A stretch of DNA of 64,000 bases from assembly GCF_041886205.1 (NCBI RefSeq), contig NZ_CP169029.1. One strand, given 5' to 3'. This DNA is from Escherichia coli (GTDB taxonomy: Bacteria; Pseudomonadota; Gammaproteobacteria; Enterobacterales; Enterobacteriaceae). Below the pieces are notes generated by a model. It was not told where the DNA came from. It saw only the letters and a program-made list of their open reading frames with translations, and searched no databases. Shown one piece after another: positions 1-64,000 of this stretch (positions within the stretch are counted from its first letter, which is position 1; the number at the start of each line of letters is the position of its first letter). The position numbers and the translations under genes are program-made.

Positions 1-1642
1 GACCTGTTTTCGGATTACGGTAACGATTTTCTGTGCCAAAACTCCCCATTCCGTGCCCCATCTGCAGGTTATTAATGCAGCCAAAGCTGGCGTTATCAAA
101 CAGCAGAATGGTGACCTTAATTCCCTCCTGTACGGCAGTTTGCAGCTCTGAGTGCAGCATCATGTACGAACCATCGCCTACCATGGCATACACCGGCTGC
201 TGAGGTTTTGCCAGCTTCGCACCAATAGCCGCTGCGACCTCATACCCCATGCAGGAGTAACCATACTCCAGATGGTAACTGTCAGGCGTTTTAACCTGCC
301 AGAGGCGTTGCAAATCCCCTGGCAGCGATCCGGCCGCCCCCACCACAATGGCGTTATCCTCAATATGCTGGTTAATGAGCCCCAACACCCGCGTCTGGGT
401 CAGGTGTGTGTTGAGCGTTTCACCGTATTCCATTAGCTGTGCATCAAGGTGCCCTGCCACTTCGGGAACGTCGTCAGGATGCCACTGGCGTTCCCACAGT
501 CGACAGCATTCATCGTGCCAAGCGGATTTCGCATGGGCAATCGCCTCCCCCCAGCCACTACGATAATCTTTCAGTGCGTGGGTCAACGCTGTCAGACCAG
601 TTCGGGCATCGGCAATGAGCGCGGTGGCATCCAGCTTCAAGGAGTCAAACTCAGCCACGTTCAGCAGCAGGAACTCGACGTCGGGATGAGAAAAGAGCGC
701 CTTAGAGCCGGTAGTAAAATCCGTCAGGCGCGTGCCGATGCCAATCACTAAGTCAGCCTGCGGCGCAAGCTGGTTGGCAGCCATTCCGCCCGTCACGCCC
801 ACCCCGCCCAGATTAAGCGGGTGGTCACTTACCAGCGCCCCCTTACCGGCCTGGGTTTCGGCAAACGGCAATTGCAGCACTTCAACAAATTCCCGTAACG
901 CCTCATGCGCACCGGAGTAACGCACGCCACCGCCGCACACCACCAGTGGACGGCGCTTGCGGGAAATCAATGCATGAGCCTGCGCCAGTCGCTGCGGGTC
1001 AGGCGGACGGCGTTCAATATGATGCACCCGACGCGCAAAGAAACTCAGGGGGTAATCCCAGGCCTCCCCCTGCACATCCTGAGGTAGGCAAATGGTCACC
1101 GCCCCTGTATTTGCGGGGTCAGTAAGCGTTCGCATCGCACTTAACATCGCGCTCATAAGCTGTTCAGGACGGTTGATGCGGTCCCAGTAGCGGGAAACCG
1201 GGCGGAAGCAATCGTTGGTACTGATGCTGAGATCGTGATACTGCTCGATCTGCTGCAACACGGGGTCAGGCTGGCGGCAGGCGTAGATATCCCCTGGCAG
1301 TAGCAGCAGTGGAATGCGGTTCGCCGTGGCCGTCGCTGCCGCCGTCACCATATTGGCAGCGCCAGGCCCAACGGATGAGGTGACAGCAAAAATACGCTGA
1401 CGGCGATGCTGTTTGGCGAATCCCGTCGCCATATGGGCAATCCCCTGCTCGTTACAGCCTTGCATCACCTGCAGATGACCAGGATCCTGCTCCAGCGCCT
1501 GGCCGATACCGAGCACGTTACCGTGCCCAAAGATCGTTGCCACGCCCTCCACAAAGGGCGTTTCTTTACCATCAACGCTAACATATTGTTGGTTAAGAAA
1601 TCTGACCAGAGCCTGGGCCATAGTCATACGTTCGGTTTGCAT
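1..1642 (-). CDS. iolD: ThDP-dependent IolD-like enzyme (3D-(3,5/4)-trihydroxycyclohexane-1,2-dione hydrolase family); partial, 3' end lies beyond window start
   Basis: Manual minus-strand translation from ATG at 1640-1642 gives [50 protein letters not shown]..., a ThDP-enzyme N-terminal domain; SD agggggtttt upstream; start abuts iolA stop. Confidence 0.65.
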
Positions 1643-1653
1643 AAAACCCCCTG

Positions 1654-3159
1654 TCAGCCCAGAGTCGGCATGGAGAACGCTGCACCTGTCTCCTGCTGCA
1701 TTTCCGGCCAGCGTGCAGTGATGGTTTTCATTCGGGTGTAGAAACGCACGCCATCGTTCCCGTGAACATTGAGCGCGCCAAAAATGGAACGTTTCCAGCC
1801 ACCGAAACAGTGGAATGCCATTGGCACCGGGATCGGCACGTTGACCCCCACCATACCCGCCTGCACCTCTTCACAAAAGCGGCGTGCGCAGCCACCGTCA
1901 CGGGTGAAAATGGCCGAGCCATTACCATATTCGTGTCGGTTAATCAGATCCACCGCGCTGGCGTAATCTGCTACGCGCACCACAGAAAGCACCGGTCCGA
2001 AAATTTCTTCTTTATAGATGGTCATCTCCGGGGTGACGTTATCGAACAGAGTCGGCCCAACGAAATAGCCCTGCTCGTGCCCTTTCACGCTGAGGCCACG
2101 CCCGTCCACACGCAGGTTAGCCCCCTGAGCTTCGCCACTGTCGATATAGCCCAACACTTTGCTGCGGTGTGCGGCGGAGATCAGCGGCCCCATCTCGTTT
2201 TCTGGCGTCTGGTTCAGGCCAGGTCCGACGCGCAGCGAAGCGATCTTTTTTTCCAGCCGGGCGCAGAGTTCATCAGCCGTTTTATCGCCAACCGCCACCA
2301 CCACGGAAAGCGCCATGCAGCGTTCTCCTGCCGCACCATAAGCTGCGCCCATTATGGCGTTTGTCGCCATATCCATATCGGCATCCGGCATTAAAATGCA
2401 GTGGTTTTTCGCACCGCCGAGCGCCTGACAGCGCTTACCGTGGGCGGACGCAGTCAGGTACATGTATTCGGCAATCGGTGTTGAACCGACAAAACTGACG
2501 GCCTGCACGCGCGGGTCGGTCAGGAGCACATCAACGGATTCTTTATCGCCCTGCACCACGTTGAATACGCCGTCCGGCAGGCCTGCCTCTTTCAGCAGTT
2601 TCGCCAGCGCGAGCGCCAGAGACGGATCTTTTTCCGACGGTTTCAGCACGAAGGTGTTGCCTGTCGCCAGAGCTATCGGGAACATCCACATTGGCACCAT
2701 CGCCGGGAAGTTAAACGGCGTGATCCCGGCGCAGACCCCGAGCGGCTGCATCAGTGAGTGGCTGTCGACACCTGTGCCAACGTTCGCAGAGTGTTCGCCT
2801 TTTTGCAGATGTGGGATGCCGCAGGCGAATTCTACCACTTCCAGACCACGGGTCAGTTCACCTACTGCATCTGAGAAGACCTTACCGTGTTCTTCACTGA
2901 TAATACGGGCCAGACGCACCATATTCTCTTCAAGCAACGCTTTGAAGCGGAACATCACACGCGCGCGCTTGAGTGGAGCAAAACGTGCCCACGCGGGAAA
3001 CGCCAACTGTGCTGCGGCAATCGCCTGTTCGGTTTCCTGTGCCGTACTCATCACCACCTGGCGAATCTGCTCGCCAGTGGCCGGGTTGAAGATAGCCTGA
3101 ATGCGCTGGCCTGAACCGGTGACACATTCGCCGTGAATAAAATTCGCTACCGTCTCCAT
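1654..3159 (-). CDS. iolA: CoA-acylating (methyl)malonate-semialdehyde dehydrogenase
   Basis: 501-aa ORF; ALDH-family hallmarks (VLKPSEKDP, catalytic Cys in GERCMALS); directly upstream of iolD-like gene. Confidence 0.8.
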
Positions 3160-3449
3160 CCTTAACCTCTCGCTGTTGATACGTGACTGTTACCTGAACG
3201 TTATGTACTGAACACTATATATGAAACAAATATTCCATTTTAAGTTGAAATAAAATAAATAATGATTATTGTGATCAAGGATGGATTTTTATGTGAACAG
3301 CCAGCATCACTGACTCAGCCTGAGCTATTAGGAGTTTCGGGCGAGGAAATGACTGAAGCTTCTGTTTCATTTTTGCTGCCAGGTGGATGGCCAACATTTA
3401 AAAGACGCGGTTTTGCGTTTAGAATCATGAGACTGGATAGGGGGATAAC

Positions 3450-4310
3450 ATGACGACAGCAACCAGCCTGAACGAACTACAAAAGCAAATCCGCGATCGC
3501 TACGATAGCCTGAGCAAAAGGCTGCAGCAGGTCTCCCGCTATGTACTGGATAATACGAACAGTGTCGCGTTTGATACGGTTGCGGTCATAGCCGAACGTG
3601 CCGATGTTCCACCCTCTACACTGATTCGTTTTGCCAATGCCTTTGACTTCACCGGCTTCAACGAAATGAAACAGTTATTTCGTATGCACCTGGTGGAGGA
3701 AACCGCCAGCTACAGCGATCGTGCGCGACTGTTCCGCGAAATGGAGAGCGAAGCCGTACCTGAAACGCCGCTCGATATTTTGCAGGAGTTCGCCAGTTCG
3801 AACTCGCAGGCGCTGCAGCAGTTGGCTGCCCGCGCCGAACCGGAGATGCTGGAGCACGCCGTACAACTACTGGCCTACGCCGACACCATTTACATCGCCG
3901 GATTACGCAGATCCTTTAGCATTGCTGCTTATCTTACCTATGCTTTAAGCCACCTAGAGTGCCGCCCTATTCTGCTTGACGGGATGGGCGGCATGCTGCG
4001 CGAACAGATCAGCCGTATTAAGGCGTGCGACATTGTGGTGTCGATCAGTTTCTCGCCGTACGCGGAAGAAACGGTGATGGTCAGCAAAACCGCCGCCAGC
4101 GTCGGCGCTCGGCAGATTGTGATTACGGATAGCCAGATCAGCCCACTGGCAACGTTCAGTGATCTCTGCTTTGTGGTGAAAGAGGCTCAGGTGGACGCAT
4201 TTCGGTCTCAGTCGGCAACATTGTGTCTGGTGCAGTCGTTAGTGGTCGCGCTAGCTTACCGTTTAGGAGATAAAAAACATAATAATACCCAGGAAAACAG
4301 TAACCAATAA
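3450..4310 (+). CDS. RpiR/MurR-family transcriptional regulator (IolR-like repressor candidate)
   Basis: 286-aa ORF, N-terminal HTH and C-terminal SIS-type sugar-phosphate-binding region; divergent from the iol catabolic genes. Confidence 0.75.
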   Translation: MTTATSLNELQKQIRDRYDSLSKRLQQVSRYVLDNTNSVAFDTVAVIAERADVPPSTLIRFANAFDFTGFNEMKQLFRMHLVEETASYSDRARLFREMESEAVPETPLDILQEFASSNSQALQQLAARAEPEMLEHAVQLLAYADTIYIAGLRRSFSIAAYLTYALSHLECRPILLDGMGGMLREQISRIKACDIVVSISFSPYAEETVMVSKTAASVGARQIVITDSQISPLATFSDLCFVVKEAQVDAFRSQSATLCLVQSLVVALAYRLGDKKHNNTQENSNQ

Positions 4311-4505
4311 TAACCAATGAACTCCTCCCCCGAGTCCATATAAGAGTAAATGATTCGGTGCCAGTAGCGATACAGACTTCAGATTGAATATCAACTGTAC
4401 TGCTATCTCCCTAAAAGGTCATGCCCCATGTGAGCGTACAACGAGAGCCTTAATCCTTAATAGCGAAGAAGATTTCTCTAGTAGGTGGTAATGTAACCCA
4501 GATAT

Positions 4506-4898
4506 AACGGCTTCTTTAAACAGTTTATTTACCATCGTTTTCTTACCTAGCAGGCGCTGAAGTTCTTTAATTTTATTCATGGCGGCAGCAAGTTCAGAGG
4601 CCGGAATACCCTGTTCTTCGGCTGTCACAGTAGTGAAGCTTCCTTCAAGGTAATGATACGCCAGAGAAATAACTGGCTGGCAGCCACACCGTGTTGCCGG
4701 GCAACAAGGGAGACCGTCATTCCCGGTTCAAAACTCTGCTGAACAATAGCGATCTTTTCCTGTGTAGTACGCCGTCTGCGTTTCTCCGGTCCTAAGACAT
4801 CAATCATCTGCTCTCCAATGACTAGTCTAAAAACTAGTATTAAGACTATCACTTATTTAAGTGATACTGGTTGTCTGGAGATTCAGGGGGCCAGTCTA
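4506..4898 (-). mobile_element. insC: IS2 remnant (IRL plus degenerate, frameshifted insC/orfA; insD deleted)
   Basis: Reverse complement of 4869-4898 reads TAGACTGGCCCCCTGAATCTCCAGACAACC (IS2 left IR); ORFs 4625..4852 and 4419..4628 together match IS2 InsC ([49 protein letters not shown]... [23 protein letters not shown]) with a frameshift; similarity stops near 4506. Confidence 0.75.
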
Positions 4899-4900
4899 TA

Positions 4901-5115
4901 CACTACCTCAGGTAGATGATGAGATCAGATACAGGGATCAACTGACGGTGAGCGCAGGCCCGCGAGTGCCCTGATTTAGCGCTGGTTTTGCTTTCCCATC
5001 GAAGGGCCCATACATCATCACGCCCGCGAAACAGTCGACAAAATAACGCAACTTTCTCATCCGTGGATAATACGGAAACGCACTGCACAGGACTCTGCGG
5101 TTTACGTCACCATTC
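4901..5115 (-). pseudogene. N-terminal fragment of an unidentified island gene, cut off at the IS2 end
   Basis: Minus-strand ORF ...VQCVSVLSTDEKVALFCRLFRGRDDVWALRWESKTSAKSGHSRAC... ends with a stop 3 nt before the IS2 IRL; second frame ORF 4938..5132 overlaps. Confidence 0.3.
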
Positions 5116-5328
5116 AATCCCATAAGCTTCAAGTTATGTTTGCCCTCAGTGCAGCTAATTCATCACTGTCAGATTTATGAACCATAGTCGTTACCTGTAT
5201 CCGATCCACTGAGGCACCACGGCAGAAATTCGGGTCCCCTACACTGATGACAAAGCCGCCCTCTTCTGCCTATTAACTCAAGCACCTCCCAACAACTTAC
5301 AGAAACTTAATCCTAATACAACTGTAAT

Positions 5329-5892
5329 TCAGTTGTGTCGTGGTCGGCCGCGGTTGCTTTTTTCGGGAAGCCTGCTACGGCCCAGAATAATACCGTGTTC
5401 TTTCTGATCCTGTTTAGCCAGATAGCTAAGGGCGTAACGTAAGTTGTCTACCGCGGACTTATCACTATAGTGCATCACGTGATCGATACGCACCGGGTAT
5501 TTGTCTTTAGCCCGGCAAAGGTGAAAGTAACCCTCCCCTTCCGTGATCTGCCTCCAGATATCTCCCAGTTGCCTGGATATCTGATAAGAGTTCTTGTGAC
5601 GTTGCCCATCCAGGTAGCCGACAAAATGAATATGAAGCCCTTTGTTTTGTGTATATTCCATTACCCAGTAATATCCCGCCAACATCGATTGGGTTTCGCT
5701 AAGTAAGCGGTATATTTCCATACACATACTGTGCTTACAGCCATGACCAAAACTGGGCGTGTCTTTCCTGTAGGCAAAATCAATTCTGAAAGGTAACAGT
5801 TTAGAAAAACGTTGAAACAGACCTTCCATGTGTTCATTCACGTCTTTCAGAATCATGAAGTCCATTTCGTAATTGGGATTAGCATTATACAT
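5329..5892 (-). CDS. YagK/YfjJ-family (inovirus Gp2-like) cryptic-prophage protein
   Basis: 187-aa ORF in same orientation as alpA and the split gene, matching CP4-57-type gene order (alpA - yfjI-like - yfjJ-like); family assignment from recalled sequence similarity only. Confidence 0.4.
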   Translation of the reverse strand: MYNANPNYEMDFMILKDVNEHMEGLFQRFSKLLPFRIDFAYRKDTPSFGHGCKHSMCMEIYRLLSETQSMLAGYYWVMEYTQNKGLHIHFVGYLDGQRHKNSYQISRQLGDIWRQITEGEGYFHLCRAKDKYPVRIDHVMHYSDKSAVDNLRYALSYLAKQDQKEHGIILGRSRLPEKSNRGRPRHN

Positions 5893-6858
5893 TTTATAGT
5901 CCTTACTTTATAAAACTGACAGGAAAGTGGAATTACATAAATACTGAGAGTACAGAAACGCCGTACCGCGGCATTAATAAACGAGGTAACCAGCAGCACA
6001 GACAACCTGATAAAACTGTTTCGTATTACCTCATTACAGTAATAGGGTAATGATTCAGAATACAGTAAGACTCTCTTAAACTGAGGACCAGAACGAATTA
6101 CAATAAAAAACACACCTCATATAATTGAGTTTAAGAAAGCACCATTCAATTACTTACAGGAAATAATCTGATCTTCACAAAAGTCAGCATTGAATAGCCA
6201 CAGGCAACATCGCTATTAGTATTGCCGTACCATTAAGTAAAAACAGAGACTCTGCAGAGAGAGCCTACAGATATTTAATCTCACAATAAGAAGATTATTT
6301 CATACAGAAAAGATTATATTTACCCATAAACTGTAACGGAGCTATAACGTACGAACTAAAGACAATATACTCTAATAGTGTTCTGGTACGTAACTAGTAT
6401 TAAATACAAACCAGACATACATTCAGTGGATTAACTTTCTCAATATTACGCTATAAGTGTAGTAACATAATTTACACATAACTAAACTCCATACACCACC
6501 ACACTGTAGTGTATGGAGATATATGTATTACGCACATACAGAATACTTAGCATAAAGAGGAGTGATATTACGATAGAAAGAGATAAGACAACATAACAGA
6601 TAACATAACTCCCATTAATAATACTAATTAACCTAAATTATTTATTGAACACGAAAACAATGAAGGCCCCACCTCACCTCAGACTAAAGCCGACAATATC
6701 CTGAGCAACACTCTATCCAATAGTAAATAGTGGTTACACCAGTTATATTTACTGACTGACCTGTACCAGAGTTTTCTAATACAACGCTGACATGGTAAAG
6801 ACATTAGTCTCCTCCGCAAGTAGCAGAGGAGACTATATGTACTCAACGATTAAGTCGT

Positions 6859-7191
6859 TCAGAGGTCAAAGTTAGGTGCGACACACAACGTTTTTCCCTC
6901 AATAACCGGTACAACTCTGTTTTGTTCATACAGTAAATCCAGTAACCAGTTGATTTTATCCTTTTTCCGGAAACGGTTCGGACCACGCTGTAAAATGTCA
7001 TTTTTTTTCATACAGAGGATCCCCTTCTCAATACAATAGCTTTTTATCCAGTTGAAAAGTTCAAGCTCCTCTGGAATGAGTCGCACAGGTACGGTCAGGG
7101 CAGAGTTGTCAAAAGTTAACGGATTAGACAACCGCACATACTCATTACCGTACCATATTGCTAATTCTCTCGCCATTTCTGCAGTGTAAGG
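6859..7191 (-). pseudogene. C-terminal part of island gene split by IS186 (YfjI/DUF3987-like, putative replication-associated)
   Basis: ORF 6859..7176 is in frame with ORF 8530..9660 once IS186 and one TSD copy are removed. Confidence 0.6.
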
Positions 7192-7202
7192 GGAAATATC
7201 CC

Positions 7203-8541
7203 CATAAGCGCTAACTTAAGGGTTGTGGTATTACGCCTGATATGATTTAACGTGCCGATGAATTACTCTCACGATAACTGGTCAGCAATTCTGGCCCATA
7301 TTGGTAAGCCCGAAGAACTGGATACTTCGGCACGTAATGCCGGGGCTCTAACCCGCCGCCGCGAAATTCGTGATGCTGCAACTCTGCTACGTCTGGGGCT
7401 GGCTTACGGCCCCGGGGGGATGTCATTACGTGAAGTCACTGCATGGGCTCAGCTCCATGACGTTGCAACATTATCTGACGTGGCTCTCCTGAAGCGGCTG
7501 CGGAATGCCGCCGACTGGTTTGGCATACTTGCCGCACAAACACTTGCTGTACGCGCCGCAGTTACGGGTTGTACAAGCGGAAAGAGATTGCGTCTTGTCG
7601 ATGGAACAGCAATCAGTGCGCCCGGGGGCGGCAGCGCTGAATGGCGACTACATATGGGATATGATCCTCATACCTGTCAGTTCACTGATTTTGAGCTAAC
7701 CGACAGCAGAGACGCTGAACGGCTGGACCGATTTGCGCAAACGGCAGACGAGATACGCATTGCTGACCGGGGATTCGGTTCGCGTCCCGAATGTATCCGC
7801 TCACTTGCTTTTGGAGAAGCTGATTATATCGTCCGGGTTCACTGGCGAGGATTGCGCTGGTTAACTGCAGAAGGAATGCGCTTTGACATGATGGGTTTTC
7901 TGCGCGGGCTGGATTGCGGTAAGAACGGTGAAACCACTGTAATGATAGGCAATTCAGGTAATAAAAAAGCCGGAGCTCCCTTTCCGGCACGTCTCATTGC
8001 CGTATCACTTCCTCCCGAAAAAGCATTAATCAGTAAAACCCGACTGCTCAGCGAGAATCGTCGAAAAGGACGAGTAGTTCAGGCGGAAACGCTGGAAGCA
8101 GCGGGCCATGTGCTATTGCTAACATCATTACCGGAAGATGAATATTCAGCAGAGCAAGTGGCTGATTGTTACCGTCTGCGATGGCAAATTGAACTGGCTT
8201 TTAAGCGGCTCAAAAGTTTGCTGCACCTGGATGCTTTGCGTGCAAAGGAACCTGAACTCGCGAAAGCGTGGATATTTGCTAATCTACTCGCCGCATTTTT
8301 AATTGACGACATAATCCAGCCATCGCTGGATTTCCCCCCCAGAAGTGCCGGATCCGAAAAGAAGAACTAACTCGTTGTGGAGAATAACAAAAATGGTCAT
8401 CTGGAGCTTACAGGTGGCCATTCGTGGGACAGTATCCCTGACAGCCTACAAAACGCAATTGAAGAACGCGAGGCATCGTCTTAACGAGGCACCGAGGCGT
8501 CGCATTCTTCAGATGGTTCAACCCTTAAGTTAGCGCTTATG
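7203..8541 (+). mobile_element. IS186 (IS4 family), complete 1339-bp copy
   Basis: 23-bp terminal inverted repeats CATAAGCGCTAACTTAAGGGTTG at 7203-7225 and 8519-8541 (rc); flanked by 11-bp direct duplication GGAAATATCCC at 7192-7202 and 8542-8552 in a GGGG-N6-CCCC target. Confidence 0.85.
7252..8370 (+). CDS. insL: IS186 transposase (DDE, IS4 family)
   Basis: 372-aa ORF with C-terminal YRLRWQIELAFKRLK motif typical of IS4-family transposases; lies between the IS186 inverted repeats. Confidence 0.85.
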   Translation: MPMNYSHDNWSAILAHIGKPEELDTSARNAGALTRRREIRDAATLLRLGLAYGPGGMSLREVTAWAQLHDVATLSDVALLKRLRNAADWFGILAAQTLAVRAAVTGCTSGKRLRLVDGTAISAPGGGSAEWRLHMGYDPHTCQFTDFELTDSRDAERLDRFAQTADEIRIADRGFGSRPECIRSLAFGEADYIVRVHWRGLRWLTAEGMRFDMMGFLRGLDCGKNGETTVMIGNSGNKKAGAPFPARLIAVSLPPEKALISKTRLLSENRRKGRVVQAETLEAAGHVLLLTSLPEDEYSAEQVADCYRLRWQIELAFKRLKSLLHLDALRAKEPELAKAWIFANLLAAFLIDDIIQPSLDFPPRSAGSEKKN

Positions 8542-9660
8542 GGAAATATCCCCCTCTTCACCGCTCGAATGGTAAATAAGTCCTGCCAGTCTTGCCATAT
8601 ACTCTGCATTTTTAGCAGCATATTCCCGGCAATGTCTTAAAGGCCCCAATCCCCCCAGCTTCGATTCCACATCATTGTAATAATCCGTCCAGATTCTGGC
8701 AGCCTGAGGAGAAAAGTGAAGGCAACGTCGTTCACCACTCATCGCCAGACTTTCATCAATAAGCTCATTGATCCTCTCTTCAAACAAATCCTGATACTGT
8801 GATGAATAATTATCTCCGGTTATTATCCTTGTCCCCTGCGTTGATGTTGGTTGACACATCAAAAACCTTGCATGATGTCCTGACGTTTTCACAATTTCTT
8901 TTTTTCGCGTACAAAAACCTTTGTGGTAAACATCAGGCTGAATCATCACCGATATCGTCAGTCTTGGCTCCTTCAAATTAATTCCGGGAGATGATTTCCT
9001 GTCGATGAAAAGAGAACCTCCATCCCACAAAGTGTTAATAATTCCCAGTTTACTCATGGCCCGGCTGTCAAAAATTACCCCCCCTTCACTGGATACAAGA
9101 GCAAAAGAGCGATTGCTGTCGGAATAATATTTTAACATTCCCTCTATCGTTGTCTCATTAAAAATTGTTCGACGTATCTGCGGCGGAACAGGAGGTTTAT
9201 TCAGATGCGTTTCAAGCTCTGATTCTGTTGCCTTGTAATCTTTACCGGCACGAATCTCTTTATGAAATTTTGATTCCAGCGCTTTTTGTTTTTGCTCCCA
9301 TATTTCCTTTTCTGTACTGTAATTCTCAACCAGTTTCGCGTATTCTTCCGCCAGGGCTTCATCCCTGAGATAAAATGCTTTCATAAACACTTTATCCACG
9401 GTCGTTTTCCTTTCACCGGAATCAGCCAGAATCAGAGAGTAAAGATTAACAGGCCCATGTAAATTTCCAGGTCTGCACACGTCAATCTGATTCTGACAGG
9501 CAATTGAGATCGCTGTTAATGCGGATGTTGCCACCATAGCCAAAGGTGCCTGTGTATTTTTTTGAGTTTCAATTATTGCATTTCTCACCAGCGGTGGTAG
9601 TGCATATATCGGATAAGGATTTTCTGGTGCAAGTAAGCACATAAAAGCCTCTCTTTTCAT
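8542..9660 (-). pseudogene. N-terminal part of island gene split by IS186 (YfjI/DUF3987-like); as-is ORF reads into the IS to a stop at 8530
   Basis: 376-aa ORF 8530..9660; last codons (EEGDISHKR) are encoded by TSD and IS186 IR; reconstructed uninterrupted gene would be 483 aa. Confidence 0.6.
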
Positions 9661-9674
9661 TAATGGGTTAGTAA

Positions 9675-9717
9675 AATAGCAGCAAATCCCGCTACAATAG
9701 CGAAAATAGCTGCTATT
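9675..9717 (-). promoter_or_regulatory. Nested palindrome (AATAGCAGC-N24-GCTGCTATT with inner CGCTA-CAA-TAGCG) in leader of the split gene; candidate operator
   Basis: Seen directly, 15-57 nt upstream of start codon at 9660; repeated in the duplicated copy at 10141-10180. Confidence 0.4.
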
Positions 9718-9860
9718 CAGACCTGATGCTCTGAGAAATACAGAGCATTTGTAGATCTGATGTTTAATAAACCGATAAGGTTAATTCAGTGAAGACTGTA
9801 TTATTCACCACGAAATATCATTCATATTTCTCATTCTTAATACCTCCAGAAATTATTTCA

Positions 9861-10190
9861 CTAATACCTTTCCCCCGGTCTTTTCCCTTTCTCCAGAACC
9901 ATAGTGTAAATATTAACGGCCCCACGTAAATTTCCGGGACTGCATACGTCAACCTGATTCTGACAGGCAATTGACATCGCTGTTAATACTGACATTGCAA
10001 CCAGAGTCAGAGGTACTTGTTTATTGTATTGAGCTTTAATTATTGCCTTCCCTATCATTGATGGTCATGCATATACTGAATACGGCATATCCGGTTTGAT
10101 GTAAGACATAAATGCTTCCTTTTTCGTAATACGTTTCGGTTATAGCAGCAATTACCGCTACAATAGCGACAATAGCTGCTCTTTCAACAA
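9861..10190 (-). repeat. Partial tandem duplication of the 5' end and leader of the split island gene (truncated paralogous ORF 9861..10058)
   Basis: 9861-10190 aligns to 9380-9730 at roughly 85% identity by eye; ORF 9861..10058 (MIGKAIIKAQYNKQVPLTLVAMSVLTAMSIACQNQVDVCSPGNL...) parallels the N-terminus of ORF 8530..9660. Confidence 0.6.
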
Positions 10191-10284
10191 TGAATGCTGG
10201 AAATTCTGTTTATCAATTAAACTTCTGGATAAATTGTTCTTATGCTTCTTTTTCCTCCTGAGGTGATCACGTGATGACAAAAAC

Positions 10285-10593
10285 TTATCTGCTCATGGTC
10301 ATATCTGAAGAAAGCGTATGTCGCACTTCGTCATTAACACCTTTGACTGCTGATCTGGCAGGTACAGTATGTAAAGTAAGCCATTCGTCAATAGCTGATG
10401 AACGCCAGCCCACAGAACCACTACCAAGACGTACCGGCCTGGGGAAGGTTGCATCGTAGTATTTCGATAACGGATTCATTTTTTCGTAAATTGTCGAACG
10501 AGATATACCTAACAATTGGCTCAGTTCAGGCATCCGTAAGATGCGTGAAGGAGTCCAGCAGTATCCGGATTGATCTGGCATTTTATCCCCCAT
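10285..10593 (-). CDS. alpA: AlpA-family phage/island HTH regulator (start codon uncertain; alternatives at 10581 or 10665)
   Basis: Contains ILRMPELSQLLGISRSTIYEKMNP...YDATFPRPVRLGSGSVGWRSSAIDEWL, matching the AlpA signature (YDATFP...SVGW...EIDEWL). Confidence 0.6.
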   Translation of the reverse strand: MGDKMPDQSGYCWTPSRILRMPELSQLLGISRSTIYEKMNPLSKYYDATFPRPVRLGSGSVGWRSSAIDEWLTLHTVPARSAVKGVNDEVRHTLSSDMTMSR

Positions 10594-10789
10594 AGTGTGG
10601 TGAACTGTCGTTACAGTTTGTATTCCCCGGGTAAATTTGTCTGCGTAAAAAAATGGGCTGAGCAAAAAGACAATAAATAATTAAAAATCAATACGATAGA
10701 AAACAACAGCATTATTGTTATTTTACTTTCACCTTATCGCTGTCGATTCTCATTATCATTCATTGGTAAAAAACAGCAAAAGAGGCCCT

Positions 10790-11553
10790 GGTAATGACTC
10801 CAGTCAGTAGTACAGTGTTTTCGACAAATGAACCAATGGCTTTTCGTGAATTTCCAGGGAGCGTGAAAAGCAAATCGTTTTCCGGGCTGGTCGTTTGATG
10901 TGAGTACGAAGTGTCAGATTGTTGCACTCAATGCGCCGGGTAAATATCTTGCCGACAAGATGCTTATCCTGTGGCATTTCTCTGGTATAACTGCTCCGGT
11001 TGTCTCTGGTTATCATGCCTGTGGAGAATGGCTTCAGGAGTTCCGGCAACTCACGACATGTTTCATCAGTGCGAGGACCAAAAGTGTAAGCCAGCACACC
11101 TCCAGATTTGGTGTTATACGCATACCAGTGCCACTGCTGACGAGCTTTGTTTTCGACAAAACTCCATTGTTCATCAAGTTCGCAGATAAGCGTCACATCG
11201 GCACTGGCGACTGGAGATGTGGTTACTTTGCGTGGTGAGCGTTTTATAAAGTGAGAATGACGGTGTTGATATCCACCTTCAGCGTTCTGGAACTATCGCG
11301 AACCCCGACTCCGTTATGAACCATTTCAACAATTTGCTCTTTAATGCCTGGTTTTCGGGTTTCGTAGATGTAATTCAGTTGAAATACACACGTTTGCAGG
11401 ATTAGCACTGGAAACGCTCATGATCTGAGGTGCTGTGATCATAATGGTACACTTTATAGGAATTACAGCTGGGAGAATGTACTGTAACTGTTGCCATATG
11501 GTCTCCAGATACCAATAGAATACCACATTAATCTATCGTCAGAAGGCATCACC
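10790..11553 (-). mobile_element. Degenerate IS1-family element (764 bp; insA frameshifted, insB N-terminal region degenerate)
   Basis: Terminus GGTAATGACTCC at 10790; ORF 10804..11196 matches IS1 InsB C-terminal half (QWHWYAYNTKSGGVLAYTFGPRTDETCREL...KTICFSRSLEIHEK); manual translation upstream gives InsA-like MATVTVHSPSCNSYKVY... then, after a frameshift, LNYIYETRKPGIKEQIVEMVHNGVGVRDSSRTLKVDINTVILTL; other terminus ...GCATCACC at 11546-11553. Confidence 0.65.
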
Positions 11554-11693
11554 GGGGCCTTCTGACATAATCTGTTAATACGTGTACTATTACCCTGTTC
11601 AGAAAATATTGATTCAAAAATGAAAACCAGTTAACAGAAAAGCAAAATGATATAATGTTAAAATTTTATATAGTGCAATAAAAGGAGAATGTT

Positions 11694-13511
11694 ATGTATA
11701 ATTTTATCACTATAATGTATGATGTCTTTTCATGTTTTGGTGTTCTGGCTAAAAACCAGAATACCCGTGACATCCGAAATATTAAAAATTTTTCCTCACA
11801 TCAATATTCACTGGGCGACATGTTTGATGAATTAATAAACATTATTGATAAAGAACAAGTATTGAGTACAGAACAACGAAAAGTTATATTTAGGAGATAT
11901 GAAGATCTCTATGTTAAGCTAATGCACTATTCTGTTTTTACAGACCAAACACATCAAATAATAAAACAAAAATATTTTAATGACATTGTACCAATGATTC
12001 TCGCACTCGACATCAGGAACACATATCGCCCGGATAATGAGATGGCATTTTACTATCATATTCATTCTTTTCTCACTCAGATACCGGATAATGAGGATGA
12101 TATATATCATGCTGCAAGGACATATCTGCGAAATTACGTTAAGTTATGTTTATCCGGATACACACCAGCGAATGCGCATTTCAAAGATATCTTTGATGGC
12201 GTATATGAATTCATTCGTAATATTCGCAAAAACAGTACACCAGGAAAAACAAAACTTATCGCAACTATCAACACATGCAAAGAAACCTGTAAACATCTGC
12301 TTTATTTAAGTAATGAAGACAAGGAAAAAATAATTTCTGACTTAGATAAAGTTCAGGTTGCATGTTATTATCTCACTATATTACTGGCTTTCGAAAGACG
12401 AACTTCATTAACAAGCACCCTGGCAACTTTATATAAAATGCTGATAAGCGAAAGAGAAGTTTCAGAATATGAATGCCAGTTATTATATTTAACCAACCCA
12501 ATAGATGTAATGAATATACTGAACAAATACATATATTACTTTCCTAATGAAAACTCACCATTTTATACACTGAAAATTGACAGTGCATTATCGTGGGATG
12601 CCATTGACGCAATACGAGACTATAGTATTTCTGATATTTATCTTTATCCTGAACAAAAAACAATAAATTGTGTCGTTGAGATTGAAAACATTGTCTTTGG
12701 CGGTTACATTTATACATTGAACAACGGCGTCACATTACAAAACATAGAAAACACTTTAAAAGATTCTTCATGCCATTATGTCTTAAATGGCTATACAGAA
12801 TTTGTTAACTGTTTGATACAACTTACTTCAGGAAAGACTGAAAGTGTTCATCGCACCATCAATAAACTGAACTATGAGAAATTACCTTTTGGATTTATCA
12901 TTGCCGCGTTTGCTATACTAAAGATAGCATTTAAAATAAAATTCAGTAAAAATCATGTAAATATCCGAGCATTATTAAATGACATCAATTATTTTATGAC
13001 TTATCAGGGCGAGTCCATTAACCTTATTTCACTGGATCACGAATACCCAGAGTCCTGTCTTCAAAATGACACAAACACATATTTATTAGGAAGAGTAATA
13101 TTTCTGTATAACTCAATGATTTATAAGTTCATAAACTGTCAGGAACATGAAACCAATAACATTCACTCAGCTATGATAAATAACCTATTACAGGAAGTTG
13201 ATATAGCCCTTGGTAAAATAAATAACATTATAGACAGCAGAAACATATCAGCCCCCCATGAACTGGCAAATATTCTTACCCGCGAAAAAATACTTACAAC
13301 ACGGGAAAAAAAAGGAAACCTGATAAGCCTGTTTGATGGATTCACTTTATTCCATTGTGTTGGAATGATAACCTTTCTTATCCATTATCTCAGAACACCT
13401 GAAGAAAAAGTTGAAAATATATTTATGTTATATGGTGCAGATAAAAACAATAAACTACGCAGAAGACTGATTTATGACGCACTAGGAATAATTCAGTCTC
13501 AGCAGGAGTGA
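11694..13511 (+). CDS. Hypothetical 605-aa protein, AT-rich cargo gene in the int-alpA hotspot; no recognisable catalytic motif
   Basis: Long uninterrupted ORF in very AT-rich DNA; SD aaaggaga 5 nt upstream of ATG; TATAAT at 11651-11656; convergent with integrase. Confidence 0.7.
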   Translation: MYNFITIMYDVFSCFGVLAKNQNTRDIRNIKNFSSHQYSLGDMFDELINIIDKEQVLSTEQRKVIFRRYEDLYVKLMHYSVFTDQTHQIIKQKYFNDIVPMILALDIRNTYRPDNEMAFYYHIHSFLTQIPDNEDDIYHAARTYLRNYVKLCLSGYTPANAHFKDIFDGVYEFIRNIRKNSTPGKTKLIATINTCKETCKHLLYLSNEDKEKIISDLDKVQVACYYLTILLAFERRTSLTSTLATLYKMLISEREVSEYECQLLYLTNPIDVMNILNKYIYYFPNENSPFYTLKIDSALSWDAIDAIRDYSISDIYLYPEQKTINCVVEIENIVFGGYIYTLNNGVTLQNIENTLKDSSCHYVLNGYTEFVNCLIQLTSGKTESVHRTINKLNYEKLPFGFIIAAFAILKIAFKIKFSKNHVNIRALLNDINYFMTYQGESINLISLDHEYPESCLQNDTNTYLLGRVIFLYNSMIYKFINCQEHETNNIHSAMINNLLQEVDIALGKINNIIDSRNISAPHELANILTREKILTTREKKGNLISLFDGFTLFHCVGMITFLIHYLRTPEEKVENIFMLYGADKNNKLRRRLIYDALGIIQSQQE

Positions 13512-13698
13512 AACGTTAAAACAGGCAAATTGTTTTTTATAAATAGGAGATTGTTGAGTAATCCCCTGTTTATAAAAATACGCTTTCCTGACGATCTGAT
13601 AATTATCAGCTCAATACATTTGACATAAAAGCGGTTCCTTAATTACTACTGCCACGATCACATATCAAATCATGATCGTACAATATACATTTTCACTA

Positions 13699-14901
13699 TT
13701 ATTTATTCACAATTTGAGACATCACATAATCCGCCCATGCCTGCATCATCGGTACACGCTGCTCCAGTAGATCAGTACGATGATATGCCGCCTCAACCTT
13801 ATTTTTCAGCGTATGAGCGAGCGCCCTTTCCGCCAGATCCCGCGAATACCCCTGTTCACTACACCAGTCCCTGAATGTTGAGCGAAAACCATGTGCCGTG
13901 GCAACTCGCCCCGGAATGTCACTGACGGCTTTCTTTTTACGCAGAAAACTTGTCAACACCATATCGGAAAGGATCTGCTGCTTTCTGGGTGAAGGGAACA
14001 CCAGTTCATCATGCAGGCCACGTATATTTTCCAGAATGTAAATAGCCTGCCGGGATAAAGGAACACGATGCTGTAGCCTGGCTTTCATTCTTTCTGCAGG
14101 TATAGTCCATACCCGCTTATGAAAATCAATTTCAGCCCAGCGCATTCCCCTGGCTTCGCCCGAGCGAGTTGCTGTAAGTATCACCATTAATAACAGTGCG
14201 CGGGTAACATTATAAGGTTCATCACTATACACACTGGTCGCCACAAAAAGCGGTAACTGCCTCCAGGGCATTGCTGGTTGGTGTTCATCACGTCCTCTTG
14301 TCTGCTGAGGAAGCAAATGGTCAACCACATCAACAGGATTTGCCACACAAAAACCGTGCGCCCATCCCCACTGCATAACAACATGAATGCGCTGTTTAAC
14401 CCGGCTTGCCGTTTCTGACAAGGTTAACCAGACTGGACGCAGTGTTTCTGCCACGTCCGCAGCCGTAATCGAATCCAGCGTTTTTGCTCCCAGTTGAGGA
14501 AACGCGTAATTCTCAAGCGTCGATAACCACTGCCTTACATGCTTTGGATTTTCCCATCCTGGAGACAATTCTGCATGTACACGCCTGGCTGCATCGGCAA
14601 ATGTTGGGATAACGACTTTCTCAGATTCAGCCTTTTTAATCTCCAGAGGATCATCACCTGCAGCAAGTTGCTCTCGCATTATCCGGGCAGTACGTGCAGC
14701 TTCAGCAATACTGACCTCTGGGTAAGTTCCCAATCCAGCATTACGTCTTTTTTGTGTCACCGGACTTACATAACGAAAAACCCATTTCCCCCGCCCCTTT
14801 ACTGAAGAAGGATGAAGGGTCAGTCCGGTAATTCCCCCATGGGGCAATGGTTTGTCATCAGGTTTGATATGTCTTGCTTTCGTATCCGTCAATACTGCCA
14901 T
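13699..14901 (-). CDS. int: Tyrosine site-specific integrase, P4/CP4-57 IntA-like
   Basis: 400-aa ORF; N-terminal LTDTKARHIKP...FRYVSP arm-binding-type region and C-terminal catalytic motifs (HGFRSTFRDW, LAH, Y in EAAYHR). Confidence 0.9.
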   Translation of the reverse strand: MAVLTDTKARHIKPDDKPLPHGGITGLTLHPSSVKGRGKWVFRYVSPVTQKRRNAGLGTYPEVSIAEAARTARIMREQLAAGDDPLEIKKAESEKVVIPTFADAARRVHAELSPGWENPKHVRQWLSTLENYAFPQLGAKTLDSITAADVAETLRPVWLTLSETASRVKQRIHVVMQWGWAHGFCVANPVDVVDHLLPQQTRGRDEHQPAMPWRQLPLFVATSVYSDEPYNVTRALLLMVILTATRSGEARGMRWAEIDFHKRVWTIPAERMKARLQHRVPLSRQAIYILENIRGLHDELVFPSPRKQQILSDMVLTSFLRKKKAVSDIPGRVATAHGFRSTFRDWCSEQGYSRDLAERALAHTLKNKVEAAYHRTDLLEQRVPMMQAWADYVMSQIVNK

Positions 14902-15044
14902 ACGCTAATTCCCGTCACTCTGGTATGCCATCCAGTATGCCATTAGTCTCTCGCTTCACTAAGAATACATTAGATAATATCGGACAACAAAAAGTGTAAT
15001 ACATTGTTTATAATGAAATTATATAACACCCCTGGATTAAGTCA

Positions 15045-15525
15045 GATTTATTTCAGGCGGTCCCCCTCACCGCCATATTTAAAGAAGAGCTCGTACGAAA
15101 GTACGGGCTTTTTTTTCGTATATTGCACACACCGGGGGGATGAGAATCCCCGACCGGGGGTCGACAACTGGCGGCAGCCAGTTGGACAGACCGTGAACGC
15201 AGTGAGCGGGCTGCCCGCAGGGCGAGCGAAGCGAGTCAATCCCCCCCTCACCGCCATATTTAAAGAAGAGCTCGTACGAAAGTACGGGCTTTTTTTTTCG
15301 TATATTGCACACACCGGGGGGATGAGAATCCCCGACCGGGGGTCGACAACTGGCGACAGCCAGTTGGACAGACCGTGAACGCAGTGAGCGGGCTGCCCGC
15401 AGGGCGAGCGAAGCGAGTCAATCCCCCCCTCACCGCCATATTTAAAGAAGAGCTCGTACGAAAGTACGGGCTTTTTTTCGTGTATTGCACACACCGGGGG
15501 GATGAGAATCCCCGACCGGGATACT
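15045..15525. repeat. Tandem direct repeat array, unit about 181 bp, about 2.7 copies
   Basis: Units begin near 15061, 15241 and 15421 with near-identical sequence; each has a terminator-like hairpin plus T-run (gagctcgtacgaaagtacgggcttttttt) and hairpins GGGGAT-GAGA-ATCCCC and CAACTGGC-N4-GCCAGTTG (loop differs between copies, stem conserved). Confidence 0.9.
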
Positions 15526-15528
15526 TAG

Positions 15529-16215
15529 TTAATGCAACGGTTCACTCTTTGTCGCCGCGACTAATGGGCGAATTTTGTCACGAGTCTCCCAGACCGGAGG
15601 GATTTCCTCCAATTTAGTGACAGAAGCTCGTACAAAAGGCACTCGTGCAAGAGTCATAATCGTATCCAACCAACGGTCACGAATAATGCGATCCGCCCTT
15701 TCATGACTCGGGTCATCCAGCTCAATAACACAGACTATTTTATTGTTCTTCTTTGAAACCAGAACATAATCCATTGCCATGCCATTATAAATTGCAAAGA
15801 AACGCTTTCTTTCTTCTTCGCTAAACTCAGGTTGTTCTGGATAGTTGAGCAAGCGCCCCAGAGAGACCTGGCAATGGATATGACAATAATGTCCAAACCA
15901 TTTCTCCAGATTATCGAAATACATTTTTTCACAACGCGTGATTAACCACTCTTTTCCTTCCAATAAAATACCTTCGGCAACCATTCCCTGAAATAACTCA
16001 TCTCGTTCTTGCCAACGAGAGTCACGATAGGTTTTCTGCGGTATATAGGTCCTTGTCGACGACTTAGCAGCAGGGGAAGTTGCAGATGAAGGGACTGGTT
16101 GCGATTTAGCGATGATTACCGATGAGGCAACTTTTCGGAGTGTCAATTTTCTGGCAACAGCAAAACCGGCGACAAATGCAATTGTCAAACAAGTTACAAA
16201 AGCCATAAAGCTCAT
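15529..16215 (-). CDS. Membrane-anchored protein with DUF2726-like (nuclease-fold) C-terminal domain
   Basis: 228-aa ORF: N-terminal hydrophobic helix, Ser/Pro-rich linker, C-terminal globular domain; family call from recalled similarity only. Confidence 0.45.
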   Translation of the reverse strand: MSFMAFVTCLTIAFVAGFAVARKLTLRKVASSVIIAKSQPVPSSATSPAAKSSTRTYIPQKTYRDSRWQERDELFQGMVAEGILLEGKEWLITRCEKMYFDNLEKWFGHYCHIHCQVSLGRLLNYPEQPEFSEEERKRFFAIYNGMAMDYVLVSKKNNKIVCVIELDDPSHERADRIIRDRWLDTIMTLARVPFVRASVTKLEEIPPVWETRDKIRPLVAATKSEPLH

Positions 16216-16761
16216 AATTAATTTTCACTTATCCATGTTGATTATATTTCATTACCAATGTTACTCGCTGAAGCGTGTTACATGCCAACAATGCAACGAT
16301 CAATATATAGTTAGTATCATGTTTTGATTATTACAACCATCCCTATTTTGCCATTGCAGCTTGCCTTCCACAAAAAAAATAACAACAAACAATATTAGCC
16401 AAAGAATTAATTAAGATTAACCTTGCATTTATAATATTATCCCTAAAGAATAAATCAGAGGAATATATTCGGTGTTAATCAGTCAGTCAAATTATGGCCC
16501 ATTGTTGATTAAACCTCATAAGCAAAATTGGCACCAGATCTCCTGTACAGGTTGAATGGCCGAAAAAAGATAGGCAGATGCTCGCTTTTTTGGCTTCTGG
16601 AAGAAAAACTCTCCGCACTGGCAGTATTACACTGGTCTGATGCTATGACGAAAAATGCCTGGTAAGAGTATCTAAACCAGACTCCAGTTCAGCTTATCAA
16701 CACGCTCAAAGTCGCCCCCCTGAACGCTAACCTGAAGTTAAAGTCTTTGCTGTTAATGAAA

Positions 16762-16790
16762 TAAAACAAAGCCCGGTTCGCCCGGGCTCT
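16762..16790 (-). terminator. Intrinsic terminator downstream of phoH
   Basis: GC hairpin AGCCCGG-TTCG-CCCGGGCT followed on the minus strand by a T-rich run. Confidence 0.5.
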
Positions 16791-16805
16791 GCACCGATAA
16801 CACAC

Positions 16806-17729
16806 TTAACTGTATGCATGCAGCGTACGTTGGCAAAGTGCCGAACGTACGCAATCCTCTTTACCGAACCGGACGATCCCAACCATTTCATCTTCTTCGA
16901 AACGTTCCAGCGCGTCACTTAATCCGGAGCACACGCCGCGAGGCAAATCGCATTGCGTGATATCACCGTTGACGATAACTGTCACGTTCTCCCCGAGGCG
17001 GGTTAAAAACATTTTCATTTGCGCGGCAGTCACATTCTGCGCCTCGTCAAGAATGACGACTGCATTTTCAAAGGTACGTCCACGCATATAGGCGAAAGGC
17101 GCAATTTCCACCTTCCCTATTTCCGGTCGCAGGCAGTACTGCATAAAGGAAGCCCCTAAGCGCCGGACCAGCACGTCGTAAACCGGGCGAAAATAGGGAG
17201 CAAACTTTTCTGCGATATCTCCAGGTAAGAAGCCAAGATCTTCATCGGCTTGCAGAACTGGACGGGTGACGATAATCCTGTCGACATCCTTATGTATCAG
17301 GGCCTCTGCCGCTTTTGCTGCGCTGATCCAGGTTTTTCCGCACCCGGCTTCGCCCGTGGCGAATATCAGCTGCTTACTCTCAATAGCCTTCAGATAGTGC
17401 AATTGCGCTTCATTACGCGCGAGGATGGGCGAAGTATCGCGACTGTCGCGGGCCATACCAATGGCTTCTACGCCGCTCATTTGCACAAGCGAGGTGACCG
17501 ATTCTTCTTCACGCTGCTTATGGCTGCGCGAATCCCGTCTCAGCACACGTTTTGCCTCGCGACGAGCTTTGATCACTGCTTTTTGTCTTCCCATGGAGAG
17601 CACCTTGAGTTGTTTGTATTCATCACACGCGCCGTTGGCAGCGCGATTATGCGCACGAACATCAGAGGGTTGGCTTCCTTGTAAGCCATAGTTTGCTTTT
17701 GGATAAAATGCCGAAAAACGGCTACGCAC
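16806..17729 (-). CDS. phoH: PhoH ATPase core ORF; N-terminal extension appears frameshifted, so the full gene would span 16806..17869
   Basis: ORF with Walker A GEAGCGKT; separate upstream ORF 17573..17869 (MVTSYTGHVLDNQ...) with SD ggag overlaps it in another frame. Confidence 0.8.
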   Translation of the reverse strand: MRSRFSAFYPKANYGLQGSQPSDVRAHNRAANGACDEYKQLKVLSMGRQKAVIKARREAKRVLRRDSRSHKQREEESVTSLVQMSGVEAIGMARDSRDTSPILARNEAQLHYLKAIESKQLIFATGEAGCGKTWISAAKAAEALIHKDVDRIIVTRPVLQADEDLGFLPGDIAEKFAPYFRPVYDVLVRRLGASFMQYCLRPEIGKVEIAPFAYMRGRTFENAVVILDEAQNVTAAQMKMFLTRLGENVTVIVNGDITQCDLPRGVCSGLSDALERFEEDEMVGIVRFGKEDCVRSALCQRTLHAYS

Positions 17730-18017
17730 ACCGTTTGCGGCGTCGGTAACACGAGTAAAGAGAGGAAGTGAGAAAAATACAGAGTGACGAAGTTGCTACC
17801 GGAGGAGAAAACTCCGCGAGTGGTGGCGCGTTGATTATCTAAAACATGTCCAGTATAGGACGTTACCATCCGCGATCTCCATAGTGACTGACTATCACTG
17901 CCGGGAACTTCCGCTGCTACTTAATAAGTACAACAGATCTCGCATTTATTGCAACAATATATTTACTTATATTTAACTATAAAACACCATTTTAGTGACA
18001 TTAGTTTCTACTGGAAA

Positions 18018-18036
18018 GATGACAGAGTGATGACAG
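18018..18036 (-). promoter_or_regulatory. Pho box (PhoB site) in phoH promoter
   Basis: Reverse complement reads CTGTCATCACTCTGTCATC, two tandem CTGTCAT half-sites, about 150 nt upstream of the ATG at 17869. Confidence 0.6.
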
Positions 18037-18070
18037 TGATGAAAAAAGCTGTGTGCTTTCAGCAGGATTT

Positions 18071-18400
18071 GCATCAGGCATCAGTGCACGATCGCCGGAT
18101 GCGGCGTAAACGCCTTATCCAGCCTACCAAACCCGCACCGATTATAGGCATGATAAGACGCGCAAGCGTCGCATCAGGCATCAGTGCACGATCGCCGGAT
18201 GCGGCGTAAACGCCTTATCCAGCCTACCAAACCCGCACCGATTGTAGGCATGATAAGACGCGCAAGCGTCGCATCAGGCATCAGCGCACGAACGCCGGAT
18301 GCGGCATCAACGCCTTATCCCGCCTACCGAACCCGCACCGATTGTAGGCATGATAAGACGCGCAAGCGTCGCATCAGGCATCAGCGCACGAATGCCTTAT
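18071..18400. repeat. BIME/REP array (three units of about 110 bp containing GCCGGATGCGGCGTAAACGCCTTATCC)
   Basis: Three near-identical copies of canonical REP palindromes between phoH promoter and efeB. Confidence 0.85.
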
Positions 18401-18413
18401 TCGCCTAAAAACA

Positions 18414-19685
18414 TTAAACCCGCAATAACGCGCTTCCGAGATAATCATTCGCGTCCTTCACTCCCGGCAGCGCAAAAAAATAACCGCCGCCGATGGGTTT
18501 AACGTATTCCTCCAGCGCTTCGCCATTGAGCCTTTTTTGTACTGTCAGGAAGCCTTTTTCCAGATCGTGTTGGTAGCAGACAAACAGTAGCCCCATATCC
18601 AGTTGCCCGGAGTTGGTGACGCCCAGTGAATAACTGTAGCCACGACGCAGCATCAGGCTGGACTCACTCTCCGCCGTACGGGGATTCGCCAGCCGGATAT
18701 GGCTGTCCAGCGCGATCACCTTCCCTTCAGGGTCGCTGGCGTAATCAGGCACATCATGCTCATGCTGCATTCCCAGCGGCGCACCGGTTTGCTTATCACG
18801 GCCAAAAATCGTCTGCTGTTCTTTCAGCGGCGTTCTGTCCCAAAATTCCACTCGAAACTGAATCAAGCGTACTGCCTGATAGCTGCCACCAATTGTCCAC
18901 GCAGGCTCCTGCTGATCTGCCGTTACCCACACCACTTTTTGCATCAACTTATCATTCTGGCTATCGGGATTGGCAGTGCCGTCTTTGAAACCCAGCAAAT
19001 TAATCGGCGTCTCTTTGCCTTTACTACGCGCTGCGTGATCGGAAATAAACCCTTCCCGCTTCCAGCGCACACTGAGCAAATCCGGCGTGTGTTTGATGAT
19101 ATCGCGCAGCGCATGGATCACCGTGTCCTGGGTGTTGGCGCAAATTTGTAGCAACACATCACCATGACATAACGCCGCATCCAGCGAGTCGTTGGGGAAA
19201 CGCGTCATCTTCTGCAACTTTTTCGGCATCTGTGGCGCAAGGCCAAACCGCTCATCAAACAATGAGTGGCCCACCGATAACGTTATGGTGAGATTATCGG
19301 GCGCAATGTAGCCGCCAAGAATGCCGGAATCGAGTGGTGGCAGGCGCGGATTTGGCGTTTCTGGTGCCGCTCCGCCCTGAGTCAGAAAAGCAAAACGCTG
19401 AGTCAACAAGCGAAACAACCGTTCAAGATCGGCTTTATCGCTGGCAAGCACATCAAACGCCACCAGCATCATTGCGGCCTGTTGTGGCGTCAGGATCCCT
19501 GCCTGATGCTCACCATAAAACGGCTGTTTCTCATTGCGTGCATCCGGTGAAAGCGTGCCCGGTGCACTTTGCGTTTTTTGTGCATGAACGACCGGACAAC
19601 TTCCCGCCAGCGCCAGCGCACCAATCCCTTTCAGTAAACGTCGGCGTGACGGTTCATTCACGCCGTTTTCATCTTCATACTGCAT
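18414..19685 (-). CDS. efeB: Dye-decolorizing peroxidase EfeB (Tat-exported)
   Basis: 423-aa ORF with twin-arginine signal ([10 protein letters not shown]); conserved operon position. Confidence 0.9.
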
Positions 19686-19690
19686 AACGC

Positions 19691-20818
19691 TTAATCCAGT
19701 CCCAGCACACCGCGAAGTTGCGCCAGATCTTCCGCCAGCGCAGTAATCGGTCCTTTCAGTGCATTCCGGTCGGCATCGGTCAATTTGTCGTAGGTTTCAA
19801 AACCGTCTTTAGTACGGTATTTCGCCAGAATGGTATCGACCTTTTTAAAGTTGGCATCGACTTTTGCCAGCAGTTCCGGGTTGGCTTTTTGCAGTTGTGG
19901 ACGCAGCAAATCGACAATTTTCTGCGAGCCTTCAACGTTAGCCTGGAAATCCCACAGATCGGTGTGGCTGTAGCGATCTTCTTCACCGCTAATTTTGCTG
20001 GCTGCCACTTCCTCAATCAGTCCGGCTGCGCCGCCGACCACTTTTGAAGGTGGGAAAGCCAGTTCACTGATGCGTTTTTGCAAATCGACCACATCTGTAT
20101 AAAGCTGCTCAGCGTACTGATCCATCCCTTTGGTGGTGTTGTCGCCAAACAATGCTTTTTCCAGACGGTGGAAACCAGTGAATTTTGGGTCGGCGGCTTT
20201 TTGCTCGTAATCATCTTCACGGGCGTCAATGCTGCCATCCAGATCGGAGAACAGTTCAGCAATCGGTTCAATGCGCTCATAGTGCTGGCGCGTCGGCGCA
20301 TACAGTGCTTTCGCTTTTTCGATATCGCCAGCTTTAATCGCGTCGGTAAAGGCTTTGGTGTCGGTCACCAGCTGCGTGGTTTCCGCCATGACATACGCTT
20401 TATATGCAGTAATTGCACCACCAAGACTTAACAGCGCATCACTTTGCGCCGCATCCGCCGTTGCCTCACCTTTGACGATCAACTTCCCTTTCGGGTTAGT
20501 CAGCAGACCGCAGGTCATATCGTATTCGCCAGGCTGTAAATTCGCCGTCATTTTCTGGCTAAAACCAGGGGCGATATTTTCCCGCTCTTCCACCACCATC
20601 ACGCCTTTGAGGATCTCCCACTCCAGCGCCTTCTGGCTATGGTTCTGAATAATGAACTGTGTTTTCCCGGCGTTAACCGTAATGGTCATCGGTTCGCACT
20701 GCTTATCCGTCACGGTCACTTTGACCTGCGGCACATCAGCGGCGTTAGCCATAAAAGCAGAAGAAAACAGCGCAGCCACGCTCAACTGCAATGCGTTACG
20801 GCGGAAGTTAATGGTCAT
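19691..20818 (-). CDS. efeO: Periplasmic iron-binding protein EfeO
   Basis: 375-aa ORF with signal peptide; between efeU and efeB. Confidence 0.9.
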
Positions 20819-20875
20819 GACGAGACTATCCCTTTAAAGTATGTTGTAACTAAGCAAGAGTTTGCGTCGTATTTG

Positions 20876-21706
20876 TTACGCGGAGCGAGACGCTGTCGCC
20901 CCTGCGCGTGGTGGCAGAGCAAATGCCACCAGCGCCGGGATGAGATAAATAAACCAGACGGCGACTTCGCTGACGCTCGGCGCTTCCTGATAGCCAAAAA
21001 TCCCTTCCATCAGCGTGCCAAACAGCGAGTGAGTTGAGAGCACCGCACTCATATCGAAGGCGATTTCCTGAAAGTGGTTCCACAATCCGGCTTCATGAAA
21101 TGCGCGAATGGCACCAGCTGCCAGCCCTGCGGCGACGAAGAGAATAAACAGGCTGGTCCATTTAAAAAATGCACCAAGATTGAGGCGAATACCGCCCCAG
21201 TAGAGCAGGAAGCCTAGCACCACGGCAGTAGCAAGACCGAGCATTGCACCCAGCGGCGGCCAGATCCCGACATCTTGTTGAAATGCCGCCAGCAGGAAAA
21301 AGACCGACTCCAGCCCTTCCCTTGCAACGGCAAAAAAGACCATCATCACCAGCGCCCAGCCATGATGATTTCCACGCTGCAATGCGCTATCGACTGCCTG
21401 TTCCAGTTGCACTTTGACGTTGCGCGACACTTTGCGCATCCAGAAAACCATCCAGGTAAGGATCACCACGGCGATCACCGCCACGATACCTTCAAACAGT
21501 TCCTGTTCTTTTTGCGGAAATTCGCCGGTGGTTTCGTTAATGAAGATACCCAAGCCCAGGCACAACGCAGCGGCAAGCAACACGCCAATCCACATCACAC
21601 CAATCCATCGGCCTCGCTGGGTACGCTTAAGATAGCTGGCAATCAAACTGACAATCAGCGCGGCTTCAAGTCCTTCGCGCAACATAATGAGAAACGGAAC
21701 AAACAT
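20876..21706 (-). CDS. efeU: Ferrous iron permease EfeU (intact)
   Basis: 276-aa polytopic membrane ORF from MFVPFLIMLREGLEA...; REGLE motifs present. Confidence 0.85.
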   Translation of the reverse strand: MFVPFLIMLREGLEAALIVSLIASYLKRTQRGRWIGVMWIGVLLAAALCLGLGIFINETTGEFPQKEQELFEGIVAVIAVVILTWMVFWMRKVSRNVKVQLEQAVDSALQRGNHHGWALVMMVFFAVAREGLESVFFLLAAFQQDVGIWPPLGAMLGLATAVVLGFLLYWGGIRLNLGAFFKWTSLFILFVAAGLAAGAIRAFHEAGLWNHFQEIAFDMSAVLSTHSLFGTLMEGIFGYQEAPSVSEVAVWFIYLIPALVAFALPPRAGATASRSA

Positions 21707-21762
21707 GCCACCCACCCTTAAACGTTTTTCTGAGTCAATCTATGCAAAGAAAAGTAAATCGC

Positions 21763-21783
21763 AGTGATAGCGATTATCATTAC
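21763..21783 (-). promoter_or_regulatory. Candidate Fur box upstream of efeU
   Basis: TGATAGCGATTATCATTA resembles the GATAATGATAATCATTATC consensus; about 60 nt upstream of efeU start. Confidence 0.4.
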
Positions 21784-22248
21784 GGCAAAGAAAAACACAA
21801 GCGGAATGTTTATAAAATGATGTTGGAATGTAAACAAAGAGAGGTAATGCCAGGGGATATAAACGATTATTCCAGGGTAGAAAGATGGGATTGTTTGCAA
21901 AGAACCATGTGTTCTTGCCGGATGCCGCGTAAACGCCATATCCAGCCGACAAAACTGTCCAGACTCAATGCATCAGAGCTTCCATGTAAAACTGATAAGC
22001 GGGTGTATCAAGCAATTTCGTCCATCCGCGATTATCAAATCTAACTTTTTGCCCGGAACATAATAACAGCTCGGGTGTTGGTGGCGTCAAAATCGCTGAA
22101 GCGTTCCCCTAAGGCCGGGACAGCAGGGGGCGGCGGCGATTGGCCGCCCCCTGCGCGCTCCCTGCACCATTCAATTTATATGGCGAGGCACATTAAGGGA
22201 GCGCAACCCGCTGCTGAAGCCAAACAAAACCGCCGCAGGCTAAGTCCC

Positions 22249-23757
<1,509 letters not shown>

Positions 23758-23939
23758 CTAAAGTCTCCAAAAAATTATTATCGGCAATGTCGAAACTTGC
23801 CGTTATATCTGCCACCGGAACGGGGTAACAGAGTTTATGTTTTACCAGGGCGACCGTATCCTGCCGGAAGCGCTGGTTATTCACAATCGATTTAACACAC
23901 CATTTACATTAAATTTTAGTGCTCAGCGACACTATTTTT

Positions 23940-24155
23940 CATCAGGTTGCACTCTCTCACATTTTTTGCGGTTGCACCTTTCAAAAATGTTAACTGCCGC
24001 AGAGAAAAAGTCTGAGTTATTTTTTTAATCACTGTCATATCGATTTCTTTTATTAACATTTCATTCATTTTTAAGCTTGCTACGCAAGTCACATTTAACA
24101 TGGTTGCACAAAGTTGCAACATCATGGATATTTCACGATAACGTTAAGTTGCACC
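23940..24155. promoter_or_regulatory. put control region with repeated GTTGCA PutA operator motifs
   Basis: At least five GTTGCA motifs in the putP-putA intergenic region. Confidence 0.6.
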
Positions 24156-24179
24156 TTTCAGAACAACAGGAGTAATGGC

Positions 24180-27100
24180 ATGGGAACCACCACCATGGGG
24201 GTTAAGCTGGACGACGCGACGCGTGAGCGTATTAAGTCTGCCGCGACACGTATCGATCGCACGCCACACTGGTTAATTAAGCAGGCGATTTTTTCTTATC
24301 TCGAACAACTGGAAAACAGCGATACTCTGCCGGAGCTACCTGCGCTGCTTTCTGGCGCTGCCAATGAGAGCGATGAAGCACCGACTCCGGCAGAGGAACC
24401 ACACCAGCCATTCCTCGACTTTGCCGAGCAAATTTTGCCCCAGTCGGTTTCCCGCGCCGCGATCACCGCAGCCTATCGCCGCCCGGAAACCGAAGCGGTT
24501 TCTATGCTGCTGGAACAAGCCCGCCTGCCGCAGCCAGTTGCTGAACAGGCACACAAACTGGCGTATCAACTGGCCGATAAACTGCGTAATCAAAAAAATG
24601 CCAGTGGCCGCGCAGGTATGGTCCAGGGGTTATTGCAGGAGTTTTCGCTGTCATCGCAGGAAGGCGTGGCGCTGATGTGTCTGGCGGAAGCGTTGTTGCG
24701 TATTCCCGACAAAGCCACCCGTGATGCGTTAATTCGCGACAAAATCAGCAACGGTAACTGGCAGTCACACATTGGTCGTAGCCCGTCACTGTTTGTTAAT
24801 GCCGCTACCTGGGGGCTGTTGTTTACTGGCAAACTGGTTTCCACCCATAACGAAGCCAGCCTCTCCCGCTCGCTGAACCGCATTATCGGTAAGAGCGGTG
24901 AACCGCTGATCCGCAAAGGTGTGGATATGGCGATGCGCCTGATGGGCGAGCAGTTCGTCACTGGCGAAACCATTGCGGAAGCGTTAGCCAATGCCCGCAA
25001 GCTGGAAGAGAAAGGTTTCCGTTACTCTTACGATATGCTGGGCGAAGCCGCGCTGACCGCCGCAGATGCACAGGCGTATATGGTTTCCTATCAGCAGGCG
25101 ATTCACGCCATTGGTAAAGCGTCCAATGGTCGTGGCATCTATGAAGGTCCGGGCATTTCAATCAAGCTGTCGGCGCTGCATCCGCGTTACAGCCGCGCCC
25201 AGTATGACCGGGTAATGGAAGAGCTTTACCCACGTCTGAAATCACTCACCCTGCTGGCGCGTCAGTACGATATTGGTATCAACATTGACGCCGAAGAGGC
25301 CGATCGTCTGGAGATCTCCCTCGATCTGCTGGAAAAACTCTGTTTCGAGCCTGAGCTGGCAGGCTGGAACGGTATCGGTTTTGTTATTCAGGCTTATCAA
25401 AAACGCTGCCCACTGGTGATTGATTACCTGATTGATCTCGCCACCCGCAGCCGTCGCCGTCTGATGATTCGCCTGGTGAAAGGCGCGTACTGGGATAGTG
25501 AAATCAAGCGTGCGCAGATGGACGGCCTTGAAGGCTATCCGGTTTATACCCGCAAGGTGTATACCGACGTTTCATATCTCGCCTGTGCGAAAAAGCTGCT
25601 GGCGGTGCCGAATCTAATCTACCCGCAGTTCGCGACGCACAACGCCCATACGCTGGCAGCGATTTATCAACTGGCAGGTCAAAACTACTATCCGGGTCAG
25701 TACGAGTTCCAGTGCCTGCATGGTATGGGCGAGCCACTGTATGAGCAGGTCACCGGGAAAGTTGCCGACGGCAAACTTAACCGTCCGTGTCGTATTTATG
25801 CTCCGGTTGGCACACATGAAACGCTGCTGGCGTATCTGGTGCGTCGCCTGCTGGAAAACGGTGCTAACACCTCGTTTGTTAACCGTATTGCCGACACCTC
25901 TTTGCCACTGGATGAACTGGTCGCCGATCCGGTCACTGCTGTAGAAAAACTGGCGCAACAGGAAGGGCAAACTGGATTACCGCATCCGAAAATTCCCCTG
26001 CCGCGCGATCTTTACGGTCACGGGCGCGACAACTCGGCAGGGCTGGATCTCGCTAACGAACACCGGCTGGCCTCGCTCTCTTCTGCCCTGCTCAATAGTG
26101 CACTGCAAAAATGGCAGGCCTTGCCAATGCTGGAACAACCGGTAGCGGCAGGTGAGATGTCGCCCGTTATTAACCCTGCGGAACCGAAAGATATTGTGGG
26201 CTTTGTGCGTGAAGCCACGCCGCGTGAAGTAGAACAGGCGCTGGAAAGTGCGGTTAATAACGCGCCAATCTGGTTTGCCACTCCTCCGGCTGAACGCGCG
26301 GCAATTTTGCATCGCGCTGCCGTGCTGATGGAAAGCCAGATGCAGCAACTGATTGGTATTCTGGTGCGTGAAGCCGGAAAAACCTTCAGTAACGCCATTG
26401 CCGAAGTGCGCGAAGCGGTCGATTTTCTCCACTACTACGCCGGACAGGTGCGGGATGATTTCGCTAACGAAACCCATCGTCCATTAGGGCCTGTGGTATG
26501 TATCAGCCCGTGGAACTTCCCGCTGGCGATTTTCACCGGGCAGATCGCTGCCGCACTGGCGGCAGGTAACAGCGTACTGGCAAAACCGGCAGAACAAACG
26601 CCGCTGATTGCCGCGCAAGGGATCGCCATTTTGCTGGAAGCGGGTGTACCGCCAGGCGTGGTGCAATTGCTGCCAGGTCGGGGTGAAACCGTGGGCGCGC
26701 AACTGACGGGTGATGATCGCGTGCGCGGGGTGATGTTTACCGGTTCAACCGAAGTCGCTACGTTACTGCAGCGCAATATCGCCAGCCGCCTGGACGCTCA
26801 GGGTCGCCCTATTCCGCTCATCGCTGAAACCGGCGGCATGAACGCGATGATTGTCGATTCTTCAGCACTGACCGAACAAGTAGTAATAGATGTGCTGGCC
26901 TCGGCGTTCGACAGTGCGGGTCAGCGTTGTTCGGCACTGCGCGTGCTGTGCCTGCAAGATGAGATTGCCGACCACACGTTGAAAATGTTGCGCGGCGCAA
27001 TGGCCGAATGTCGGATGGGTAATCCGGGTCGCCTGACCACTGATATCGGTCCGGTGATTGATAGCGAAGCGAAAGCCAATATCGAGCGTCATATTCAGAC

Positions 27101-28142
27101 CATGCGTAGCAAAGGCCGTCCGGTGTTCCAGGCGGTGCGGGAAAACAGTGAAGATGCCCGTGAATGGCAAAGCGGAACCTTTGTCGCCCCGACGCTGATC
27201 GAACTGGATGACTTTGCCGAATTGCACAAAGAGGTCTTTGGTCCGGTGCTGCATGTGGTGCGTTACAACCGTAACCAGCTGCCAGAGCTGATCGAGCAGA
27301 TTAACGCTTCCGGTTATGGTCTGACGCTTGGCGTTCATACGCGTATTGATGAAACCATCGCCCAGGTCACTGGCTCAGCCCATGTTGGTAACCTGTATGT
27401 TAACCGTAATATGGTGGGCGCAGTGGTTGGGGTGCAGCCATTCGGCGGCGAAGGGTTGTCCGGTACCGGGCCGAAAGCAGGCGGTCCGCTCTATCTCTAC
27501 CGTCTGCTGGCGAATCGCCCGGAAAGTGCGCTGGCAGTAACGCTCGCGCGTCAGGATGCAGAGTATCCGGTCGATGCGCAGTTGAAAGCCGCATTGACTC
27601 AGCCGCTAAATGCACTGCGGGAATGGGCAGCAAATCGTCCAGAATTGCAGGCGTTATGTACGCAATATGGCGAGCTGGCGCAGGCAGGAACACAACGATT
27701 GCTGCCGGGGCCGACGGGTGAACGCAACACCTGGACGCTGCTGCCGCGTGAGCGCGTATTGTGTATCGCGGATGATGAACAGGATGCGCTGACTCAGCTC
27801 GCCGCCGTGCTGGCGGTGGGCAGCCAGGTACTGTGGCCGGATGACGCGCTGCATCGTCAGTTAGTGAAGGTATTGCCATCGGCAGTCAGCGAACGTATTC
27901 AACTGGCGAAAGTGGAAAATATAACCGCTCAACCCTTTGATGCGGTGATCTTCCACGGTGATTCGGATCAGCTTCGCGCATTGTGTGAAGCCGTTGCCGC
28001 GCGGGATGGCGCAATTGTTTCGGTGCAGGGTTTTGCCCGTGGCGAAAGCAATATCCTGCTGGAACGGCTGTATATCGAACGTTCGCTGAGTGTGAATACC
28101 GCTGCCGCTGGCGGTAACGCCAGTTTAATGACGATCGGTTAA
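24180..28142 (+). CDS. putA: Bifunctional proline dehydrogenase / P5C dehydrogenase and repressor PutA
   Basis: ORF 24114..28142; start set at the internal Met (MGTTTMGVKLDD...) to give 1320 aa; RHH N-terminus, PRODH and ALDH domains. Confidence 0.95.
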   Translation: MGTTTMGVKLDDATRERIKSAATRIDRTPHWLIKQAIFSYLEQLENSDTLPELPALLSGAANESDEAPTPAEEPHQPFLDFAEQILPQSVSRAAITAAYRRPETEAVSMLLEQARLPQPVAEQAHKLAYQLADKLRNQKNASGRAGMVQGLLQEFSLSSQEGVALMCLAEALLRIPDKATRDALIRDKISNGNWQSHIGRSPSLFVNAATWGLLFTGKLVSTHNEASLSRSLNRIIGKSGEPLIRKGVDMAMRLMGEQFVTGETIAEALANARKLEEKGFRYSYDMLGEAALTAADAQAYMVSYQQAIHAIGKASNGRGIYEGPGISIKLSALHPRYSRAQYDRVMEELYPRLKSLTLLARQYDIGINIDAEEADRLEISLDLLEKLCFEPELAGWNGIGFVIQAYQKRCPLVIDYLIDLATRSRRRLMIRLVKGAYWDSEIKRAQMDGLEGYPVYTRKVYTDVSYLACAKKLLAVPNLIYPQFATHNAHTLAAIYQLAGQNYYPGQYEFQCLHGMGEPLYEQVTGKVADGKLNRPCRIYAPVGTHETLLAYLVRRLLENGANTSFVNRIADTSLPLDELVADPVTAVEKLAQQEGQTGLPHPKIPLPRDLYGHGRDNSAGLDLANEHRLASLSSALLNSALQKWQALPMLEQPVAAGEMSPVINPAEPKDIVGFVREATPREVEQALESAVNNAPIWFATPPAERAAILHRAAVLMESQMQQLIGILVREAGKTFSNAIAEVREAVDFLHYYAGQVRDDFANETHRPLGPVVCISPWNFPLAIFTGQIAAALAAGNSVLAKPAEQTPLIAAQGIAILLEAGVPPGVVQLLPGRGETVGAQLTGDDRVRGVMFTGSTEVATLLQRNIASRLDAQGRPIPLIAETGGMNAMIVDSSALTEQVVIDVLASAFDSAGQRCSALRVLCLQDEIADHTLKMLRGAMAECRMGNPGRLTTDIGPVIDSEAKANIERHIQTMRSKGRPVFQAVRENSEDAREWQSGTFVAPTLIELDDFAELHKEVFGPVLHVVRYNRNQLPELIEQINASGYGLTLGVHTRIDETIAQVTGSAHVGNLYVNRNMVGAVVGVQPFGGEGLSGTGPKAGGPLYLYRLLANRPESALAVTLARQDAEYPVDAQLKAALTQPLNALREWAANRPELQALCTQYGELAQAGTQRLLPGPTGERNTWTLLPRERVLCIADDEQDALTQLAAVLAVGSQVLWPDDALHRQLVKVLPSAVSERIQLAKVENITAQPFDAVIFHGDSDQLRALCEAVAARDGAIVSVQGFARGESNILLERLYIERSLSVNTAAAGGNASLMTIG

Positions 28143-28181
28143 ACAGGTAGCCGGAGGATGTTACAACCTCCTCCGGCATCT

Positions 28182-28820
28182 TTAACGTGGTCGAATCCCC
28201 TCAATAATAATCCGCTGCACGTTTTCAACCGTTTGATTGAAAAATATCTCATCGCGCAACGTCGCGCCTGTCACCGCCTCCACCTGAGGGGCGAAATCGG
28301 CGTAATGTTGAGTGGAAGCCCAAATCATAAAAATCAAATGCTGCGGATCAATCGGCGCGAGTTTGCCGCTTTTGACCCAACCGGCAATCAGCGCCGATTT
28401 CTCATCAATTAATGCCTTCAAATCACCCGTCAGTTCATCCATTAACAACGGCGCGCCTGCCAGCATCTCCATACAAAACAGACGTGAAGCCTGCGGATAA
28501 TCGCGTGAGACTTCCAGCTTAAGACGGATGTACTCTTTGATCGCCGCCAGCGGGGCGAAATCTTCACGAAACGCTTTTAACGGTGCCAGCCAGATATCGA
28601 GAATCTGCCGCAGCACGGCAATATACAGCGCCTCTTTTGACGGAAAGTAATACAGCAGATTGGTTTTTGAAACACCCGCCAACTCTGCGATCTGCTCCAG
28701 CCTTGTGCCGTGAAAACCGAATTGTGAAAAAGTGTCCAGTGCTGCGCTAAGAATCGCTTTTTTCTTCGCGCTTACTGCGCGCGAACGTTTACCCGTTGTT
28801 TTCACTGCGCCTTGCGTCAT
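28182..28820 (-). CDS. rutR: TetR-family regulator RutR
   Basis: Start set at MTQGAVKTT... (212 aa); TetR HTH. Confidence 0.9.
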   Translation of the reverse strand: MTQGAVKTTGKRSRAVSAKKKAILSAALDTFSQFGFHGTRLEQIAELAGVSKTNLLYYFPSKEALYIAVLRQILDIWLAPLKAFREDFAPLAAIKEYIRLKLEVSRDYPQASRLFCMEMLAGAPLLMDELTGDLKALIDEKSALIAGWVKSGKLAPIDPQHLIFMIWASTQHYADFAPQVEAVTGATLRDEIFFNQTVENVQRIIIEGIRPR

Positions 28821-29050
28821 GCGCTCTCCCCTCTTGTAGATTGGCAACAGGATAGCAAAACCCCCGCCCGGCCTCGACCTTCTGCACTCTCATCGCGCAC
28901 GGATGCATGTTTTATGTGCAACTGTTTTGACCGTTTAGTCCACTTTTTACCAGATATTTTAGATAACGCAATGTTAACACATTAATAACATTCACTTTTT
29001 AAAAACTGGCATCCGCTTTGCAAACAATCCATTACGCGGCTGAAAAGGAT

Positions 29051-30891
<1,841 letters not shown>

Positions 30892-30902
30892 GGAGTTTAA
30901 CG

Positions 30903-31289
30903 ATGCCAAAATCCGTAATTATTCCCGCTGGCAGCAGCGCACCGCTGGCCCCCTTCGTTCCCGGCACGCTGGCTGATAGCGTGGTGTATGTCTCCGGTAC
31001 GCTGGCTTTTGATCAACATAATAACGTGCTGTTTGCCGATGACCCAAAGGCGCAAACCCGCCACGTTCTGGAAACTATCCGCAAGGTGATCGAGACGGCG
31101 GGTGGCACGATGGCGGATGTGACCTTCAACAGCATCTTTATTACCGACTGGAAAAATTACGCCGCGATTAACGAAATCTACGCCGAGTTTTTTCCGGGTG
31201 ATAAACCGGCGCGATTCTGCATTCAGTGCGGACTGGTAAAACCTGACGCGCTGGTGGAAATCGCCACAATTGCGCATATCGCCAAGTGA
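30903..31289 (+). CDS. rutC: Aminoacrylate deaminase RutC (RidA family)
   Basis: 128-aa ORF, operon position. Confidence 0.9.
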
Positions 31290-31296
31290 GGCCGCG

Positions 31297-32097
31297 ATGA
31301 AACTTTCACTCTCACCTCCCCCTTATGCTGATGCGCCCGTAGTGGTGTTGATTTCGGGTCTTGGCGGTAGCGGCAGTTACTGGTTACCGCAACTGGCGGT
31401 GCTGGAGCAGGAGTATCAGGTAGTCTGTTACGACCAGCGCGGCACCGGCAATAATCCCGACACGCTGGCAGAAGATTACAGTATCACCCAGATGGCAGCG
31501 GAACTGCATCAGGCGCTGATAGCCGCAGGGATTGAGCATTACGCAGTGGTCGGCCATGCGCTCGGTGCGCTGGTGGGAATGCAGCTGGCGCTGGATTATC
31601 CCGCGTCGGTAACTGTGCTGGTCAGCGTTAACGGCTGGCTACGAATAAACGCCCATACGCGCCGCTGTTTTCAGGTTCGCGAACGATTACTGTATAGCGG
31701 CGGCGCGCAGGCATGGGTGGAAGCGCAGCCGTTGTTCCTCTATCCCGCCGACTGGATGGCGGCCCGTGCACCTCGCCTTGAGGCAGAAGACGCGCTGGCA
31801 CTGGCGCATTTTCAGGGCAAAAATAATTTACTGCGTCGACTTAACGCCCTCAAACGCGCTGACTTTAGTCACCATGCGGATCGCATCCGCTGCCCGGTGC
31901 AAATCATCTGCGCCAGTGATGATCTGCTGGTGCCATCAGCATGTTCCAGTGAACTTCATGCCGCCCTGCCCGATAGCCAGAAAATGGTGATGCGCTATGG
32001 CGGACACGCCTGCAACGTGACCGATCCCGAAACGTTTAATGCTCTGTTACTCAACGGGCTTGCCAGCCTGTTACATCACCGTGAAGCTGCCCTGTAA
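31297..32097 (+). CDS. rutD: Alpha/beta hydrolase RutD
   Basis: Start [10 protein letters not shown]... (266 aa). Confidence 0.9.
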
Positions 32098-32106
32098 GGA
32101 ATTGCT

Positions 32107-32697
32107 ATGAACGAAGCCGTTAGCCCAGGTGCGCTTAGCACCCTGTTCACCGATGCCCGCACTCACAACGGCTGGCGGGAGACACCCGTCAGCGATGAGA
32201 CGTTACGGGAGCTTTATGCCCTGATGAAATGGGGGCCGACATCAGCTAACTGTTCTCCGGCACGGATCGTGTTTATCCGCACTGCAGAAGGAAAAGAACG
32301 TCTGCGCCCGGCGCTTTCCAGCGGCAATCTGCAAAAAACCCTGACCGCGCCCGTCACCGCTATCGTCGCCTGGGACAGTGAATTTTATGAACGGTTACCA
32401 CAACTGTTTCCCCACGGCGATGCCCGCAGTTGGTTTACCTCCAGCCCACAACTTGCTGAAGAAACAGCGTTTCGCAACAGTTCCATGCAGGCGGCTTATC
32501 TGATCATCGCCTGCCGTGCGCTGGGGCTGGATACCGGCCCGATGTCGGGTTTTGACCGTCAACACGTAGACGACGCCTTTTTTGCAGGCAGCACGCTGAA
32601 GAGCAATCTGCTGATTAATATCGGCTATGGCGATAGCAGCAAACTTTTTGCGCGCCTGCCACGTCTGTCCTTTGAAGAAGCCTGCGGGCTGTTGTAA
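32107..32697 (+). CDS. rutE: Malonic semialdehyde reductase RutE (nitroreductase family)
   Basis: 196-aa ORF, operon position. Confidence 0.9.
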
Positions 32698-32707
32698 GGA
32701 GCAAACT

Positions 32708-33202
32708 ATGAACATTGTCGATCAACAAACTTTTCGCGATGCGATGTCCTGCATGGGTGCGGCGGTCAATATCATCACCACGGACGGTCCAGCCGGGCGC
32801 GCCGGGTTCACCGCCAGCGCCGTCTGCAGCGTGACCGACACGCCGCCCACATTACTGGTGTGCCTGAATCGTGGGGCGTCCGTCTGGCCGGTATTCAATG
32901 AAAATCGAACGCTGTGTGTAAATACACTTAGCGCCGGGCAGGAGCCGCTTTCAAACCTTTTTGGCGGCAAAACGCCCATGGAACACCGCTTTGCCGCCGC
33001 CCGCTGGCAGACAGGTGTGACCGGATGCCCGCAACTGGAAGAGGCACTGGTTTCGTTTGACTGCCGTATCAGCCAGGTGGTGAGCGTCGGCACCCACGAC
33101 ATTCTGTTTTGCGCCATCGAAGCGATTCATCGTCACGCCACCCCCTACGGGCTGGTGTGGTTTGATCGCAGTTATCACGCGCTGATGCGCCCTGCTTGTT
33201 AA
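32708..33202 (+). CDS. rutF: FMN reductase RutF
   Basis: Start [13 protein letters not shown]... (164 aa). Confidence 0.9.
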
Positions 33203-33222
33203 CCTCCTTAAGGAGACAGCTG

Positions 33223-34551
33223 ATGGCAATGTTCGGTTTTCCTCACTGGCAGTTAAAATCGACCTCTACAGAGAGCGGCGTGGTCGCGCCGGATGAACGA
33301 TTGCCGTTTGCTCAGACGGCAGTAATGGGCGTTCAACACGCGGTGGCGATGTTTGGCGCGACGGTGTTAATGCCTATTCTGATGGGGCTGGATCCCAATC
33401 TTTCCATTTTGATGTCGGGGATCGGCACGTTACTGTTTTTCTTTATTACCGGCGGGCGCGTCCCCAGTTATCTCGGCTCCAGCGCGGCTTTTGTCGGCGT
33501 GGTGATCGCCGCGACGGGCTTTAACGGTCAGGGCATGAACCCGAATATCAGCATCGCGCTGGGCGGGATTATCGCCTGTGGGCTGGTTTATACCGTCATT
33601 GGCCTGGTGGTGATGAAAATTGGTACACGCTGGATTGAACGGCTAATGCCGCCGGTGGTGACGGGTGCGGTGGTAATGGCGATTGGCCTGAACTTAGCGC
33701 CTATCGCAGTGAAAAGTGTATCGGCTTCGGCCTTTGATAGCTGGATGGCGGTAATGACGGTGCTGTGTATTGGGCTGGTGGCGGTGTTTACCCGTGGCAT
33801 GATCCAGCGGTTATTGATTCTCGTAGGATTAATTGTCGCCTGTCTGCTGTATGGCGTGATGACCAACGTTTTAGGGCTGGGAAAAGCCGTCGATTTTACT
33901 CTCGTCAGCCATGCTGCCTGGTTCGGTCTGCCACATTTTTCCACTCCTGCTTTTAATGGTCAGGCAATGATGCTGATTGCGCCCGTGGCGGTGATTCTGG
34001 TGGCGGAAAACTTAGGTCATCTCAAGGCGGTCGCAGGGATGACCGGACGCAATATGGACCCGTATATGGGGCGAGCATTCGTCGGTGATGGTCTGGCAAC
34101 GATACTTTCCGGCTCTGTCGGCGGTAGCGGCGTCACCACCTATGCTGAAAATATCGGTGTGATGGCCGTGACAAAAGTCTACTCGACGCTGGTGTTTGTT
34201 GCTGCTGCCGTCATCGCCATGCTGTTGGGCTTTTCGCCGAAATTTGGCGCGCTGATCCATACCATTCCGGCCGCGGTGATTGGTGGTGCATCAATTGTTG
34301 TGTTCGGGCTGATTGCCGTCGCAGGCGCAAGGATCTGGGTACAAAACCGTGTCGATTTAAGCCAGAACGGTAATTTGATTATGGTCGCAGTAACCTTAGT
34401 GCTGGGCGCGGGTGATTTTGCTCTCACGCTGGGCGGTTTTACGTTGGGAGGGATCGGTACAGCCACCTTTGGCGCGATTTTACTCAATGCGTTGTTAAGT
34501 AGAAGGTTGGTTGACGTTCCACCGCCAGAAGTTGTTCATCAGGAGCCATAA
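33223..34551 (+). CDS. rutG: Pyrimidine permease RutG
   Basis: Start MAMFGFPHWQL... (442 aa); NCS2-family membrane protein. Confidence 0.9.
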   Translation: MAMFGFPHWQLKSTSTESGVVAPDERLPFAQTAVMGVQHAVAMFGATVLMPILMGLDPNLSILMSGIGTLLFFFITGGRVPSYLGSSAAFVGVVIAATGFNGQGMNPNISIALGGIIACGLVYTVIGLVVMKIGTRWIERLMPPVVTGAVVMAIGLNLAPIAVKSVSASAFDSWMAVMTVLCIGLVAVFTRGMIQRLLILVGLIVACLLYGVMTNVLGLGKAVDFTLVSHAAWFGLPHFSTPAFNGQAMMLIAPVAVILVAENLGHLKAVAGMTGRNMDPYMGRAFVGDGLATILSGSVGGSGVTTYAENIGVMAVTKVYSTLVFVAAAVIAMLLGFSPKFGALIHTIPAAVIGGASIVVFGLIAVAGARIWVQNRVDLSQNGNLIMVAVTLVLGAGDFALTLGGFTLGGIGTATFGAILLNALLSRRLVDVPPPEVVHQEP

Positions 34552-34557
34552 ACAGAA

Positions 34558-34595
34558 AACCGCCGGGGTAACCGGCGGTGATGGCTTTTTGACGA
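34558..34595 (+). terminator. Intrinsic terminator after rutG
   Basis: Hairpin CCGCCGG-GGTAA-CCGGCGG followed by T-run. Confidence 0.5.
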
Positions 34596-34633
34596 GCTAC
34601 AGACAAAAATGCATTCGTCATTGATTAGCCCGG

Positions 34634-46651: not shown

Positions 46652-49396
46652 GTGAATTTAACCCTGACCCGAAGACTCTGGATGGGCTTTGCCCTGATGG
46701 CGCTGTTAACCCTGACCAGTACCCTGGTGGGATGGTACAACCTGCGCTTTATCAGCCAGGTGGAAAAAGACAACACTCAGGCATTGATTCCTACCATGAA
46801 TATGGCGCGCCAGTTGAGCGAAGCCAGCGCCTGGGAACTTTTCGCCGCGCAGAACCTGACCAGTGCCGATAACGAAAAGATGTGGCAGGCGCAGGGGCGA
46901 ATGCTCACCGCACAAAGCCTGAAGATTAATGCGTTGCTGCAAGCGTTACGGGAACAAGGTTTTGATACCACCGCTATTGAACAACAGGAGCAGGAGATCT
47001 CCCGTTCGTTACGTCAGCAAGGGGAACTGGTGGGGCAGCGTTTGCAACTGCGCCAGCAACAACAGCAACTCAGTCAGCAGATAGTCGCTGCCGCCGATGA
47101 GATCGCACGCCTGGCGCAAGGTCAGGCGAATAATGCGGCAACCTCCGCCGGAGCGACCCAGGCCGGGATTTACGATTTGATCGAACAAGATCAGCGTCAG
47201 GCTGCTGAAAGTGCACTCGACCGGCTGATTGATATCGATCTTGAGTATGTTAACCAGATGAATGAACTGCGCCTTAGCGCCCTGCGGGTGCAGCAAATGG
47301 TGATGAATCTGGGGCTGGAACAGATCCAGAAAAATGCGCCAATGCTGGAAAAGCAGCTCAATAATGCGGTGAAAATTCTGCAACGTCGGCAAATACGCAT
47401 TGAAGATCCGGGTGTTCGCGCGCAGGTCGCAACAACGTTAACTACCGTTAGCCAATATAGCGATTTGCTGGCGCTGTATCAGCAGGACAGTGAAATCAGC
47501 AATCACCTACAAACTCTCGCCCAAAATAACATCGCCCAGTTCGCGCAGTTTAGCAGCGAAGTCAGTCAGCTGGTCGACACCATTGAGCTGCGTAATCAGC
47601 ACGGACTGGCGCATCTGGAAAAAGCCAGTGCACGCGGGCAATACAGCCTGTTATTGCTGGGGATGGTTTCACTTTGCGCACTGATTCTGATCCTCTGGCG
47701 CGTGGTTTATCGCTCAGTCACGCGTCCACTTGCCGAACAAACGCAGGCGCTGCAACGGCTGCTGGACGGTGATATTGACTCCCCTTTCCCGGAAACCGCT
47801 GGCGTACGGGAGCTGGATACCATCGGGCGGCTGATGGATGCGTTTCGCAGCAGTGTTCATGCACTGAATCGCCACCGCGAACAGCTGGCGGCGCAGGTCA
47901 AAGCGCGTACAGCTGAATTGCAGGAACTGGTGATAGAACACCGACAGGCACGGGCGGAAGCAGAAAAAGCCAGCCAGGCAAAATCGGCGTTTCTGGCGGC
48001 GATGAGCCATGAGATCCGCACACCGCTGTACGGTATTCTCGGCACTGCTCAACTGCTGGCAGATAACCCCGCACTTAACGCCCAGCGTGATGATTTGCGG
48101 GCGATTACCGACTCTGGCGAATCGTTGCTGACCATCCTGAACGATATTCTCGATTATTCGGCTATCGAAGCGGGTGGCAAGAATGTTTCGGTCAGCGATG
48201 AGCCCTTTGAACCGCGCCCGCTGCTGGAAAGTACCCTGCAATTAATGAGCGGACGGGTGAAAGGTCGCCCGATTCGCCTGGCAACGGCAATTGCCGATGA
48301 TGTACCGAGCGCGTTAATGGGCGATCCACGACGTATTCGTCAGGTCATTACCAACCTATTGAGCAATGCCCTGCGTTTTACTGACGAAGGGCAGATCGTT
48401 TTACGTAGCCGCACTGATGGCGAGCAATGGCTGGTCGAAGTGGAAGACAGCGGCTGCGGTATTGATCCCGCGAAACTGGCAGAAATCTTCCAGCCATTTG
48501 TGCAGGTAAGCGGCAAACGCGGCGGCACCGGGCTGGGGCTGACTATCAGTAGCCGTCTGGCCCAGGCGATGGGCGGCGAACTCAGCGCCACCAGCACGCC
48601 GGAGGTTGGAAGCTGTTTTTGTTTACGCTTGCCGTTACGTGTTGCCACGGCACCCGTGCCAAAAACAGTCAATCAGGCGGTGCGTCTTGACGGTTTACGT
48701 TTGCTGTTAATTGAAGATAACCCGCTAACCCAGCGAATTACCGTTGAGATGCTGAACACCAGTGGTGCGCAGGTTGTTGCTGTTGGCAATGCCGCGCAGG
48801 CTTTAGAGACACTGCAAAATAGCGAACCGTTTGCTGCCGCACTGGTGGATTTTGATCTGCCGGATGTCGACGGCATTACGCTTGCCCGACAACTGGCACA
48901 GCAATATCCGTCGCTGGTTTTGATTGGCTTTAGCGCCCATGTCATTGACGAAACGCTGCGCCAGCGTACCAGTTCATTATTCCGCGGGATTATCCCTAAA
49001 CCGGTGCCGCGTGAAGTGCTCGGTCAGTTACTGGCGCACTATCTCCAACTGCAAGTCAATAACGATCAATCGCTGGATGTATCGCAACTCAATGAAGATG
49101 CTCAGTTAATGGGGACGGAGAAGATCCACGAATGGCTGGTATTATTTACACAACATGCCCTGCCGCTTCTCGATGAAATCGACATTGCCCGCGCCAGTCA
49201 GGATAGCGAGAAAATAAAGCGTGCCGCGCATCAGCTAAAAAGCAGTTGCTCGAGTTTGGGAATGCGTATCGCCAGCCAGCTATGCGCACAACTGGAGCAG
49301 CAGCCATTATCTGCCCCCCTTCCACACGAAGAAATTACACGCAGTGTTGCCGCTCTGGAAGCATGGTTGCATAAGAAAGACCTGAACGCGATTTGA
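46652..49396 (+). CDS. torS: Hybrid sensor kinase TorS
   Basis: 914-aa ORF with HisKA (MSHEIRTP), receiver and HPt domains. Confidence 0.95.
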
Positions 49397-49467
49397 ATCA
49401 ATATCAGCCAGTTAAGAACAACTAGAATAGTGGCATTTGGTATGCAACTTAACGGACTGGCAAAATC

Positions 49468-50541
49468 ATGGCAGAGAAAAAAAGAACCCGCTGGCAGCGG
49501 CGGCCAGGCACGACGGGCGGCAAATTACCGTGGAATGACTGGCGCAATGCCACGACCTGGCGTAAAGCGACGCAATTATTACTGTTGGCAATGAATATTT
49601 ATATTGCCATCACGTTCTGGTATTGGGTGCGCTATTATGAAACGGCAAGTAGCACGACATTTGTCGCCAGACCGGGAGGTATCGAAGGCTGGCTACCGAT
49701 TGCCGGTCTGATGAATCTGAAATATAGCCTTACAACAGGTCAGTTACCGTCCGTCCACGCCGCCGCGATGCTGTTATTGGTCGCTTTTATCGTCATCAGT
49801 CTATTACTCAAAAAGGCCTTTTGCTCATGGTTATGCCCGGTTGGTACGCTTTCTGAATTAATCGGCGATCTCGGTAACAAACTGTTTGGTCGGCAATGTG
49901 TCCTTCCCCGCTGGCTGGATATTCCTCTGCGCGGCGTGAAGTATTTGCTGTTGAGTTTTTTTCTCTATATCGCGTTATTGATGCCCGCTCAGGCGATTCA
50001 CTATTTTATGTTGTCGCCCTACAGCGTGGTGATGGACGTTAAAATGCTCGATTTCTTTCGTCATATGGGGACCGCGACATTAATCAGCGTGACCGTTTTG
50101 CTGATTGCCAGCCTGTTTATTCGCCATGCCTGGTGTCGTTATCTTTGCCCATATGGCGCGCTGATGGGCGTGGTTTCGCTATTGTCGCCGTTTAAGATTC
50201 GTCGCAATGCCGAAAGTTGTATCGACTGTGGCAAATGCGTAAAAAATTGCCCATCACGGATCCCGGTAGATAAATTAATTCAGGTACGAACAGTGGAATG
50301 TACCGGCTGTATGACTTGCGTAGAGTCATGTCCGGTAGCCTCAACATTGACCTTTTCACTGCAAAAACCTGCGGCAAATAAAAAAGCTTTTGCGTTGTCT
50401 GGCTGGTTAATGACGCTACTGGTTCTGGGGATTATGTTCGCGGTGATTGGTTACGCAATGTATGCGGGAGTATGGCAAAGCCCGGTGCCGGAGGAATTGT
50501 ACCGACGCTTAATTCCACAAGCGCCAATGATTGGTCACTAA
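49468..50541 (+). CDS. yccM: Membrane 4Fe-4S ferredoxin-type protein YccM
   Basis: 357-aa ORF with CxxCxxCxxxCP clusters. Confidence 0.9.
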   Translation: MAEKKRTRWQRRPGTTGGKLPWNDWRNATTWRKATQLLLLAMNIYIAITFWYWVRYYETASSTTFVARPGGIEGWLPIAGLMNLKYSLTTGQLPSVHAAAMLLLVAFIVISLLLKKAFCSWLCPVGTLSELIGDLGNKLFGRQCVLPRWLDIPLRGVKYLLLSFFLYIALLMPAQAIHYFMLSPYSVVMDVKMLDFFRHMGTATLISVTVLLIASLFIRHAWCRYLCPYGALMGVVSLLSPFKIRRNAESCIDCGKCVKNCPSRIPVDKLIQVRTVECTGCMTCVESCPVASTLTFSLQKPAANKKAFALSGWLMTLLVLGIMFAVIGYAMYAGVWQSPVPEELYRRLIPQAPMIGH

Positions 50542-50589
50542 ATTAGCAACAAGCGGAACATCACCTCGCACGGGGTGATGTTCACAAAA

Positions 50590-50763
50590 TCACATTATTT
50601 TGATTTTGACATCATAACTTTCAAGCCCGGTCATTTTTTCTCGTGCGGTGAAGCGAATTTCAGAGACTTCTTTCCCTGTATTCTTGTTCAGCTCGGCGAT
50701 TTTTTGCGCGATAAAGTCGGCGATTTCCGTTTCGGCTTGTTTTTTTAACTCTTCAATATTCAC
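50590..50763 (-). CDS. gnsA: GnsA (GTG start)
   Basis: Manual translation VNIEELKKQAETEIADFIAQKIAELNKNTGKEVSEIRFTAREKMTGLESYDVKIKIM; not in supplied ORF track. Confidence 0.8.
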   Translation of the reverse strand: MNIEELKKQAETEIADFIAQKIAELNKNTGKEVSEIRFTAREKMTGLESYDVKIKIM

Positions 50764-50983
50764 TGTTAACCTCTTCTGGTCTTAAAAGACAGCAACACGC
50801 CAGTAAGGTGTTGGTTCCCGGTACCCTGGTCAGGTAAGAAATGTTATAAGCCATCTCCCCGAAAGATTCAATAATCAACAGGTTATCGCTTACTATACAT
50901 ACAGCGTTGAAGAAAAATAAGGCAGATATAAAAAAGGCTCCACGAGGGAGCCTGATATTATTTTGTGAAATCCAGCGGCGCAT
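50753..50983 (-). CDS. ymcE: Cold-shock-locus small protein YmcE
   Basis: 76-aa product from MRRWISQNNIRLPRG... within ORF 50753..51016. Confidence 0.7.
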   Translation of the reverse strand: MRRWISQNNIRLPRGAFFISALFFFNAVCIVSDNLLIIESFGEMAYNISYLTRVPGTNTLLACCCLLRPEEVNSEY

Positions 50984-51156
50984 GGTCAGTGCGTATTTGC
51001 AGCGCGACGTTATCAAAGGTGATCATCGTCGATTTACAAAAAATACACTTAGCGCCCAAAGGGTTTCGCTCCGTCACATCGAATGCCGATGTGCGGTACT
51101 GTGAACCATGACAACATGGACAGCGGAAATGGAGATGTTGAGTAATAATGGCAACC

Positions 51157-51369
51157 TTAGAGCGTAACAACGTTCGCTGCCGCGGGGCCACGTTGCCCCT
51201 GCTCAATAGAAAATTCAACTTTCTGATTTTCGTTCAGCGTGCGGAATTCATTGCTCTGGATGGCGGTGAAATGGACGAAAACGTCTTTGCTGCCATCATC
51301 AGGAGTGATAAAGCCAAAACCTTTATCTGCGTTAAACCATTTTACTAAACCAGTCATTTTATTAGACAT
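51157..51369 (-). CDS. cspG: Cold shock protein CspG
   Basis: 70-aa CSD protein ([21 protein letters not shown]). Confidence 0.9.
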
Positions 51370-51654
51370 ATTTTACTTCCTTCATTTTGGGCCTTTCGGC
51401 AAACAGGGCTTTAATACAGAAACTACTTAGTGTTCAGGAGAGAGACTCAAAAGAAGGGGATAATGCCTGATAATGAGAACTGCTTTAGTAAACTACTTTG
51501 TATGCTGTCTGTCTTTCAAACCGACGCAGCTATTAACGCATGATAATTGAGATTAAGCAAATTTTATTTTAGCCGTCCGGCGGTCTTAAATATCGCTGGC
51601 TTTATTTTATTAACCCCGTATAGTGCAGCGCAGTATTTTCAGTAAGGAATTTGT

Positions 51655-51867
51655 TTGTCCCGTAAAATGACAGGAATTGTCAAAACCTTTGATCGCAAAA
51701 GCGGCAAAGGATTCATTATCCCCTCCGACGGTCGTAAAGAAGTTCAGGTCCATATTTCCGCATTCACTCCCCGCGACGCAGAAGTGCTTATACCAGGATT
51801 ACGTGTGGAATTTTGCCGCGTAAATGGCCTGCGAGGACCAACAGCGGCAAATGTTTATCTCTCTTAA
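51655..51867 (+). CDS. cspH: Cold shock-like protein CspH
   Basis: 70-aa CSD protein ([21 protein letters not shown]). Confidence 0.9.
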
Positions 51868-52355
51868 TATGACGCTGCTTGTTTAAAGCTGACTGGTTTT
51901 ATTGGAATAGTGCAATAGTCAACATCATACATTATAACATCAGTTACTTTTCCACAAAGAAACTAATCCATTTAAGCGAATATCTCTGCACCTAATAGTT
52001 ATAAATGCCATTTAACAGCCAGTTATAGTACCACTTGAAACTATATTACCAACAATAATTAATAGCTTTCGTAACAATTTCCTTATCTTTAATTTGTATT
52101 TTGCTAAGATTTATCTTATGCTCACAAGTCGTATTTCCAGAGGGGGATAGTTAACAATCTTATATTTCCCTCTGCGCGCCTTTCCTACCCGCAGTATATA
52201 GTGCAAGCGGTATGAGGAAAGGGAGATTTCACAAGGATGTTATACTCAAAGTAGACAATCCTGATCTCAAGCGTACGTATTGTCCATGCGATGAATAAAG
52301 GAAAAGTTATGAAACACAAGCTTTCTGATCCTACCCACGTAATGTGGACACGGCC

Positions 52356-53222
52356 CTAAGCGAGATTATGGTTTTCAAATTGTTCCGGGCTGAGACCGCC
52401 ACAGGCACTGTGACGACGCCAGCGATTGTAATCACACTCGATATAATTAAACACCGTTGCCCGCATTATTTCCCGGCTGCTAAAGCGTTCTCCATGGATA
52501 CATTCCACTTTCAGCGAATGAAAGAAGCTTTCCACGCAGGCATTATCGTAGCAGCAACCTTTTGCGCTCATACTTCCACGCAGATTATGCCGCTTCAGTT
52601 GCGCCTGATAATCTGCTGAACAGTACTGGCCTCCACGGTCCGTGTGAACGATAACGTTCCGGGGCCTCTTACGCCGCCACAGCGCCATCTGCAGGGCATC
52701 GCAGGCCAGTTGCGCCGTCATGCGTGGCGACATTGACCAGCCAATAACGGCACGTGACCACAGGTCAATGACCACTGCCAGATACAGCCAGCCTTCATCT
52801 GTACGTAAGTACGTGATGTCTCCTGCCCACTTCTGGTTCGGGCCACTGGCGTAAAAATCCTGCTCCAACAGATTTTCTGACACAGGCAGGCCGTTTGCGC
52901 GGTAGCTGACCGGGCTGAACTTCCGGGAGGCCTTTGCCCTCAGTCCCTGACGGCGCAGGCTTGCCGCCACGGTTTTTACGTTAAAGGGGTAACCCTGAGC
53001 ACGCAGTTCATCCGTCAGGCGTGGGGCACCGTAACGCTGTTTTGACCGGGTAAAAGCCGCGAGGACAACGCTGTCGCAGTGTTGGCGGAACTGCTGACGC
53101 GTGCTTATCCTTGTCCGCCGCTGACACCACGTATACCAGCCGCTGCGGGCCACCCGGAGCACGCGGCACATTGCTTTGATGCTGAACTCAGCCTGATGTT
53201 TTTCAATAAAGACATACTTCAT
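52356..53222 (-). CDS. insF: IS3 transposase OrfB (DDE integrase domain)
   Basis: 288-aa ORF matching IS3 InsF. Confidence 0.9.
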
Positions 53223-53518
53223 TTCAGGCGCTTCGCGAAGTATGTCGCGGCCTTTTGGAGGATAGCCAGCTCTTCATCCCGTTCTGCCAGCTGGCGTTTG
53301 AGACGTGCAATCTCGGTAGACATCTCCAGTTCACGTTCAGAAGACGTCTGCTGATTTTGCTGTTTACTGCGCCAGTTGTAGAGTTGTGATTCATACAGGC
53401 TGAGTTCACGGGCTGCGGCAGTAACACCGATGCGTTCAGCAAGCTTCAGGGCTTCACTGCGAAATTCAGGCGAATGCTGTTTACGGGGTTTTTTACTGGT
53501 TGATACTGTTTTTGTCAT
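53219..53518 (-). CDS. insE: IS3 OrfA (HTH)
   Basis: 99-aa product from [19 protein letters not shown]... Confidence 0.9.
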
Positions 53519-53830
53519 GTGAGTCACCTCTGACTGAGAGTTTACTCACTTAGCCGCGTGTCCACTATTGCTGGGTAAGATCAGCTGCTGGCGCTGTCGG
53601 CACGGCGACAGTTGTCGGTGTGGCAACGGCTGTTGGTGTGGCGACGTTGGCAGTTGTTGCAGCAAATGACAGTGGCGATGGCGGTTCTCATAACACCTCA
53701 ACCACCACGTCCACTACACGCTAATACTGCTTTAACGCGTCGAAATTAAAGTTAAATGATACCCGGTTGCGATATTCGTACCGGGCTTTAGAGATTTGCA
53801 TTTTTTTAATTAACCTTTCAAGGATTAAAG

Positions 53831-54475
53831 GTGCGCCCTCTTATTTTATCGATTTTCGCACTATTTCTTGCGGGATGTACGCACAGCCAGCAAAGTATGG
53901 TCGATACATTTCGCGCCAGCCTTTTCGATAATCAGGATATCACCGTAGCGGATCAGCAGATCCAGGCGTTGCCTTATTCCACTATGTATTTACGCCTTAA
54001 TGAAGGGCAACGAATCTTTGTGGTACTGGGATATATAGAACAAGAACAAAGCAAATGGTTATCCCAGGATAACGCCATGCTGGTTACCCACAATGGACGT
54101 CTTTTAAAAACCGTCAAACTTAATAATAATCTGCTGGAAGTGACAAATTCCGGGCAGGACCCTCTGCGTAACGCGCTGGCAATAAAAGATGGCAGCCGCT
54201 GGACGCGCGATATTCTCTGGAGTGAAGACAACCATTTTCGCTCTGCGACCCTGAGTTCTACTTTTTCCTTTGCTGGATTAGAGACGCTGAATATTGCGGG
54301 TCGCAATGTGCTGTGTAATGTCTGGCAGGAAGAGGTGACTTCCACGCGGCCAGAAAAACAGTGGCAAAACACATTCTGGGTCGATTCGGCTACTGGCCAG
54401 GTTCGTCAAAGTCGGCAAATGTTAGGCGCAGGGGTTATTCCCGTAGAAATGACGTTTCTTAAACCCGCACCATGA
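53831..54475 (+). CDS. gfcB: Lipoprotein GfcB
   Basis: 214-aa ORF with lipobox (LAGC); operon order. Confidence 0.85.
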   Translation: MRPLILSIFALFLAGCTHSQQSMVDTFRASLFDNQDITVADQQIQALPYSTMYLRLNEGQRIFVVLGYIEQEQSKWLSQDNAMLVTHNGRLLKTVKLNNNLLEVTNSGQDPLRNALAIKDGSRWTRDILWSEDNHFRSATLSSTFSFAGLETLNIAGRNVLCNVWQEEVTSTRPEKQWQNTFWVDSATGQVRQSRQMLGAGVIPVEMTFLKPAP

Positions 54476-55218
54476 ATAAATTACAGTCGTATTTCATTGC
54501 CAGCGTACTTTACGTAATGACACCCCATGCCTTTGCGCAAGGAACGGTGACTATTTATCTGCCTGGCGAACAACAGACACTTTCCGTTGGCCCCATGGAA
54601 AATGTTGTCCAGTTGGTGACACAACCGCAACTGCGCGATCGCCTCTGGTGGCCTGGTGCCTTGCTGACCGACTCTGCGGCGAAAGCTAAAGCGCTTAAAG
54701 ACTACCAACATGTCATGGCACAGCTTGCTTCCTGGGAAGCAGAAGCTGACGACGATGTGGCGGCAACGATTAAATCCGTGCGCCAGCAGTTACTCAATCT
54801 CAATATCACTGGTCGCTTACCGGTCAAACTGGACCCTGATTTTGTACGAGTGGATGAGAACAGCAATCCCCCGTTGGTCGGGGACTATACGCTCTATACC
54901 GTACAGCGTCCGGTGACTATTACTCTGCTGGGTGCGGTTTCTGGGGCCGGGCAATTGCCCTGGCAGGCAGGCCGTAGCGTTACCGATTATCTGCAAGATC
55001 ACCCCCGCCTTGCAGGCGCGGACAAGAATAACGTTATGGTGATTACGCCTGAGGGTGAGACTGTCGTCGCCCCTGTTGCCCTGTGGAATAAAAGACATGT
55101 GGAACCACCGCCTGGCAGCCAGCTTTGGTTGGGCTTTTCTGCGCATGTACTGCCCGAAAAATATGCTGATTTAAATGACCAGATTGTGTCTGTTTTAACG
55201 CAACGTGTTCCTGACTGA
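54472..55218 (+). CDS. gfcC: GfcC
   Basis: 248-aa ORF with signal peptide; operon order. Confidence 0.85.
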
Positions 55219-57314
55219 TGAAGAAGAATTCTTATCTTTTAAGCTGCCTGGCCATTGCCGTCTCCAGTGCCTGTCATGCTGAAGTATTAACCTACCCGGA
55301 TCCGCTGGGTTCGTCGCAATCAGACTATGGCGGCACAGGATTGTTGCAGATGCCAAATGCGCGCATCGCACCGGAAGGTGAATTCAGCGTCAACTACCGG
55401 GATAACGATCAATACCGGTTCTACTCCACCTCCGTGGCGCTGTTCCCATGGCTGGAAGGCACCATTCGTTATACGGATGTGCGCACACGCAAATATAGCC
55501 AGTGGGAAGATTTCAGCGGCGATCAGTCATACAAAGACAAATCATTCGATTTTAAACTTCGCCTGTGGGAAGAAGGTTACTGGCTACCGCAAGTGGCGTT
55601 TGGTAAACGTGATATTGCTGGTACGGGTCTGTTTGACGGTGAGTATCTGGTGGCCAGCAAGCAAGCGGGGCCATTTGATTTCACCCTCGGGATGGCATGG
55701 GGCTACGCCGGTAATGCGGGCAATATTACCAACCCGTTTTGCCGGGTGAGCGATAAATATTGTCATCGCGCAGAGTCTCACGATGCGGGCGATATCAGCT
55801 TTAGCGATATCTTTCGTGGCCCGGCTTCCATCTTTGGCGGCATTGAGTATCAAACGCCGTGGAATCCCCTGCGTCTGAAACTCGAATACGATGGCAACAA
55901 TTACCAGAATGATTTCGCTGGCAAACTGCCTCAGGCAAGCCATTTCAACGTCGGCGCAGTTTATCGCGCTGCCAGCTGGGCAGATCTCAACCTGAGTTAT
56001 GAACGCGGTAACACGTTGATGTTTGGCTTCACGTTACGGACCAATTTCAACGATCTGCGCCCTGCCCTGCGCGATACGCCAAAACCGGCATATCAACCTG
56101 CGCCTGAATCTGAAGGATTGCAGTACACCACAGTAGCGAACCAACTTACCGCGCTGAAGTACAACGCAGGTTTTGAAGCACCGGAAATTCAGCTGCGCGA
56201 TAAGACGCTGTATATGTCTGGTCAACAATACAAATACCGTGATTCTCGCGAAGCGGTCGATCGTGCCAACCGGATTCTGGTGAATAACCTGCCGCAAGGC
56301 GTTGAGAAGATTAGCGTGACGCAAAAGCGCGAGCATATGGCGATGGTGACTACCGAAACCGACGTAGCCAGCCTGCGCAAACAGCTGGCTGGTACAGCGC
56401 CTGGTCAATCAGAGCAACTTCAACAACAACGTGTTGAAGCAGAAGATCTTTCTGCCTTTGGTCGGGGCTACCGTATTCGTGAAGATCGCTTTAGCTACTC
56501 TTTCAACCCAACACTTTCACAGTCGCTGGGCGGCCCGGAAGATTTCTATATGTTCCAGCTGGGGCTGATGTCCAGTGCCCGCTACTGGTTTACCGACCAC
56601 CTGCTGCTTGATGGCGGTATTTTCACCAATATTTACAACAACTACGACAAGTTTAAGTCTTCGCTGTTGCCCGCGGACTCTACCCTGCCCCGCGTGCGCA
56701 CGCATATCCGTGACTACGTTCGCAATGACGTTTATCTCAACAACTTGCAGGCGAACTATTTTGCTGACTTAGGCAATGGTTTCTATGGCCAGGTGTATGG
56801 CGGTTATCTGGAAACGATGTACGCCGGTGTCGGTTCCGAGCTGCTTTATCGCCCGCTAGATGCCTGCTGGGCGCTGGGTGTGGACGTTAACTACGTGAAG
56901 CAACGTGACTGGGACAACATGATGCGTTTCACCGATTATTCCACGCCAACAGGTTTCGTGACGGCTTACTGGAACCCGCCGACGCTCAATGGCGTACTGA
57001 TGAAACTTAGCGTTGGGCAATATCTGGCAAAAGATAAAGGCGCAACGATCGACGTCGCCAAACGCTTTGACAGCGGCGTGGCGGTAGGGGTATGGGCGGC
57101 AATCAGTAACGTATCTAAAGATGACTACGGCGAAGGCGGCTTTAGTAAAGGTTTTTATATCTCGATTCCATTCGACTTGATGACCATTGGACCTAACCGC
57201 AACCGCGCGGTGGTTTCGTGGACACCATTGACGCGTGATGGTGGACAAATGCTGTCACGCAAATACCAGCTCTATCCAATGACGGCAGAGCGAGAAGTAC
57301 CGGTTGGACAATAA
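55218..57314 (+). CDS. gfcD: Outer membrane protein GfcD
   Basis: 698-aa ORF with signal peptide; operon order. Confidence 0.85.
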
Positions 57315-57359
57315 CCTGACGTAATTCATAACATTACATTGACTGATAAATATAAACCA

Positions 57360-58499
57360 ATGAAAAAGAACATTTTTAAGTTTTCGGTACTGACATTGGC
57401 TGTTCTGTCTTTGACAGCATGTACCCTTGTTCCTGGTCAGAATTTATCGACCAGTAACAAGGATGTCATTGAACTACCTGACAATCAGTATGACCTGGAC
57501 AAAATGGTCAATATCTATCCCGTCACGCCAGGATTGATTGATCAGTTGCGCGCCAAACCGATTATGTCGCAGGCTAACCCGGAGCTGGAGCAGCAAATCG
57601 CAAACTATGAATATCGTATCGGGATTGGTGATGTGTTGATGGTTACGGTCTGGGATCACCCGGAACTAACCACCCCCGCAGGGCAATACCGTAGCGCCAG
57701 TGATACCGGCAACTGGGTTAACGCCGATGGTGCGATTTTCTACCCCTATATTGGTCGCCTGAAAGTGGCCGGGAAAACACTTACCCAGGTACGCAACGAG
57801 ATTACAGCGCGTCTCGATTCAGTCATTGAAAGCCCGCAAGTCGATGTCAGCGTCGCGGCGTTCCGATCGCAAAAAGCGTACGTCACCGGCGAAGTCAGCA
57901 AATCGGGTCAACAGCCGATTACCAATATTCCTCTGACCATCATGGATGCGATTAACGCCGCGGGCGGTCTGACCGCAGATGCAGACTGGCGCAACGTGGT
58001 GCTCACCCAGAATGGCGTAAAGACCAAAGTGAACCTCTATGCGCTGATGCAGCGTGGCGACTTGCGCCAGAACAAACTGCTGCACCCGGGCGATATTTTA
58101 TTTATTCCGCGCAACGATGATCTGAAAGTCTTCGTGATGGGTGAAGTGGGTAAACAGAGCACGCTGAAAATGGACCGCAGCGGTATGACCCTGGCGGAAG
58201 CGCTGGGTAACGCTGAGGGTATGAATCAGGATGTCGCTGATGCGACGGGGATTTTTGTTATTCGTGCAACGCAAAACAAGCAGAATGGCAAAATCGCCAA
58301 TATTTATCAGCTGAATGCGAAGGACGCATCGGCAATGATACTCGGAACGGAATTCCAGCTTGAACCTTACGACATTGTTTATGTCACTACCGCGCCGCTG
58401 GCTCGTTGGAACCGTGTGATTTCTCTGCTGGTACCGACGATTTCCGGGGTGCATGACCTGACAGAGACTTCACGGTGGATTCAAACATGGCCCAACTAA
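57360..58499 (+). CDS. gfcE: Wza-like outer membrane polysaccharide export lipoprotein GfcE
   Basis: Start [21 protein letters not shown]... (379 aa). Confidence 0.85.
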
Positions 58500-58933
58500 A
58501 ATTTAACTCAATCCTGGTGGTTTGTACCGGCAACATTTGCCGTTCGCCCATTGGCGAGCGCTTGCTGCGTAAACGTCTGCCGGGCGTAAAAGTCAAATCG
58601 GCAGGTGTTCATGGTCTGGTAAAACACCCTGCAGATGCGACAGCGGCAGATGTTGCCGCTAATCATGGCGTATCTCTTGAAGGACATGCCGGACGTAAGC
58701 TCACTGCTGAGATGGCACGAAATTACGATCTGATTCTGGCAATGGAGTCGGAACATATTGCTCAGGTTACCGCAATTGCTCCCGAGGTCCGCGGGAAGAC
58801 AATGCTGTTTGGGCAATGGCTGGAACAGAAAGAGATCCCGGATCCCTATCGTAAAAGTCAGGACGCATTTGAACATGTCTACGGTATGTTGGAGCGCGCC
58901 AGTCAGGAATGGGCGAAGCGCCTCAGCCGGTAA
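58487..58933 (+). CDS. etp: Low-molecular-weight protein-tyrosine phosphatase Etp
   Basis: CTGNICRSP active-site loop; start [12 protein letters not shown]... Confidence 0.9.
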
Positions 58934-58952
58934 TTTGAGTTTATAAAATACG

Positions 58953-64000: not shown

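Follow-up and report, generated by a model that had tools for sequence, protein, structure and literature searches.

The window, a 64-kb stretch of Escherichia coli DNA, begins at the regulator-proximal end of a myo-inositol catabolism cluster, and its first 4.3 kb carry iolD, iolA and iolR (Table 1). The original prediction of a ThDP-dependent IolD-like enzyme, a CoA-acylating semialdehyde dehydrogenase and an RpiR regulator was borne out, with all three found where they had been placed and with family matches far beyond chance. Alignment to the annotated gene of strain ZYB62 (L001, 19717-21642), to which the window iolD is 100% identical, sets the start codon at 1642 and leaves 547 of the 641 codons inside the window. 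Despite truncation by the window start, IolD (2-1624, minus strand) clears the cut-off of the equivalog model TIGR04377 (715) with 840 bits, and it contains TPP_enzyme_N, M and C, the three ThDP-enzyme Pfam domains. IolA, encoded upstream in the same operon with its stop codon 11 nt ahead of the start of iolD, reaches 673 bits with TIGR01722 (CoA-acylating MMSDH, cut-off 448.5) and 460 bits with Pfam Aldedh. Its best solved relative is PDB 4zz7 (705 bits), and Bacillus subtilis 1t90 (IolA/MmsA) is matched at 487 bits.

IolR combines an N-terminal rpiR-type HTH_6 domain (38 bits) with a C-terminal sugar-phosphate-binding SIS domain (62 bits), both over the Pfam cut-offs, and in the PDB it is related to regulators of the RpiR family, 3sho and 4ivn among them. 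A search of the NCBIfam profiles brought no specific equivalog to its cut-off. In the majority of 80 species loci, iolA has a divergent iolR orthologue of 73-96% identity next to it, and these 80 best iolR loci, all at least 73% identical, include no Salmonella chromosomal locus. An ORF of 63 aa at 3262-3453, in the iolA-iolR spacer, was rejected as a gene because it sits within the variable, non-conserved part of the cross-genus alignment.

Table 1. Features at the start of the window and in the adjoining island
Feature	Position	Strand	Remarks
iolD, 5' part	1..1642	-	Residues 1-547 of 641, C-terminus beyond window start; product 3D-(3,5/4)-trihydroxycyclohexane-1,2-dione acylhydrolase, 641-aa ThDP enzyme
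iolA	1654..3159	-	501 aa, CoA-acylating malonate/methylmalonate-semialdehyde dehydrogenase
Divergent iolA/iolR control region	3160..3449		290 bp
Promoter-like site, iolA-iolD	3214..3243	-	-35 TTAAAA (3243-3238), 18-nt spacer, -10 TATAGT (3219-3214); consensus scan
Candidate IolR operator O_A	3221..3238		ATGAAACAAATATTCCAT; 18-bp near-palindrome, consensus ATGAAAyAnnnrTTyCAT
Invariant block	3268..3276		ATTGTGATC; resembles CRP half-site
Second, weaker operator-like site	3353..3370		CTGAAGCTTCTGTTTCAT; 80-97 nt upstream of iolR ATG
Promoter-like site, iolR	3397..3425	+	TTTAAA, 17 nt, TAGAAT; consensus scan
iolR	3450..4310	+	RpiR/MurR-family regulator, 286 aa; divergent from iolA
Operator-like motif copy inside iolR	3666..3683		ATGAAACAGTTATTTCGT; codons M73-R78
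Degraded transposase gene (IS scar)	4419..4852	-	Follows iolR; right edge of iol module
P4-like integrase module, remaining island in window	4900..15136		Collinear with ZYB62 to 15136
Tyrosine integrase, P4-like	13699-14901	-	Domain match NF007246

Since the window ends inside iolD, the genes further upstream were seen only in other genomes, and their content was read by proxy from near-identical E. coli genomes, chiefly ZYB62 and JML285, both of which are 100% identical to window 1-4400. In genomes with 99.7-100% identity over the window start, the upstream genes are iolG (an inositol 2-dehydrogenase by annotation), those of an ABC importer, one for a further inositol dehydrogenase, a fusion of iolC with iolJ, and iolE and iolB. 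In ZYB62 and JML285 these form a single compact cluster of 11 genes in the order iolR, divergent iolA-iolD-iolG-ABC-mocA-iolC/J-iolE-iolB, in which the importer consists of a binding protein, an ATPase and a permease, the second dehydrogenase is of the Gfo/Idh/MocA type, and iolC is fused to an aldolase to give a bifunctional kinase/aldolase. The binding protein matches PDB 4rxm (454 bits) and 4irx (240 bits), both of them myo-inositol-binding proteins. The upstream extension thus supports the iol pathway reading of the original prediction, while the valine or beta-alanine context that it had named as the contrary case was seen in none of the 85 loci compared.

The divergent control region

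When the spacer between iolA and iolR was aligned across 16 genera, three conserved blocks emerged amid otherwise variable sequence. A loose pattern picks out O_A in 69 of 74 iolA-iolR spacers. A weight matrix trained on the O_A site alone and used at a threshold of 12 bits gave a match in the iolD-iolG spacer at 56 of 57 loci, with a match density there of 4.0/kb vs 0.06/kb outside both spacers, and an operator-like copy lies 40-59 nt upstream of iolG. The motif is AT-rich, and from conservation only, it is assigned as a candidate operator for IolR. It fills the spacer between the -35 and -10 elements of the predicted iolA promoter, whose two hexamer positions are largely conserved across the genera aligned, and transcription of iolA-iolD would start near 3207.

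The invariant block of Table 1 contains GTGATC, which is identical in all 16 genera aligned, with an almost invariant flanking ATT. As a full CRP site, this TGTGATC block was rejected, since conservation across the genera aligned does not extend to the second half-site, and it was kept only as a half-site or a -10 element. A putative CRP site here would be centred at about 3277.5, some 70.5 bp upstream of the start suggested above, a position that would fit class I activation. Alternatively, the block could be the -10 element (CACAAT) of a second leftward promoter (3297-3268) picked up by the consensus scan.

Nearer to iolR, the weaker operator-like site has a right half (TGTTTCAT) that is conserved in the alignment, and in E. 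coli the site as a whole scores under the 12-bit threshold. An additional match in the iolA-iolR spacer occurs at 26 of the 74 loci, and 17 matches are at the same distance from iolR as the E. coli site. The predicted iolR promoter has TAGAAT or TACAAT conserved in most genera aligned. Apart from O_A, only the copy inside iolR matches the pattern in the whole 64 kb, for a chance expectation of 0.43. It overlaps the conserved peptide NEMKQLFR, and in a synonymous-codon comparison the K74 codon was AAA in all of the 46 orthologues. We give an even chance to the proposal that the RpiR-type IolR of enterobacteria has ATGAAAyAnnnrTTyCAT as its operator, perhaps together with the CRP-like half-site and possibly the iolR-internal copy. 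As, according to a 2015 study, no consensus IolR site was then known for Salmonella (PMC4513076), the proposed operator, if true, would be a concrete and testable one for the family; the motif may already be catalogued in curated regulon databases. An Rfam scan of window 1-16000 returned no RNA family and no sRNA of the Salmonella island.

A probable mosaic island and the distribution of the iol cluster in E. coli

The iol module has a GC content of 57%, against 40.5% for its right flank and 40-45% for the flanks overall, and IS scars lie on both sides of the cluster. The scar that follows iolR is annotated in ZYB62 and JML285 as a frameshifted, incomplete transposase; similarity to the clusters of Enterobacter, Lelliottia and Citrobacter stops at about window 4260-4270, and JML285 departs from the window after 4871. 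The P4-like module beyond has a YfjI-family gene interrupted by IS186 (7204-8540), together with part of a TOTE-primase gene, a Gp2-like and an AlpA-like HTH gene, remains of an IS1 and a 605-aa ORF whose GC is about 30%. The island end in the window abuts DUF2726-phoH, with the core genes phoH (PhoH at 16806-17729), efeBOU and putPA following. In ZYB62 the whole island spans from tRNA-Ser (serX) to ycdU, an accessory block of about 70 kb that is contiguous. A tRNA scan found none in the window and none in the ZYB62 locus L001, so no tRNA boundary could be placed in the window, and no att repeats were identified for the island.

By its GC contrast, its flanking IS scars and the integrase module, the iol cluster is foreign to E. 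coli. The original prediction had called it accessory content directly adjacent to the island. The accessory character stood; mere adjacency probably does not, as the 57% GC, the IS scars and the integrase point to the module being cargo within the same mosaic island. A tentative alternative, which we consider possible yet clearly the less probable, is that the module is a separate, older insertion abutting an unrelated integrase island, so that two elements stand side by side, which is the arrangement that the original prediction implied. The right flank of iolR does vary, being the P4-like module in the window and ZYB62 vs IS3, a helicase and cdiA in JML285, and strain C10, which covers 93% of window 4300-29000, combines this integrase module with other cargo, has no iol genes at that position and carries its iol cluster elsewhere. 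Against this, ZYB62 holds the cluster and the integrase module in one accessory block with no core genes between them, and the window, likewise, is free of core genes from iolR to the integrase. A single mosaic island built by IS-mediated shuffling accommodates both the one-element and the two-element views.

The segment was found by megablast in 56 of 5,426 complete E. coli genomes, counting any part of it (about 1%). These 56 include no K-12 strain, in agreement with the earlier claim that K-12 lacks the module, and a more sensitive blastn search of the complete E. coli genomes added, among the matches listed, only short matches to aldehyde dehydrogenase paralogues (puuC, gabD). In strain LH50-c, which has the cluster in part and in two places, the best match covers 56%; strain 744 holds a remnant, and three further genomes have only an iolR fragment. 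A second lineage of the cluster, 88.8% identical, resides on IncF plasmids, and many of the cluster-positive genomes come from cattle, calves and poultry. A published survey of 20,632 E. coli genomes put the share with an iol cluster at under 2%, and E. coli ED1a has a Salmonella-like iol type distinct from the window cluster (PMC9430895). A literature search for this cluster type in E. coli specifically yielded nothing beyond the Weber and Fuchs survey.

The proposed pathway and its alternatives

The pathway steps proposed here are taken from the established iol biochemistry of B. subtilis and Salmonella. Inositol would be imported by the ABC system and oxidized by IolG to 2-keto-myo-inositol, which IolE would dehydrate. 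The ThDP enzyme IolD would then open the ring to give 5-deoxy-glucuronate, to be isomerized by IolB. The IolC-aldolase fusion would carry out phosphorylation and then cleavage to DHAP and malonate semialdehyde, and IolA would convert the latter to acetyl-CoA and CO2. IolR is predicted to repress both operons, iolA-iolD and iolG-iolB, through the 18-bp near-palindrome. In Salmonella, IolR acts as an RpiR-like repressor whose putative inducer is DKGP (PMC4513076; PMC5349611), and here too repression would probably be relieved when DKGP, the phosphorylated intermediate, is bound by the SIS domain.

Taken together, window 1-4310 is very probably the end of a complete, horizontally acquired, compact Enterobacterales myo-inositol cluster, with activity, inducer, operator binding and CRP input being predictions from the comparisons above. 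One unlikely variant is that the physiological substrate is another cyclitol (scyllo-inositol, D-chiro-inositol or a derivative) and myo-inositol only a side substrate. Among solved structures the second Gfo/Idh/MocA dehydrogenase is best matched by a scyllo-inositol dehydrogenase, 5ya8 (327 bits), and this would suit such a substrate. Arguing for myo-inositol instead are the presence of an annotated inositol 2-dehydrogenase, IolG, and the closest solved relatives of the binding protein, which are myo-inositol binders, as above. In addition, Citrobacter koseri, with an orthologous cluster (L016), is cited as a myo-inositol user (PMC9430895). The myo-inositol and other-cyclitol readings are compatible with each other.

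We hold it to be quite improbable that the cluster is a remnant in the source genome, truncated or disrupted by IS elements upstream of the window, with the three genes as non-functional leftovers. The surrounding island is indeed heavily IS-scarred (IS66, IS3, IS1, IS186), and about seven of the 56 matching E. coli genomes carry only part of the cluster. Nevertheless, at least 80% of the 14.6-kb cluster is held by 49 of the 50 E. coli genomes with the whole 4.4-kb segment, and the window iolD, iolA and iolR are intact and 100% identical to genes that carry no pseudogene flag in ZYB62. Least probable is an inositol-unrelated, acetolactate-synthase-like ThDP enzyme beside an MmsA of valine, beta-alanine or propionate-type catabolism, a reading that could draw on TIGR01722 being a subfamily model spanning MmsA and IolA and on the methylmalonate-semialdehyde dehydrogenase label of the nearest solved structures, and that is effectively refuted by gene context: IolD reaches 840 bits with its equivalog model vs at most 197 with acetolactate synthase models, all far under their cut-offs, and identical genomes have iolG, iolE, iolB, iolC and an inositol-type transporter nearby, whereas neither the window nor ZYB62 and JML285 contain mmsB or an AraC-type MmsR, the neighbours being iolD and the RpiR regulator.

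The complete myo-inositol cluster is of an already known type, real but ordinary, and its significance hardly goes further than annotation. It accounts for the inositol-positive phenotype that would be expected of a small minority of E. coli (about 1% of complete genomes), and it portrays a catabolic module that travels, as exchangeable cargo, on IS-scarred integrase islands and on IncF plasmids. Phytate breakdown ends in inositol, of which plant-fed guts contain plenty. Two core phytase genes, appA and agp, also lie within the window. With these two points in mind, niche adaptation is a plausible role for the cluster, which might also serve as a strain marker. As a minor by-product, the candidate IolR operator can be tested directly.

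Comparison with known systems

The iol regulon of alphaproteobacteria (Caulobacter, Sinorhizobium; IbpA/IatA/IatP) shares with the window cluster an RpiR-type IolR and an ABC importer of the same family, the binding protein of the window-type cluster matching 4irx at 240 bits. The operator reported for the alphaproteobacterial IolR is GGAA-N6-TTCC. This motif is absent from the control region, its sole copy in the window being at 18548, and the conserved motif here is the near-palindrome of Table 1. Bacillus subtilis iolABCDEFGHIJ encodes the same chemistry (IolG, E, D, B, C, J, A) with a homologous IolA, the 1t90 structure; its IolR is DeoR-type and not RpiR, its transporters are MFS proteins, and iolC and iolJ are separate genes.

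The Salmonella island uses MFS IolT transporters. The window-type cluster differs from this island type, to which that of ED1a belongs, in its ABC importer, its compact layout and the lack of reiD and srfJ in the annotated proxies ZYB62 and JML285, and it is not assigned to it. GEI4417/4436 of Salmonella Typhimurium has the same pathway enzymes and an RpiR-type IolR repressor and is likewise a horizontally acquired island (PMC4513076, PMC5349611), which the literature describes as larger, with several operons, the activator ReiD and SrfJ.

The closest counterpart is the compact Enterobacterales cluster of Enterobacter, Lelliottia, Citrobacter (including C. koseri), Yersinia, Edwardsiella and Pectobacterium, which has the same order and orientation as the window cluster. 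The divergent iolR/iolA-iolD-iolG order extends to Dickeya, Photorhabdus, Xenorhabdus and Providencia, and iolA-iolD-iolG is retained in most of the 85 loci. The compact cluster also shares the conserved promoter blocks, and protein identity to the window cluster is 91-99% in Enterobacter, Lelliottia and those Citrobacter species that come closest; with only about 89% DNA identity in the nearest sampled species, no donor was found among those sampled. In E. coli the compact cluster is not a species trait but rare island cargo.

The inositol genes at the window start

Three genes occupy window positions 1-4310, and their original identification as iolD, iolA and an RpiR-family regulator was borne out by family scores above the model cut-offs and by Pfam domains. 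The minus-strand iolD frame runs past the window start, and its 541-residue in-window product scored 840 bits against the NCBIfam equivalog TIGR04377 (cut-off 715), compared with at most 197 bits against acetolactate synthase models, every one far under its own cut-off; all three Pfam domains of ThDP enzymes were found. By annotation transfer from a genome with 100% identity, the iolD start codon falls at 1642, with 547 of the 641 codons in the window and an 11-nt gap to iolA, which lies upstream. IolA scored 673 bits against TIGR01722 (cut-off 448.5), its nearest solved structure being PDB 4zz7 (705 bits), with B. subtilis 1t90 also matched. For the iolR product, an NCBIfam search gave no specific equivalog at cut-off. 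The GC content is 54-60% across iolD and iolA and drops to 33-48% rightward.

Features of the iol control region and its right flank (window coordinates)
Feature	Position	Strand	Description
iolA	1654-3159	-	501 aa; CoA-acylating (methyl)malonate-semialdehyde dehydrogenase
Leftward promoter-like site	-35, 3243-3238; -10, 3219-3214		TTAAAA and TATAGT; consensus scan, around block 1
Block 1	3221-3238		18-bp near-palindrome, consensus ATGAAAyAnnnrTTyCAT; window copy ATGAAACAAATATTCCAT
Block 2	3268-3276		invariant ATTGTGATC
Block 3	3353-3370		weaker palindrome-like site upstream of the iolR promoter-like site
iolR promoter-like site	3397-3425		conserved; TTTAAA, 17 nt, TAGAAT
iolR	3450-4310	+	286 aa, divergent; RpiR-type HTH_6 and SIS domains (Pfam)
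Degraded transposase gene	4419-4852		right of iolR
Tyrosine integrase	13699-14901		end of P4-like module

Since the window opens inside iolD, near-identical genomes were used to judge the inositol role. Upstream of iolD in E. coli strains ZYB62 and JML285, both 100% identical over window 1-4400, lie iolG, genes for the binding protein, ATPase and permease of a sugar ABC transporter, for a Gfo/Idh/MocA dehydrogenase and for a bifunctional 5-dehydro-2-deoxygluconokinase/aldolase, and iolE and iolB. Judged by their predicted products, these genes together with iolD and iolA cover all the established steps of the inositol pathway. The binding protein matches PDB 4rxm (454 bits) and 4irx (240 bits), both myo-inositol-binding proteins, and the second dehydrogenase matches a scyllo-inositol dehydrogenase (PDB 5ya8). 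The presence of the remaining iol genes and a transporter upstream in these proxy genomes upheld the inositol-type assignment, and the contexts named as contrary to it, valine or beta-alanine catabolism, were looked for around the iol genes with no sign of either, so that the assignment stands. The pathway and the cluster family to which these genes belong are both already well described, and RefSeq annotation names the genes individually.

Island setting and distribution

Window 1-15136 is collinear with ZYB62 except for an IS186 insertion. Similarity to the iol clusters of other genera ends at about 4260-4270, the end of iolR; beyond it come the transposase remnant, a P4-like module ending in the tyrosine integrase, and then the core genes phoH, efeBOU, putP, putA and the rut operon. 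The iol cluster has a GC content of 57.0%, against 40.5% in the right flank. In ZYB62, it sits within an unbroken accessory block some 70 kb long, from tRNA-Ser (serX) to ycdU, which also holds toxin-antitoxin genes, Ag43, several IS66 and IS3 copies and a type I restriction system that includes DarTG. The right flank of iol differs in JML285 (IS3, helicase, cdiA), and strain C10 has the same integrase module beside phoH with sugar-acid-type cargo, its iol cluster lying elsewhere in the genome. The differing flanks and cargo, the ZYB62 block and the GC contrast all argue that a mosaic island, shuffled by IS elements, carries the iol module as interchangeable cargo. The original prediction of accessory metabolic content directly adjacent to the island therefore held as to accessory content; what fell was the notion of a mere neighbour, as the genes lie inside the ZYB62 block, apparently as island cargo.

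Several other features of the island were recorded. Within the P4-like module, the IS186 copy (7204-8540; transposase ORF 7252-8370) interrupts a gene of the YfjI family (DUF3987-type), leaving halves at 6859-7176 and 8530-9660. Alignment to the intact gene of ZYB62 shows the two flanks sharing about 13 bp, as would be expected of a target-site duplication. Beside the integrase is a 605-aa ORF of about 30% GC (11694-13511, plus strand), which is called hypothetical in ZYB62 and C10 and had no NCBIfam match. The C10 cargo (L086) includes a LacI regulator, an MFS transporter, and mandelate racemase-like, SDR and DHDPS-like genes, while the DarT/DarG pair of ZYB62 is inserted between the S and R genes of the type I restriction-modification system (L087 21462-30096). 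A tRNA scan found no tRNA genes anywhere in the window. The integrase end adjoins ycdU in ZYB62 versus DUF2726-phoH in the window (13699-15136; 15529-17729), and window 4300-29000, which includes the latter junction, is at least 80% covered in about 262 genomes.

Of the 5,426 complete E. coli genomes searched by megablast with window 1-4400, 56 gave a match, which covered at least 80% of the query in 50. None of the 56 is a K-12 strain, as had been predicted, and the extra matches from a more sensitive blastn, among those listed, were short and to the paralogues puuC and gabD only. As a raw tally of the genomes sampled, many of the 56 carriers came from cattle, calves and poultry. The rarity of iol in E. 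coli is already published, with an iol cluster present in <2% of 20,632 genomes (Weber and Fuchs, PMC9430895). When the 14.6-kb cluster was the query, 49 genomes showed at least 80% coverage, 42 with a chromosomal copy of at least 99% identity and 7 with a plasmid copy at 88.8% DNA identity. The latter variant, on IncF plasmids, forms a separate lineage and shows 92% identity to Lelliottia and Enterobacter cloacae.

The E. coli hosts of these IncF plasmids came from pigs and humans. On one, pRHB13-C14_2 (CP055725.1), the cluster (L003 5993-20195) adjoins IS66 and a group II intron, and nearby (L003 26005-26132) is a gene whose annotated product is cholera enterotoxin subunit B, probably LT-like. 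A Yersinia ruckeri plasmid (L004) carries a related iol cluster.

The regulator was also scanned against one genome per prokaryotic species, and gene order at the 80 best loci was followed by tblastn with eleven E. coli cluster proteins. The divergent iolR/iolA-iolD-iolG... order is kept in Enterobacter, Lelliottia, Citrobacter (including C. koseri) and Yersinia (including Y. pestis), and identically in Edwardsiella, Pectobacterium, Dickeya, Brenneria, Photorhabdus, Xenorhabdus and Providencia. The closest relatives, Enterobacter, Lelliottia and Citrobacter, share 91-99% protein identity and only about 89% DNA identity, with no obvious recent donor among the sampled species.

A candidate operator between iolA and iolR

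Alignment of the iolA-iolR spacer from 16 genera revealed three conserved blocks amid variable sequence. The palindrome of block 1 fills the spacer between the -35 and -10 of the leftward promoter-like site, the classical position for a repressor, and this candidate operator in the predicted iolA promoter may be a repressor site. The SIS domain of the iolR product suggests a phosphosugar inducer; for Salmonella IolR the putative inducer is DKGP, a phosphorylated pathway intermediate (PMC5349611), and Hentchel et al. stated that a consensus site for that regulator had not been found (PMC4513076). Transcription is predicted to start near 3207 for iolA and near 3432 for iolR. Block 2 resembles half of a CRP site, with its centre about 70.5 bp upstream of the predicted iolA start and its partner half-site not conserved in the 16-genus alignment; alternatively, it could provide the -10 for another promoter-like match.

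A weight matrix built from block 1 alone (37 distinct sequences) was run over all loci, and in the iolD-iolG spacer a match of at least 12 bits was found in 56 of 57, in most cases 40-59 nt away from the start codon of iolG. Match density was 4.0/kb there, 1.4/kb in the iolA-iolR spacer with the training site left out, and 0.06/kb outside both. The degenerate motif occurs in the 64-kb window only at 3221 and 3666, with 0.43 occurrences expected by chance, and twice in the iolG upstream region of ZYB62. This candidate operator and promoter layout is the sole item here that appears mildly new.

The copy at 3666-3683 lies within iolR (codons 73-78), at a position conserved in 25 loci, and because it overlaps the conserved peptide NEMKQLFR, a regulatory role is inseparable from coding constraint. 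Two operator-like sites in the iolD-iolG spacer of ZYB62, outside the window, flank a hairpin rich in GC (L001 19636-19675), CCCCTCTCCC-gtt-GGGAGAGGGG and then GGTGAGAGG, which resembles boxC-like enterobacterial repetitive extragenic elements.

Phytate genes and known iol systems

Two core genes for phytate-degrading enzymes share this chromosomal neighbourhood with the inositol-catabolic island: agp (glucose-1-phosphatase/inositol phosphatase; 36062-37327, minus strand), 32 kb from the iol genes, and appA (4-phytase; 61253-62581, minus strand), 57 kb away. Their nearness is probably a coincidence, because the island insertion site sets the position.

A Salmonella-like iol cluster has been described in E. 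coli ED1a (PMC9430895). It is of another type than the cluster here, which in the annotated ZYB62 and JML285 copies is compact, has an ABC importer and lacks reiD and srfJ. The B. subtilis operon differs in its DeoR-type repressor and in having iolC and iolJ as separate genes. The alphaproteobacterial systems, whose reported operator GGAA-N6-TTCC is not common to the cluster here, are alike in their transporter and regulator families.

Follow-up and report, generated by a model that had tools for sequence, protein, structure and literature searches.

The SpLE1-type integrative elements of Escherichia coli go by several names (OI-48, TAI island, SRL-PAI, PAI-serX), and both the island family and its attachment site at the tRNA gene serX are already known. 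SpLE1 of O157:H7 Sakai and the OI-48/OI-43 TAI island of EDL933 occupy the 3' end of serX, with a 14-bp direct repeat, TGGCGGTGAGGGGG, that has been published for OI-43/48 and SRL-PAI (PMC3064760). The SRL-PAI integrase has been reported to be 99% identical at the nucleotide level to that of OI-43/48 (PMC3064760). Site-specific excision has been measured for OI-43/48 and SRL-PAI, and precise deletion of the latter was shown to need int (PMC3064760; PMC7545054). The PAI-serX of extraintestinal E. coli comprises PAI-UTI89-serX, PAI-CFT073-serX and the islands of RS218 and IHE3034. A more distant element, CP4-57 of K-12, integrates in ssrA and has the architecture int, opposite-strand ORF, alpA, yfjI, yfjJ, with an AlpA-domain and a DUF3987 protein.

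We have analysed a 64,000-nucleotide stretch of E. coli DNA (contig NZ_CP169029.1; hereafter "the window"), in which an initial annotation had placed a CP4-57/P4-like island between the iol cluster and phoH. Positions 1-15061 of the window are almost certainly the integrase-proximal ~15 kb of a large SpLE1-type element inserted in the 3' end of serX (Table 1). The region is real but ordinary, being the integrase end of a genomic island that is well known and very common in E. coli.

Table 1. Features of the island end and of the adjoining chromosome (window coordinates)
Feature	Position	Strand	Description or basis
iol (myo-inositol catabolism) cargo	1-4310	.	Inside the island; ZYB62 comparison
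iolD, 3' part	within 1-4310		iol cargo
CoA-acylating methylmalonate-semialdehyde dehydrogenase	1654-3159	-	iol cargo
RpiR-family regulator	3450-4310	+	iol cargo
IS2 remnant	~4490-4898	-	Left terminal repeat ending at 4898 and frameshifted orfA
iee remnant (IS-excision enhancer, archaeo-eukaryotic-primase protein)	4912-5185	-	Residues 1 to ~116 only, frameshifted
Inovirus-Gp2/YagK-YfjJ-like protein, 187 aa	5329-5892	-	Orthologue of SpLE1 ECs1304
yfjI-family gene (DUF3987, helicase-like)	6859-9642	-	Interrupted by IS186
Complete IS186	7203-8541	+	23-bp terminal inverted repeats
Relic N-terminal fragment of a second DUF3987/yfjI-type gene	9861-10058	-	Similarity to ECs1303
alpA-family regulator/probable excision factor, 98 aa	10285-10581	-	Pfam Phage_AlpA, 6.5e-19
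Degenerate IS1 remnant	~10804-11497	-	Between alpA and the 605-aa gene
605-aa AT-rich ORF	11694-13511	+	Orthologue of SpLE1 ECs1300; DNA ~32% GC
P4-family tyrosine integrase, 400 aa	13699-14901	-	Intact; Pfam domains
Two arm-type repeats GTATGCCAT, 12 bp apart	14923-14943	+	Putative integrase arm-binding sites, P arm
attR core CCCCCTCACCGCCA	15062-15075	+	Last 14 nt of tRNA-Ser(GGA) serX; island/chromosome junction
Chromosomal backbone repeats	15076-15520	+	~2.5 tandem units of ~181 bp each, RtT-like
DUF2726 gene	15529-16215	-	Chromosomal backbone, not island

Attachment site and chromosomal backbone

As the initial annotation had noted, the 64-kb window contains no tRNA gene (ARAGORN), but the attachment site that it had considered unclear was recovered through alignment to K-12. 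A distance of 160 bp separates the start of int from the core CCCCCTCACCGCCA, which equals the published 14-bp repeat formed by the final 14 nt of serX/serW. To the left of the core, the sequence diverges from serX and is that of the island; to its right, it continues as the serX downstream region found in K-12 and in an island-free strain. The limits of 4400-16300 first given for the island have therefore been replaced, with the core as the right junction and the left junction beyond the window.

The arm-type repeat has only one further copy within the 64-kb window, and in the islands of strains YZ22PE68 and ZYB62 the same doublet lies at the attL end, ~60-85 nt past serX. These two islands are complete (~44 kb in YZ22PE68; ~70 kb in ZYB62, which is near-identical to the one studied here), having an intact serX with the second core (attL) at one end and int with the core at the other.

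Rightwards from the core, the serX downstream repeats are followed by the DUF2726 gene and then by phoH. Each repeat unit closes with a duplicate 3' end of serX, which places extra core copies at 15243 and 15425, and the array is 98% identical to the repeats between ycdU and serX in K-12. Relatives annotate the same repeats as RtT sRNA (RefSeq). Rfam missed them at its gathering threshold, and two RtT-like copies (RF00391; 38.2 and 38.6 bits, E ~1e-5, gathering score 45) were visible at the E-value threshold only.

Alignment to island-free genomes placed the direct-repeat core at the right junction and revealed the empty site of strain 2018-11-3CC, which reads ghrA-serX-DUF2726-phoH. Hence, the DUF2726 gene belongs to the chromosomal backbone, and between phoH and serX it is an alternative allele to pgaABCD-dgcT-ycdU. 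The absence of pga genes from the window had been correctly described and had been taken to mean that the island occupies their position. This interpretation fails, since UTI89, Sakai and ZYB62 carry the island together with pgaABCD-dgcT-ycdU; in ZYB62, the same island simply has a different adjoining backbone.

Of 5,426 complete genomes of E. coli, 1,031 (~19%) contain the integrase end, with the 605-aa gene, int and the core. Such a distribution, together with the existence of an empty site, supported that the island is a discrete insertion of the P4-integrase, AlpA type, and this part of the earlier description holds: its gene content is not shared by all E. coli, and its right junction is discrete.

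The integrase-proximal module and its relatives

From the junction through yfjI, the window shares 98.7-99.6% DNA identity with SpLE1. The int-proximal order int, ECs1300, IS1 relic, alpA, yfjI, ECs1304, iee is kept in the window, where yfjI is split and iee truncated, and so is the orientation, with int beside the cryptic ser'X end (ycdU-int in SpLE1). The encoded proteins are 99.25% (Int, ECs1299), 98.8% (ECs1300), 98% (AlpA, ECs1302) and 92% (ECs1304) identical to those of SpLE1, whereas the Gp2-iee stretch has only 90% DNA identity, with an indel at 6295-6585. The two elements further differ in cargo (iol in the window versus urease, tellurite resistance and iha in SpLE1), in the state of iee and yfjI (an N-terminal stump and an IS186-split gene, respectively, in the window) and in the adjoining backbone (DUF2726 versus pga...ycdU in Sakai).

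UTI89 has an identical int-proximal module, IS1 relic included, and the match (at 1080861) falls where PAI-UTI89-serX begins in its published coordinates (1080842-1142536). Unlike the island in the window, the extraintestinal PAI-serX carry S pilus, salmochelin and Ag43 cargo and lie beside dgcT-pgaABCD. SRL-PAI, which we liken to the window from its published description, has the same 14-bp repeats at serX and differs in its antibiotic-resistance and fec cargo.

The integrase contains the arm-binding, central and catalytic domains (Pfam Arm-DNA-bind_3, Phage_int_M and Phage_integrase), and the R...HxxR...Y catalytic residues could be recognised by eye in its translation. The protein is identical in C11 and YZ22PE68 and differs by 2 aa in UTI89. 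Based on what is known for CP4-57, the AlpA protein is a probable excision factor.

The decay attributed to the region (IS186, IS1 and IS2 debris, truncated genes) was confirmed. The two yfjI halves are 95% and 100% identical to ECs1303, and the gene matches a PHROG DNA helicase family (5e-62). It is intact, encoding 477 aa, in C11 and ZYB62. The interrupting IS186 is flanked by an 11-bp target duplication, GGAAATATCCC (7192-7202 and 8542-8552), is 100% identical to IS186B copies and matched the IS4-family transposase model. This copy is missing at the yfjI site in C11, ZYB62, YZ22PE68, UTI89 and Sakai, and its insertion is recent. The IS1 remnant is, in turn, ancestral to the island family, the same frameshifted pseudogene being present at the same spot in C11, YZ22PE68, UTI89, ZYB62 and Sakai (ECs1301). 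The relic fragment between yfjI and alpA has 57% identity to residues 18-78 of ECs1303 and is annotated in relatives as a DUF3987 fragment.

The Gp2-like protein gave weak Pfam matches to REP_ORF2-G2P (9e-4) and YagK_YfjJ_C (0.015), and blastp returned no match between it and K-12 YfjJ. The yfjJ-like assignment is weak. Between the Gp2-like gene and yfjI (5850-6900), a search for the iterons of a possible replication origin yielded only chance-level short two-copy repeats. The iee remnant was identified by a tblastn match of the Sakai IEE (ECs1305) and by a weak NCBIfam PrimPol match, and relatives annotate a TOTE primase-domain pseudogene there; the gene is truncated by IS2. An IS2 end sequence is visible in the window, and the ORF translations at 4490-4898 match IS2 InsC, at a place where relatives annotate a frameshifted transposase. 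The IS2 remnant forms the joint between the iol block and the iee remnant.

The gene order first reported (int, opposite-strand 605-aa ORF, alpA, yfjI, yagK/yfjJ-like) was found with the genes in their places. It agrees with that of CP4-57 and, with the window containing neither a tRNA gene nor pga genes, would be compatible with a self-contained ~12-kb CP4-57-like cryptic element that lies between chromosomal iol and phoH, replaces pgaABCD-ycdT and has no identifiable att site. Such an element is very improbable, as the comparisons of the junction and of the empty site already contradict it: an att core exists and consists of the serX 3' end, DUF2726 also occurs in the island-free strain, the island and pga coexist in three strains, and iol is found inside the ZYB62 serX island and other islands. 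Furthermore, the proteins are just 34-54% identical to those of CP4-57 (Int versus IntA, 34%; YfjI, 42%; AlpA, 54%), and the 605-aa protein is unrelated to YfjH. Thus, from the CP4-57/P4-like label, the P4 integrase, the AlpA type and the CP4-57-like order are retained, but the nearest relative is the SpLE1/OI-48/PAI-serX group (99%), not CP4-57.

The P4-type integrase, alpA and the DUF3987 gene with its helicase match would also fit a P4-like phage satellite or a phage-inducible chromosomal island that depends on a helper phage for its packaging. We consider this extremely improbable. Every ORF of the module is accounted for, with no capsid-size, packaging or cos ORF (sid, psu, delta) among them, and the complete relatives are too big to package (44-113 kb) and carry Ag43, cbtA/yeeU, fimbriae and restriction-modification genes.

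The iol block and the left end of the island

The iol cluster had been regarded as a chromosomal flank. Window positions 1-6294 have 99.1% identity to the serX island of ZYB62, in which the iol cluster sits between serX and the int module, and the whole of 1-15136, iol included, is 99.1-99.6% identical to that strain. As ZYB62 has the same island (~99%) as a ~70-kb element bounded by serX, the iol cluster is cargo of the island, whose left end must lie beyond the window.

The iol genes also occur in islands other than that one. ZYB39 carries an identical iol-IS2-iee-Gp2-yfjI block in its thrW island, where window 1-7203 is matched at 99.5%, indicating that the block has moved between islands. 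The mismatch pattern changes near 6250 from ZYB39-like to serX-island-like, and no contiguous match to the full iol-to-phoH stretch (window 3000-18000) was present among the 5,426 complete genomes, the best match, in C11, beginning only at window 4506. The left part of the window could in principle derive from a rearrangement. These observations, and the finding that in OI-48 internal IS-mediated deletions are far commoner than excision (PMC3064760), are compatible with a stranded SpLE1-type module, whose serX-proximal part was lost or moved through IS elements or homologous recombination with a thrW island, and which would retain only attR and be unable to excise. We regard this history as unlikely: in ZYB62, the same island with its iol genes retains both intact ends at serX, which is the simpler model, and, the thrW and serX islands having the same orientation, intrachromosomal recombination between them would be expected to delete ~0.8 Mb. 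Inversion of the chromosome between these two islands was also considered as the source of the iol junction and, given the intact ZYB62 island, was dropped as a first choice.

Predicted excision and the 605-aa protein

For an island that continues to an intact left end at serX, a mechanism can be proposed by analogy with the published excision of the near-identical OI-43/48 and SRL-PAI islands. The P4-family integrase would bind the arm-type repeats and the core, and recombination between the two 14-bp cores would release the island as a circle and restore serX, with AlpA probably helping or switching on the reaction. Judging from ZYB62, the intact serX and second core (attL) would be placed, in direct orientation, ~55 kb to the left of the window. 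This end is expected to read serX followed by GATTAYAAGCGCATG..., with the GTATGCCA doublet and a DUF4942/cbtA end module. The predicted attP, ...CAGGCGGT-CCCCCTCACCGCCA-GATTAYAAGCG..., would join the window from ~14950 outward to the attL-side arm, and the predicted attB would be serX directly followed by TATTTAAAGAAG.

We have then considered the 605-aa protein, which had been listed as cargo. Searches of Pfam, NCBIfam, PADLOC and PHROGs gave no match to it, and the PDB gave none at the level of either sequence or fold; comparing profiles revealed no relationship to YfjH, and its locus tag led to nothing relevant in the literature. The AF2 model (pLDDT 84) had no informative fold match, and the model obtained from the single sequence was useless (pLDDT 38). 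This uncharacterised protein is confidently predicted to be all-alpha. A word-index homology search recovered only homologues of at least 91% identity. Distant homologues (25-35% identity) were found head-to-head with alpA-DUF3987-yagK in all four loci examined. About one complete E. coli genome in five has the gene, which also adjoins alpA in other genera. Based on the head-to-head arrangement in the four distant loci, on the confident all-alpha prediction and on the lack of similarity to Pfam families or solved structures, we tentatively suggest that the ORF, instead of being cargo, might belong to the conserved core as a partner of the mobility module alpA-DUF3987-yagK. As such, it may act, for example, as a master repressor or sensor of alpA, or have a maintenance or defence function.

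As a discovery, the locus carries little weight, the island family and the serX site having been described before. The gain is one of annotation: the true junction of the island is fixed, the pga/DUF2726 backbone polymorphism is told apart from the island insertion, and the inositol (iol) genes are shown to ride on a serX island. The uncharacterised 605-aa family is the single point that could repay work.

Composition and affiliation of the integrase-proximal module

The window is E. coli chromosome. ORF listing, domain searches and the RefSeq annotation of near-identical relatives confirmed the gene order read by the initial annotation, from int through the 605-aa ORF, alpA and yfjI to a Gp2-like gene. 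The IS-driven decay that it described was also borne out: IS186 splits yfjI, IS2 has truncated iee, leaving ~116 N-terminal codons, and the IS1 remnant is degenerate. The integrase gene, alpA and the int-side junction attR, with its putative arm-type repeats, are intact.

Features of the integrase-proximal module
Feature	Coordinates	Strand	Remarks
Tyrosine integrase (int)	13699-14901	-	400 aa; P4-type architecture (arm-binding, central and catalytic domains)
605-aa ORF	11694-13511	opposite to int	in ~32% GC DNA
IS1 remnant	~10804-11497		degenerate
AlpA-family gene	10285-10581		Pfam 6.5e-19
DUF3987 relic	9861-10058		short
yfjI-family gene	6859-9642		interrupted by IS186
IS186	7203-8541		complete; 23-bp terminal repeats, 11-bp target duplication; inside yfjI
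Gp2/YagK-like gene	5329-5892		weak Pfam support
Primase-domain gene stump (iee)	4912-5185		first ~116 codons
IS2 orfA remnant	~4490-4898

The DUF3987 relic derives from a second gene of yfjI/DUF3987 type, of which it represents the N-terminus; it shares 57% identity with the yfjI present here. This relic and that of IS1 are both kept in the same position in Sakai, UTI89, C11 and ZYB62, indicating that the two decay events are older than the spread of the family. In the non-coding spacer that separates yfjI from the Gp2-like gene, a segment has been replaced (6295-6585); it measures 289 bp, versus 140 bp in Sakai, and is divergent in ZYB62 too. Repeats above chance level were not found in this spacer.

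The SpLE1 island of O157:H7 Sakai starts beside ycdU with int (ECs1299), ECs1300 (605 aa, opposite strand) and an IS1 pseudogene, and continues with ECs1302 (alpA), ECs1303 (yfjI), ECs1304 and ECs1305, the IS-excision enhancer IEE. Between the junction and yfjI, the latter included, its DNA is 98.7-99.6% identical to the window, and its Int, ECs1300 and AlpA proteins are 99.25%, 98.8% and 98% identical, respectively. The same module, including the IS1 relic, is found in UTI89 at the published start coordinates of PAI-UTI89-serX. In contrast, the CP4-57 prophage of K-12 shares only 34% (Int), 54% (AlpA) and 42% (YfjI) protein identity, and the Gp2-like protein had no match to K-12 YfjJ. Thus, the proposed CP4-57/P4-like nature held for the element type, the P4-type integrase and the layout, whereas the closest relative is SpLE1/PAI-serX, of which family the element is a member. 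The integrase end (605-aa gene, int and core, at least 80% coverage) was present in 1,031 of the 5,426 complete E. coli genomes. The island is real, discrete and horizontally acquired, but its family is long known and very common and the attachment site has already been described.

Attachment site and right junction

The window contains no tRNA gene. The attachment site, previously considered unclear, is the 14-bp end of the tRNA-Ser(GGA) gene serX (the core) at 15062-15075, 160 bp from the int start. The segment 15062-15520 aligned to the ycdU-serX repeats of K-12, last serX bases included. By sequence reading, CCCCCTCACCGCCA corresponds to the final 14 nt of tRNA-Ser(GGA) at its 3' end. The window has exactly three copies of this string, at 15062, 15243 and 15425, against a chance expectation of 0.02. 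Those at 15243 and 15425 lie within ~181-bp tandem units, the normal serX downstream repeats. These units are RtT-like, scoring 38 bits in Rfam (under the gathering score of 45), and carry the RtT annotation in relatives. Left of the first copy the serX match ends and island DNA begins.

In the island-free strain 2018-11-3CC the locus reads ghrA-serX-DUF2726-phoH, with serX continuing directly into TATTTAAAGAAG. In YZ22PE68 and ZYB62, one island end consists of intact serX and core followed by island DNA (GATTAYAAGCG...), and the int end reads ...CAGGCGGT, core and TATTTAAAGAAG, adjoining int. The core is exactly the direct repeat of OI-43 and OI-48 of O157:H7 and of the Shigella SRL island (PMC3064760). 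The empty site, the two ends and the published repeat together established the first core copy as attR and the right island boundary.

A GTATGCCAT doublet is found at 14923 and 14935, between int and the core, and again, in the islands of the relatives, just past serX at the opposite end; judging from sequence, it looks as arm-type integrase sites of attP would. A promoter-like site directed at int spans 15045-15018.

Downstream of serX the RtT-like units are arranged in tandem, each terminated by a tRNA 3'-end copy, and the chromosome therefore offers several core copies (three in the window, four in K-12, locus 18962-19584). The island occupies the one nearest serX. RtT-like copy number differs between strains, with none beyond serX itself in the empty-site strain.

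Boundaries, backbone and the iol cargo

The right limit had been placed at 16300, but both the DUF2726 gene (15529-16215) and the AT-rich spacer between it and phoH also occur in the island-free strain and hence belong to the backbone. The reported absence of pga genes from the window holds. Replacement of pga by the island does not, because in UTI89, Sakai and ZYB62 the island lies beside dgcT/ycdU and pgaABCD. The phoH-serX interval (window 15529-16762) exists in two alternatives, DUF2726 gene plus AT-rich spacer or pgaABCD-dgcT-(IS3)-ycdU, and which of them a strain has does not depend on the serX island. Outside the island, matches at the Rfam gathering score comprised Ysr251 (188 bits; 16811-17004, +), antisense to the phoH 3' end, two REP-type naRNA4 between phoH and efeB (18147-18324, -) and a cspA thermoregulator (51103-51525, -).

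Position 4400, taken as the left limit, is not an island end: ZYB62 matches window 1-15136, myo-inositol (iol) cluster included, with 99.1-99.6% identity. Its ~70-kb element, running from serX to int, contains a DUF4942/cbtA-yeeU/RadC/antirestriction/Ag43 module, a type I restriction system with DarTG, several IS66 copies, uhpC and the iol cluster, in this order. The cluster, formerly regarded as the island's flank, is therefore inside the island, and is island-borne in C11 and ZYB39 too. The contiguous iol-to-phoH stretch (3000-18000) was found in none of the complete E. coli genomes, ZYB62 being the nearest arrangement, with the same island and a different adjoining backbone. Overall, the initial annotation was partly right, correct on element type and decay and mistaken on attachment site, pga relation, both boundaries and closest relative.

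The thrW (proA-side) island of ZYB39 holds an iol-IS2-iee remnant-Gp2-yfjI block (locus 20001-27221) with 99.5% identity to window 1-7203. Mismatches with ZYB39 are few up to ~6250 and many past it, whereas those with the C11 serX island remain few rightwards of ~5000. This switch is evidence that the block was exchanged between paralogous tRNA islands by homologous recombination.

The 605-aa protein and island excision

The 605-aa protein is a member of an uncharacterised family and had no match in Pfam, NCBIfam, PADLOC or PHROGs. A word-index search returned only homologues of at least 91% identity, and a full HMMER scan revealed about a dozen full-length relatives (~25-35% identity). At 4/4 loci examined, the distant homologues lie head-to-head with alpA-DUF3987-YagK_YfjJ across a ~100-bp gap, surrounded by defence-type genes. 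In the window, as in every E. coli relative, the gene and alpA are now kept apart by the IS1 relic. The AlphaFold model built on the relatives' alignment was confidently all-alpha (pLDDT 84, pTM 0.84), and its AFDB50 matches were solely uncharacterised proteins of Enterobacterales, Aeromonas and Burkholderia, none an informative fold match. YfjH, in the same position in CP4-57, proved unrelated. These data suggest that the protein may be a core partner of the mobility module, perhaps with a regulatory role, and not a cargo protein.

Kirby, Trempy and Gottesman reportedly found in 1994 that the AlpA of CP4-57 turns on the integrase and sets off excision. Precise deletion of the SRL island needs int (PMC3064760; PMC7545054). 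Islands that share the 14-bp repeats and have integrases of 99% identity undergo site-specific excision between the repeats, restoring serX or serW, at reported frequencies of ~2e-4 to 2e-3 for OI-48 and OI-43 (PMC3064760). IEE promotes excision of IS3-family elements (PMC9397093), a function lost at this locus in the window's strain. Excision of this copy would depend on attL, the serX-side junction outside the window; by recombining the 14-bp repeats, the integrase would excise the island, as in the OI-43, OI-48 and SRL islands, and restore serX.

Follow-up and report, generated by a model that had tools for sequence, protein, structure and literature searches.

The window, the whole 64-kb stretch of Escherichia coli DNA analysed here, carries near its left end the join between an inositol (iol) gene cluster and an integrative island. 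The iol cluster ends with a MurR/RpiR regulator gene (nt 3450–4310, + strand; ORF list and RefSeq annotation of strains ZYB39 and ATCC 8739) that now lies beside the island. It is followed by a spacer (nt 4311–4505) that is not part of IS2 and travels with the iol cluster and its insertion sequence (IS) remnant, being identical and contiguous in ATCC 8739 and also present in NCTC10444. The next feature is a left-end stub of an IS2-like element (IS3 family; nt 4506–4898, − strand), recognised by BLASTN and NCBIfam, and beyond it are 12 nt (TGAGGTAGTGTA; nt 4899–4910, − strand) joined to a pseudogene relic of iee (nt 4911–5185, − strand). The 12 nt do not belong to iee, and the same junction is found in IS-free strains. 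The relic comprises codons 1–116 of the gene for the 786-aa IEE protein, as judged from Pfam, BLASTP, TBLASTN and RefSeq annotation. Immediately upstream of iee is an intact backbone gene of the inovirus Gp2 or YagK-YfjJ family (nt 5329–5892, − strand; RefSeq annotation of identical loci and a weak Pfam REP_ORF2-G2P match). The initial annotation placed the truncated gene and the IS remnant at nt 4419–5132. The lower bound is 87 nt too low, as the IS2 similarity ends at nt 4506 and nt 4419–4505 are iol flank, and the upper bound stops short of the true start codon of the relic, an ATG at nt 5185–5183.

The iee gene and its relic

The intact gene corresponding to the fragment was reached through DNA matches in complete E. 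coli genomes. A protein search of a word-based index with the 94-aa repaired fragment had returned short fragments only, and NCBIfam gave no more than a weak, sub-threshold PrimPol_Msp match. In strains 1070/13, EDL933 and M9, a homologue lies directly after the Gp2/YagK-YfjJ-family gene and specifies a protein of 786–788 aa. Pfam assigns to the intact protein an AEP-TOTE domain (PF22548, residues 49–277, 329 bits) and an SF2 helicase (ResIII/DEAD/Helicase_C, residues 423–738), and among solved structures the protein comes closest to a PrimPol chain (7nqd) and to XPB/RadD helicases. The O157:H7 IS-excision enhancer, IEE, was reportedly described by Kusumoto and colleagues in 2011. In O157:H7 strain EDL933 it is a 786-aa protein with an AEP domain (residues 1–290) and an SF2 helicase (residues 291–786), and its catalytic residues are D142, D144, H178 and D216, along with S171, Q175 and G176 (Calvo et al. 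2023, PMC9943667). All of these residues occur at the positions published for IEE (PMC9943667) in the 786-aa EDL933 homologue found here (locus L014, nt 9001–11361), in which K451 falls in the Walker A motif. On the basis of length, strain, architecture and residue numbering, the intact gene behind the fragment is identified as iee, which specifies the E. coli IS-excision enhancer, in which an AEP primase-polymerase and an SF2 helicase are fused; the published IEE accessions NP_309332.1 and AAG55274.1 were absent from the cluster look-up of the intact protein.

Published work describes IEE as having a Mn-dependent, error-prone polymerase activity and joining ends via microhomologies of at least 4 bp. 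Together with an active transposase, it stimulates the excision of IS3-, IS1- and IS30-family elements and also IS-associated deletions (PMC9943667; preprint). The gene (ECs1305) is carried in an SpLE1-like integrative element (preprint). Across the E. coli complete-genome collection, RefSeq names the protein 'TOTE conflict system AEP domain-containing protein', 'DEAD/DEAH box helicase family protein' or 'helicase'; the name IS-excision enhancer is not used. The TOTE label obscures that the gene has been characterised by experiment and influences IS dynamics in pathogenic E. coli, and the main practical value of the present assignment is the right name.

While the initial annotation considered the protein family not placeable, the fragment can be identified as iee. 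The repaired translation of the relic matches AEP-TOTE (PF22548; E = 1.8e-8, 34.7 bits against a cut-off of 27 bits), of which it spans the first ~37 of 230 profile positions, and aligns by BLASTP with residues 1–116 of the intact 786-aa protein (E = 3e-43). TBLASTN with the EDL933 IEE covers window nt 5185–5141 and 5133–4912 (E = 2.8e-34). The peptide quoted initially corresponds to a 61-aa ORF at nt 4903–5088. It was correctly described as coming from a truncated N-terminal fragment, but this does not lie directly against the inverted repeat of the IS: iee homology ends after ...ATCATCTACC at nt 4911, 12 bp away. RefSeq calls the identical DNA in strains ZYB39, C10 and C11 (equivalent to window nt 4912–5185) a pseudogene, with a frameshift, an internal stop and no C-terminus.

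An alignment (A1) with intact iee reveals several lesions, all given here for the − strand. A 17-nt deletion (nt 5138/5139) shifts the reading frame after codon 15, and a premature TGA (nt 5107–5109, also read directly in the sequence) stands where intact iee has CGA (Arg32). A further, in-frame deletion of 57 nt lies between the direct repeats CTGCGCTAAC and CTGCGCTCAC, which match at 9 of 10 positions; it has removed IEE residues ~83–101 and left one repeat copy, CTGCGCTCAC, at nt 4948–4957 (alignment A1 and protein alignment). The 17-nt deletion is found in all of the relics examined (BA22372, SLK172, CH4784, Nissle) but not in the intact gene of 1070/13. The 57-nt deletion was found only in the window and in loci of the C10/C11/ZYB39 type; relics 97% identical to that of the window do not carry it, as they span 346 nt compared to 290 nt of the query. 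At the DNA level, the relic lineage is ~15% diverged from the intact O157-type allele.

Approximately 15% of iee is left in the window. Catalytic motifs A, B and C (D142, D144, H178, D216) lie beyond the break at codon 116 and are missing from the relic, and no homology to IEE residues beyond 116, including the helicase (residues 291–786, with K451), was found anywhere in the 64-kb window, which holds no other copy of iee. Compared with the IEE of O157:H7, the relic shares homology to residues 1–116, the slot after Gp2 and the same backbone (EDL933), but differs by the frameshift, the stop codon, the 57-nt deletion and the missing AEP motifs and helicase. Since it has no catalytic residue and no part of the helicase, the relic is predicted to be dead and incapable of any IEE function; with the gene destroyed, IS-excision-stimulating activity is likewise predicted to be absent. 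The gene itself is known, and RefSeq already marks this dead form of it as a pseudogene; no new biology is implied.

Such relics are common. With the relic DNA as query, 85–100% identical matches were found in 1810 of 5426 complete E. coli genomes, and this homologous DNA, together with the Pfam match, contradicts the view that the fragment could be a chance ORF without homologues. The intact gene as query matched 1731 of the 5426 genomes, with 684 covering at least 80% of the gene. Some 1050 genomes carry 5′ iee relics only, and so exceed the 684 with a near-full-length copy. Judged from evenly spaced rows of the match ranking, the relics fall into classes that end near nt 250, nt 348–351 and nt 911. 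Those ending at ~350 are followed either by a second Gp2 pseudogene or by a gene for a 1652-aa AAA-domain protein. The latter arrangement is seen in BA22372 (L007, nt 9536–15927) and also in L017 and L018, where a ~340-bp iee relic precedes the 1652-aa protein and a 478-aa hypothetical protein. The breakpoint of the BA22372 class is within ~3 nt of that in the window.

Neutral decay and island mobility adequately explain both the abundance of relics and their shared ancestry. Relics outnumber intact genes, one old frameshift is common to all of them, their breakpoints are few and recurrent, and the cargo beyond is unrelated, and for these reasons two other possibilities were considered: that loss of iee has been repeatedly favoured (e.g. 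by stabilising IS-borne or IS-flanked genes), or that the ~350-bp 5′ stub is a homology anchor for cargo swaps in SpLE1-like islands. Either would make the relic more than neutral debris, and we regard this as unlikely. A related proposal is that the relic itself has been kept for a putative function, as a small N-terminal peptide (the 61-aa ORF), a regulatory element or a homology anchor for cargo exchange. The excess of 5′ relics over genes at least 80% complete would fit this proposal, as would the presence of at least two unrelated kinds of cargo after relics ending at nt ~348–351, but frameshifts, stops and internal deletions differ among the relics, which is a pattern of neutral decay, and what survives of the AEP-TOTE domain includes no catalytic motif. 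Since descent from one ancestor with the 17-nt deletion, combined with island mobility, can explain how numerous the relics are, a retained function is considered very unlikely, and neutral decay of a dead gene is the preferred reading.

The junction and the IS2-like stub

According to the initial annotation, IS2 truncates the island gene. The break at nt 4911/4910 and the next 12 nt (TGAGGTAGTGTA) are, however, also present in strains CH4784, ETEC4073, M719, SLK172 and CRE1540, and past TGAGGTAGTGTA these strains run on as CAATATGCCGATATCG..., without an IS at the position seen in the window. For CH4784, ETEC4073 and M719, at least 57 nt without an IS follow the shared junction. The same IS-free junction occurs in loci L003, L004, L005, L016 and L019, and a 141-nt IS-free probe spanning it is matched over at least 80% of its length in 93 complete E. 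coli genomes. No IS footprint or duplication was seen where TGAGGTAGTGTA meets CAATATG. Where the flank survives (CH4784, ETEC4073, SLK172, CRE1540), the DNA past the junction leads to a second Gp2-family pseudogene. That of CH4784 was considered as a possible duplicate of the Gp2 gene in the window, and rejected as no similarity was detected by BLASTN or TBLASTN. Since the same break and 12 nt exist in genomes with no IS at that spot, comparison of these sequences indicates that the IS did not cut iee and that the truncation is the older event. The locus is a worked example of how an IS beside a truncated gene does not prove that the IS made the truncation.

Two other strains carry IS2-like elements at the locus. 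In SLK172, 69 nt separate the break from the element beyond it, whose clean 5-bp duplication of the target (ATCTC) points to an independent, simple insertion into an already truncated locus. The C10 element has the same left junction as the window but no target duplication (GTGTA versus AGGCA), and its flanks must therefore have been rearranged. The junction shared by the window and C10 could represent either a fresh insertion or an SLK172-like state from which 57 nt beside the IS were deleted.

The stub itself aligns by BLASTN with nt 1–394 of IS2A of strain K-12 (window nt 4898→4506, − strand; 90.6% identity, 3 gaps). Its left inverted repeat tip, TAGACTGGCCCCCTGAATCTCC, begins at nt 4898, and the first 50 nt match IS2A. 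The orfA (insC) gene starts with an ATG at nt 4807–4805 and is without its 3′ end. After repair, OrfA matches the NCBIfam model 'IS2 repressor TnpA' over positions 1–101 of 121 (E = 5.9e-51), the reading frame being shifted at nt 4657/4658 and cut at nt 4506. The left inverted repeat of the IS2 family and the frameshifted insC had both been recognised initially, and these matches agree. No orfB, right inverted repeat, IS2 nt 395–1331 or other IS2-like DNA was found in the 64-kb window. The stub shares with IS2 of K-12 the left inverted repeat and a collinear orfA (InsC/TnpA), but differs from it in identity and in being without orfB, the right inverted repeat and a target duplication; because these are missing, it is predicted that the stub cannot transpose.

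A multiple alignment with segment-by-segment mismatch counts showed that the two parts of the stub have different origins. Between nt 4661 and 4898, there are no differences in 238 nt from the IS of C10, a full-length but decayed element 94.5% identical to IS2, whereas nt 4506–4660 differ from it by 31 mismatches and 3 gaps in 155 nt. The comparison with ATCC 8739 gives the opposite pattern, with 33 mismatches and 1 gap in 198 nt for window nt 4674–4871 but only 1 mismatch in 374 nt for nt 4300–4673. Two diverged IS2-like copies have contributed to the stub, a chimera with a crossover interval, inferred from single representative strains, at nt 4661–4673 (− strand; mismatch counts against C10 and ATCC 8739), and this explains why its identity to IS2 is only 90.6%. 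The chimera is carried only by ZYB39, ZYB62 and the window.

One parent of the chimera is the IS remnant linked to the iol cluster. The 1-nt deletion that frameshifts orfA (nt 4657/4658, − strand) is inherited from this remnant, the gap being shared with ATCC 8739 and NCTC10444 but not with C10, SLK172 or IS2. The iol-linked remnant of the ATCC 8739 type is likewise frameshifted by this 1-nt deletion and truncated at IS2 nt 394, and beyond it ATCC 8739 has fec genes whereas NCTC10444 has fimbrial genes. The initial annotation had concluded that the rest of IS2 and adjacent DNA were deleted. They were not deleted in place, because the stub is recombinant with an older, already truncated iol remnant, to which the end at nt 4506 and the frameshift belong. 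The simplest reading of the sequences is that homologous recombination between the relic-side IS and the iol-linked remnant would have brought the iol cluster and the island together. The locus also exemplifies how, through recombination of diverged IS copies, a metabolic cluster (iol) can become fused to an integrative island backbone.

A decayed IS2-like orfA remnant always follows the iol MurR/RpiR gene (window nt 4300–4871; L011 of ATCC 8739, nt 7001–7571; L012 of NCTC10444, nt 7001–7590). The DNA beyond it varies, and may be a fec operon, a fimbrial operon or the island of the window. Possibly the iol cluster is a mobile module, and the remnant marks an edge of it that is prone to recombination.

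A different account is that the island gene was severed by insertion of IS2, and that a later deletion in place took away the rest of IS2 and the adjacent DNA. Just 12 bp separate the IS end from the gene fragment, the IS is internally truncated at nt 4506, and the full-length IS of C10, with no target duplication, testifies to some IS-associated rearrangement. Against this stand the 93 genomes that have the iee break and the next 12 nt without an IS at that spot, the sharing of the IS truncation and frameshift with iol-linked remnants in unrelated contexts, and the abrupt switch of the stub at nt 4661–4673 from C10-identical to ATCC 8739-like sequence. Cutting by IS2 followed by deletion in place is highly improbable.

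The explanation we favour, and hold to be very probable as a whole, is that the locus consists of a dead iee relic and a recombinant IS stub, that the IS did not cut the gene, and that nothing at the locus is functional. The order of events given here is inferred, and is built on features that were observed directly, namely the iee homology, the lesions, the chimera and the occurrence of the junction without an IS in other genomes. Originally, iee would have stood directly after the Gp2/YfjJ-family gene in an island backbone of integrase, hypothetical protein, AlpA-like HTH, DUF3987/YfjI, Gp2 and iee. An old deletion of 17 nt would then have shifted the iee frame, after which a break at codon ~116 would have fused what was left of the gene to the upstream region of a second Gp2-family gene. 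An IS2-like element presumably arrived 12 bp past this junction, as in C10 and C11, and in the same lineage the 57-nt deletion between direct repeats would have occurred in the relic. Finally, a crossover at nt 4661–4673 between the relic-side IS and the older iol-linked remnant would have produced the chimeric stub and brought the iol cluster to its position beside the island.

Island context and related systems

The island backbone in the window consists of an integrase, a hypothetical protein, an IS1 remnant, an HTH protein, DUF3987/YfjI, Gp2 and the iee relic, in agreement with C10 and with the left end of the iee island in EDL933. Alignment to intact islands, which had been suggested as a check on the fragment, placed iee in the same slot, as the order Gp2 then iee is found in EDL933, 1070/13 and M9. 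A tRNA scan found no tRNA gene in the window, and consequently no tRNA attachment site is visible there.

By analogy with CP4-57 of K-12, the fragment was initially suggested to be the start of the gene following yfjJ. CP4-57 has a similar backbone logic (integrase, AlpA, YfjI and a YfjJ-family gene, then variable cargo), and the slot after a YfjJ/Gp2-family gene is indeed where the relic lies. The gene content of the slot differs, however, since in CP4-57 yfjJ is followed by abpB (yfjK) and abpA (yfjL), on the opposite strand from yfjJ. The yfjK product (AbpB) was rejected as a homologue of IEE, as its likeness is confined to the P-loop helicase region (E = 0.008). The Gp2-family protein of the window shows remote similarity to YfjJ of K-12 (E = 2e-4). 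As far as the sequences indicate, the CP4-57 analogy holds by position only.

IEE also shares a domain family with TOTE systems and CRISPR-associated PrimPols (PF22548; PADLOC PDLC01465; PDB 7nqd). TOTE stands for TPR, OB, TBP and Effector, according to the part of PMC12458937 that cites Aravind, Iyer & Burroughs 2022, and a literature search on TOTE returned nothing on E. coli. In E. coli, by contrast, the gene is a lone AEP-helicase fusion with no TPR, OB, TBP, effector or cas neighbours. Membership of the fragment in a TOTE conflict or anti-phage system, suggested by its RefSeq product name, is hardly credible: the Pfam AEP-TOTE domain, the PADLOC model of a cas-associated PrimPol (E = 1e-143 with the intact protein) and the ShosTA defence pair neighbouring iee in M9 point that way, but no TPR, OB-fold, TBP or effector gene is annotated beside the intact gene in 1070/13, EDL933 or M9, the experimentally shown activity of the protein is IS-excision enhancement (PMC9943667; preprint), and the name derives from the domain family only.

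The slot after iee varies among strains. In M9 (L015, nt 11385–12901), homologues of ShosT and ShosA lie directly downstream of the intact iee, on the opposite strand (PADLOC, E = 2e-50 and 4e-103), and the slot can hold anti-phage cargo. ETEC4073 (L016, nt 4331–6563) has a tandem series consisting of an intact Gp2/YagK-YfjJ gene, the iee relic, a frameshifted Gp2/YagK-YfjJ gene and another intact one, followed by IS2, which suggests that islands accumulated in tandem or recombined at the slot.

An IS4-family element of 1337 bp (nt 7204–8540), presumably IS186, splits the DUF3987/YfjI gene of the island in the window into two pieces (nt 6859–7176 and 8530–9660, − strand). It has a 372-aa transposase ORF (nt 7252–8370), a target of ~13 bp is apparently duplicated, and the insertion is absent from C10 and ZYB39. 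The window as a whole is a mosaic. Its first part (nt 1–7203) is 99.5% identical to ZYB39, where the island is located at thrW/proA, and nt 8541–26000 are 99.9% identical to C10, where the island lies beside phoH, efeUOB and putP.

Follow-up and report, generated by a model that had tools for sequence, protein, structure and literature searches.

A conserved AT-rich core upstream of a YagK/YfjJ-type HUH endonuclease gene in a non-coding gap of an Escherichia coli genomic island

Why does a genomic island of Escherichia coli contain a 966-bp gap (5893-6858) between two genes, and does any part of this gap have a function? The question was addressed in a window of 64 kb, by which the whole stretch of DNA that was analysed is meant. 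Enterobacterial islands with YagK/YfjJ, YfjI and AlpA genes carry defence and virulence cargo, and the YagK/YfjJ ('Gp2') gene and its YfjI and AlpA neighbours are core genes of these very common islands. The YagK/YfjJ ('inovirus Gp2') proteins form a widespread family to which, to our knowledge, no function has been assigned. The explanation favoured here, with a probability of roughly 60%, is that the gap is composite intergenic DNA within an integrative island resembling CP4-57, neither a gene remnant nor a known RNA. A short AT-rich core within it would act as the promoter/operator and/or nick-site (origin) region of an adjoining HUH endonuclease gene, and would be followed by an expanded, junk-like leader.

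Flanking genes and absence of coding content

The gene into which the gap leads has the RefSeq product name 'inovirus-type Gp2 protein' (Gp2 in the following) and matches the Pfam families REP_ORF2-G2P and YagK_YfjJ_C weakly. Residues H87, H89, Y157, K160 and E79 were found to be invariant or at least 90% conserved among 23 homologues. The AlphaFold model of the protein has a pLDDT of 90, and its best Foldseek matches are the nuclease domains of B19 NS1 and AAV Rep. Sequence and predicted structure together identify this YagK/YfjJ-type protein as an HUH endonuclease in which HUH motif and catalytic tyrosine are both intact. A scan of genome contigs with the Gp2 protein pattern returned two Escherichia loci only, and a protein search for a small replicon relying on a close Gp2 homologue found none. 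An Acinetobacter plasmid of 4.76 kb encodes a homologue with 26% identity alongside Rep genes of its own, and lacks the core; since this only small plasmid with a distant homologue carries an ordinary Rep, the Gp2 family is not demonstrated as a replication initiator.

On the other side, the YfjI gene is split by an IS5-family insertion (about 7204-8540), at the ends of which colinearity with strain C10 is lost (7203/8541). The intact YfjI homologue of that strain has 477 amino acids and matches DUF3987 with E = 1e-83. A gene of the AlpA family (PF05930) is present in nearly every locus, often directly 3' of Gp2 and in the same direction. The features of the region are collected in Table 1.

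Table 1 Features in and around the gap (positions in the window)
Feature	Position	Strand	Details
YagK/YfjJ-type ('inovirus-type Gp2') gene	5329-5892	-	187 aa; motifs FRIDFAY, GLHIHFVGY, YALSYLAK
Gp2-proximal leader	5893-6402	-	82-97% majority identity per 30-nt bin, small non-3n indels (33 distinct homologues)
Shine-Dalgarno sequence AAGGA	5900-5904	-	from sequence reading
Weak terminator-like hairpin	6247-6271	-	from terminator scan
Hypervariable, deletion-prone stretch	6403-6585	.	short direct repeats at its ends: AGACATACAT at 6413, AGACAACATA at 6586
Perfect hairpin CTCCATACAC-N12-GTGTATGGAG	6487-6518	-	10-bp arms; extended form with 13-bp arms, one mismatch and 6-nt loop
Two tandem 12-mers AGACAACATAAC, AGATAACATAAC	6586-6609	.	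Tandem Repeats Finder and find_repeats (family D5); adjoin the core on the Gp2 side
AT-rich core	6609-6646	-	18-mer AATAATACTAATTAACCT at 6617-6634 (+)
3' flank of yfjI-like gene	6647-6858	-	94-99% conserved among YfjI-type islands
Stable hairpin	6805-6835	-	10-bp perfect stem, or G+C-rich 13-bp arms with 5-nt loop
YfjI/DUF3987 gene, C-terminal part	6859-7176	-	ORF; N-terminal part at 8530-9660

The preliminary description of the locus had placed an AT-rich segment with no convincing ORF between a yagK-like gene and a split gene, and all of this holds. The GC content of the gap is 34.9%, against 50.1% for the whole window, and on the + strand A strongly outnumbers T (A>T skew). No ORF in the gap is longer than 86 amino acids, stop codons number 16-31 per frame in the six frames, and the two longest ORFs carry frameshifts in most of 33 distinct homologous variants. 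Decayed coding sequence, which had also been proposed, found no support: the ten longest open segments gave no match to Pfam or PHROG below E = 0.08, tblastx between spacers and tblastn with the Hha gene of a related island matched the core and nothing else, and the genes that occupy the same position in related islands showed no tblastx or tblastn relation to the gap. The further proposal of a noncoding RNA fared no better as far as a conserved structured RNA is concerned. Rfam covariance models gave no match in positions 4500-8500 of the window, even at E<=1, and none at the gathering score in the leaders of ten related loci, so that the Infernal/Rfam scan placed no family in the gap.

The gap, which lies in a genomic island of E. 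coli, is genuinely non-coding. It was found in 1466 of the 5426 complete E. coli genomes and is annotated in none of them. Its DNA had no match in a phage collection and occurred in only nine plasmid records, several of which are megabase-sized and apparently chromosomal. The literature on YfjJ, YagK, DUF3987 and Gp2 and on the core sequence yielded no study of the gap.

Evolution of the leader and the two hairpins

Comparison with homologous islands divides the gap: the core and the hairpin at 6805-6835 are conserved, and the bulk, including the hairpin at 6487-6518, is fast-evolving. Pairwise identity of the spacer between lineages is 87-93%, which does not exceed the third-codon-position identity of the flanking genes (85-99%), and the bulk diverges at about the synonymous-site rate. 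Spacer length ranges from 785 to 1012 nt across homologues, with indels that are not multiples of three. Spacer coverage reaches at least 80% in 563 of 1470 E. coli records, and a recurrent form with 70% coverage is like that of strain SS17. The conservation minimum lies at 6403-6585, where majority identity falls to 66-75% and gaps make up 18-30%. In the SS17/O157-type variant exactly this stretch is excised between AGACA repeats; other variants have other deletions. The part of the leader next to Gp2 (5893-6402) is kept with Gp2 in HUSEC2011 and 30EVA2 despite a different upstream gene, and the alignment of these two islands extends to spacer positions 767-768, homology with islands of a different upstream gene ending at about 6659.

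A perfect 10-bp hairpin had been noted at 6487-6518 and is present at exactly that position; when the gap was shuffled 500 times with dinucleotides preserved, only 1.4% of the shuffles had even one such hairpin. As RNA of the - strand it has a predicted energy of -20.8 kcal/mol (z = -4.9), is followed by UUUAGUU and was listed as terminator-like. It could be the end of a small RNA of the - strand, about 110-130 nt long, that starts near the core and stops at this hairpin and its U-rich tail, or the hairpin region could itself be functional. One compensatory pair distinguishes alleles (T:A to C:G), and shuffled versions of the 146-nt stretch 6480-6625 fold less well than the stretch itself (z = -3.7), both of which fit such an RNA. 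It is nevertheless improbable. Rfam gives no match, conservation in the spacer is lowest around the hairpin, about 11 of the 33 distinct variants (roughly one third, the SS17 type included) lack it or have it truncated, and other lineages that keep the core have no counterpart of the stretch. Among partial genome matches the SS17-type form, without the hairpin, predominates. By these comparisons the hairpin is dispensable and lineage-specific; most of the gap is fast-evolving and dispensable. It may be an attenuator or terminator inside the leader and would at most attenuate transcription into Gp2; for annotation, it should not be entered as an RNA gene.

The second hairpin mentioned in the preliminary description is real, but it lies at 6805-6835 and not near 6797-6828. 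It begins 24 nt past the yfjI stop codon. Folded as - strand RNA it reaches -26.1 kcal/mol (z = -7.1) and was listed as terminator-like; it is kept in all 33 variants at -19 to -23 kcal/mol, the changes giving wobble or better pairing. Its tail is AAUGUCUUUAC, the extended stem being followed by UCUUUAC, in which the candidate U-run is only UCUUU. Its conservation and position suggest an intrinsic terminator of yfjI, or a stabiliser of the 3' end, and it most likely ends or stabilises the yfjI transcript. Since a terminator-like hairpin thus stands directly upstream, Gp2 would need a promoter of its own, for which the core is the only conserved candidate.

The conserved core and its link to the HUH gene

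The core is the most conserved bin of the spacer (98.5%). Read toward Gp2, its consensus is GAATTAAGGTTAATTARTATTATYnAAAGAAGTA, with the palindrome AATTAA-GG-TTAATT and the -10-like hexamer TATTAT. It is single-copy in the window, where 0.03 chance matches are expected and no second copy of the spacer or the core was found. Where islands encode a Gp2 of about 62-68% identity, the core alone can be aligned, and the homology breakpoint adjoins it. The core region is present in 2119 of the 5426 complete E. coli genomes, among them Nissle 1917 and EDL933, and is annotated in none.

In metagenomes, about 90 of 123 loci with the 18-mer have a Gp2-like gene on the same side and in the same orientation, at a distance of 145-1265 nt, with proteins that include identities of 58% and 39%; these loci were chosen by the 18-mer itself and are therefore a biased sample. 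The sample anchored on the protein consists of eight testable loci. At six of them (Erwinia, Citrobacter, two Yersinia species, Limnobaculum and a soil contig) the core stands upstream of the homologue with 1-3 mismatches; at the remaining two it is degenerate. In this sample the distance from core to ATG is 133-249 nt, with 936 nt in Limnobaculum. The usual distance is about 135 nt (about 130-170 nt in compact loci), and in the lineage of the window it is 725 nt. Down to a protein identity of 38-42% the core shows 0-3 mismatches in 18 positions. In all Gp2-linked loci it lies upstream of Gp2 in a fixed orientation, and it stays with Gp2 whatever the upstream neighbour, be it YfjI, a 611-aa protein or divergent GTPase genes. 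It is absent with the distant paralogues, namely K-12 YfjJ, the second YagK/YfjJ gene of a related island (L013) and the Acinetobacter plasmid protein. In the sequences compared, the core is the sole deeply conserved part of the spacer and is tied to the HUH gene in several enteric genera.

These data bear on the view that the whole spacer, core included, is functionless AT-rich filler, either a decayed gene or acquired junk, in which conservation of the core would reflect recent descent or a recombination anchor. The near-synonymous rate and the many indels of the bulk agree with it, as does the abundance of IS elements and pseudogenes in such islands. For the core it is very hard to maintain, with at most three mismatches in 18 positions across genera, next to flanks that cannot be aligned and at a protein identity of about 40%, where about 5e-4 chance matches per 1.5 kb are expected. 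A decayed gene, moreover, would be one that had left neither protein-family nor translated similarity. We regard filler as the least probable of the explanations.

Direct repeats beside the core were also considered. They are significant in 5 of 15 lineages, have unrelated sequences and occur on the Gp2 side only, never on the other; between islands with about 97%-identical Gp2 they differ. As they are absent in most lineages, though striking in some, and do not co-vary with Gp2, they make unconvincing iterons and were not kept as a defining feature.

The core goes with the downstream HUH (Rep-like) gene rather than with yfjI. It is taken to be the control region that drives the HUH gene, with TATTAT as the -10-like element and the palindrome just upstream as a predicted protein-binding site. 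The HUH protein probably also recognises and nicks this sequence, which would make it an origin of rolling-circle replication or of transfer of the excised island. In the rep genes of rolling-circle replicons, origin and autoregulated promoter are commonly found in one place. The transcript would begin with a leader of about 720 nt, fast-evolving, indel-rich, U-rich and C-poor, running into the Gp2-like gene. In the simplest relatives no more than about 130-170 nt separate the core from the ATG, and the leader is therefore taken to be expanded in the lineage of the window. The preliminary description had considered an origin-like site; such a site, or another cis-acting one, is still plausible, at the core (6609-6646), which that description does not mention, and not at the hairpins.

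The core may, on the other hand, be purely transcriptional: it would be promoter and operator for the Gp2 (or Gp2-AlpA) operon and would take no part in nicking or replication. It would then be bound by an AlpA-family HTH protein or a host nucleoid protein, and terminators in the leader would silence the nuclease gene when no regulator is present. Much of the anatomy is compatible with this: the core is always upstream in the same orientation, at what in compact loci is a normal promoter-to-start distance (about 130-170 nt), TATTAT is conserved with a palindrome just upstream, and an AlpA-family gene accompanies nearly every locus, often directly downstream of Gp2. The leader has three terminator-like hairpins on the - strand against 1.3 expected, and in one lineage (L012/L013) a gene of the Hha family of silencers is inserted between core and Gp2. 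A hairpin that sequesters the Shine-Dalgarno sequence covaries in the leaders of Erwinia, Citrobacter and Yersinia, and such hairpins, seen in five other genera, show the Gp2 gene to be under tight expression control; in the lineage of the window it does not form (z = 0.27). As an analogy only, AlpA of Pseudomonas aeruginosa acts to get past leader terminators (PMC7969949; PMC9371919). Against this reading, 18-30 bp that are near-invariant at about 40% protein identity would be unusual for an operator co-evolving with its regulator. TATTAT (5/6) is conserved and several lineages have a weak -35 element at 16-18 nt, but the -35 candidates match at only 3-4 of 6 positions and their position is not conserved between lineages; a sigma-70 scan of the window gave no - strand promoter at the core. 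The precedent of P. aeruginosa, whose AlpA is larger and Q-like and whose GGGACG element is unrelated, cannot be transferred by homology. A purely transcriptional core is considered possible, at well below even odds.

The favoured reading leaves room for both a promoter/operator and a nick site. Its stronger form, in which the YagK/YfjJ HUH endonucleases recognise and nick the core and so make it an origin of replication or transfer, is put forward tentatively, at well below even odds. If it is true, CP4-57-like islands, present in about 40% of E. coli and in other enteric genera, would replicate or mobilise after excision by HUH-initiated rolling-circle synthesis, and the nick site would also serve as an autoregulated promoter of the HUH gene. 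The sequences show the anatomy, the pattern of conservation, the linkage of core and gene and the HUH nature of the protein; transcription, protein binding and nicking are inferred. The finding is a lead and not a demonstrated mechanism; it provides a concrete substrate with which to ask whether the protein is a nickase and whether the core is an island origin or an autoregulated switch.

Comparison with known systems

Double-strand origins next to rep genes include the intergenic region of Ff phages upstream of gene II and the 30-bp origin of phiX174, and the intergenic region of CRESS-DNA viruses contains the nonanucleotide TAGTATTAC/TAATATTAC. As in rolling-circle origins, the gap is a non-coding AT-rich region immediately upstream of an HUH Rep-like gene, the core motif is nearly invariant while the protein diverges, and in some lineages short repeats lie beside the core. 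Toward the gene the core reads TAGTATTAT (TAATATTAT in Erwinia and Yersinia), which agrees with the CRESS nonanucleotide in 8 of 9 positions and with the same G/A alternative, a post-hoc match in an AT-rich 35-mer for which the probability by chance was estimated at about 0.05. There is also a likeness between the core and part of the phiX174 origin (ATTAATAACACTA against ATTAATAATACTA), and one between the flanking 12-mers and Ter sites; neither is relied on. Unlike rolling-circle origins, the core motif comes without a stable stem-loop: the region 6590-6660 folds no better than shuffles (z = 0.07) and offers only an all-A/T palindrome, and the repeats occur in some lineages only and do not follow the protein. 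Gp2 further differs from the initiators of rolling-circle systems in consisting of a nuclease domain only (187 aa) and in being encoded on a chromosomal island.

A second comparison is with promoters that bind a factor between -35 and -10 and are followed by a leader with terminators, as in lambda PR'/Q and P. aeruginosa PalpB/AlpA (PMC7969949; PMC9371919). From its site between -35 and -10, AlpA of P. aeruginosa enables RNA polymerase to get past the leader terminators (PMC7969949; PMC9371919), and its binding element is GGGACG (PMC9371919). The core likewise overlaps a -10-like hexamer and the DNA just upstream, terminator-like hairpins are found in the leader of the window lineage, and the locus includes a gene for a small HTH regulator. 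It differs from the Q/AlpA systems in that its -35 is not conserved and its sequence is unrelated to the known Q- and AlpA-binding elements; GGGACG was looked for in the core and is absent. With its larger, Q-like factor and its unrelated element, antitermination by P. aeruginosa AlpA is no evidence of homology and is used as an analogy only.

The two hairpins share features with intrinsic terminators, the one at 6805-6835 in its G+C-rich stem close to a stop codon and the one at 6487-6518 in its U-rich tail. Their U-tracts (UCUUUAC and UUUAGUU) are short or interrupted, so that the efficiency of termination is uncertain.

Finally, the locus may be set beside the yfjI-yfjJ region of CP4-57 in K-12. 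There the gap measures only 152 bp and has no core, and the identity between K-12 YfjJ and Gp2 of the window is only about 20%. The order of the AlpA, YfjI and YagK/YfjJ-family genes and the setting in an island with a P4-type integrase are, however, the same in both.

The spacer and its island

The spacer (5893-6858) runs from the start codon of the 187-aa Gp2 gene (5329-5892, -), a gene of the YagK/YfjJ type labelled 'inovirus-type Gp2', to the stop codon of a 105-aa ORF (6859-7176, -). The preliminary description had named a yagK-like gene and a split gene as its neighbours; both were recovered, and the split is due to insertion of an IS5-family element. The host is a CP4-57-like integrative island, whose parts and surroundings are listed in the table. 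In strain C10 the same island is 98-99.9% identical and is free of the IS5 element, while in CP4-57 of E. coli K-12 the gene order is identical, with a yfjI-yfjJ gap of only 152 bp. In intact islands, Gp2 is followed by the primase-polymerase/SF2-helicase gene (787 aa, 'TOTE conflict system AEP' in related strains), and the cargo adjoining Gp2 varies by strain (KAP NTPase, CdiA or a group II intron). The 605-aa ORF is conserved at the same position in other strains, there as 'hypothetical protein'. The 182-bp tandem repeat could represent duplication of an attachment-site region; inside it is a GC hairpin with a T-run that resembles a terminator.

Coordinates of features of the island, its surroundings and related Gp2 leaders
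Feature	Position (strand)	Remarks
Decayed remnants of primase-polymerase/SF2-helicase gene	~4400-5200	IS3 fragments alongside
YfjI/DUF3987 gene parts	6859-7176, 8530-9660	split by IS5-family element
IS5-family element	~7204-8540	inside yfjI-like gene; transposase ORF 7252-8370 (+)
AlpA-family HTH gene	10285-10665	island part
605-aa ORF	11694-13511 (+)	between integrase and AlpA-like gene; no Pfam match
Tyrosine integrase	13699-14901	island part
IS1 remnant		island part
182-bp tandem unit	15062-15520	2.5 copies, 98% identity; just outside integrase gene, island end
Ysr251	16811-17004 (+)	antisense within phoH region; Rfam, above gathering score
naRNA4 (REP-derived nucleoid-associated RNA)	18147-18324 (-)	two adjacent copies; Rfam, above gathering score
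SD/anti-SD hairpin	L138:3470-3500, L139:3455-3495, L140:3468-3496, L141:3459-3500, L143:2456-2500	Gp2 leaders of homologues in other enteric bacteria

The segment had been called ORF-poor and AT-rich, and it is both: each frame carries 16-31 stop codons, the longest ORF is 86 aa, and the GC content is 34.9%, compared with 50.1% across the window, with a markedly A-rich + strand. A noncoding RNA and decayed coding sequence had been proposed as its content. An Rfam scan gave no spacer match at E<=1, Pfam/PHROG searches of its open segments gave no credible match, and the two longest ORFs carry frameshifts in the majority of homologues; the spacer is non-coding, without a known RNA family. It is carried by 1466 of 5426 complete E. 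coli genomes, nearly always on the chromosome, and is annotated in none. It was not found in the phage collection, and several of the nine 'plasmid' records that hold it are megabase-sized and apparently chromosomal.

Rate of change and the two hairpins

In ten aligned copies, the pairwise identity of the spacer between lineages was 87-93%, no higher than the third-codon-position identity of both flanking genes, and 33 distinct full-length copies measured 785 to 1012 nt and differed by many indels of non-3n length, so most of the spacer is free of strong constraint. The suggested comparison with homologous islands divided the region: a core (see below) and the hairpin at 6805-6835 are conserved, most of the rest is not.

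The perfect hairpin CTCCATACAC-N12-GTGTATGGAG was correctly located at 6487-6518; a second one, described at 6797-6828, exists but lies at 6805-6835. A single perfect 10-bp hairpin appears in only 1.4% of dinucleotide shuffles of the region. Folded as - strand RNA, the two reach -20.8 kcal/mol (z = -4.9) and -26.1 kcal/mol (z = -7.1), respectively. Among the 33 distinct copies, the first lies within the least conserved and most frequently deleted part of the spacer (6403-6585), and about one third of distinct variants are without the stretch that holds it. Spacer coverage is at least 80% in only 563 of 1470 E. coli records; in a recurrent form with 70% coverage (type: O157:H7 SS17), the lost DNA is exactly that between two short AGACA repeats. 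Variants carrying the hairpin show one compensatory change in the stem. It is dispensable, though under some stability constraint. It is flanked by two copies of ATATTACG(C/A)TA(T/G)AA (6443-6456 and 6565-6578), similar to the tail of the CRESS nonanucleotide; both fall within the dispensable stretch, and many variants are without them. The hairpin at 6805-6835 begins 24 nt past the yfjI stop codon, is kept in all variants with its pairing preserved, and is likely the yfjI terminator or a 3' stabiliser.

A conserved core upstream of Gp2

The islands of strains HUSEC2011 and 30EVA2 have another upstream gene (encoding a 611-aa protein) and retain the 767 nt of the spacer nearest to Gp2, the homology ending just past 6659. 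Islands whose Gp2 is only ~62-68% identical have in common with the spacer ~40 nt at 6602-6646 and nothing else. Within the AT-rich core that lies in this stretch (6609-6646, -), the exact 18-mer AATAATACTAATTAACCT (6617-6634) occurs once in the window, against 0.03 chance matches expected. A metagenome scan for it gave more than 120 loci. Of 123 loci, about 90 carry a Gp2-like gene on the side and in the orientation seen in the window, at distances of 145 to 1265 nt, and among the encoded proteins are some with only 58% and 39% identity; the other loci look like chance hits. Since searching with the 18-mer biases this sample, homologues were also picked on protein similarity alone and their contigs then fetched. 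In this second set, the core shows one mismatch to the 18-mer in Erwinia (133 nt to the ATG), Citrobacter (249 nt) and Y. intermedia (142 nt), two in Y. enterocolitica (133 nt), and three in a soil contig (JGI; 167 nt) and Limnobaculum (936 nt); it is discernible in degenerate form in C. braakii and Rouxiella, and a Salmonella contig was left out as too short. The consensus towards the gene is GAATTAAGGTTAATTARTATTATYnAAAGAAGTA, and conservation drops on both flanks. A 56-nt segment spanning the core occurs in 2119 of the 5426 E. coli genomes, some of which have as many as four copies, and is annotated in none. The core was not found at three distant paralogues, namely K-12 YfjJ, the second YagK/YfjJ gene of the related island L013 and an Acinetobacter plasmid protein.

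In the related island type (L012 and L013), a gene for a 49-aa Hha/YmoA-family nucleoid-associated regulator (5294-5443 in both loci) lies between core and Gp2, ~750 nt more unannotated DNA separates the core from hha, and obvious short GGTAGAATTACAG-like repeats adjoin the core.

Possible roles of the core

The HUH histidines H87 and H89, together with Y157, K160 and E79, show little or no variation in 23 homologues, which identifies Gp2 as an HUH-superfamily endonuclease. In the Gp2 leaders of Erwinia, Citrobacter, C. braakii and two Yersinia species, an anti-SD located upstream base-pairs with the Shine-Dalgarno sequence to form a hairpin; the pairs covary (CTTCCT/AGGAAG, GTTCCT/AGGAAC, ATCCT/AGGAT), a sign that translation of the nuclease may be controlled. 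This hairpin is not present in the window lineage.

The spacer is a composite: it joins the 3' end of yfjI and its likely terminator hairpin to the core and to a long leader of fast-evolving sequence that precedes the HUH gene. In the window lineage this leader has expanded from ~135 to 725 nt. Transcribed from the - strand, the leader RNA would be rich in U and poor in C (15% C), a composition by which so long an untranslated leader might evade Rho. Between the gene and a terminator-like hairpin situated just upstream, nothing but the core is conserved, which would make the core the natural seat of the promoter and regulatory site of the HUH gene. It includes TATTAT, with a palindrome immediately upstream; no conserved -35 was found there, and a consensus promoter scan calls no promoter. 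That the core serves transcription control only is a tentative reading. A stretch of 18-30 bp stays near-invariant while protein identity drops to ~40%, a pattern expected of HUH nick or recognition sites more than of operators.

In rolling-circle replicons, origin and rep promoter often share one place. Within the core, TAGTATTAT or TAATATTAT matches the CRESS-virus nonanucleotide at 8 of 9 positions, a resemblance noticed post hoc. Against an origin count the lack of a stable stem-loop at the core, iteron-like repeats in only 5 of 15 lineages that do not track the protein, and the failure to find a replicon dependent on a close Gp2 homologue; a true nick site or origin is a reading as tentative as that of transcription control only. 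Small weights are left for an sRNA or for no function at all. On balance, the core is best read as the region that controls the HUH gene, and probably as its recognition site too; this is a testable lead.

The literature searched gave no mention of the core sequence and no study of this intergenic region; in one preprint, Gp2-like and AlpA genes figure among the core genes of transducible Pseudomonas islands, with no function assigned. Closest among known arrangements are the rep-proximal origins of rolling-circle replicons and the promoter-operator regions of mobile-element regulatory operons; the AlpA antitermination promoter of P. aeruginosa is comparable by analogy only.

Follow-up and report, generated by a model that had tools for sequence, protein, structure and literature searches.

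A young IS186 insertion splits a yfjI-like island gene of Escherichia coli at a recurrently used target site

Introduction

SaiSree and colleagues reportedly described, in 2001, an insertion hot spot for IS186 at the lon promoter of E. coli B. The published target of this element is 5′-GGGG(N6/N7)CCCC-3′, and further hot spots, at fimA/menC, have been recorded in mutation-accumulation lines, where IS186 inserts in either orientation and single sites are hit repeatedly (Lee et al. 2016, PMC5009759). With respect to the target gene considered here, the closest described relative is YfjI of K-12 (b2625), a DUF3987 protein encoded by the cryptic prophage CP4-57, which lies at ssrA and whose full gene order is intA - yfjH - alpA - yfjI - yfjJ. 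Experiments have identified one DUF3987 protein, the PriCT-DUF3987 helicase AgaPH, as an ATP-dependent 5′-3′ helicase that works together with a primase of the archaeo-eukaryotic type (AEP; PMC11724360). AgaPH is encoded by a pAgo-carrying mobile element that is integrase-bearing and tRNA-associated, with the AEP primase gene adjacent to the helicase gene.

Here, we analyse a 64-kb stretch of E. coli DNA (64,000 nucleotides, referred to below as the window) in which an IS186 copy splits a yfjI-like gene carried by an island at serX. As at the lon promoter of E. coli B and at fimA/menC, the same IS186 occupies a palindromic G4…C4 target with a 6-nt core, and the site shares with the known hot spots a GC-ended duplication, insertion in both orientations and repeated independent hits. 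It differs from them in that the target belongs to the coding sequence of an accessory island and the hits are found in natural isolates. The element itself is indistinguishable from K-12 MG1655 IS186A (15390–16728, insL1), which also has GGGG…CCCC flanks but differs in its surroundings, since it is intergenic, has another N6 core and is bordered by a 10-bp duplication, GGATCACTCC. The island module mirrors the order of CP4-57 (int - alpA - yfjI - yfjJ), at serX instead of ssrA, and its DUF3987 protein can be aligned colinearly with K-12 YfjI along 465 residues at 41% identity, with GDIS present in both at the point of insertion.

Results

A complete IS186 copy occupies a canonical target

The element and the repeats that delimit it are as follows.

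7203..8541, plus strand: complete IS186 copy, 1339 bp, 1339/1339 identical to K-12 MG1655 IS186A
7203..7225, plus strand: left terminal inverted repeat of IS186, CATAAGCGCTAACTTAAGGGTTG
8519..8541, minus strand: right terminal inverted repeat of IS186, perfect reverse complement of the left repeat
7258..8370, plus strand: insL transposase gene, 370 aa, DDE type, antisense to yfjI (Pfam DDE_Tnp_1, E=1.6e-26)
7192..7202, no strand: left copy of the target-site duplication, GGAAATATCCC, abutting the IS186 end
8542..8552, no strand: right copy of the target-site duplication, GGAAATATCCC, abutting the IS186 end

The identity and limits proposed for the element in the initial annotation stand, as every base between 7203 and 8541 equals K-12 IS186A, and so do its perfect inverted repeats, which are exactly 23 bp long with zero mismatches. 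Within the 64-kb window, the two ends of the element are the sole occurrences of this 23-mer, and a shuffled-sequence control gave 0.00 expected matches with 3 mismatches tolerated. The transposase does not differ from K-12 InsL1 and scores 133 bits with the NCBIfam model transpos_IS4_1 (IS4 family transposase), whose cutoff is 115. Full-length near-identity, 23-bp repeats, a single DDE open reading frame and a G4-N6-C4 target are thus all found in this copy, as expected of IS186. In other genomes, PGAP names the same element 'IS4-like element IS421 family', which is a naming matter only.

The 11-bp sequence GGAAATATCCC stands directly against both ends of IS186. By the inverted-repeat definition the duplication is 11 bp long, with a 1-bp ambiguity on each side: the exact direct repeat reaches 13 bp (7191–7203 and 8541–8553) when the terminal C and G of IS186 are counted. 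Before insertion the sequence read GTGTAA-GGGG-AAATAT-CCCCC-TCTTC, so that the repeats beside IS186 form a genuine target duplication, made up of the core and part of the G/C runs, inside the published GGGG(N6/N7)CCCC motif. The hot spot of GGGG-N6-CCCC type that had been suggested for this position is borne out as well, as GGGG-AAATAT-CCCC in the yfjI-like gene is the single site of the GGGG(N6/N7)CCCC motif in the window. On the coding strand the target reads GGG GAT ATT TCC CCT and encodes the conserved G-D-I-S-P.

Removal of IS186 restores a gene with intact homologues

The disrupted gene is read from the minus strand and now consists of two pieces.

8542..9660, minus strand: 5′ fragment of the yfjI-like gene, codons 1–373 counted from the ATG at 9660; likely start at the ATG at 9642
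6859..7202, minus strand: 3′ fragment of the yfjI-like gene, last 110 codons and stop, in frame with the 5′ fragment after excision

In-silico deletion of 7203–8552 joins both fragments in frame into a 1452-nt open reading frame on the minus strand, which runs from the ATG at 9660 over 483 aa with no internal stop. The restoration of a continuous gene, as initially annotated, is therefore sound, but the length given for it probably is not. A second ATG at 9642 is preceded, 5 nt upstream, by the Shine-Dalgarno sequence AGAGAGG (9648–9654), and intact alleles annotated by PGAP start at the equivalent ATG and measure 1434 nt, or 477 aa. For these two reasons, the true product is probably a protein of 477 aa rather than 483 aa.

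The restored protein matches Pfam DUF3987 (PF13148) over residues 37–396 with E=5e-84; the score of 282.9 bits compares with a gathering cutoff of 27, and positions 1–363 of the 364 in the profile are covered. It also matches PHROG 2373, 'DNA helicase', with E=2.5e-62. Alignment with K-12 YfjI pairs residues 9–468 with residues 6–459 (E=6e-128) and passes colinearly through the junction, with GDIS conserved in K-12 exactly where IS186 has inserted. The assignment of the gene as YfjI/DUF3987-like is thereby upheld. NCBIfam offered no model for YfjI, or for the AlpA-like, Gp2-like and 605-aa proteins of the island, and no sequence-related protein was found among solved structures.

Was the gene whole before IS186 arrived? 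When the restored gene with its flanks was used as query against 5426 complete E. coli genomes, an uninterrupted 'YfjI family protein' gene was recovered in about 1370 of them. The closest intact gene, that of strain C11, differs by 1 nt in 1452, and at this lone difference the window equals strain ZYB62, which leaves no private change in the window at that position. Six genomes have an intact gene whose corresponding part equals the 3′ fragment at 100% identity. Since the restored frame is free of stops and has uninterrupted, full-length and near-identical homologues, we conclude, as had been claimed, that the yfjI-like gene was intact before the insertion.

As it stands, the gene is split after Ser373 in the 483-aa numbering, which is Ser367 in the 477-aa numbering. 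The current 5′ reading frame extends 3 codons into IS186 (HKR) and ends with a stop at 8530, which from the likely start gives a product of 370 residues, 367 of them native and the other three HKR. This truncated product stops ~20 residues short of the end of the conserved DUF3987 core and also lacks the C-terminal tail of ~90 residues. Because of this loss, the insertion most likely inactivates the yfjI-like gene, as far as its sequence allows us to judge. Nevertheless, about 94% of the DUF3987 core survives in the 5′ fragment, which might still be partly active. Where other genomes share the insertion, PGAP labels the equivalent 5′ piece 'YfjI family protein, missing C-terminus'.

The split gene belongs to a CP4-57-like module

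The following features surround the split gene.

5329..5892, minus strand: yfjJ-like or 'inovirus-type Gp2' gene (PGAP name in related genomes), downstream of yfjI
9861..10058, minus strand: remnant of a second DUF3987 gene, 65-aa open reading frame (Pfam DUF3987, E=5.8e-8, N-terminal profile positions 1–42)
10285..10581, minus strand: alpA-like regulator gene, upstream of yfjI (Pfam Phage_AlpA, E=5e-19)
13699..14901, minus strand: island tyrosine integrase gene (Pfam Arm-DNA-bind_3, Phage_int_M and Phage_integrase)
15062..15075, plus strand: right end of the island, att core CCCCCTCACCGCCA, equal to the 3′ end of tRNA-Ser (serX); homology to the island-free strain wlxctx60 begins here

The module reads int - 605-aa ORF - IS1 remnant - alpA - DUF3987 remnant - yfjI::IS186 - yfjJ/Gp2-like, so that both a tyrosine integrase and the order alpA - yfjI - yfjJ are present, as expected of a CP4-57-like tRNA island. 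Matches of the 5329–5892 product to Pfam REP_ORF2-G2P and YagK_YfjJ_C are weak and below cutoffs. The right boundary of the island falls at 15061/15062, and beyond the att core come 2.5 copies of a 182-bp repeat. ARAGORN, applied to the window and to four related loci, reported no tRNA in any of them; the tRNA-Ser was located through the island-free relative wlxctx60, and island-free relatives show the order DUF2726 - tRNA-Ser - ghrA at the empty site. The right end with its tRNA-Ser 3′ core thus lies in the window, while the left end of the island and the intact serX lie outside it. Strain 675SK2 shares only positions 4948–15118 of the window, which indicates that it carries the same island module at a different chromosomal site.

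Decay is visible elsewhere in the module. The remnant of the second DUF3987 gene is also present in genomes with an intact yfjI and is for this reason older than the IS186 event. Likewise, the neighbouring AEP primase gene is a remnant both in the window and in strains with intact yfjI.

IS186 has inserted repeatedly at the same 11 bp

Junctions of both types, one for each orientation of IS186, were searched in the 5426 genomes, about 1390 of which carry the gene. IS186 was found at this yfjI site in 16 genomes in the orientation of the window and in 3 genomes in the opposite one; 15 of the genomes with the insertion probably have the C allele. The cases that tell separate events apart are given below.

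Window: duplication GGAAATATCCC; reference orientation; island at serX
675SK2, AR_0069 and SCU-104: duplication GGAAATCTCCC on both sides; orientation as in the window; adjoining clpA (675SK2, SCU-104) or ycdU (AR_0069)
FAHZZU7007: duplication GGAAATGTCCC on both sides; orientation as in the window; a different island, at thrW/proA
OkiPb01676: duplication GGAAATGTCCC on both sides; IS186 in the orientation opposite to the window
C 691-04A: duplication GGAAATGTCCC on both sides; IS186 in the orientation opposite to the window; flanks clearly diverged

A mutation arising after insertion would alter one copy of the duplication only, and each of the three duplication alleles also occurs in genes that IS186 has left whole (A in C11, G in ZYB62, and C in many strains, O157:H7 among them). 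For this reason, and also because both orientations of IS186 are seen, the insertions are separate: natural E. coli show at least four independent insertions at these 11 bp, and the number is probably five. What had first been treated as a one-off is therefore a recurrent natural hot spot. At the equivalent point, K-12 yfjI reads GGC GAT ATA TCT and offers no IS186 motif, which makes the hot spot allele-specific. IS186 is present at a median of 3 places per E. coli genome.

Some IS186 copies in tagH showed 31 nt of similarity to the yfjI flank; shared ancestry was considered for them and rejected, as tagH simply provides another canonical target, GGGGGATATCTCCCC.

Judged by sequence decay, the insertion is young

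How recent is the event? The two fragments in the window show no private substitutions and no decay, in contrast to the 5′ fragment of SCU-104, which carries an acquired frameshift. The exact IS186-yfjI junction of the window was found at 100% in none of the 5426 genomes. These two observations together support the description of the insertion as recent, in a relative sense only: the perfect duplication is in keeping with a young event but does not by itself establish one, and the dating is loose. By a rough estimate from typical E. coli substitution rates, zero substitutions over a neutral target of ~1.5 kb would fit ages up to about centuries or a few millennia.

In the collection, wlxctx60 and 6EVA come closest in core sequence: they are ~100% identical over positions 27000–51000 of the window, and the whole island is absent from both. 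Consequently, the collection holds no sister genome with an empty site within the gene, and the age cannot be fixed from it.

Discussion

Our results make it very probable that this locus records a standard IS186 transposition into a formerly intact yfjI-like island gene. A complete, standard IS186 (IS4 family, DDE transposase) would have jumped into the yfjI-like gene in the replication/regulation module of the integrative serX island, its transposase picking the palindromic GGGG-N6-CCCC motif in the coding sequence; cuts staggered by 11 bp, followed by gap repair, would then have left GGAAATATCCC on both sides of the element. Such chemistry at this target is what knowledge of the IS4 family would predict. 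The evidence supports a disruption that is real, young and ordinary, that is to say textbook IS186 behaviour, already annotated as such in comparable genomes, and yfjI::IS186 opens no new mechanism or question. What is mildly new is the existence of a natural, allele-specific IS186 hot spot in yfjI, and our literature search found no paper linking IS186 with yfjI. The site shows, in wild genomes, the target specificity that had been measured in laboratory mutation-accumulation lines, and it may serve as a handy marker for IS186 activity or for strain lineages. In terms of annotation, two 'hypothetical / partial YfjI' pieces plus an IS186 are to be understood as a single helicase-like gene that was disrupted recently.

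Could the assembler have misplaced a multicopy element here? Repeats such as IS186, with its several places per genome, are a classic source of misassembly. However, both junctions are exact, a perfect 11-bp duplication lies in the canonical target, and the same architecture occurs at this site in independent complete assemblies; a misjoin would yield no target duplication, and we regard an artefact as extremely improbable. A different question is in which strain the event took place. The insertion might have happened outside this genome, and the disrupted yfjI::IS186 been brought in together with the island, through horizontal transfer or recombination from another strain, in which case it may be older than the host lineage hints. 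The island is a recent gain or loss, given that core relatives of ~100% identity are without it, and the C-allele insertion occurs in two chromosomal contexts, beside clpA in 675SK2 and SCU-104 and beside ycdU in AR_0069, which shows that disrupted modules can move or recombine. Against this stand the undecayed fragments and the absence of the A-allele junction from all 5426 complete genomes, and we consider origin in a donor strain unlikely, though far from negligible. It would change where IS186 inserted, not what the event is.

The recurrence of the insertions raises, in turn, the question of whether they have been selected. Inactivation of an island helicase gene might be favoured as domestication, immobilisation or relief from a cost, beyond what a mutational hot spot would produce. 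At least four independent insertions in one gene among ~1390 carriers, together with the extra frameshift that the SCU-104 lineage later gained in yfjI, are consistent with such an explanation. But every hit falls on a single canonical GGGG-N6-CCCC motif, and mutation-accumulation lines, in which selection does not act, had 11–16 hits at individual sites of this type (PMC5009759). Moreover, ~98% of the carriers keep yfjI intact, and selection for inactivation thus appears improbable. A bolder version is that the GDISP-coding motif is a recurrent target whose knock-outs are selected, with IS186 acting as a site-specific off switch for island replication. If true, loss of the helicase might immobilise or detoxify the island and so favour repeated IS186 knock-outs; we give this version slightly less credit still. 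Target preference of IS186 for a canonical motif remains our reading of the recurrence.

What the loss of this gene means to the island can be approached through its protein. The yfjI-like product is a DUF3987 protein and a putative 5′-3′ helicase, an activity suggested by its domain and by comparison with AgaPH. The likeness between the two is one of domain and gene context: both occur on integrase-bearing, tRNA-associated elements, but AgaPH carries PriCT whereas no PriCT domain was found in the YfjI-like protein of the window, and the AEP primase gene, adjacent in the case of AgaPH, lies, as a gene or a remnant, two genes away from yfjI. As the AEP primase gene is already a remnant, what we presume to be the replication module of the island was probably degraded beforehand and the phenotypic cost of the insertion is probably small; the biological cost may even be nil. 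By eye, we also noted a Walker-A-like SGERKT in the yfjI-like protein, and a putative Walker B that reads SSE in the allele family of the window and SDE in K-12 YfjI.

Apparent mosaic structure of the yfjI gene family

The 3′ part of the yfjI-like DUF3987 gene together with its downstream spacer (6436-7203) shares only 93% identity with ZYB62, an E. coli strain in which yfjI is intact, and the 5′ part of the gene and the remaining island share 99.6% identity with the same strain. From these alignments, the yfjI gene family appears to be a mosaic whose ancestry switches near the yfjI 3′ end. Features of the module and its surroundings are as follows, those marked ZYB62 having been mapped from the annotation of that strain or alignment to it.

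9861-10058, minus strand: 65-aa ORF left over from the N-terminal part of another DUF3987/yfjI-like gene, between alpA and yfjI
6805-6835: inverted repeat shortly past the yfjI stop codon, its 13-bp arms TAGTCTCCTCCGC / GCAGAGGAGACTA separated by a 5-nt loop
about 4900-5180 and about 4497-4807: remnants, respectively, of a gene annotated as 'TOTE conflict system archaeo-eukaryotic primase' and of a transposase (ZYB62)
10804-11497: IS1 pseudogene inside the island (ZYB62)
52322-53592: IS3 copy in the core region (ZYB62)

The inverted repeat is not followed by a T-run on the coding strand. The 65-aa DUF3987 remnant is also found in genomes whose yfjI is intact and therefore the module containing yfjI has been shaped by an older deletion or recombination. 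Among the loci inspected, an intact TOTE-type primase gene (2361 nt) was present only in strain AR_0069; a literature search for 'TOTE conflict system' gave no match.

IS186 insertions in other genomes

Variants of the 11-bp IS186 target duplication define A, C and G alleles of the interrupted gene, the window carrying the A allele. In 675SK2 and SCU-104 the C-allele yfjI::IS186 module sits at the serW locus, adjoining clpA; in AR_0069 the same module sits at the serX locus, adjoining ycdU. This distribution suggests either that paired serW/serX islands have undergone recombination or an inversion between them, or that the site has been hit independently on further occasions. In FAHZZU7007 (NZ_CP194907.1; positions 8777-11560 of the inspected locus), IS186 occupies the identical yfjI site as a G allele, beside an Hhe anti-phage gene and on a different island, which is integrated at the tRNA-Thr adjoining proA.

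A second natural IS186 hot spot is the type VI secretion gene tagH, inspected in MMC-J-0020 (positions 1635-2973 of the locus). The target there is GGGGGATATCTCCCC, with a 10-bp duplication, and junction searches gave matches in many genomes, both orientations being represented.

The island and its right end

In wlxctx60 (NZ_AP045833.1) and 6EVA, whose adjacent core is ~100% identical to the window, the whole island is missing (window 1-15061 compared with wlxctx60), and with it the iol/mmsA/rpiR genes at 1-4310. Of the two island ends, the one carrying the integrase is the more distant from the intact serX. Two features lie at or beyond the right end.

15062-15520: tandem repeat with 2.5 copies of a 182-bp unit
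15529-16215: DUF2726 gene, within the compared stretch 15137-16762

The DUF2726 gene stands where ZYB62 and AR_0069 carry ycdU; in ZYB62, ycdU is followed by IS3-dgcT-pgaABCD. The window's arrangement is shared by C11 and wlxctx60, so it reflects natural variation rather than a recent deletion. The final 19 nt of tRNA-Ser form the beginning of every full 182-bp unit; in the first copy, the 14-nt att core, located at the island junction, comes first. An island-free relative has more copies than the window, and in AR_0069 a stretch similar to the repeat is named 'RtT sRNA' by PGAP.

Follow-up and report, generated by a model that had tools for sequence, protein, structure and literature searches.

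A nested palindrome conserved in front of the predicted helicase gene yfjI in CP4-57-type islands of Escherichia coli

In most E. coli the gene yfjI is fronted by a nested palindrome made of four short boxes, and we infer from its conservation in sequence that this palindrome is a DNA-level recognition site belonging to the yfjI module. We studied it in a 64,000-nucleotide stretch of E. coli DNA (the window), where it occurs both in front of an interrupted yfjI and in front of a decayed second copy of the 5' end of this gene. Our tentative reading is that the palindrome is the origin or loading site of a replication pair formed by YfjI and YfjJ, in which we infer both which protein binds it and that this binding starts replication. 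A transcriptional operator is the close rival to this reading.

The genes of interest in the yfjI region of the window are all on the minus strand. In the direction of transcription, the order is an AlpA-family gene, palindrome 2, a yfjI' remnant, a 143-nt spacer, palindrome 1, the full-type yfjI, and a yfjJ-like gene (Table 1). The start of yfjI is at 9642 according to PGAP in identical genomes, or alternatively at 9660. The IS4-family element within the gene is one that we take to be IS186-like. In genomes that have the identical sequence without this element, the island contains an integrase, a 605-aa protein, an IS1 remnant, alpA, and a 65-aa 'DUF3987' fragment followed by YfjI (477 aa) and then an 'inovirus-type Gp2' protein. 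The 65-aa fragment is the ORF at 10058-9861, which PGAP names 'DUF3987 domain-containing protein' in identical genomes.

Table 1. Features of the alpA-yfjI-yfjJ region, with positions in the window.
Feature	Position	Strand	Remarks
AlpA-family gene, 98 aa	10285..10581	-	Pfam Phage_AlpA, E = 5e-19; directly 5' of palindrome 2
Palindrome 2	10142..10184	.	approximately 100 nt 3' of the alpA-family stop codon; heads the dead yfjI fragment
Repeat copy 2	9893..10183	-	palindrome 2, leader, and decayed yfjI 5' end
yfjI' pseudogene remnant	9861..10109	-	ATG at 10109-10107, TGA after 14 codons, frame-shifted 65-aa ORF at 10058-9861
Unique spacer, remnant to palindrome 1	9718..9860	-	143 nt
Palindrome 1 (gene-proximal)	9675..9717	.	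2 direct and 2 inverted GCTATT boxes
Repeat copy 1	9426..9717	-	palindrome 1, leader, ribosome-binding site, and first ~75-90 codons of functional-type yfjI
yfjI 5' part (DUF3987, predicted MCM-like AAA+ helicase)	8541..9642	-	interrupted by the insertion sequence
IS4-family insertion sequence, 1337 bp	7204..8540	+	13-bp target duplication; interrupts yfjI
yfjI 3' part, including the C-terminal winged-helix domain	6859..7203	-
yfjJ-like gene	5329..5892	-	RxD, HxH, and YxxK motifs; candidate partner protein for the palindrome

A first-pass annotation of this DNA had described a duplication of the leader and the 5' end of the split gene, and both a repeat search and a gapped alignment bear this out. 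The repeat search returned a block of 233 nt with 76% identity (9426-9658 versus 9893-10125) and a block of 74 nt with 74% identity (9644-9717 versus 10110-10183), with a period of 466-467 nt. In the gapped alignment, homology between the copies extends from the palindrome to about codon 90 of yfjI. The measured identity of 74-76% is lower than the approximately 85% given in the annotation. The second copy heads a truncated ORF, as had been stated, with a stop after 14 codons followed by the frame-shifted 65-aa ORF.

We found the two-copy layout at a query coverage of at least 80% in 1024 of 5426 complete E. coli genomes. It is common to at least three island variants (the window type, the F11 type, and the ECCNB20-2 type) that have a mutual identity of only 79-85% over the fragment. 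Strain UTAK-2 contains a single-copy form in which alpA is followed after 95 nt by yfjI, and CP4-57 of K-12 has only one copy of the leader/yfjI unit. The marks of a recent duplication in situ, namely near-identical copies in one lineage, were not seen. Because the copies are only 74-76% identical and the layout is spread over 1024 genomes and three variants, the duplication is not recent. Thus, in the tandem partial duplication that had been proposed the two copies are real, but the event is not a fresh one. The data largely show that the repeat is old, and that it arose in the alpA-yfjI region of a CP4-57-type integrative island either by partial duplication or as a scar of recombination. 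Copy 2, the remains of a second yfjI, is a dead and fixed pseudogene fragment, and the duplication itself is ordinary.

The spacer between the two copies was considered as a remnant of the alpA 3' end, but the alignment score was no better than that of shuffled controls. Only the last ~30 nt of the spacer resemble sequence that is upstream of palindrome 2 in the F11-type island. The window and the F11-type island are homologous from exactly the left edge of palindrome 2 onward and carry different alpA modules upstream of it, so the palindrome marks a module boundary. It is therefore also usable as a boundary marker in mosaic islands.

Palindrome 1 has the structure AATAGCAGC / CGCTA-CAA-TAGCG / GCTGCTATT. 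On the gene (minus) strand, it reads AATAGCAGC TATTTT CGCTA TTG TAGCG GGATTT GCTGCTATT with the first box 68 nt 5' of the yfjI ATG. The annotation had reported a nested palindrome in both copies, and palindrome 1 is exactly as described there. Palindrome 2 has the same inner stem and its outer arms pair at 6 of 9 positions. In palindrome 2, the 9-nt unit CGCTATTGT occurs twice in the window and three or four times in some other strains, which indicates slippage. When we required at least 16 of 20 ungapped complementary positions and a loop of 3-5 nt, two places in the 64-kb window were recovered, palindrome 1 and an unrelated site at 13534-13578, compared with a mean of 0.17 expected by chance from block shuffles, so such palindromes are rare. 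The folding z-scores of the palindromes are -3.9 and -2.9. A second cluster of GCTAYT boxes, comparable to crr of P4, was not found in the window, in K-12, or in locus L194. We also considered the palindrome as a small leader ORF (AAIFAIVAGFAAILLTH and a stop in one frame). This was rejected as not coding since the frame has no start codon and is closed by a stop shortly upstream, and since copy 1 of F11 has a deletion of 1 nt.

Comparison with homologous islands had been named in the annotation as a check on the palindrome. To make this comparison, we gathered homologous loci from viral and metagenome contigs by YfjI protein similarity alone, so that there was no selection for the motif. The 54 distinct yfjI upstream regions belong to homologs that are 52-100% identical to K-12 YfjI, with the viral ones 39-43% identical to the protein of this island. 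The palindrome is kept in 53 of the 54, with the consensus TGCTATTT-yyGCyAyT-(3-4 nt loop)-TAGCrGAATAGC. The lack of conservation that the annotation had named as grounds for refutation was thus not observed. This motif is formed by four GCTAYT boxes in a 2+2 inverted set, in which the left outer box (GCTATT) is invariant and the right arm is variable. The distance from the first box to the yfjI start codon is 63-90 nt and mostly 73-76 nt. The remaining intergenic DNA around the palindrome has diverged and cannot be aligned across the homologs. The three island types that bear the palindrome are found in 1400, 363, and 1876 E. coli genomes.

The motif is absent from distant DUF3987 clades with 30-36% identity (loci L004-L083 and L093-L098). 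The type in which yfjJ is followed by yfjI has a different conserved repeat, CTAATT, instead. 'VAT' or GCTAC repeats occur in the N-terminal linkers of some distant primase-helicase fusions (L022, L046, L061, L071). These are not the same DNA motif; codon usage differs among the loci, showing that the linkers are low complexity at the protein level.

The duplication is useful as a natural experiment, since the coding sequence that follows palindrome 2 is decaying and the palindrome is kept. Comparison of the three island variants gave an identity of 88-95% for palindrome 2 (11 differences at 129 compared positions) and of 73-82% for the pseudo-coding DNA beside it (164 differences at 747); the pairs in these comparisons are non-independent and the direction is clear. 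The better preservation of palindrome 2 compared to the dead ORF indicates that the constraint acts on the site itself and does not come from translation of the downstream gene. For palindrome 1, the window and F11 have differences at 5 of 44 positions, versus 4 of 240 in the adjoining coding DNA. This excess drift of palindrome 1 could reflect redundancy once two copies exist.

YfjI and YfjJ are the proteins that always accompany the palindrome. For YfjI this linkage is by construction, since the loci were retrieved with it. All island types examined also contain YfjJ, and they represent three different gene orders. Both yfjI and yfjJ are still counted among the 'y-ome' genes of E. coli K-12, and we found no paper on the function of either gene or on the palindrome element. 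The AlphaFold2 model of YfjI (pLDDT 87.8) has its best fold matches with MCM2-7, archaeal MCM, and ComM ring helicases, all of them weak (E about 1e-4 to 1e-2, best 2e-4), and ends in a winged-helix domain (residues 407-473). From this model, YfjI is predicted to be an MCM-like AAA+ helicase. In line with this, DUF3987 has been predicted in the literature to be a helicase of mobile elements that is followed by a winged helix for origin recognition (PMC5862659). A DUF3987 'prim' gene has been reported to be required for satellite replication (PMC10803314). We also considered a 10-kb Psychrobacter plasmid as a small replicon with only DUF3987, but this was uninformative because the plasmid also carries RepM.

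Homologs of YfjJ have invariant R.D, H.H (LHIHF in this island), and Y..K...K residues, and K-12 YfjJ scores above the Pfam threshold for REP_ORF2-G2P. The best matches of the YfjJ model (pLDDT 70) are the origin-binding/nuclease domain of AAV Rep and CRESS Rep nucleases, and these matches are weak (E from 6e-3). Judged by these motifs and the model, YfjJ looks like a candidate HUH Rep-type nuclease. Taken together, the predicted YfjI and YfjJ proteins resemble a split replication module of the 'HUH Rep plus helicase' type.

If the palindrome is the origin or loading site of this pair, then on the excised circle its boxes would be bound by YfjJ as a Rep-type origin-binding nuclease, by the winged-helix end of YfjI, or by both. 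Melting or nicking of the DNA at the palindrome would follow and the YfjI AAA+ helicase would load there, possibly in a head-to-head arrangement on the half-sites. Since the palindrome directly fronts yfjI, its binding could at the same time autoregulate this gene. Several features of the island are those expected of an origin. The cluster of repeated boxes adjoins a helicase gene and has no counterpart elsewhere in the window or in the K-12 region, and the adjoining gene encodes a helicase predicted to be of the replicative type. As in rolling-circle elements, the island also encodes a predicted HUH nuclease, based on the YfjJ motifs, the Pfam REP_ORF2-G2P match, and the weak fold matches. 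For a flanking AT-rich unwinding element the picture is mixed: the flanks of the palindrome are 36-40% GC, T-tracts occur upstream in some clades only, and a more AT-rich stretch is found elsewhere in the island. A broader form of this reading, which we regard as doubtful, is that CP4-57-type islands and phage-satellite-like elements in most E. coli carry a widespread two-protein replicon with the palindrome as its origin of replication. In such a replicon, YfjJ would recognize the GCTAYT boxes or the hairpin and YfjI would be loaded there. If true, this would be a bacterial counterpart of the parvovirus/CRESS logic of 'Rep plus palindromic origin' in which separate genes encode nuclease and helicase.

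Some observations speak against an origin. The two arms are unequally conserved, the left one being invariant and the right one variable, which a loading site with full symmetry would not predict. An initiator and its binding sites usually change together, but the boxes are unchanged across 39-100% YfjI identity and show no co-variation with the helicase. A promoter or operator would account equally well for the roughly constant spacing between the palindrome and the yfjI start. There is an AT-rich non-coding gap of 967 nt between yfjI and yfjJ (5893-6858, 31-38% GC) that is an alternative location for an origin, and the island has no second box cluster. Fold matches of both proteins are weak, and pLDDT is only 70 for the YfjJ model. 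We noted that the loop and right arm, TTAATAG(C/T)GGA, equal the nick region of f1/M13 gene II (f1 5779-5789), with an exact match in locus L120. We treated this as a coincidence since M13 gpII is in Pfam Phage_CRI, which is another family than that of YfjJ.

The close rival to the origin reading is that the palindrome is a transcriptional operator or promoter element. In this case, it would overlap the yfjI promoter and a dimeric or tetrameric regulator, such as an AlpA-family protein, another island repressor, a host factor, or YfjI itself, would set the expression of yfjI and yfjJ. We consider this somewhat unlikely. It stays alive because of the constant distance to the gene, the -10-like center of the palindrome (TATTGT or TATTAAT), and a TTGAAA-16-TATTGT match that overlaps palindrome 2. 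The two-fold symmetry and the position 63-90 nt from the start codon in all clades also suit an operator, as does the retention of palindrome 2 ahead of the dead ORF if a promoter there reads through to the intact yfjI. The first-pass annotation had in fact called this DNA a promoter-leader region, but the promoter-like matches are weak (9 of 12 consensus positions only) and no more frequent than in shuffles (5 versus 4.0 expected), and there is no conserved -35 element across the homologous upstream regions. The annotation had also proposed a site for a dimeric regulator, possibly AlpA. The first part of this proposal has support, in that a two-fold symmetric protein-binding DNA site, conserved in 53 of 54 regions, fits the data better than an RNA structure. 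The second part probably does not hold. An AlpA-family gene is present in every island type, and AlpA of Pseudomonas provides a precedent by acting from a site inside the promoter spacer (PMC7969949). However, the same boxes occur beside four AlpA-family subtypes (the 70-aa K-12, 98-aa window, 75-aa F11, and 92-aa convergent forms) that differ in their putative helix-turn-helix recognition helices, and identical box variants adjoin both the K-12-type and the F11-type AlpA. No cluster of GCTATT boxes was found upstream of K-12 intA, which we take to be the classical AlpA-activated target gene, and the Pseudomonas AlpA binding element (ABE, GGGACGN5GGTA) is absent. In PICMI satellites, expression of AlpA left satellite gene expression unchanged (PMC10803314). 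Based on these observations, AlpA is unlikely to be the protein that binds the palindrome.

The other explanations are less likely than an operator. The palindrome could form an RNA hairpin in the alpA-yfjI intercistronic leader and serve as a translational operator, a processing or stability element, or an attenuator of the yfjI mRNA, an explanation that we consider improbable. The gene-sense strand folds slightly better than the opposite strand (-24.6 and -20.3 versus -21.2 and -16.1 kcal/mol), the position of the hairpin 5' of the ribosome-binding site is conserved, one pair occurs in C-G, U.G, and U-A states, and locus L136 has a matched 1-bp deletion in both arms. By contrast, a covariation test on 22 distinct K-12-clade sequences with 16 pairs and 500 shuffles gave a score of 0.112 versus 0.098 in shuffles, a value reached by 39 of the 500 and thus not above the controls. 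Paired cells made up 80.8% of the total versus 80.5% in shuffles, and 2 of the 16 pairs had changed on both sides. Wobble-compatible mismatches had no strand bias (80.8% paired in sense versus 82.3% in antisense). At first, U.G to G.U swaps seemed to distinguish the two copies, but this failed both the 22-sequence test and the strand-symmetry count. In copy 1 of the window the hairpin is followed by the U-tract-like TATTTTAC and a terminator-like site was flagged at 9695-9679, but this tract is specific to that copy, and no conserved U-tract was found 3' of the hairpin, it being absent in copy 2 and in K-12-type clades. An intrinsic terminator bypassed by AlpA was rejected because the U-tract is not conserved and the ABE motif is absent. 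Searches of Rfam returned no family at either the gathering score or a relaxed E-value, with only generic miRNA-hairpin matches (E 0.15-0.67). The site is also kept ahead of a dead ORF and its primary sequence is conserved far beyond the needs of a pure structure. Given this conservation, the symmetry, and the lack of strand bias, the palindrome looks like a DNA recognition site rather than an RNA structure. It is very improbable that the palindrome is functionless, either as a by-product of slippage-prone 9-nt tandem units (GCTATTGTx) or as a recombination scar carried along with yfjI. Tandem GCTAnnnTA units yield GCTA...TAGC palindromes automatically, the number of units in palindrome 2 varies from 2 to 4 among strains, and the drift between the window and F11 is greater in palindrome 1 than in its adjoining coding DNA. 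Against this are the retention of the site in all but one of the upstream regions while neighboring intergenic sequence is scrambled, the invariant left box, and the better preservation of palindrome 2 compared with neutral pseudogene DNA.

Islands of the int-alpA-DUF3987 kind carry anti-phage systems and behave as phage satellites. Like the int-alpA-prim cores of PICIs and PICMIs, the island studied here has an integrase, an AlpA, and a DUF3987 protein (PMC5862659, PMC10803314). It also resembles the AlpA system of Pseudomonas in having an AlpA-family regulator and the order alpA, short intergenic region, target gene (PMC7969949, PMC9371919). The Pseudomonas system has an ABE in the promoter spacer and an intrinsic terminator downstream (PMC7969949, PMC9371919), whereas the island contains neither this element nor a conserved U-tract terminator. 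The island is similar to SaPI and P4 replicons in having a cis site of repeated boxes right beside an initiator-type helicase gene. Among satellite and island replicons, SaPIs encode a Rep with a DUF927 helicase and an adjacent iteron ori, and P4 encodes alpha with ori and crr. Known satellite origins are arrays of direct iterons that flank an AT-rich tract. Unlike these, the site in the island is 5' of the gene and forms an inverted 2+2 set, and YfjI has no primase domain. Plasmid rep genes have autoregulatory operators in which a palindrome of the same motif is directly 5' of the replication gene, as in the island, but unlike with those operators no separate iteron array was found here.

The layout of four short boxes in two inverted pairs is also that of site II of SV40 large-T antigen and of the papillomavirus E1 site. 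With box pairs inverted in this way, two hexameric helicases could load head-to-head. Neither the boxes nor the proteins are homologous to those of these systems, so the analogy is one of layout only. In AAV, and in CRESS or rolling-circle elements, a Rep with an HUH nuclease/origin-binding domain and a ring helicase acts on a palindromic, hairpin-capable origin of short boxes, such as the AAV ITR. The YfjJ model matches the origin-binding domain of AAV Rep and CRESS Rep, and YfjJ has the HxH and YxxK motifs. The island differs from these systems in that two different proteins supply the putative nuclease and helicase functions, the latter being MCM-like instead of SF3. Compared with AAV and CRESS origins, the island palindrome, known here from sequence and models, has a loop of 3-4 nt that is not invariant. 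The approximately 40-bp invariant cis site beside a helicase gene provides a probe for binding and nicking and a candidate minimal origin. The palindrome is new and well delimited, and belongs to a familiar class of elements, namely inverted-repeat cis sites that adjoin replication genes of mobile elements.

The yfjJ-like gene, annotated as 'inovirus-type Gp2', encodes a protein whose RxD, HxH (LHIHF) and YxxK (SYLAK) motifs were invariant among the 19 homologs compared. Its structure model gave weak matches to the nuclease folds of adeno-associated virus (AAV) Rep and CRESS Rep. Because of the invariant motifs and these weak fold matches, the protein is a probable HUH endonuclease, as judged from sequence and model. 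YfjI and the yfjJ-like protein always co-occurred in one island in the island types that we examined. The yfjI gene itself is split by an IS4-family element, which we take to be IS186-like, and is uninterrupted in strains C11 and C10.

Features of the yfjI region and of homologous arrays
Feature	Position	Strand	Details
yfjJ-like gene	5329-5892	-	motifs in homologs; structure model
AT-rich non-coding gap, yfjI / yfjJ-like	5893-6858		967 nt, 31-38% GC
Hairpins inside gap	6487-6518 and 6805-6835		13-bp stems
Tandem 12-mer inside gap	6586-6609		AGACAACATAAC x2
IS4-family element splitting yfjI	7204-8540		13-bp target duplication
CGCTATTGT arrays of L084 and L085	~125-165 nt downstream of alpA-family stop		E. 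coli PRO_A-1504-6M-A_ESBL and 700462

The gap between yfjI and the yfjJ-like gene is a candidate alternative origin, and it may contain an unannotated RNA. Elsewhere in the window, matches at Rfam gathering score (16811-17004, 18147-18324 and 51103-51525) were to Ysr251 (188 bits), naRNA4 (twice) and the cspA thermoregulator.

In palindrome 2, which heads the dead yfjI fragment, the copy number of the 9-nt unit CGCTATTGT varies: the window has two copies, the homologous locus L085 three and L084 four. In islands where yfjJ precedes yfjI (L093, L096, L097, L098 and L026), the GCTATT palindrome is absent upstream of yfjI, and ACTAATTYAGTCYGATGCAAKCTAATT, within which CTAATT forms a direct repeat 22 nt apart, is conserved ~80-110 nt upstream of that gene. 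A near-perfect palindrome, TGATCACGTGATGA with core ATCACGTGAT, lies directly 3' of the alpA-family stop codon (10264-10283) and is specific to the window's alpA module. Only one further palindrome in the 64-kb window (13534-13578; 17/20 pairs, 5-nt loop) is comparable in quality with palindrome 1. It lies just past a 605-aa hypothetical ORF (11694-13511), for which it may serve as the terminator.

The distant primase-DUF3987 fusions L022, L046, L061 and L071 carry repeats in frame that are rich in (V)AT, for instance VATVTVATIAT and ATATFATPAT, immediately before the WPEPxPL motif at the beginning of the DUF3987 domain. The GCTAC periodicity of these repeats gives them a superficial likeness to the left arm of the palindrome. 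At the homologous locus L120, the palindrome's loop and right arm read TTAATAGTGGA, which is exactly the sequence of the gene II nick region of f1/M13 (f1 J02448, 5779-5789). M13 gpII and YfjJ belong to different Pfam families, and this match is therefore probably a coincidence.

Follow-up and report, generated by a model that had tools for sequence, protein, structure and literature searches.

In the window, the 64,000-nucleotide stretch of Escherichia coli DNA analysed here, an IS1-family element lies on the minus strand between a divergently transcribed orphan gene for a 605-aa protein and a co-directional gene for an alpA-like HTH regulator, close to the P4-type integrase of a genomic island. 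The features are as follows.

10285–10581, minus strand: alpA-like HTH regulator, downstream of the element and co-directional with it
10782–10789, no strand: target-site duplication copy abutting IRR, GAGGCCCT
10790–11553, minus strand: the whole IS1-family relic, 764 bp, with IRL at 11553 and IRR at 10790
10790–10812, minus strand: right terminal inverted repeat (IRR), GGTAATGACTCCAGTCAGTAGTA, its first 13 nt equal to the IS1A IRR
11531–11553, minus strand: left terminal inverted repeat (IRL), GGTGATGCCTTCTGACGATAGAT, its first 10 nt equal to the IS1N IRL
11554–11561, no strand: target-site duplication copy abutting IRL, GGGGCCTT
11694–13511, plus strand: orphan 605-aa gene, 32% GC, divergent from the element
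13699–14901, minus strand: P4-type tyrosine integrase of the island

Read on the minus strand, the element starts with GGTGATGCCTTCTGAC, ends with CTGGAGTCATTACC and has the size (~0.77 kb) and the imperfect ~23-bp inverted repeats beginning GGT(G/A)ATG that are typical of IS1. The IRL tip (GGTGATGCC) is identical to that of IS1N and the IRR tip (GGTAATGAC) to that of IS1A; counted on the sequences, IRR and IRL match at 14 of 23 positions. After repair, the conceptual translation matched the Pfam domain DDE_Tnp_IS1 (PF03400, E=1.9e-54) and, in its insA part, HTH_Tnp_IS1 (PF12759, 1.1e-20) and Zn_ribbon_InsA (PF03811, 6.8e-12), and it scored 201 bits against NCBIfam NF033558, 'IS1 family transposase' (cutoff 100). 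The domain order is that of IS1, an InsA zinc ribbon and HTH followed by an IS1-type DDE domain, and membership in the IS1 family is far beyond chance. The coordinates, both inverted repeats and the domain matches agree with an earlier note, made from the sequence alone, which had described a full-length IS1-family copy of 764 bp at 10790–11553. The short direct target duplication (8–9 bp) expected of IS1 is present in imperfect form, GAGGCCCT and GGGGCCTT matching at 6 of 8 positions (P ~0.004 at fixed positions), which is consistent with an aged insertion. Among the IS1N-type copies that were fetched, two had 8-bp duplications and a third had non-matching flanks. RefSeq labels the identical sequence 'IS1 family transposase; frameshifted; internal stop'. 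The relic is thus an ordinary dead IS that public annotation already flags as a pseudogene; a description of it was not found in the literature on SpLE1, IEE and IS1N.

Lesions in insA, the frameshift site and insB

The coding parts of the relic are arranged as follows.

11223–11497, minus strand: insA remnant, from ATG (11495–11497) to the original TAA (11223–11225)
11241–11250, minus strand: former -1 frameshift site, now TTTATAAAAC
10804–11292, minus strand: insB reading frame, open for 162 codons to TGA (10804–10806)
10813–10844, minus strand: insB 3' end with 1-bp deletions in the A-runs at 10841–10844 and 10818–10821 and one in CACATG (10813–10817)

In insA, Cys8 of the zinc ribbon is replaced by Ser (TCT, 11474–11476), a TAA occupies codon 32 between the second cysteine pair (11402–11404), and a GT expansion adds 2 bp at codon 38 (~11387–11388). 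The frameshift site reads TTTAAAAAAC in Sakai, in the diverged island of an E. coli draft genome (L011) and in IS1N; here, an A to T change at 11246 turned the slippery TTAAAAAAC into TTATAAAAC, by which the A6C run was lost and a second TAA arose in the insA frame. The 0/-1 phase of insA and insB' is kept in the relic, and the A6C motif that is mutated here is intact in Sakai, in L011 and in the inferred ancestor. With a stop at codon 32, a +2 frameshift and a slippery site that is destroyed, the window allele cannot make InsA or InsAB'. An uninterrupted insA, a working slip site and a complete insB', as expected of an active IS, were not found together in the relic. The stop and frameshift that the earlier note had claimed in insA are therefore real and were understated, since the slip-site TAA and the loss of Cys8 come in addition, and its word 'inactivated' is borne out by these multiple disabling lesions.

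The insB frame is far better preserved. Its 5' part, KRSPRKVTTSPVASADVTLICELDEQW, aligned in frame with KLTPKRITSPPVAHADVALICELDEQW of IS1N, and residues D, D and E aligned to the conserved DEQW, SDDW and RIER motifs are present (GAT 11173–11175, GAC 11002–11004 and GAG 10927–10929); we take these three motifs to hold the catalytic triad. The N-terminal region of insB, which had been called degenerate, is thus in frame within 162 open codons, and the damage is C-terminal: the 3' deletions, net -3, scramble about eight C-terminal residues (EKPLVHLSKTLYY vs EKVIGTFIEKHMFY in IS1N). In addition, an alignment of 61 intact IS1-family transposases has 93 columns with a conservation of 97% or more, and the window copy deviates at 17 of these. 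An Arg to Cys replacement just after the conserved E is found only in this copy. A Trp to Arg replacement in SDDW was considered as a further disabling change and dropped, since Arg also occurs there in several annotated full-length homologues.

Orthologous copies and drift in E. coli

Megablast against 5426 complete E. coli genomes returned the element from 1111 of them, with one chromosomal copy in nearly every case. The 1114 matching records include 79 weaker partial matches to a different relic, and the same relic at the same site is present in about 1,030 of the 5,426 genomes. Flanks and relic co-occurred at about 1:1 (flanks in 1036 records, relic in ~1035), and queries of joined flanks (600 nt and 187 nt) against the 5,426 complete genomes detected contiguous flanks, that is, an empty site, in 0 of 1036 records. 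The sole partial match to a joined-flank query, WB61, still contains the relic, next to other IS damage. The relic thus occupies one fixed site per island, and the multiple or variable sites and empty sites of an active IS were not observed. The gene order, P4-type integrase, 605-aa gene on the opposite strand, IS1 relic, alpA and a DUF3987/YfjI-like gene, is common to C11, Nissle, Sakai and L011. The relic also lies beside the 605-aa gene in WB61 and in three short-flank alleles, and those three show alpA on the far side as well.

In SpLE1 of E. coli O157:H7 Sakai, the orthologous insertion has identical junctions and neighbours and is annotated as ECs_1301, a 'transposase' pseudogene. RefSeq also has 'IS1 family transposase' pseudogenes at this site in CFT073, Nissle 1917, C11 and others, and these orthologues, Sakai included, show 96.1–100% nucleotide identity. 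The relic measures 762–765 bp in all SpLE1-type alleles, and Cys8Ser, the codon-32 stop and the first A-run deletion are common to all six that were examined. The Sakai-type allele is free of the +2-bp insertion, keeps A6C and has an insB that runs out of frame through IRR, whereas the window/Nissle-type allele carries both extra insA lesions (+2 bp and TTATAAAAC) and has regained the original insB stop. In E. coli SCU-484 (L015, relic at 301–1065), the 5' half carries the window/Nissle lesions and the 3' half the Sakai-type substitutions, a mosaic that looks like recombination between island haplotypes inside the relic.

These alleles bear on the reading that the earlier note itself had set against its own, namely an intact known IS1 variant whose sole 'defect' is the programmed -1 frameshift. 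The full length, the recognisable inverted repeats, the open insB with D, D and E kept, and the Sakai-type TTTAAAAAAC would suit such a variant. Against this, the codon-32 TAA and Cys8Ser are present in 6/6 SpLE1-type alleles, to which the window adds the +2 frameshift and the lost slip site; all seven copies whose annotation was inspected carry the RefSeq pseudogene flag; and each island has one site, with no transposed copies. Judged from the letters themselves, this reading is already refuted, and we give it practically no probability.

A more distant orthologue was found in L011, whose diverged island lies beside a Clp-family AAA ATPase gene. There, the relic has identical junctions, is 90.4% identical, keeps Cys8, has no codon-32 stop and retains A6C, and it has lesions of its own, a 13-bp deletion and a D to E change at the SDDW-motif aspartate. 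Since clpA neighbours serW, the L011 island may, we assume, occupy the serW site. A second relic of the same IS lineage is present in 79 E. coli records (for example L004:2563–3251 in MIN10 and L005:3002–3148 in EC1515). Identity to the window relic is about 83% in the 3' part, the IRL and the 5' sequence of insA are closely related as well, and this copy too is a pseudogene. Its insertion site is not that of the window relic, and it is oriented differently with respect to alpA. It follows an alpA-like HTH gene and then a hypothetical gene, and is itself followed by another hypothetical gene and one of the GTPase family. The C-terminus is still IS1N-like (EKVIGSFIEKHMFC), but the slip site is destroyed, and 65 bp and 9 bp have been deleted. 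The second relic is an independent insertion.

With this second relic (L004) and IS1N as outgroups, an ancestor was reconstructed by parsimony. It has an intact 91-aa InsA, the slip site TTTAAAAAAC and an insB that is open up to the C-terminal frameshift, indicating that most of the decay was lineage-specific and followed insertion, and that some preceded the split. The ancestor already carries the C-terminal A-run deletion together with the replacements I160T, R200H and L204P, which, compared with the L004 copy, are derived states at positions otherwise at least 97% conserved. The C-terminal frameshift and these replacements suggest that the copy may have been defective already at, or soon after, insertion. 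The order of the lesions given here is that of the parsimony reconstruction and would follow from it.

The relic copies are in near-neutral drift. Between them, dN/dS was 0.63–0.80, and 0.5–1.0 for insB alone. The relic differs by 3.5% from that of Sakai, compared with 3.9–5.4% in other non-coding island DNA and 0.4–1% in flanking genes, and orthologues at the identical site in different island lineages differ by 3.5–9.6% within the relic. The insertion is old, as had been proposed from the sequence: same-site orthologues are 3.5–9.6% apart, the duplication has decayed to 6/8, and the 5,426 genomes hold no empty site. The same data bear on a non-autonomous element that could still be mobilised in trans by a resident IS1 or IS1N transposase. 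Its inverted-repeat tips are well preserved (IRR 13/13 with IS1A, IRL 10/10 with IS1N), but beyond the tips the repeats are strongly diverged from both IS1A and IS1N. Each island has the element at this single position only, although IS1 abounds in E. coli, and no empty site turned up in the genomes searched; mobilisation in trans is exceedingly improbable.

The island setting

The island around the relic has several features of its own. The DUF3987/YfjI-like gene is interrupted at 7204–8540 by 1,337 bp of inserted DNA, which C11, Nissle, Sakai and L011 lack. The insertion encodes a 372-aa DDE_Tnp_1 transposase (ORF 7252–8370); its size suggests an IS4-family element, presumably an IS186-like one. 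At 15062–15520, at the integrase-proximal end of the island, lies a 182-bp tandem repeat of 2.5 copies with 98% matches; two RtT-like Rfam matches remained below threshold (38 bits vs a gathering score of 45). The island here abuts a DUF2726 gene and phoH, not ycdT/ycdU. No tRNA gene was found within the 64-kb window; related islands are reported at tRNA-Ser genes. The 605-aa gene corresponds in Sakai to ECs_1300, annotated 'membrane protein', and we take it to fill the integrase-to-alpA slot that yfjH holds in CP4-57. No Pfam or PADLOC match was obtained for its product, whose homologues in a collection of 5.8 billion proteins form 22 clusters, all at 91% identity or more; none below 91% was available there to provide an IS-free outgroup site.

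The relic had been proposed to mark the boundary of a cargo region holding the 605-aa gene, so that it would be a recombination boundary and the low-GC block would have been brought in or delimited by the IS. This idea draws on the fall in GC from ~45% in the relic to ~29–32% across 11554–13698 and on the orphan status of the 605-aa gene, found only in this island family. However, the alpA-side flank is also AT-rich (33–35% GC, with 29% on the 605-aa side), and this AT-rich spacer on both sides indicates that the IS simply landed within an AT-rich intergenic spacer. When the window is aligned with C11, Nissle, Sakai and L011, neither IS end interrupts the collinearity in any of these four island variants, and similarity stops only ~5.5 kb to the left (window ~4950–5340) and ~3.6 kb to the right, past the integrase (~15136–15480). 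Neither a second IS copy nor a breakpoint at an IS end, as expected of a composite or cargo-bounding element, was found. A single IS copy with a matching 8-bp duplication on both sides indicates simple insertion and no composite or one-ended structure. Collinearity across both ends, the AT-rich flanks and the ~1:1 co-occurrence of flanks and relic thus contradict the proposed boundary, which we consider very unlikely; an IS beside a low-GC gene is no evidence of a cargo boundary.

A second possibility is co-option of the relic: between alpA and the divergent 605-aa gene it could act as a spacer, as an insulator or as a source of promoters, or it could supply an InsB-derived protein. A perfect 10-bp inverted repeat at 11538–11566 (GTCAGAAGGC, 9 nt, GCCTTCTGAC) crosses from IRL into the flank and gives a fold with z ~ -5. 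Its flank arm mirrors the IRL sequence, and the repeat is kept in SpLE1-type alleles. The inner arm is mutated in L011, which argues against selection on the palindrome; the palindrome may reflect similarity of the target to the IS end. This 10/10 palindrome, the full-length retention in ~1,030 genomes, the 100% conserved 140-bp spacer by IRL and the insB frame kept open, with an ORF of 130–162 codons, would all fit co-option. On the other hand, dN/dS of insB is 0.5–1.0, the divergence of the relic equals that of other non-coding DNA, alleles differ in frame-disrupting indels, and the L011 and L004 copies carry deletions. Promoter and terminator scans of the relic gave no matches above shuffled expectation, and no Rfam family was found in or beside it. 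Taken together, these findings make co-option highly improbable.

The spacer between IRL and the start codon of the 605-aa gene (11554–11693, 140 bp) is 100% identical in the window, Nissle and Sakai; divergence is 3.5% in the adjacent relic and 4–5% in other spacers. This identity more likely reflects constraint on the upstream region of the 605-aa gene than on the IS, and a regulatory role for the neighbourhood of the relic is conceivable. The island sRNA Esr41 was considered at the relic site and ruled out, as it maps elsewhere, between z1181 and z1182, far from the relic (PMC8565820).

An IS1N-related lineage

The relic is only 50.1% identical in nucleotide sequence to IS1A of E. coli K-12, with 37–41% amino acid identity, compared with 69.1% nucleotide identity to IS1N of Shigella dysenteriae, 70.5% to a Serratia symbiotica copy and 73.4% to its best relative in a plasmid collection, a Klebsiella IS1-family element. 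In a search of 5.8 billion protein sequences, the intact full-length homologues nearest to the relic InsB reached 72–77% identity; NCBI names the nearest proteins 'IS1N family' (72–75% identity) and 'ISEc30 family'. Reconstructed InsAB' is 74% identical to that of IS1N, and the best intact homologue reaches 77%. Between the reconstructed ancestor and IS1N, dN/dS was 0.08 with saturated dS (~1.85), the same value as between two intact IS1N-type copies, IS1N and that of Serratia (0.08). This low dN/dS indicates that the relic stems from a distinct, once-functional IS1 lineage. The divergence from canonical IS1 that had been pointed out is therefore real (50.1% to IS1A), but the distance is mostly a matter of lineage, not of decay.

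Canonical IS1, represented by IS1A, shares with the relic the family, the domain order, a similar length (768 vs 764 bp) and the IRR tip over 13 nt; at 50% nucleotide and 37–41% amino acid identity, a decayed IS1A was rejected. IS1N (iso-IS1 'nuxi', found in S. dysenteriae, Klebsiella and other Enterobacterales) is among the closest intact relatives, with 72% amino acid identity in InsB and an IRL identical over 10 nt. Like the relic, it has insA, an A6C slip site and insB', and its 765 bp and 8-bp duplications resemble the 764 bp and decayed 8-bp duplication seen here, but it is intact and multicopy, whereas the relic is dead and confined to a single site. By ISfinder convention, copies of the same IS share ~95% or more of their nucleotides. 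An IS1N isoform was ruled out at 69.1% identity to the S. dysenteriae element and at most 73.4% in the plasmid collection, and since 69–73% is far below isoform level, the lineage of the relic is separate from IS1N. No intact member exceeding ~77% InsB identity was found in the 5.8-billion-protein collection, where all proteins above that level are ORF fragments of this relic or of sister relics. In the plasmid collection, no element exceeded 73.4%, except records of the same relic and one unlisted, uninspected record at 80–90%.

The feature is thus very probably the fossil of an IS1N-related IS that inserted in an island spacer, then died and drifted almost neutrally, and is now immobile and functionless. 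A complete or nearly complete copy, presumably active, would have transposed into the AT-rich spacer that separates alpA from the divergent 605-aa orphan gene, duplicating 8 bp of the target. This spacer is part of the backbone, near the integrase, of a P4-type genomic island associated with tRNA-Ser, whose family includes SpLE1 (OI-43/48) in O157:H7 as well as the serX islands in CFT073 and Nissle. Having then lost transposition, the inserted element would have been carried passively with the island under nearly neutral drift. The window allele, unable to make InsA or InsAB' transposase, is therefore immobile and, as far as the evidence goes, without function. It is unlikely that more lies in the locus, either as a lineage known only from relics whose ancestor could perhaps be resurrected, or as a relic, spacer and palindrome that together regulate the 605-aa gene or alpA. 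The basis for resurrection would be the comparison of the SpLE1, L011 and L004 types of relic, which gives an ancestor with insB intact save for the C-terminal frameshift.

As a dead transposon hitchhiking in a well-known island backbone, the relic carries little biological weight. Its distance from canonical IS1, which is lineage and not decay, corrects a misreading of the locus. As a marker that is both stable and neutral, the relic helps to trace islands of the SpLE1 / serX-serW family, in which two haplotypes and at least one recombinant can be told apart by their lesions, and it documents an IS1N-related lineage that is now seen only as fossils.

Follow-up and report, generated by a model that had tools for sequence, protein, structure and literature searches.

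ORF605, an intact 605-codon open reading frame in the 64,000-nt Escherichia coli stretch analysed here (the window), is co-inherited with a divergently oriented alpA gene and the DUF3987 gene beyond it, and very probably belongs to the backbone of its integrative island rather than to the variable cargo. The initial annotation had placed ORF605 in a variable cargo slot between an integrase and alpA, as a solitary candidate defence gene of a P4/CP4-57-type island. The island type, a kind that carries defence cargo, was confirmed, while the remaining parts of that description were not supported. We found no study of the gene in the literature. The features of the window that bear on it, by position and strand, are:

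5329-5892, minus: YagK/YfjJ ('inovirus-type Gp2') gene, the third alpA-operon gene in relatives
7252-8370, plus: IS4-family (IS421-like) transposase, interrupting the YfjI gene in the window
8530-9660, minus: N-terminal part of a DUF3987/YfjI gene (P-loop helicase-like), cut short by the IS element at 7252-8370
9861-10058, minus: second, short fragment of the DUF3987 N-terminus, located between alpA and yfjI
10285-10581, minus: alpA-type gene for an HTH protein (relatives belong to PF05930; position taken over from strain C10's PGAP annotation)
10804-11497, minus: degenerate remnant of an IS1 transposase, an insertion separating alpA from ORF605
11648-11656, plus: extended -10-like element TGATATAAT upstream of ORF605, a perfect TGnTATAAT (consensus match only)
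11683-11687, plus: Shine-Dalgarno sequence AGGAG, 6 nt 5' of the ORF605 ATG
11694-13511, plus: ORF605, intact, ATG start, 605 aa, annotated 'hypothetical protein' (WP_000271854.1 / WP_047659600.1 types)
13254-13260, plus: C7 homopolymer within ORF605, the site of a frameshift in some E. coli variants, which end at 541-546 aa
13306-13313, plus: A8 homopolymer within ORF605, a second frameshift/truncation site in variants
13699-14901, minus: P4-type tyrosine integrase, convergent with ORF605
15062-15520, plus: 182-bp RtT-like unit, its 3' end tRNA-like, repeated 2.5 times in tandem where the island meets the chromosome

The RtT-like tandem units at the junction are a possible attachment site. 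Several local properties attributed to ORF605 at the outset were confirmed. Its GC content is 32.3% (GC3 29.5%), where the integrase has 48.7% and the window overall 50.1%; a strong Shine-Dalgarno sequence precedes the start codon; and the gene is convergent with the integrase, with a 187-bp gap between them. A perfect extended -10 is present, but a two-hexamer promoter scan of the AT-rich ORF605 stretch found 20 promoters, compared to 14.8 +/- 4.1 in shuffles. Since this is no enrichment, the ORF605 promoter, predicted from the consensus, is only plausible. No terminator-like site was found 3' of ORF605 on the plus strand, and the sole such site found lies on the minus strand within the gene.

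Word-indexed protein searches, using either the single ORF605 protein or a 21-sequence profile, returned only relatives of at least 91% identity, and the profile added nothing. An exhaustive representative search exposed the wider family, with full-length homologues at 19-35% identity in Enterobacterales, Aeromonas, and Shewanella. Full length was kept down to 19% identity, and the C-terminus is conserved. An AlphaFold2 model of ORF605 built from 19 sequences was all-helical, with a pLDDT of 83.9 and a pTM of 0.84. Because the homologues align end to end and the model is confident, ORF605 is a genuine gene and not a chance open reading frame.

No relationship of the ORF605 family to any known family or fold could be detected. 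Pfam and PDB sequences, queried with single sequences and with profiles, gave no significant match, and the one NCBIfam match was at noise level (E 0.15; 12 bits, where the cut-off is 259). No PADLOC-DB v2 family (5027 models) matched ORF605 at E<=1, and none matched any of 10 distant members at E<=0.1. PHROGs gave 0 matches for ORF605 and noise-level matches only for its relatives (E 0.007 or weaker), and tblastn against 50,697 phage genomes detected no homologue. The structural model had no real fold match in the PDB or among viral structures, including no BFVD match at E<=0.001; its fold is shared by A0A3L0W2L1, an E. coli protein of 930 aa annotated as 'HTH domain-containing' (TM 0.64). 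Across 21 family members, Pfam and NCBIfam searches detected no HTH beyond one noise-level HTH_73 match (E 0.085), and no enzymatic, NTPase, or nuclease motif was found in the family. The library searches thus agree with the earlier view of an uncharacterised protein lacking a recognisable catalytic motif. Homology to a characterised phage-structural or housekeeping protein, named in the initial annotation as grounds for rejecting the defence proposal, was absent in PHROGs, phage tblastn, and BFVD searches. Comparison with TPR-type RRNPP regulators (AimR, NprR) gave generic-helical-bundle scores, no HTH, and no sequence signal.

Two hydrophobic stretches had been taken as a hint of membrane association. 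Both stretches exist, with Kyte-Doolittle 19-residue means of 2.04 (residues 397-415) and 1.61 (residues 545-563), but their hydrophobicity is not conserved. At these segments homologues score 0.5-1.8 and contain up to 5 charged residues, with ORF605 the family extreme. In the globular bundle of the model, the first segment falls in a helix with pLDDT >90 and the second extends over blocks of pLDDT 84-90, and the helices are well packed. Hydropathy across homologues, together with the model, gave no conserved transmembrane helices in the family, and ORF605 is unlikely, on both grounds, to be a membrane protein. We consider it highly improbable that its product is a membrane-associated abortive-infection toxin, even though the two segments exceed a simple hydropathy threshold and automatic naming has labelled some UniProt fragments 'Membrane protein'.

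The genomic context of the family is uniform. In 11 of 11 contexts anchored on distant homologues, the ORF605-family gene is accompanied by a divergent alpA (PF05930) and then DUF3987 (PF13148). These contexts comprise two E. coli lineages, Providencia, Y. ruckeri, Edwardsiella, three further lineages, a Shewanella/Aeromonas-type member (19% identity), and two Aeromonas subfamilies. YagK_YfjJ_C directly follows DUF3987 in 9 of the 11, lying elsewhere in L006 and beyond the contig end in L087. A scan anchored on AlpA, which used one genome per species and counted loci with AlpA at >=59% identity and enough upstream DNA, gave the same picture: all 11 Enterobacterales loci carry an ORF605-family gene, or frameshifted fragments of one, divergently upstream, in a survey that is biased by its AlpA alignment to the AlpA clade accompanying the family. 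Outside Enterobacterales, the family was found in none of ~49 AlpA-anchored loci. Among 5426 complete E. coli genomes, ORF605 occurs at 1091 places in 1036 genomes (19%), and the alpA type of its islands at 1081 places in 1028 genomes. The backbone of P4-type integrase, AlpA, and DUF3987 helicase is present twice per genome in O157:H7.

The partners also diverge together. Pairwise identities within the ORF605 family track those of DUF3987 (Spearman 0.77) and AlpA (0.73). Identities range from 24 to 42% in the ORF605 family and from 42 to 82% in AlpA, with the ORF605 family and DUF3987 diverging to a similar degree (24-51%). None of 22 contexts examined had a family member outside the alpA pairing. 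The earlier statement that ORF605 is solitary, with no partner gene, is therefore wrong, because alpA-DUF3987 constantly adjoins it divergently and the three genes form a conserved unit. In relatives, the alpA-to-ORF605 intergenic DNA spans ~60-250 bp and is conserved (TTGCCACA..ATCTGAGATACTGTCCCCGTAAAAAACGGAAACCAACCGGAGG), though the proteins are only ~30% identical. The IS1 remnant interrupts this control region in the window. In 9 of 9 modules measured, the ORF605-family gene has the lowest GC content of its module (29.5-39% compared to 36-51%), and Aeromonas-type modules have their own H-NS genes. In the related CP4So island, excision is controlled by H-NS binding at the alpA promoter (PMC5148205).

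The position of ORF605 relative to the integrase varies. It lies between int and alpA in the window and in O157/C10-type islands; in most relatives, DUF3987/YfjJ or cargo occupies that interval and the ORF605 homologue is found on the opposite side. In sister E. coli islands with ~94-95% identical integrases, the ORF605-alpA-DUF3987 block is inverted so that the integrase abuts DUF3987, and one such island occupies the same phoH/DUF2726 site with its ORF605 homologue still beside alpA. Because the unit inverts as a block relative to the integrase, ORF605 follows alpA and not the integrase. No turnover of slot content was seen among closely related islands, as the 11 Enterobacterales loci all keep the family; replacement appears only at greater distance, with yfjH in CP4-57, where AlpA is 41-54% identical. 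Within its AlpA clade, then, ORF605 is not swapped as cargo. The neighbourhood survey of homologues proposed in the initial annotation thus returned a fixed alpA pairing rather than exchangeable hotspot cargo, and the variable-slot description finds no support in either the homologue-anchored or the AlpA-anchored set. Matches in a plasmid collection were confined to E. coli records of 0.2-4.8 Mb with near-identical (87-99%) copies. Recognisable defence cargo is located elsewhere in these islands and includes Gabija-like OLD-TOPRIM with UvrD, type I RM, and GTPase/SLATT genes. Adjoining an integrase is insufficient to label a gene 'hotspot cargo', and such labels call for caution.

We propose that the ORF605 product is a soluble, all-alpha-helical cytoplasmic protein and very probably a fixed component of CP4-57-like ('satellite-like') integrative islands in Enterobacterales and Aeromonadaceae/Shewanella. 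Its gene forms a unit with two divergent genes, alpA (for an excisionase/activator) and DUF3987/YfjI (for a P-loop replication helicase), from which ~100 bp of conserved intergenic DNA separates it. As a regulator or adaptor acting with AlpA and/or the helicase, it could set the on-state of the excision-replication operon, in a position that would be analogous to that of Stl or cI opposite their lytic operons. Tentatively, we infer that ORF605 serves the island life cycle, in control or in replication, with AlpA and the helicase. A more specific proposal, which we regard as rather unlikely, is that it is an orphan-fold gatekeeper that, on sensing a stress or helper-phage signal, releases the AlpA-DUF3987 programme or blocks the phage.

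Alternatively, ORF605 could be a backbone-encoded anti-phage or helper-interference protein, similar to PICI/P4 interference genes or single-gene defence systems, and kept beside alpA as standard satellite equipment instead of exchangeable cargo. We consider this possible but somewhat unlikely. Its host elements are defence-carrying, satellite-like islands of the kind described in a preprint (PMC12458937); the related slot of Vibrio PICMI satellites holds many unrelated genes of unassigned function, and one PICMI accessory gene is a new defence gene (PMC10803314). A different gene, yfjH, occupies this position in CP4-57, the orphan fold is compatible with such a function, and the divergence of ORF605 (24-42%), fast compared to AlpA (42-82%), is what an arms race predicts. 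The proposal of a defence function nevertheless gained no positive support: there was no match among the 5027 PADLOC models for any of 11 members and no homologue in the 50,697 phage genomes, and the known defence genes of these islands lie elsewhere. The family also lacks an enzymatic, NTPase, nuclease, or conserved membrane motif and never leaves alpA in the 22 contexts. Its long co-divergence with replication genes is atypical of defence genes, and the gene is often frameshifted.

That co-divergence could instead reflect a role as an island replication accessory, such as a helical loader or an origin-recognition or specificity partner of DUF3987 and/or the Gp2-like (YagK/YfjJ) initiator. 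ORF605 divergence tracks that of DUF3987 best, and both diverge much faster than AlpA, a pattern reminiscent of lineage-specific initiator/origin pairs. A Walker-A-like SG..K motif is invariant in DUF3987, and satellite replication requires the PICMI homologue of this protein (PMC10803314). We nonetheless judge this role improbable: ORF605 is divergent from the replication operon and not within it, the searches revealed no resemblance to known loaders or initiators, and CP4-57 has a related YfjI without a member of the ORF605 family. It is very unlikely that ORF605 is a decaying remnant without present function in E. coli. Homopolymer-linked frameshift variants do occur, the gene is broken in 5 of 11 species representatives, and in the window an IS element cuts the neighbouring YfjI gene and an IS1 remnant separates ORF605 from alpA. 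However, the dominant cluster is the 605-aa form, with 8897 member sequences compared to truncated forms that are singletons, and both the conservation of full length and C-terminus to 19% identity and the confident AlphaFold model argue against decay.

Much of the cargo for defence, virulence, and metabolism in enterobacteria is borne by islands with a P4-type integrase, AlpA, and a DUF3987 helicase, and we know of no Stl-like repressor identified for such islands in Gram-negative hosts. ORF605 is a candidate for a control role because it represents an orphan family, faces alpA in all lineages studied, and occurs in 19% of complete E. coli genomes. It is thus an obvious, cheap candidate for the control of island silencing or induction, or for helper-phage interference. 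If the gatekeeper proposal were true, ORF605 would represent a new sensor class in about one-fifth of E. coli genomes, including the O157:H7 islands, and, if it acts by releasing the AlpA-DUF3987 programme, a non-HTH functional analogue of Stl for Gram-negative AlpA-type satellite-like islands.

Among known systems, the Stl master repressors of SaPIs/PICIs have an N-terminal HTH and are co-oriented with int. Like ORF605, they diverge fast, are specific to their island, and are transcribed away from the excision/replication operon, with a short control region in between. ORF605, in contrast, runs convergently to int, is roughly double the length of Stl, and lacks a detectable HTH. The uncharacterised YfjH (b2623) of the K-12 cryptic prophage CP4-57 resembles ORF605 in position and orientation, and the CP4-57 order intA(+), yfjH(-), alpA(+), yfjI(+), yfjJ(+) mirrors the int/ORF605/alpA/yfjI/gp2-like order of the window. 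The yfjH gene is also AT-rich (36.8% GC), although YfjH has 318 aa compared to ~600 aa in the ORF605 family. As a distant homologue YfjH was rejected (hhalign probability 0.06%, E 0.73), and it was absent among the 50 Foldseek AFDB matches listed for ORF605.

The Vibrio PICMI elements provide a parallel, in that their iolg/icg genes, like ORF605, are genes of unassigned function beside int and alpA in AlpA-DUF3987 elements (PMC10803314). Those between int and alpA group into 13 families unrelated to one another, and excision depends on iolg (PMC10803314). By its published description, iolg is small, overlaps int, and is co-directional with it (PMC10803314), whereas ORF605 is convergent with int, encodes ~600 aa, and stays with alpA on inversion. 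The satellite-like defence-island elements described in a preprint (PMC12458937) combine a P4-type integrase, an AlpA-like excisionase, and an HUH/Rep-like initiator. They are of the same class as the islands studied here: both have an integrase and AlpA, a Gp2/Rep-like gene, extensive variable cargo, and, at the far end, RadC/CbeA 'moron' modules. The passages of the preprint consulted make no mention of the ORF605 family, which here is a constant feature of one AlpA clade of such elements.

The initial annotation had marked an AT-rich gene convergent with an integrase. The coordinates given for this gene proved exact. The setting is E. coli chromosomal, with the DUF2726 gene, phoH and efeUOB on the right and island DNA on the left, and the surrounding features are as follows.

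7252-8370: IS4-family (IS421-like) element, truncating the DUF3987/YfjI gene
8530-9660: truncated DUF3987/YfjI gene
9861-10058: second short DUF3987 fragment, adjoining alpA
10804-11497: frameshifted IS1 remnant between alpA and ORF605
11648-11656, + strand: perfect extended -10, TGATATAAT (consensus match)
6 nt 5' of the ORF605 ATG, + strand: Shine-Dalgarno AGGAG
11694-13511, + strand: ORF605, ATG start, 605 codons
13699-14901, - strand: P4-type tyrosine integrase, convergent with ORF605 across a 187-bp gap
15062-15520, + strand: tandem repeat of a 182-bp unit, 2.5 copies with 98% matches, lying between integrase and DUF2726 gene

The reported AT-richness was also confirmed, with a GC content of 32.3% for ORF605 (29.5% at third positions) versus 48.7% for the adjoining integrase and 50.1% for the whole window. 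The predicted Shine-Dalgarno and sigma70-like -10 elements are both present, but a two-hexamer promoter scan of this AT-rich DNA returned 20 sites versus 14.8 +/- 4.1 in shuffles, which is no enrichment, and the promoter is a plausible candidate. No terminator-like site was found on the + strand 3' of ORF605.

ORF605 had been considered a solitary gene in a variable cargo slot, but its family is neither solitary nor variable cargo: it is fixed opposite alpA in a class of mobile islands. In all 11 contexts of distant homologues, the family gene is directly divergent from alpA (PF05930), mostly ~100 bp away, with DUF3987/YfjI (PF13148) after alpA. YagK/YfjJ (PF11726) comes next after DUF3987 in nine of these, lies elsewhere in L006 and falls beyond the contig end in L087. 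The alpA-DUF3987 pairing holds for a member with 19% identity and for two Aeromonas subfamilies, and the integrase is on the opposite side of the module in most loci. An independent AlpA-anchored scan that took a single genome from each species yielded 61 loci. The family gene, whole or as frameshifted pieces, lay divergently upstream in 11/11 Enterobacterales loci with AlpA of at least 59% identity and enough upstream DNA, and was missing from ~49 loci of Acinetobacter, Halomonas, Neisseria and other genera, in a scan biased to the AlpA clade accompanying the family, with search patterns derived from those AlpAs.

The real variable cargo consists of genes between the integrase and the module, or past the ORF. 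It includes a Gabija-like OLD-TOPRIM and UvrD pair, a type I RM system and an SMC-like ATPase in a Y. ruckeri island, GTPase/SLATT conflict systems and a trypsin-AAA protein at other homologue loci, and H-NS genes and RadC/CbeA modules in Aeromonas. Distal cargo in the first 5000 nt of the window is metabolic (iolD, methylmalonate-semialdehyde dehydrogenase and a MurR/RpiR regulator, from the annotation of near-identical bovine strains); in O157:H7 islands sharing this backbone, the cargo is instead an AEP primase-helicase, labelled a 'TOTE conflict system' protein, plus IS elements.

Sister E. coli islands (L084 5009-10194 and L085 4995-10194), with integrases ~94-95% identical to that of the window, encode a 607-611-aa family member, and one of them occupies the identical phoH/DUF2726 site. 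Compared to window positions 8530-14901, their ORF-alpA-DUF3987 block, a different family allele (~33% identical), is inverted relative to the integrase and the Gp2-like gene, such that the integrase abuts DUF3987 and the family ORF is on the far side. Since the ORF remains beside alpA despite the inversion, the family gene follows alpA rather than the integrase. Counts in E. coli are nearly equal for ORF605 (1091 places) and its alpA type (1081), while the integrase is commoner (1365) because the ~94-95%-identity variant belongs to the sister islands. Across nine modules, pairwise identity within the ORF family (24-42%) tracks the DUF3987 values (Spearman 0.77) and the AlpA values (0.73), uncorrected for shared ancestry. 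In each family lineage measured, the family gene exceeds all others of its module in AT content, and low GC is therefore a family trait rather than a sign of separate recent acquisition.

The pairing has limits. The K-12 cryptic prophage CP4-57 has matching architecture (intA, reversed yfjH, alpA, yfjI, yfjJ), and the window-type YfjI has its closest relative there (43%). YfjH was nevertheless rejected as a family member, being unrelated to the ORF605 family, and the alpA-facing gene has therefore been replaced at larger evolutionary distances. In the window, the backbone around ORF605 is degraded by two IS insertions or remnants, and the IS1 remnant is common to the window, O157:H7 and strain C10 copies.

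Each 182-bp copy beside the integrase resembles RtT RNA (Rfam RF00391; 38 bits, short of the 45-bit gathering threshold; E ~1e-4) and has a tRNA-like 3' end (AATCCCCCCCTCACCGCCA), with a hairpin and T-run behind it. ARAGORN detected no true tRNA in the window or seven related loci. As the sister integrase of strain SF10 has an 'RtT sRNA' next to it in the PGAP annotation, these tRNA-like ends suggest that the repeat may serve as the island attachment site.

An alignment of alpA-ORF intergenic regions (L003 7898-8000, L013 7880-8000 and 11 other loci) revealed a ~100-bp segment kept across genera (TTGCCACA..ATCTGAGATACTGTCCCCGTAAAAAACGGAAACCAACCGGAGG) and better conserved than the proteins, the flanking ORF products being ~30% identical. 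Divergent promoters that overlap, operators or a leader probably lie within it. Only its distal part can be recognised in the window (~11600-11640), with a new AT-rich promoter-like segment downstream. Islands of the Aeromonas/Shewanella type encode one or two H-NS-like genes of their own after the alpA-DUF3987-YfjJ operon, which would fit xenogeneic-silencing control of AT-rich modules.

L021, 4399-4800: H-NS-like gene
L086, 3322-3729: H-NS-like gene
L088, 2907-3311 and 3657-4004: H-NS-like genes

Of 5426 complete E. coli genomes, 1036 have the ORF605 stretch, many O157:H7 genomes in two copies, and it is annotated 'hypothetical protein' every time. Word-indexed protein searches recovered only relatives of at least 91% identity, while HMMER, run exhaustively over 1.8 billion representatives, gave 31 hits, ~15 of them full-length (570-690 aa, 19-35% identity). 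Hosts were E. coli, Citrobacter, Klebsiella, Yersinia, Hafnia, Dickeya, Kluyvera, Edwardsiella, Providencia, Proteus, Aeromonas and Shewanella, and all homologues are 'hypothetical'. Consistent with the description of ORF605 as uncharacterised, no significant match was found in Pfam, PADLOC, PHROGs or PDB sequences for it or up to 20 relatives, and NCBIfam, searched with ORF605 only, gave a noise-level match. No phage or housekeeping homology emerged from PHROGs, from 50,697 phage genomes or from a Foldseek search of viral structures. AlphaFold2 produced a confident model, helical throughout (19-sequence alignment, pLDDT 83.9, pTM 0.84), and the AFDB50 matches listed were limited to uncharacterised members of the family, remote proteins from Aeromonas and Burkholderia, and a single E. 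coli protein of 930 aa. The latter, A0A3L0W2L1, which carries the label 'helix-turn-helix domain-containing', has the ORF605 fold over ~650 columns (TM 0.64, 16% identity) and may be a fusion tying this fold to DNA binding.

We tentatively favour a function in controlling or replicating the island itself, in which ORF605 would be a regulator or adaptor that cooperates with AlpA and/or the DUF3987 helicase. This role is favoured because the divergent alpA pairing is fixed across a conserved control region, the family co-diverges with the helicase and is absent from phages and other contexts examined, and ORF605, as initially annotated, has no enzymatic motif. The conserved AT-richness also favours it, since in this island class H-NS regulates excision by binding the alpA promoter (CP4So; PMC5148205). 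Its main weakness is that no DNA-binding domain was detectable in ORF605. Less likely, in our estimate, is a backbone-encoded helper-interference or defence protein, for which the fast evolution of ORF605 speaks, as do the host elements, which are satellite-like defence carriers (PMC12458937), and the Vibrio PICMI satellites, where accessory genes of unknown function turned out to be either required for excision (iolg) or involved in defence (up2) (PMC10803314). That ORF605 is a replication accessory seems improbable.

A membrane Abi toxin is very improbable. Two stretches had hinted at membrane association and pass a simple hydropathy threshold (2.04 and 1.61), but only in the window protein; the same columns in 20 homologues average 0.5-1.8 with up to five charged residues. 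In the model, the first segment is a helix (pLDDT above 90) inside a globular bundle and the second falls in pLDDT 84-90 blocks, making a membrane role unlikely. With alpA-DUF3987 partners, unconserved hydrophobicity and no PADLOC match, the proposed solitary, membrane-linked hotspot defence cargo is largely unsupported. We give equally little credence to a functionless remnant. The 605-aa form is the intact one, because homologues align end to end with it and are best conserved in the C-terminal half (LPxGYLxxAFxxIxLALKIKL, DANNxTIMRxIxxYNxMI, KILTxxExxxNLI and TLYNC...YLxxPGE). The family gene is broken in 5/11 loci of the species survey, three of which also have a broken DUF3987. In E. coli variants of 541-546 aa, frameshifts fall precisely on homopolymer tracts (C7, 13254-13260; A8, 13306-13313) and remove the conserved C-terminal 60 residues, which may reflect real slippage, decay or sequencing error.

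Together, these findings define a widespread orphan-fold family that is fixed facing alpA in an important mobile-island class, and a well-defined, inexpensive experimental target. Literature searches found no paper on the family and no Pfam, NCBIfam or PHROG entry matches it; the protein family is undescribed, and an island backbone gene facing alpA is an already known kind. The host element belongs to the recently described integrase-AlpA-Rep-like satellite-like island class. The closest known counterparts of ORF605 are positional analogues rather than homologues, among them YfjH of CP4-57. Stl of SaPIs is likewise positionally analogous, being divergent from the excision/replication operon, but Stl is an HTH protein and its gene has the same orientation as int. 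The iolg/icg genes of PICMIs occupy an analogous position and are also co-oriented with int, whereas ORF605 is convergent with it.
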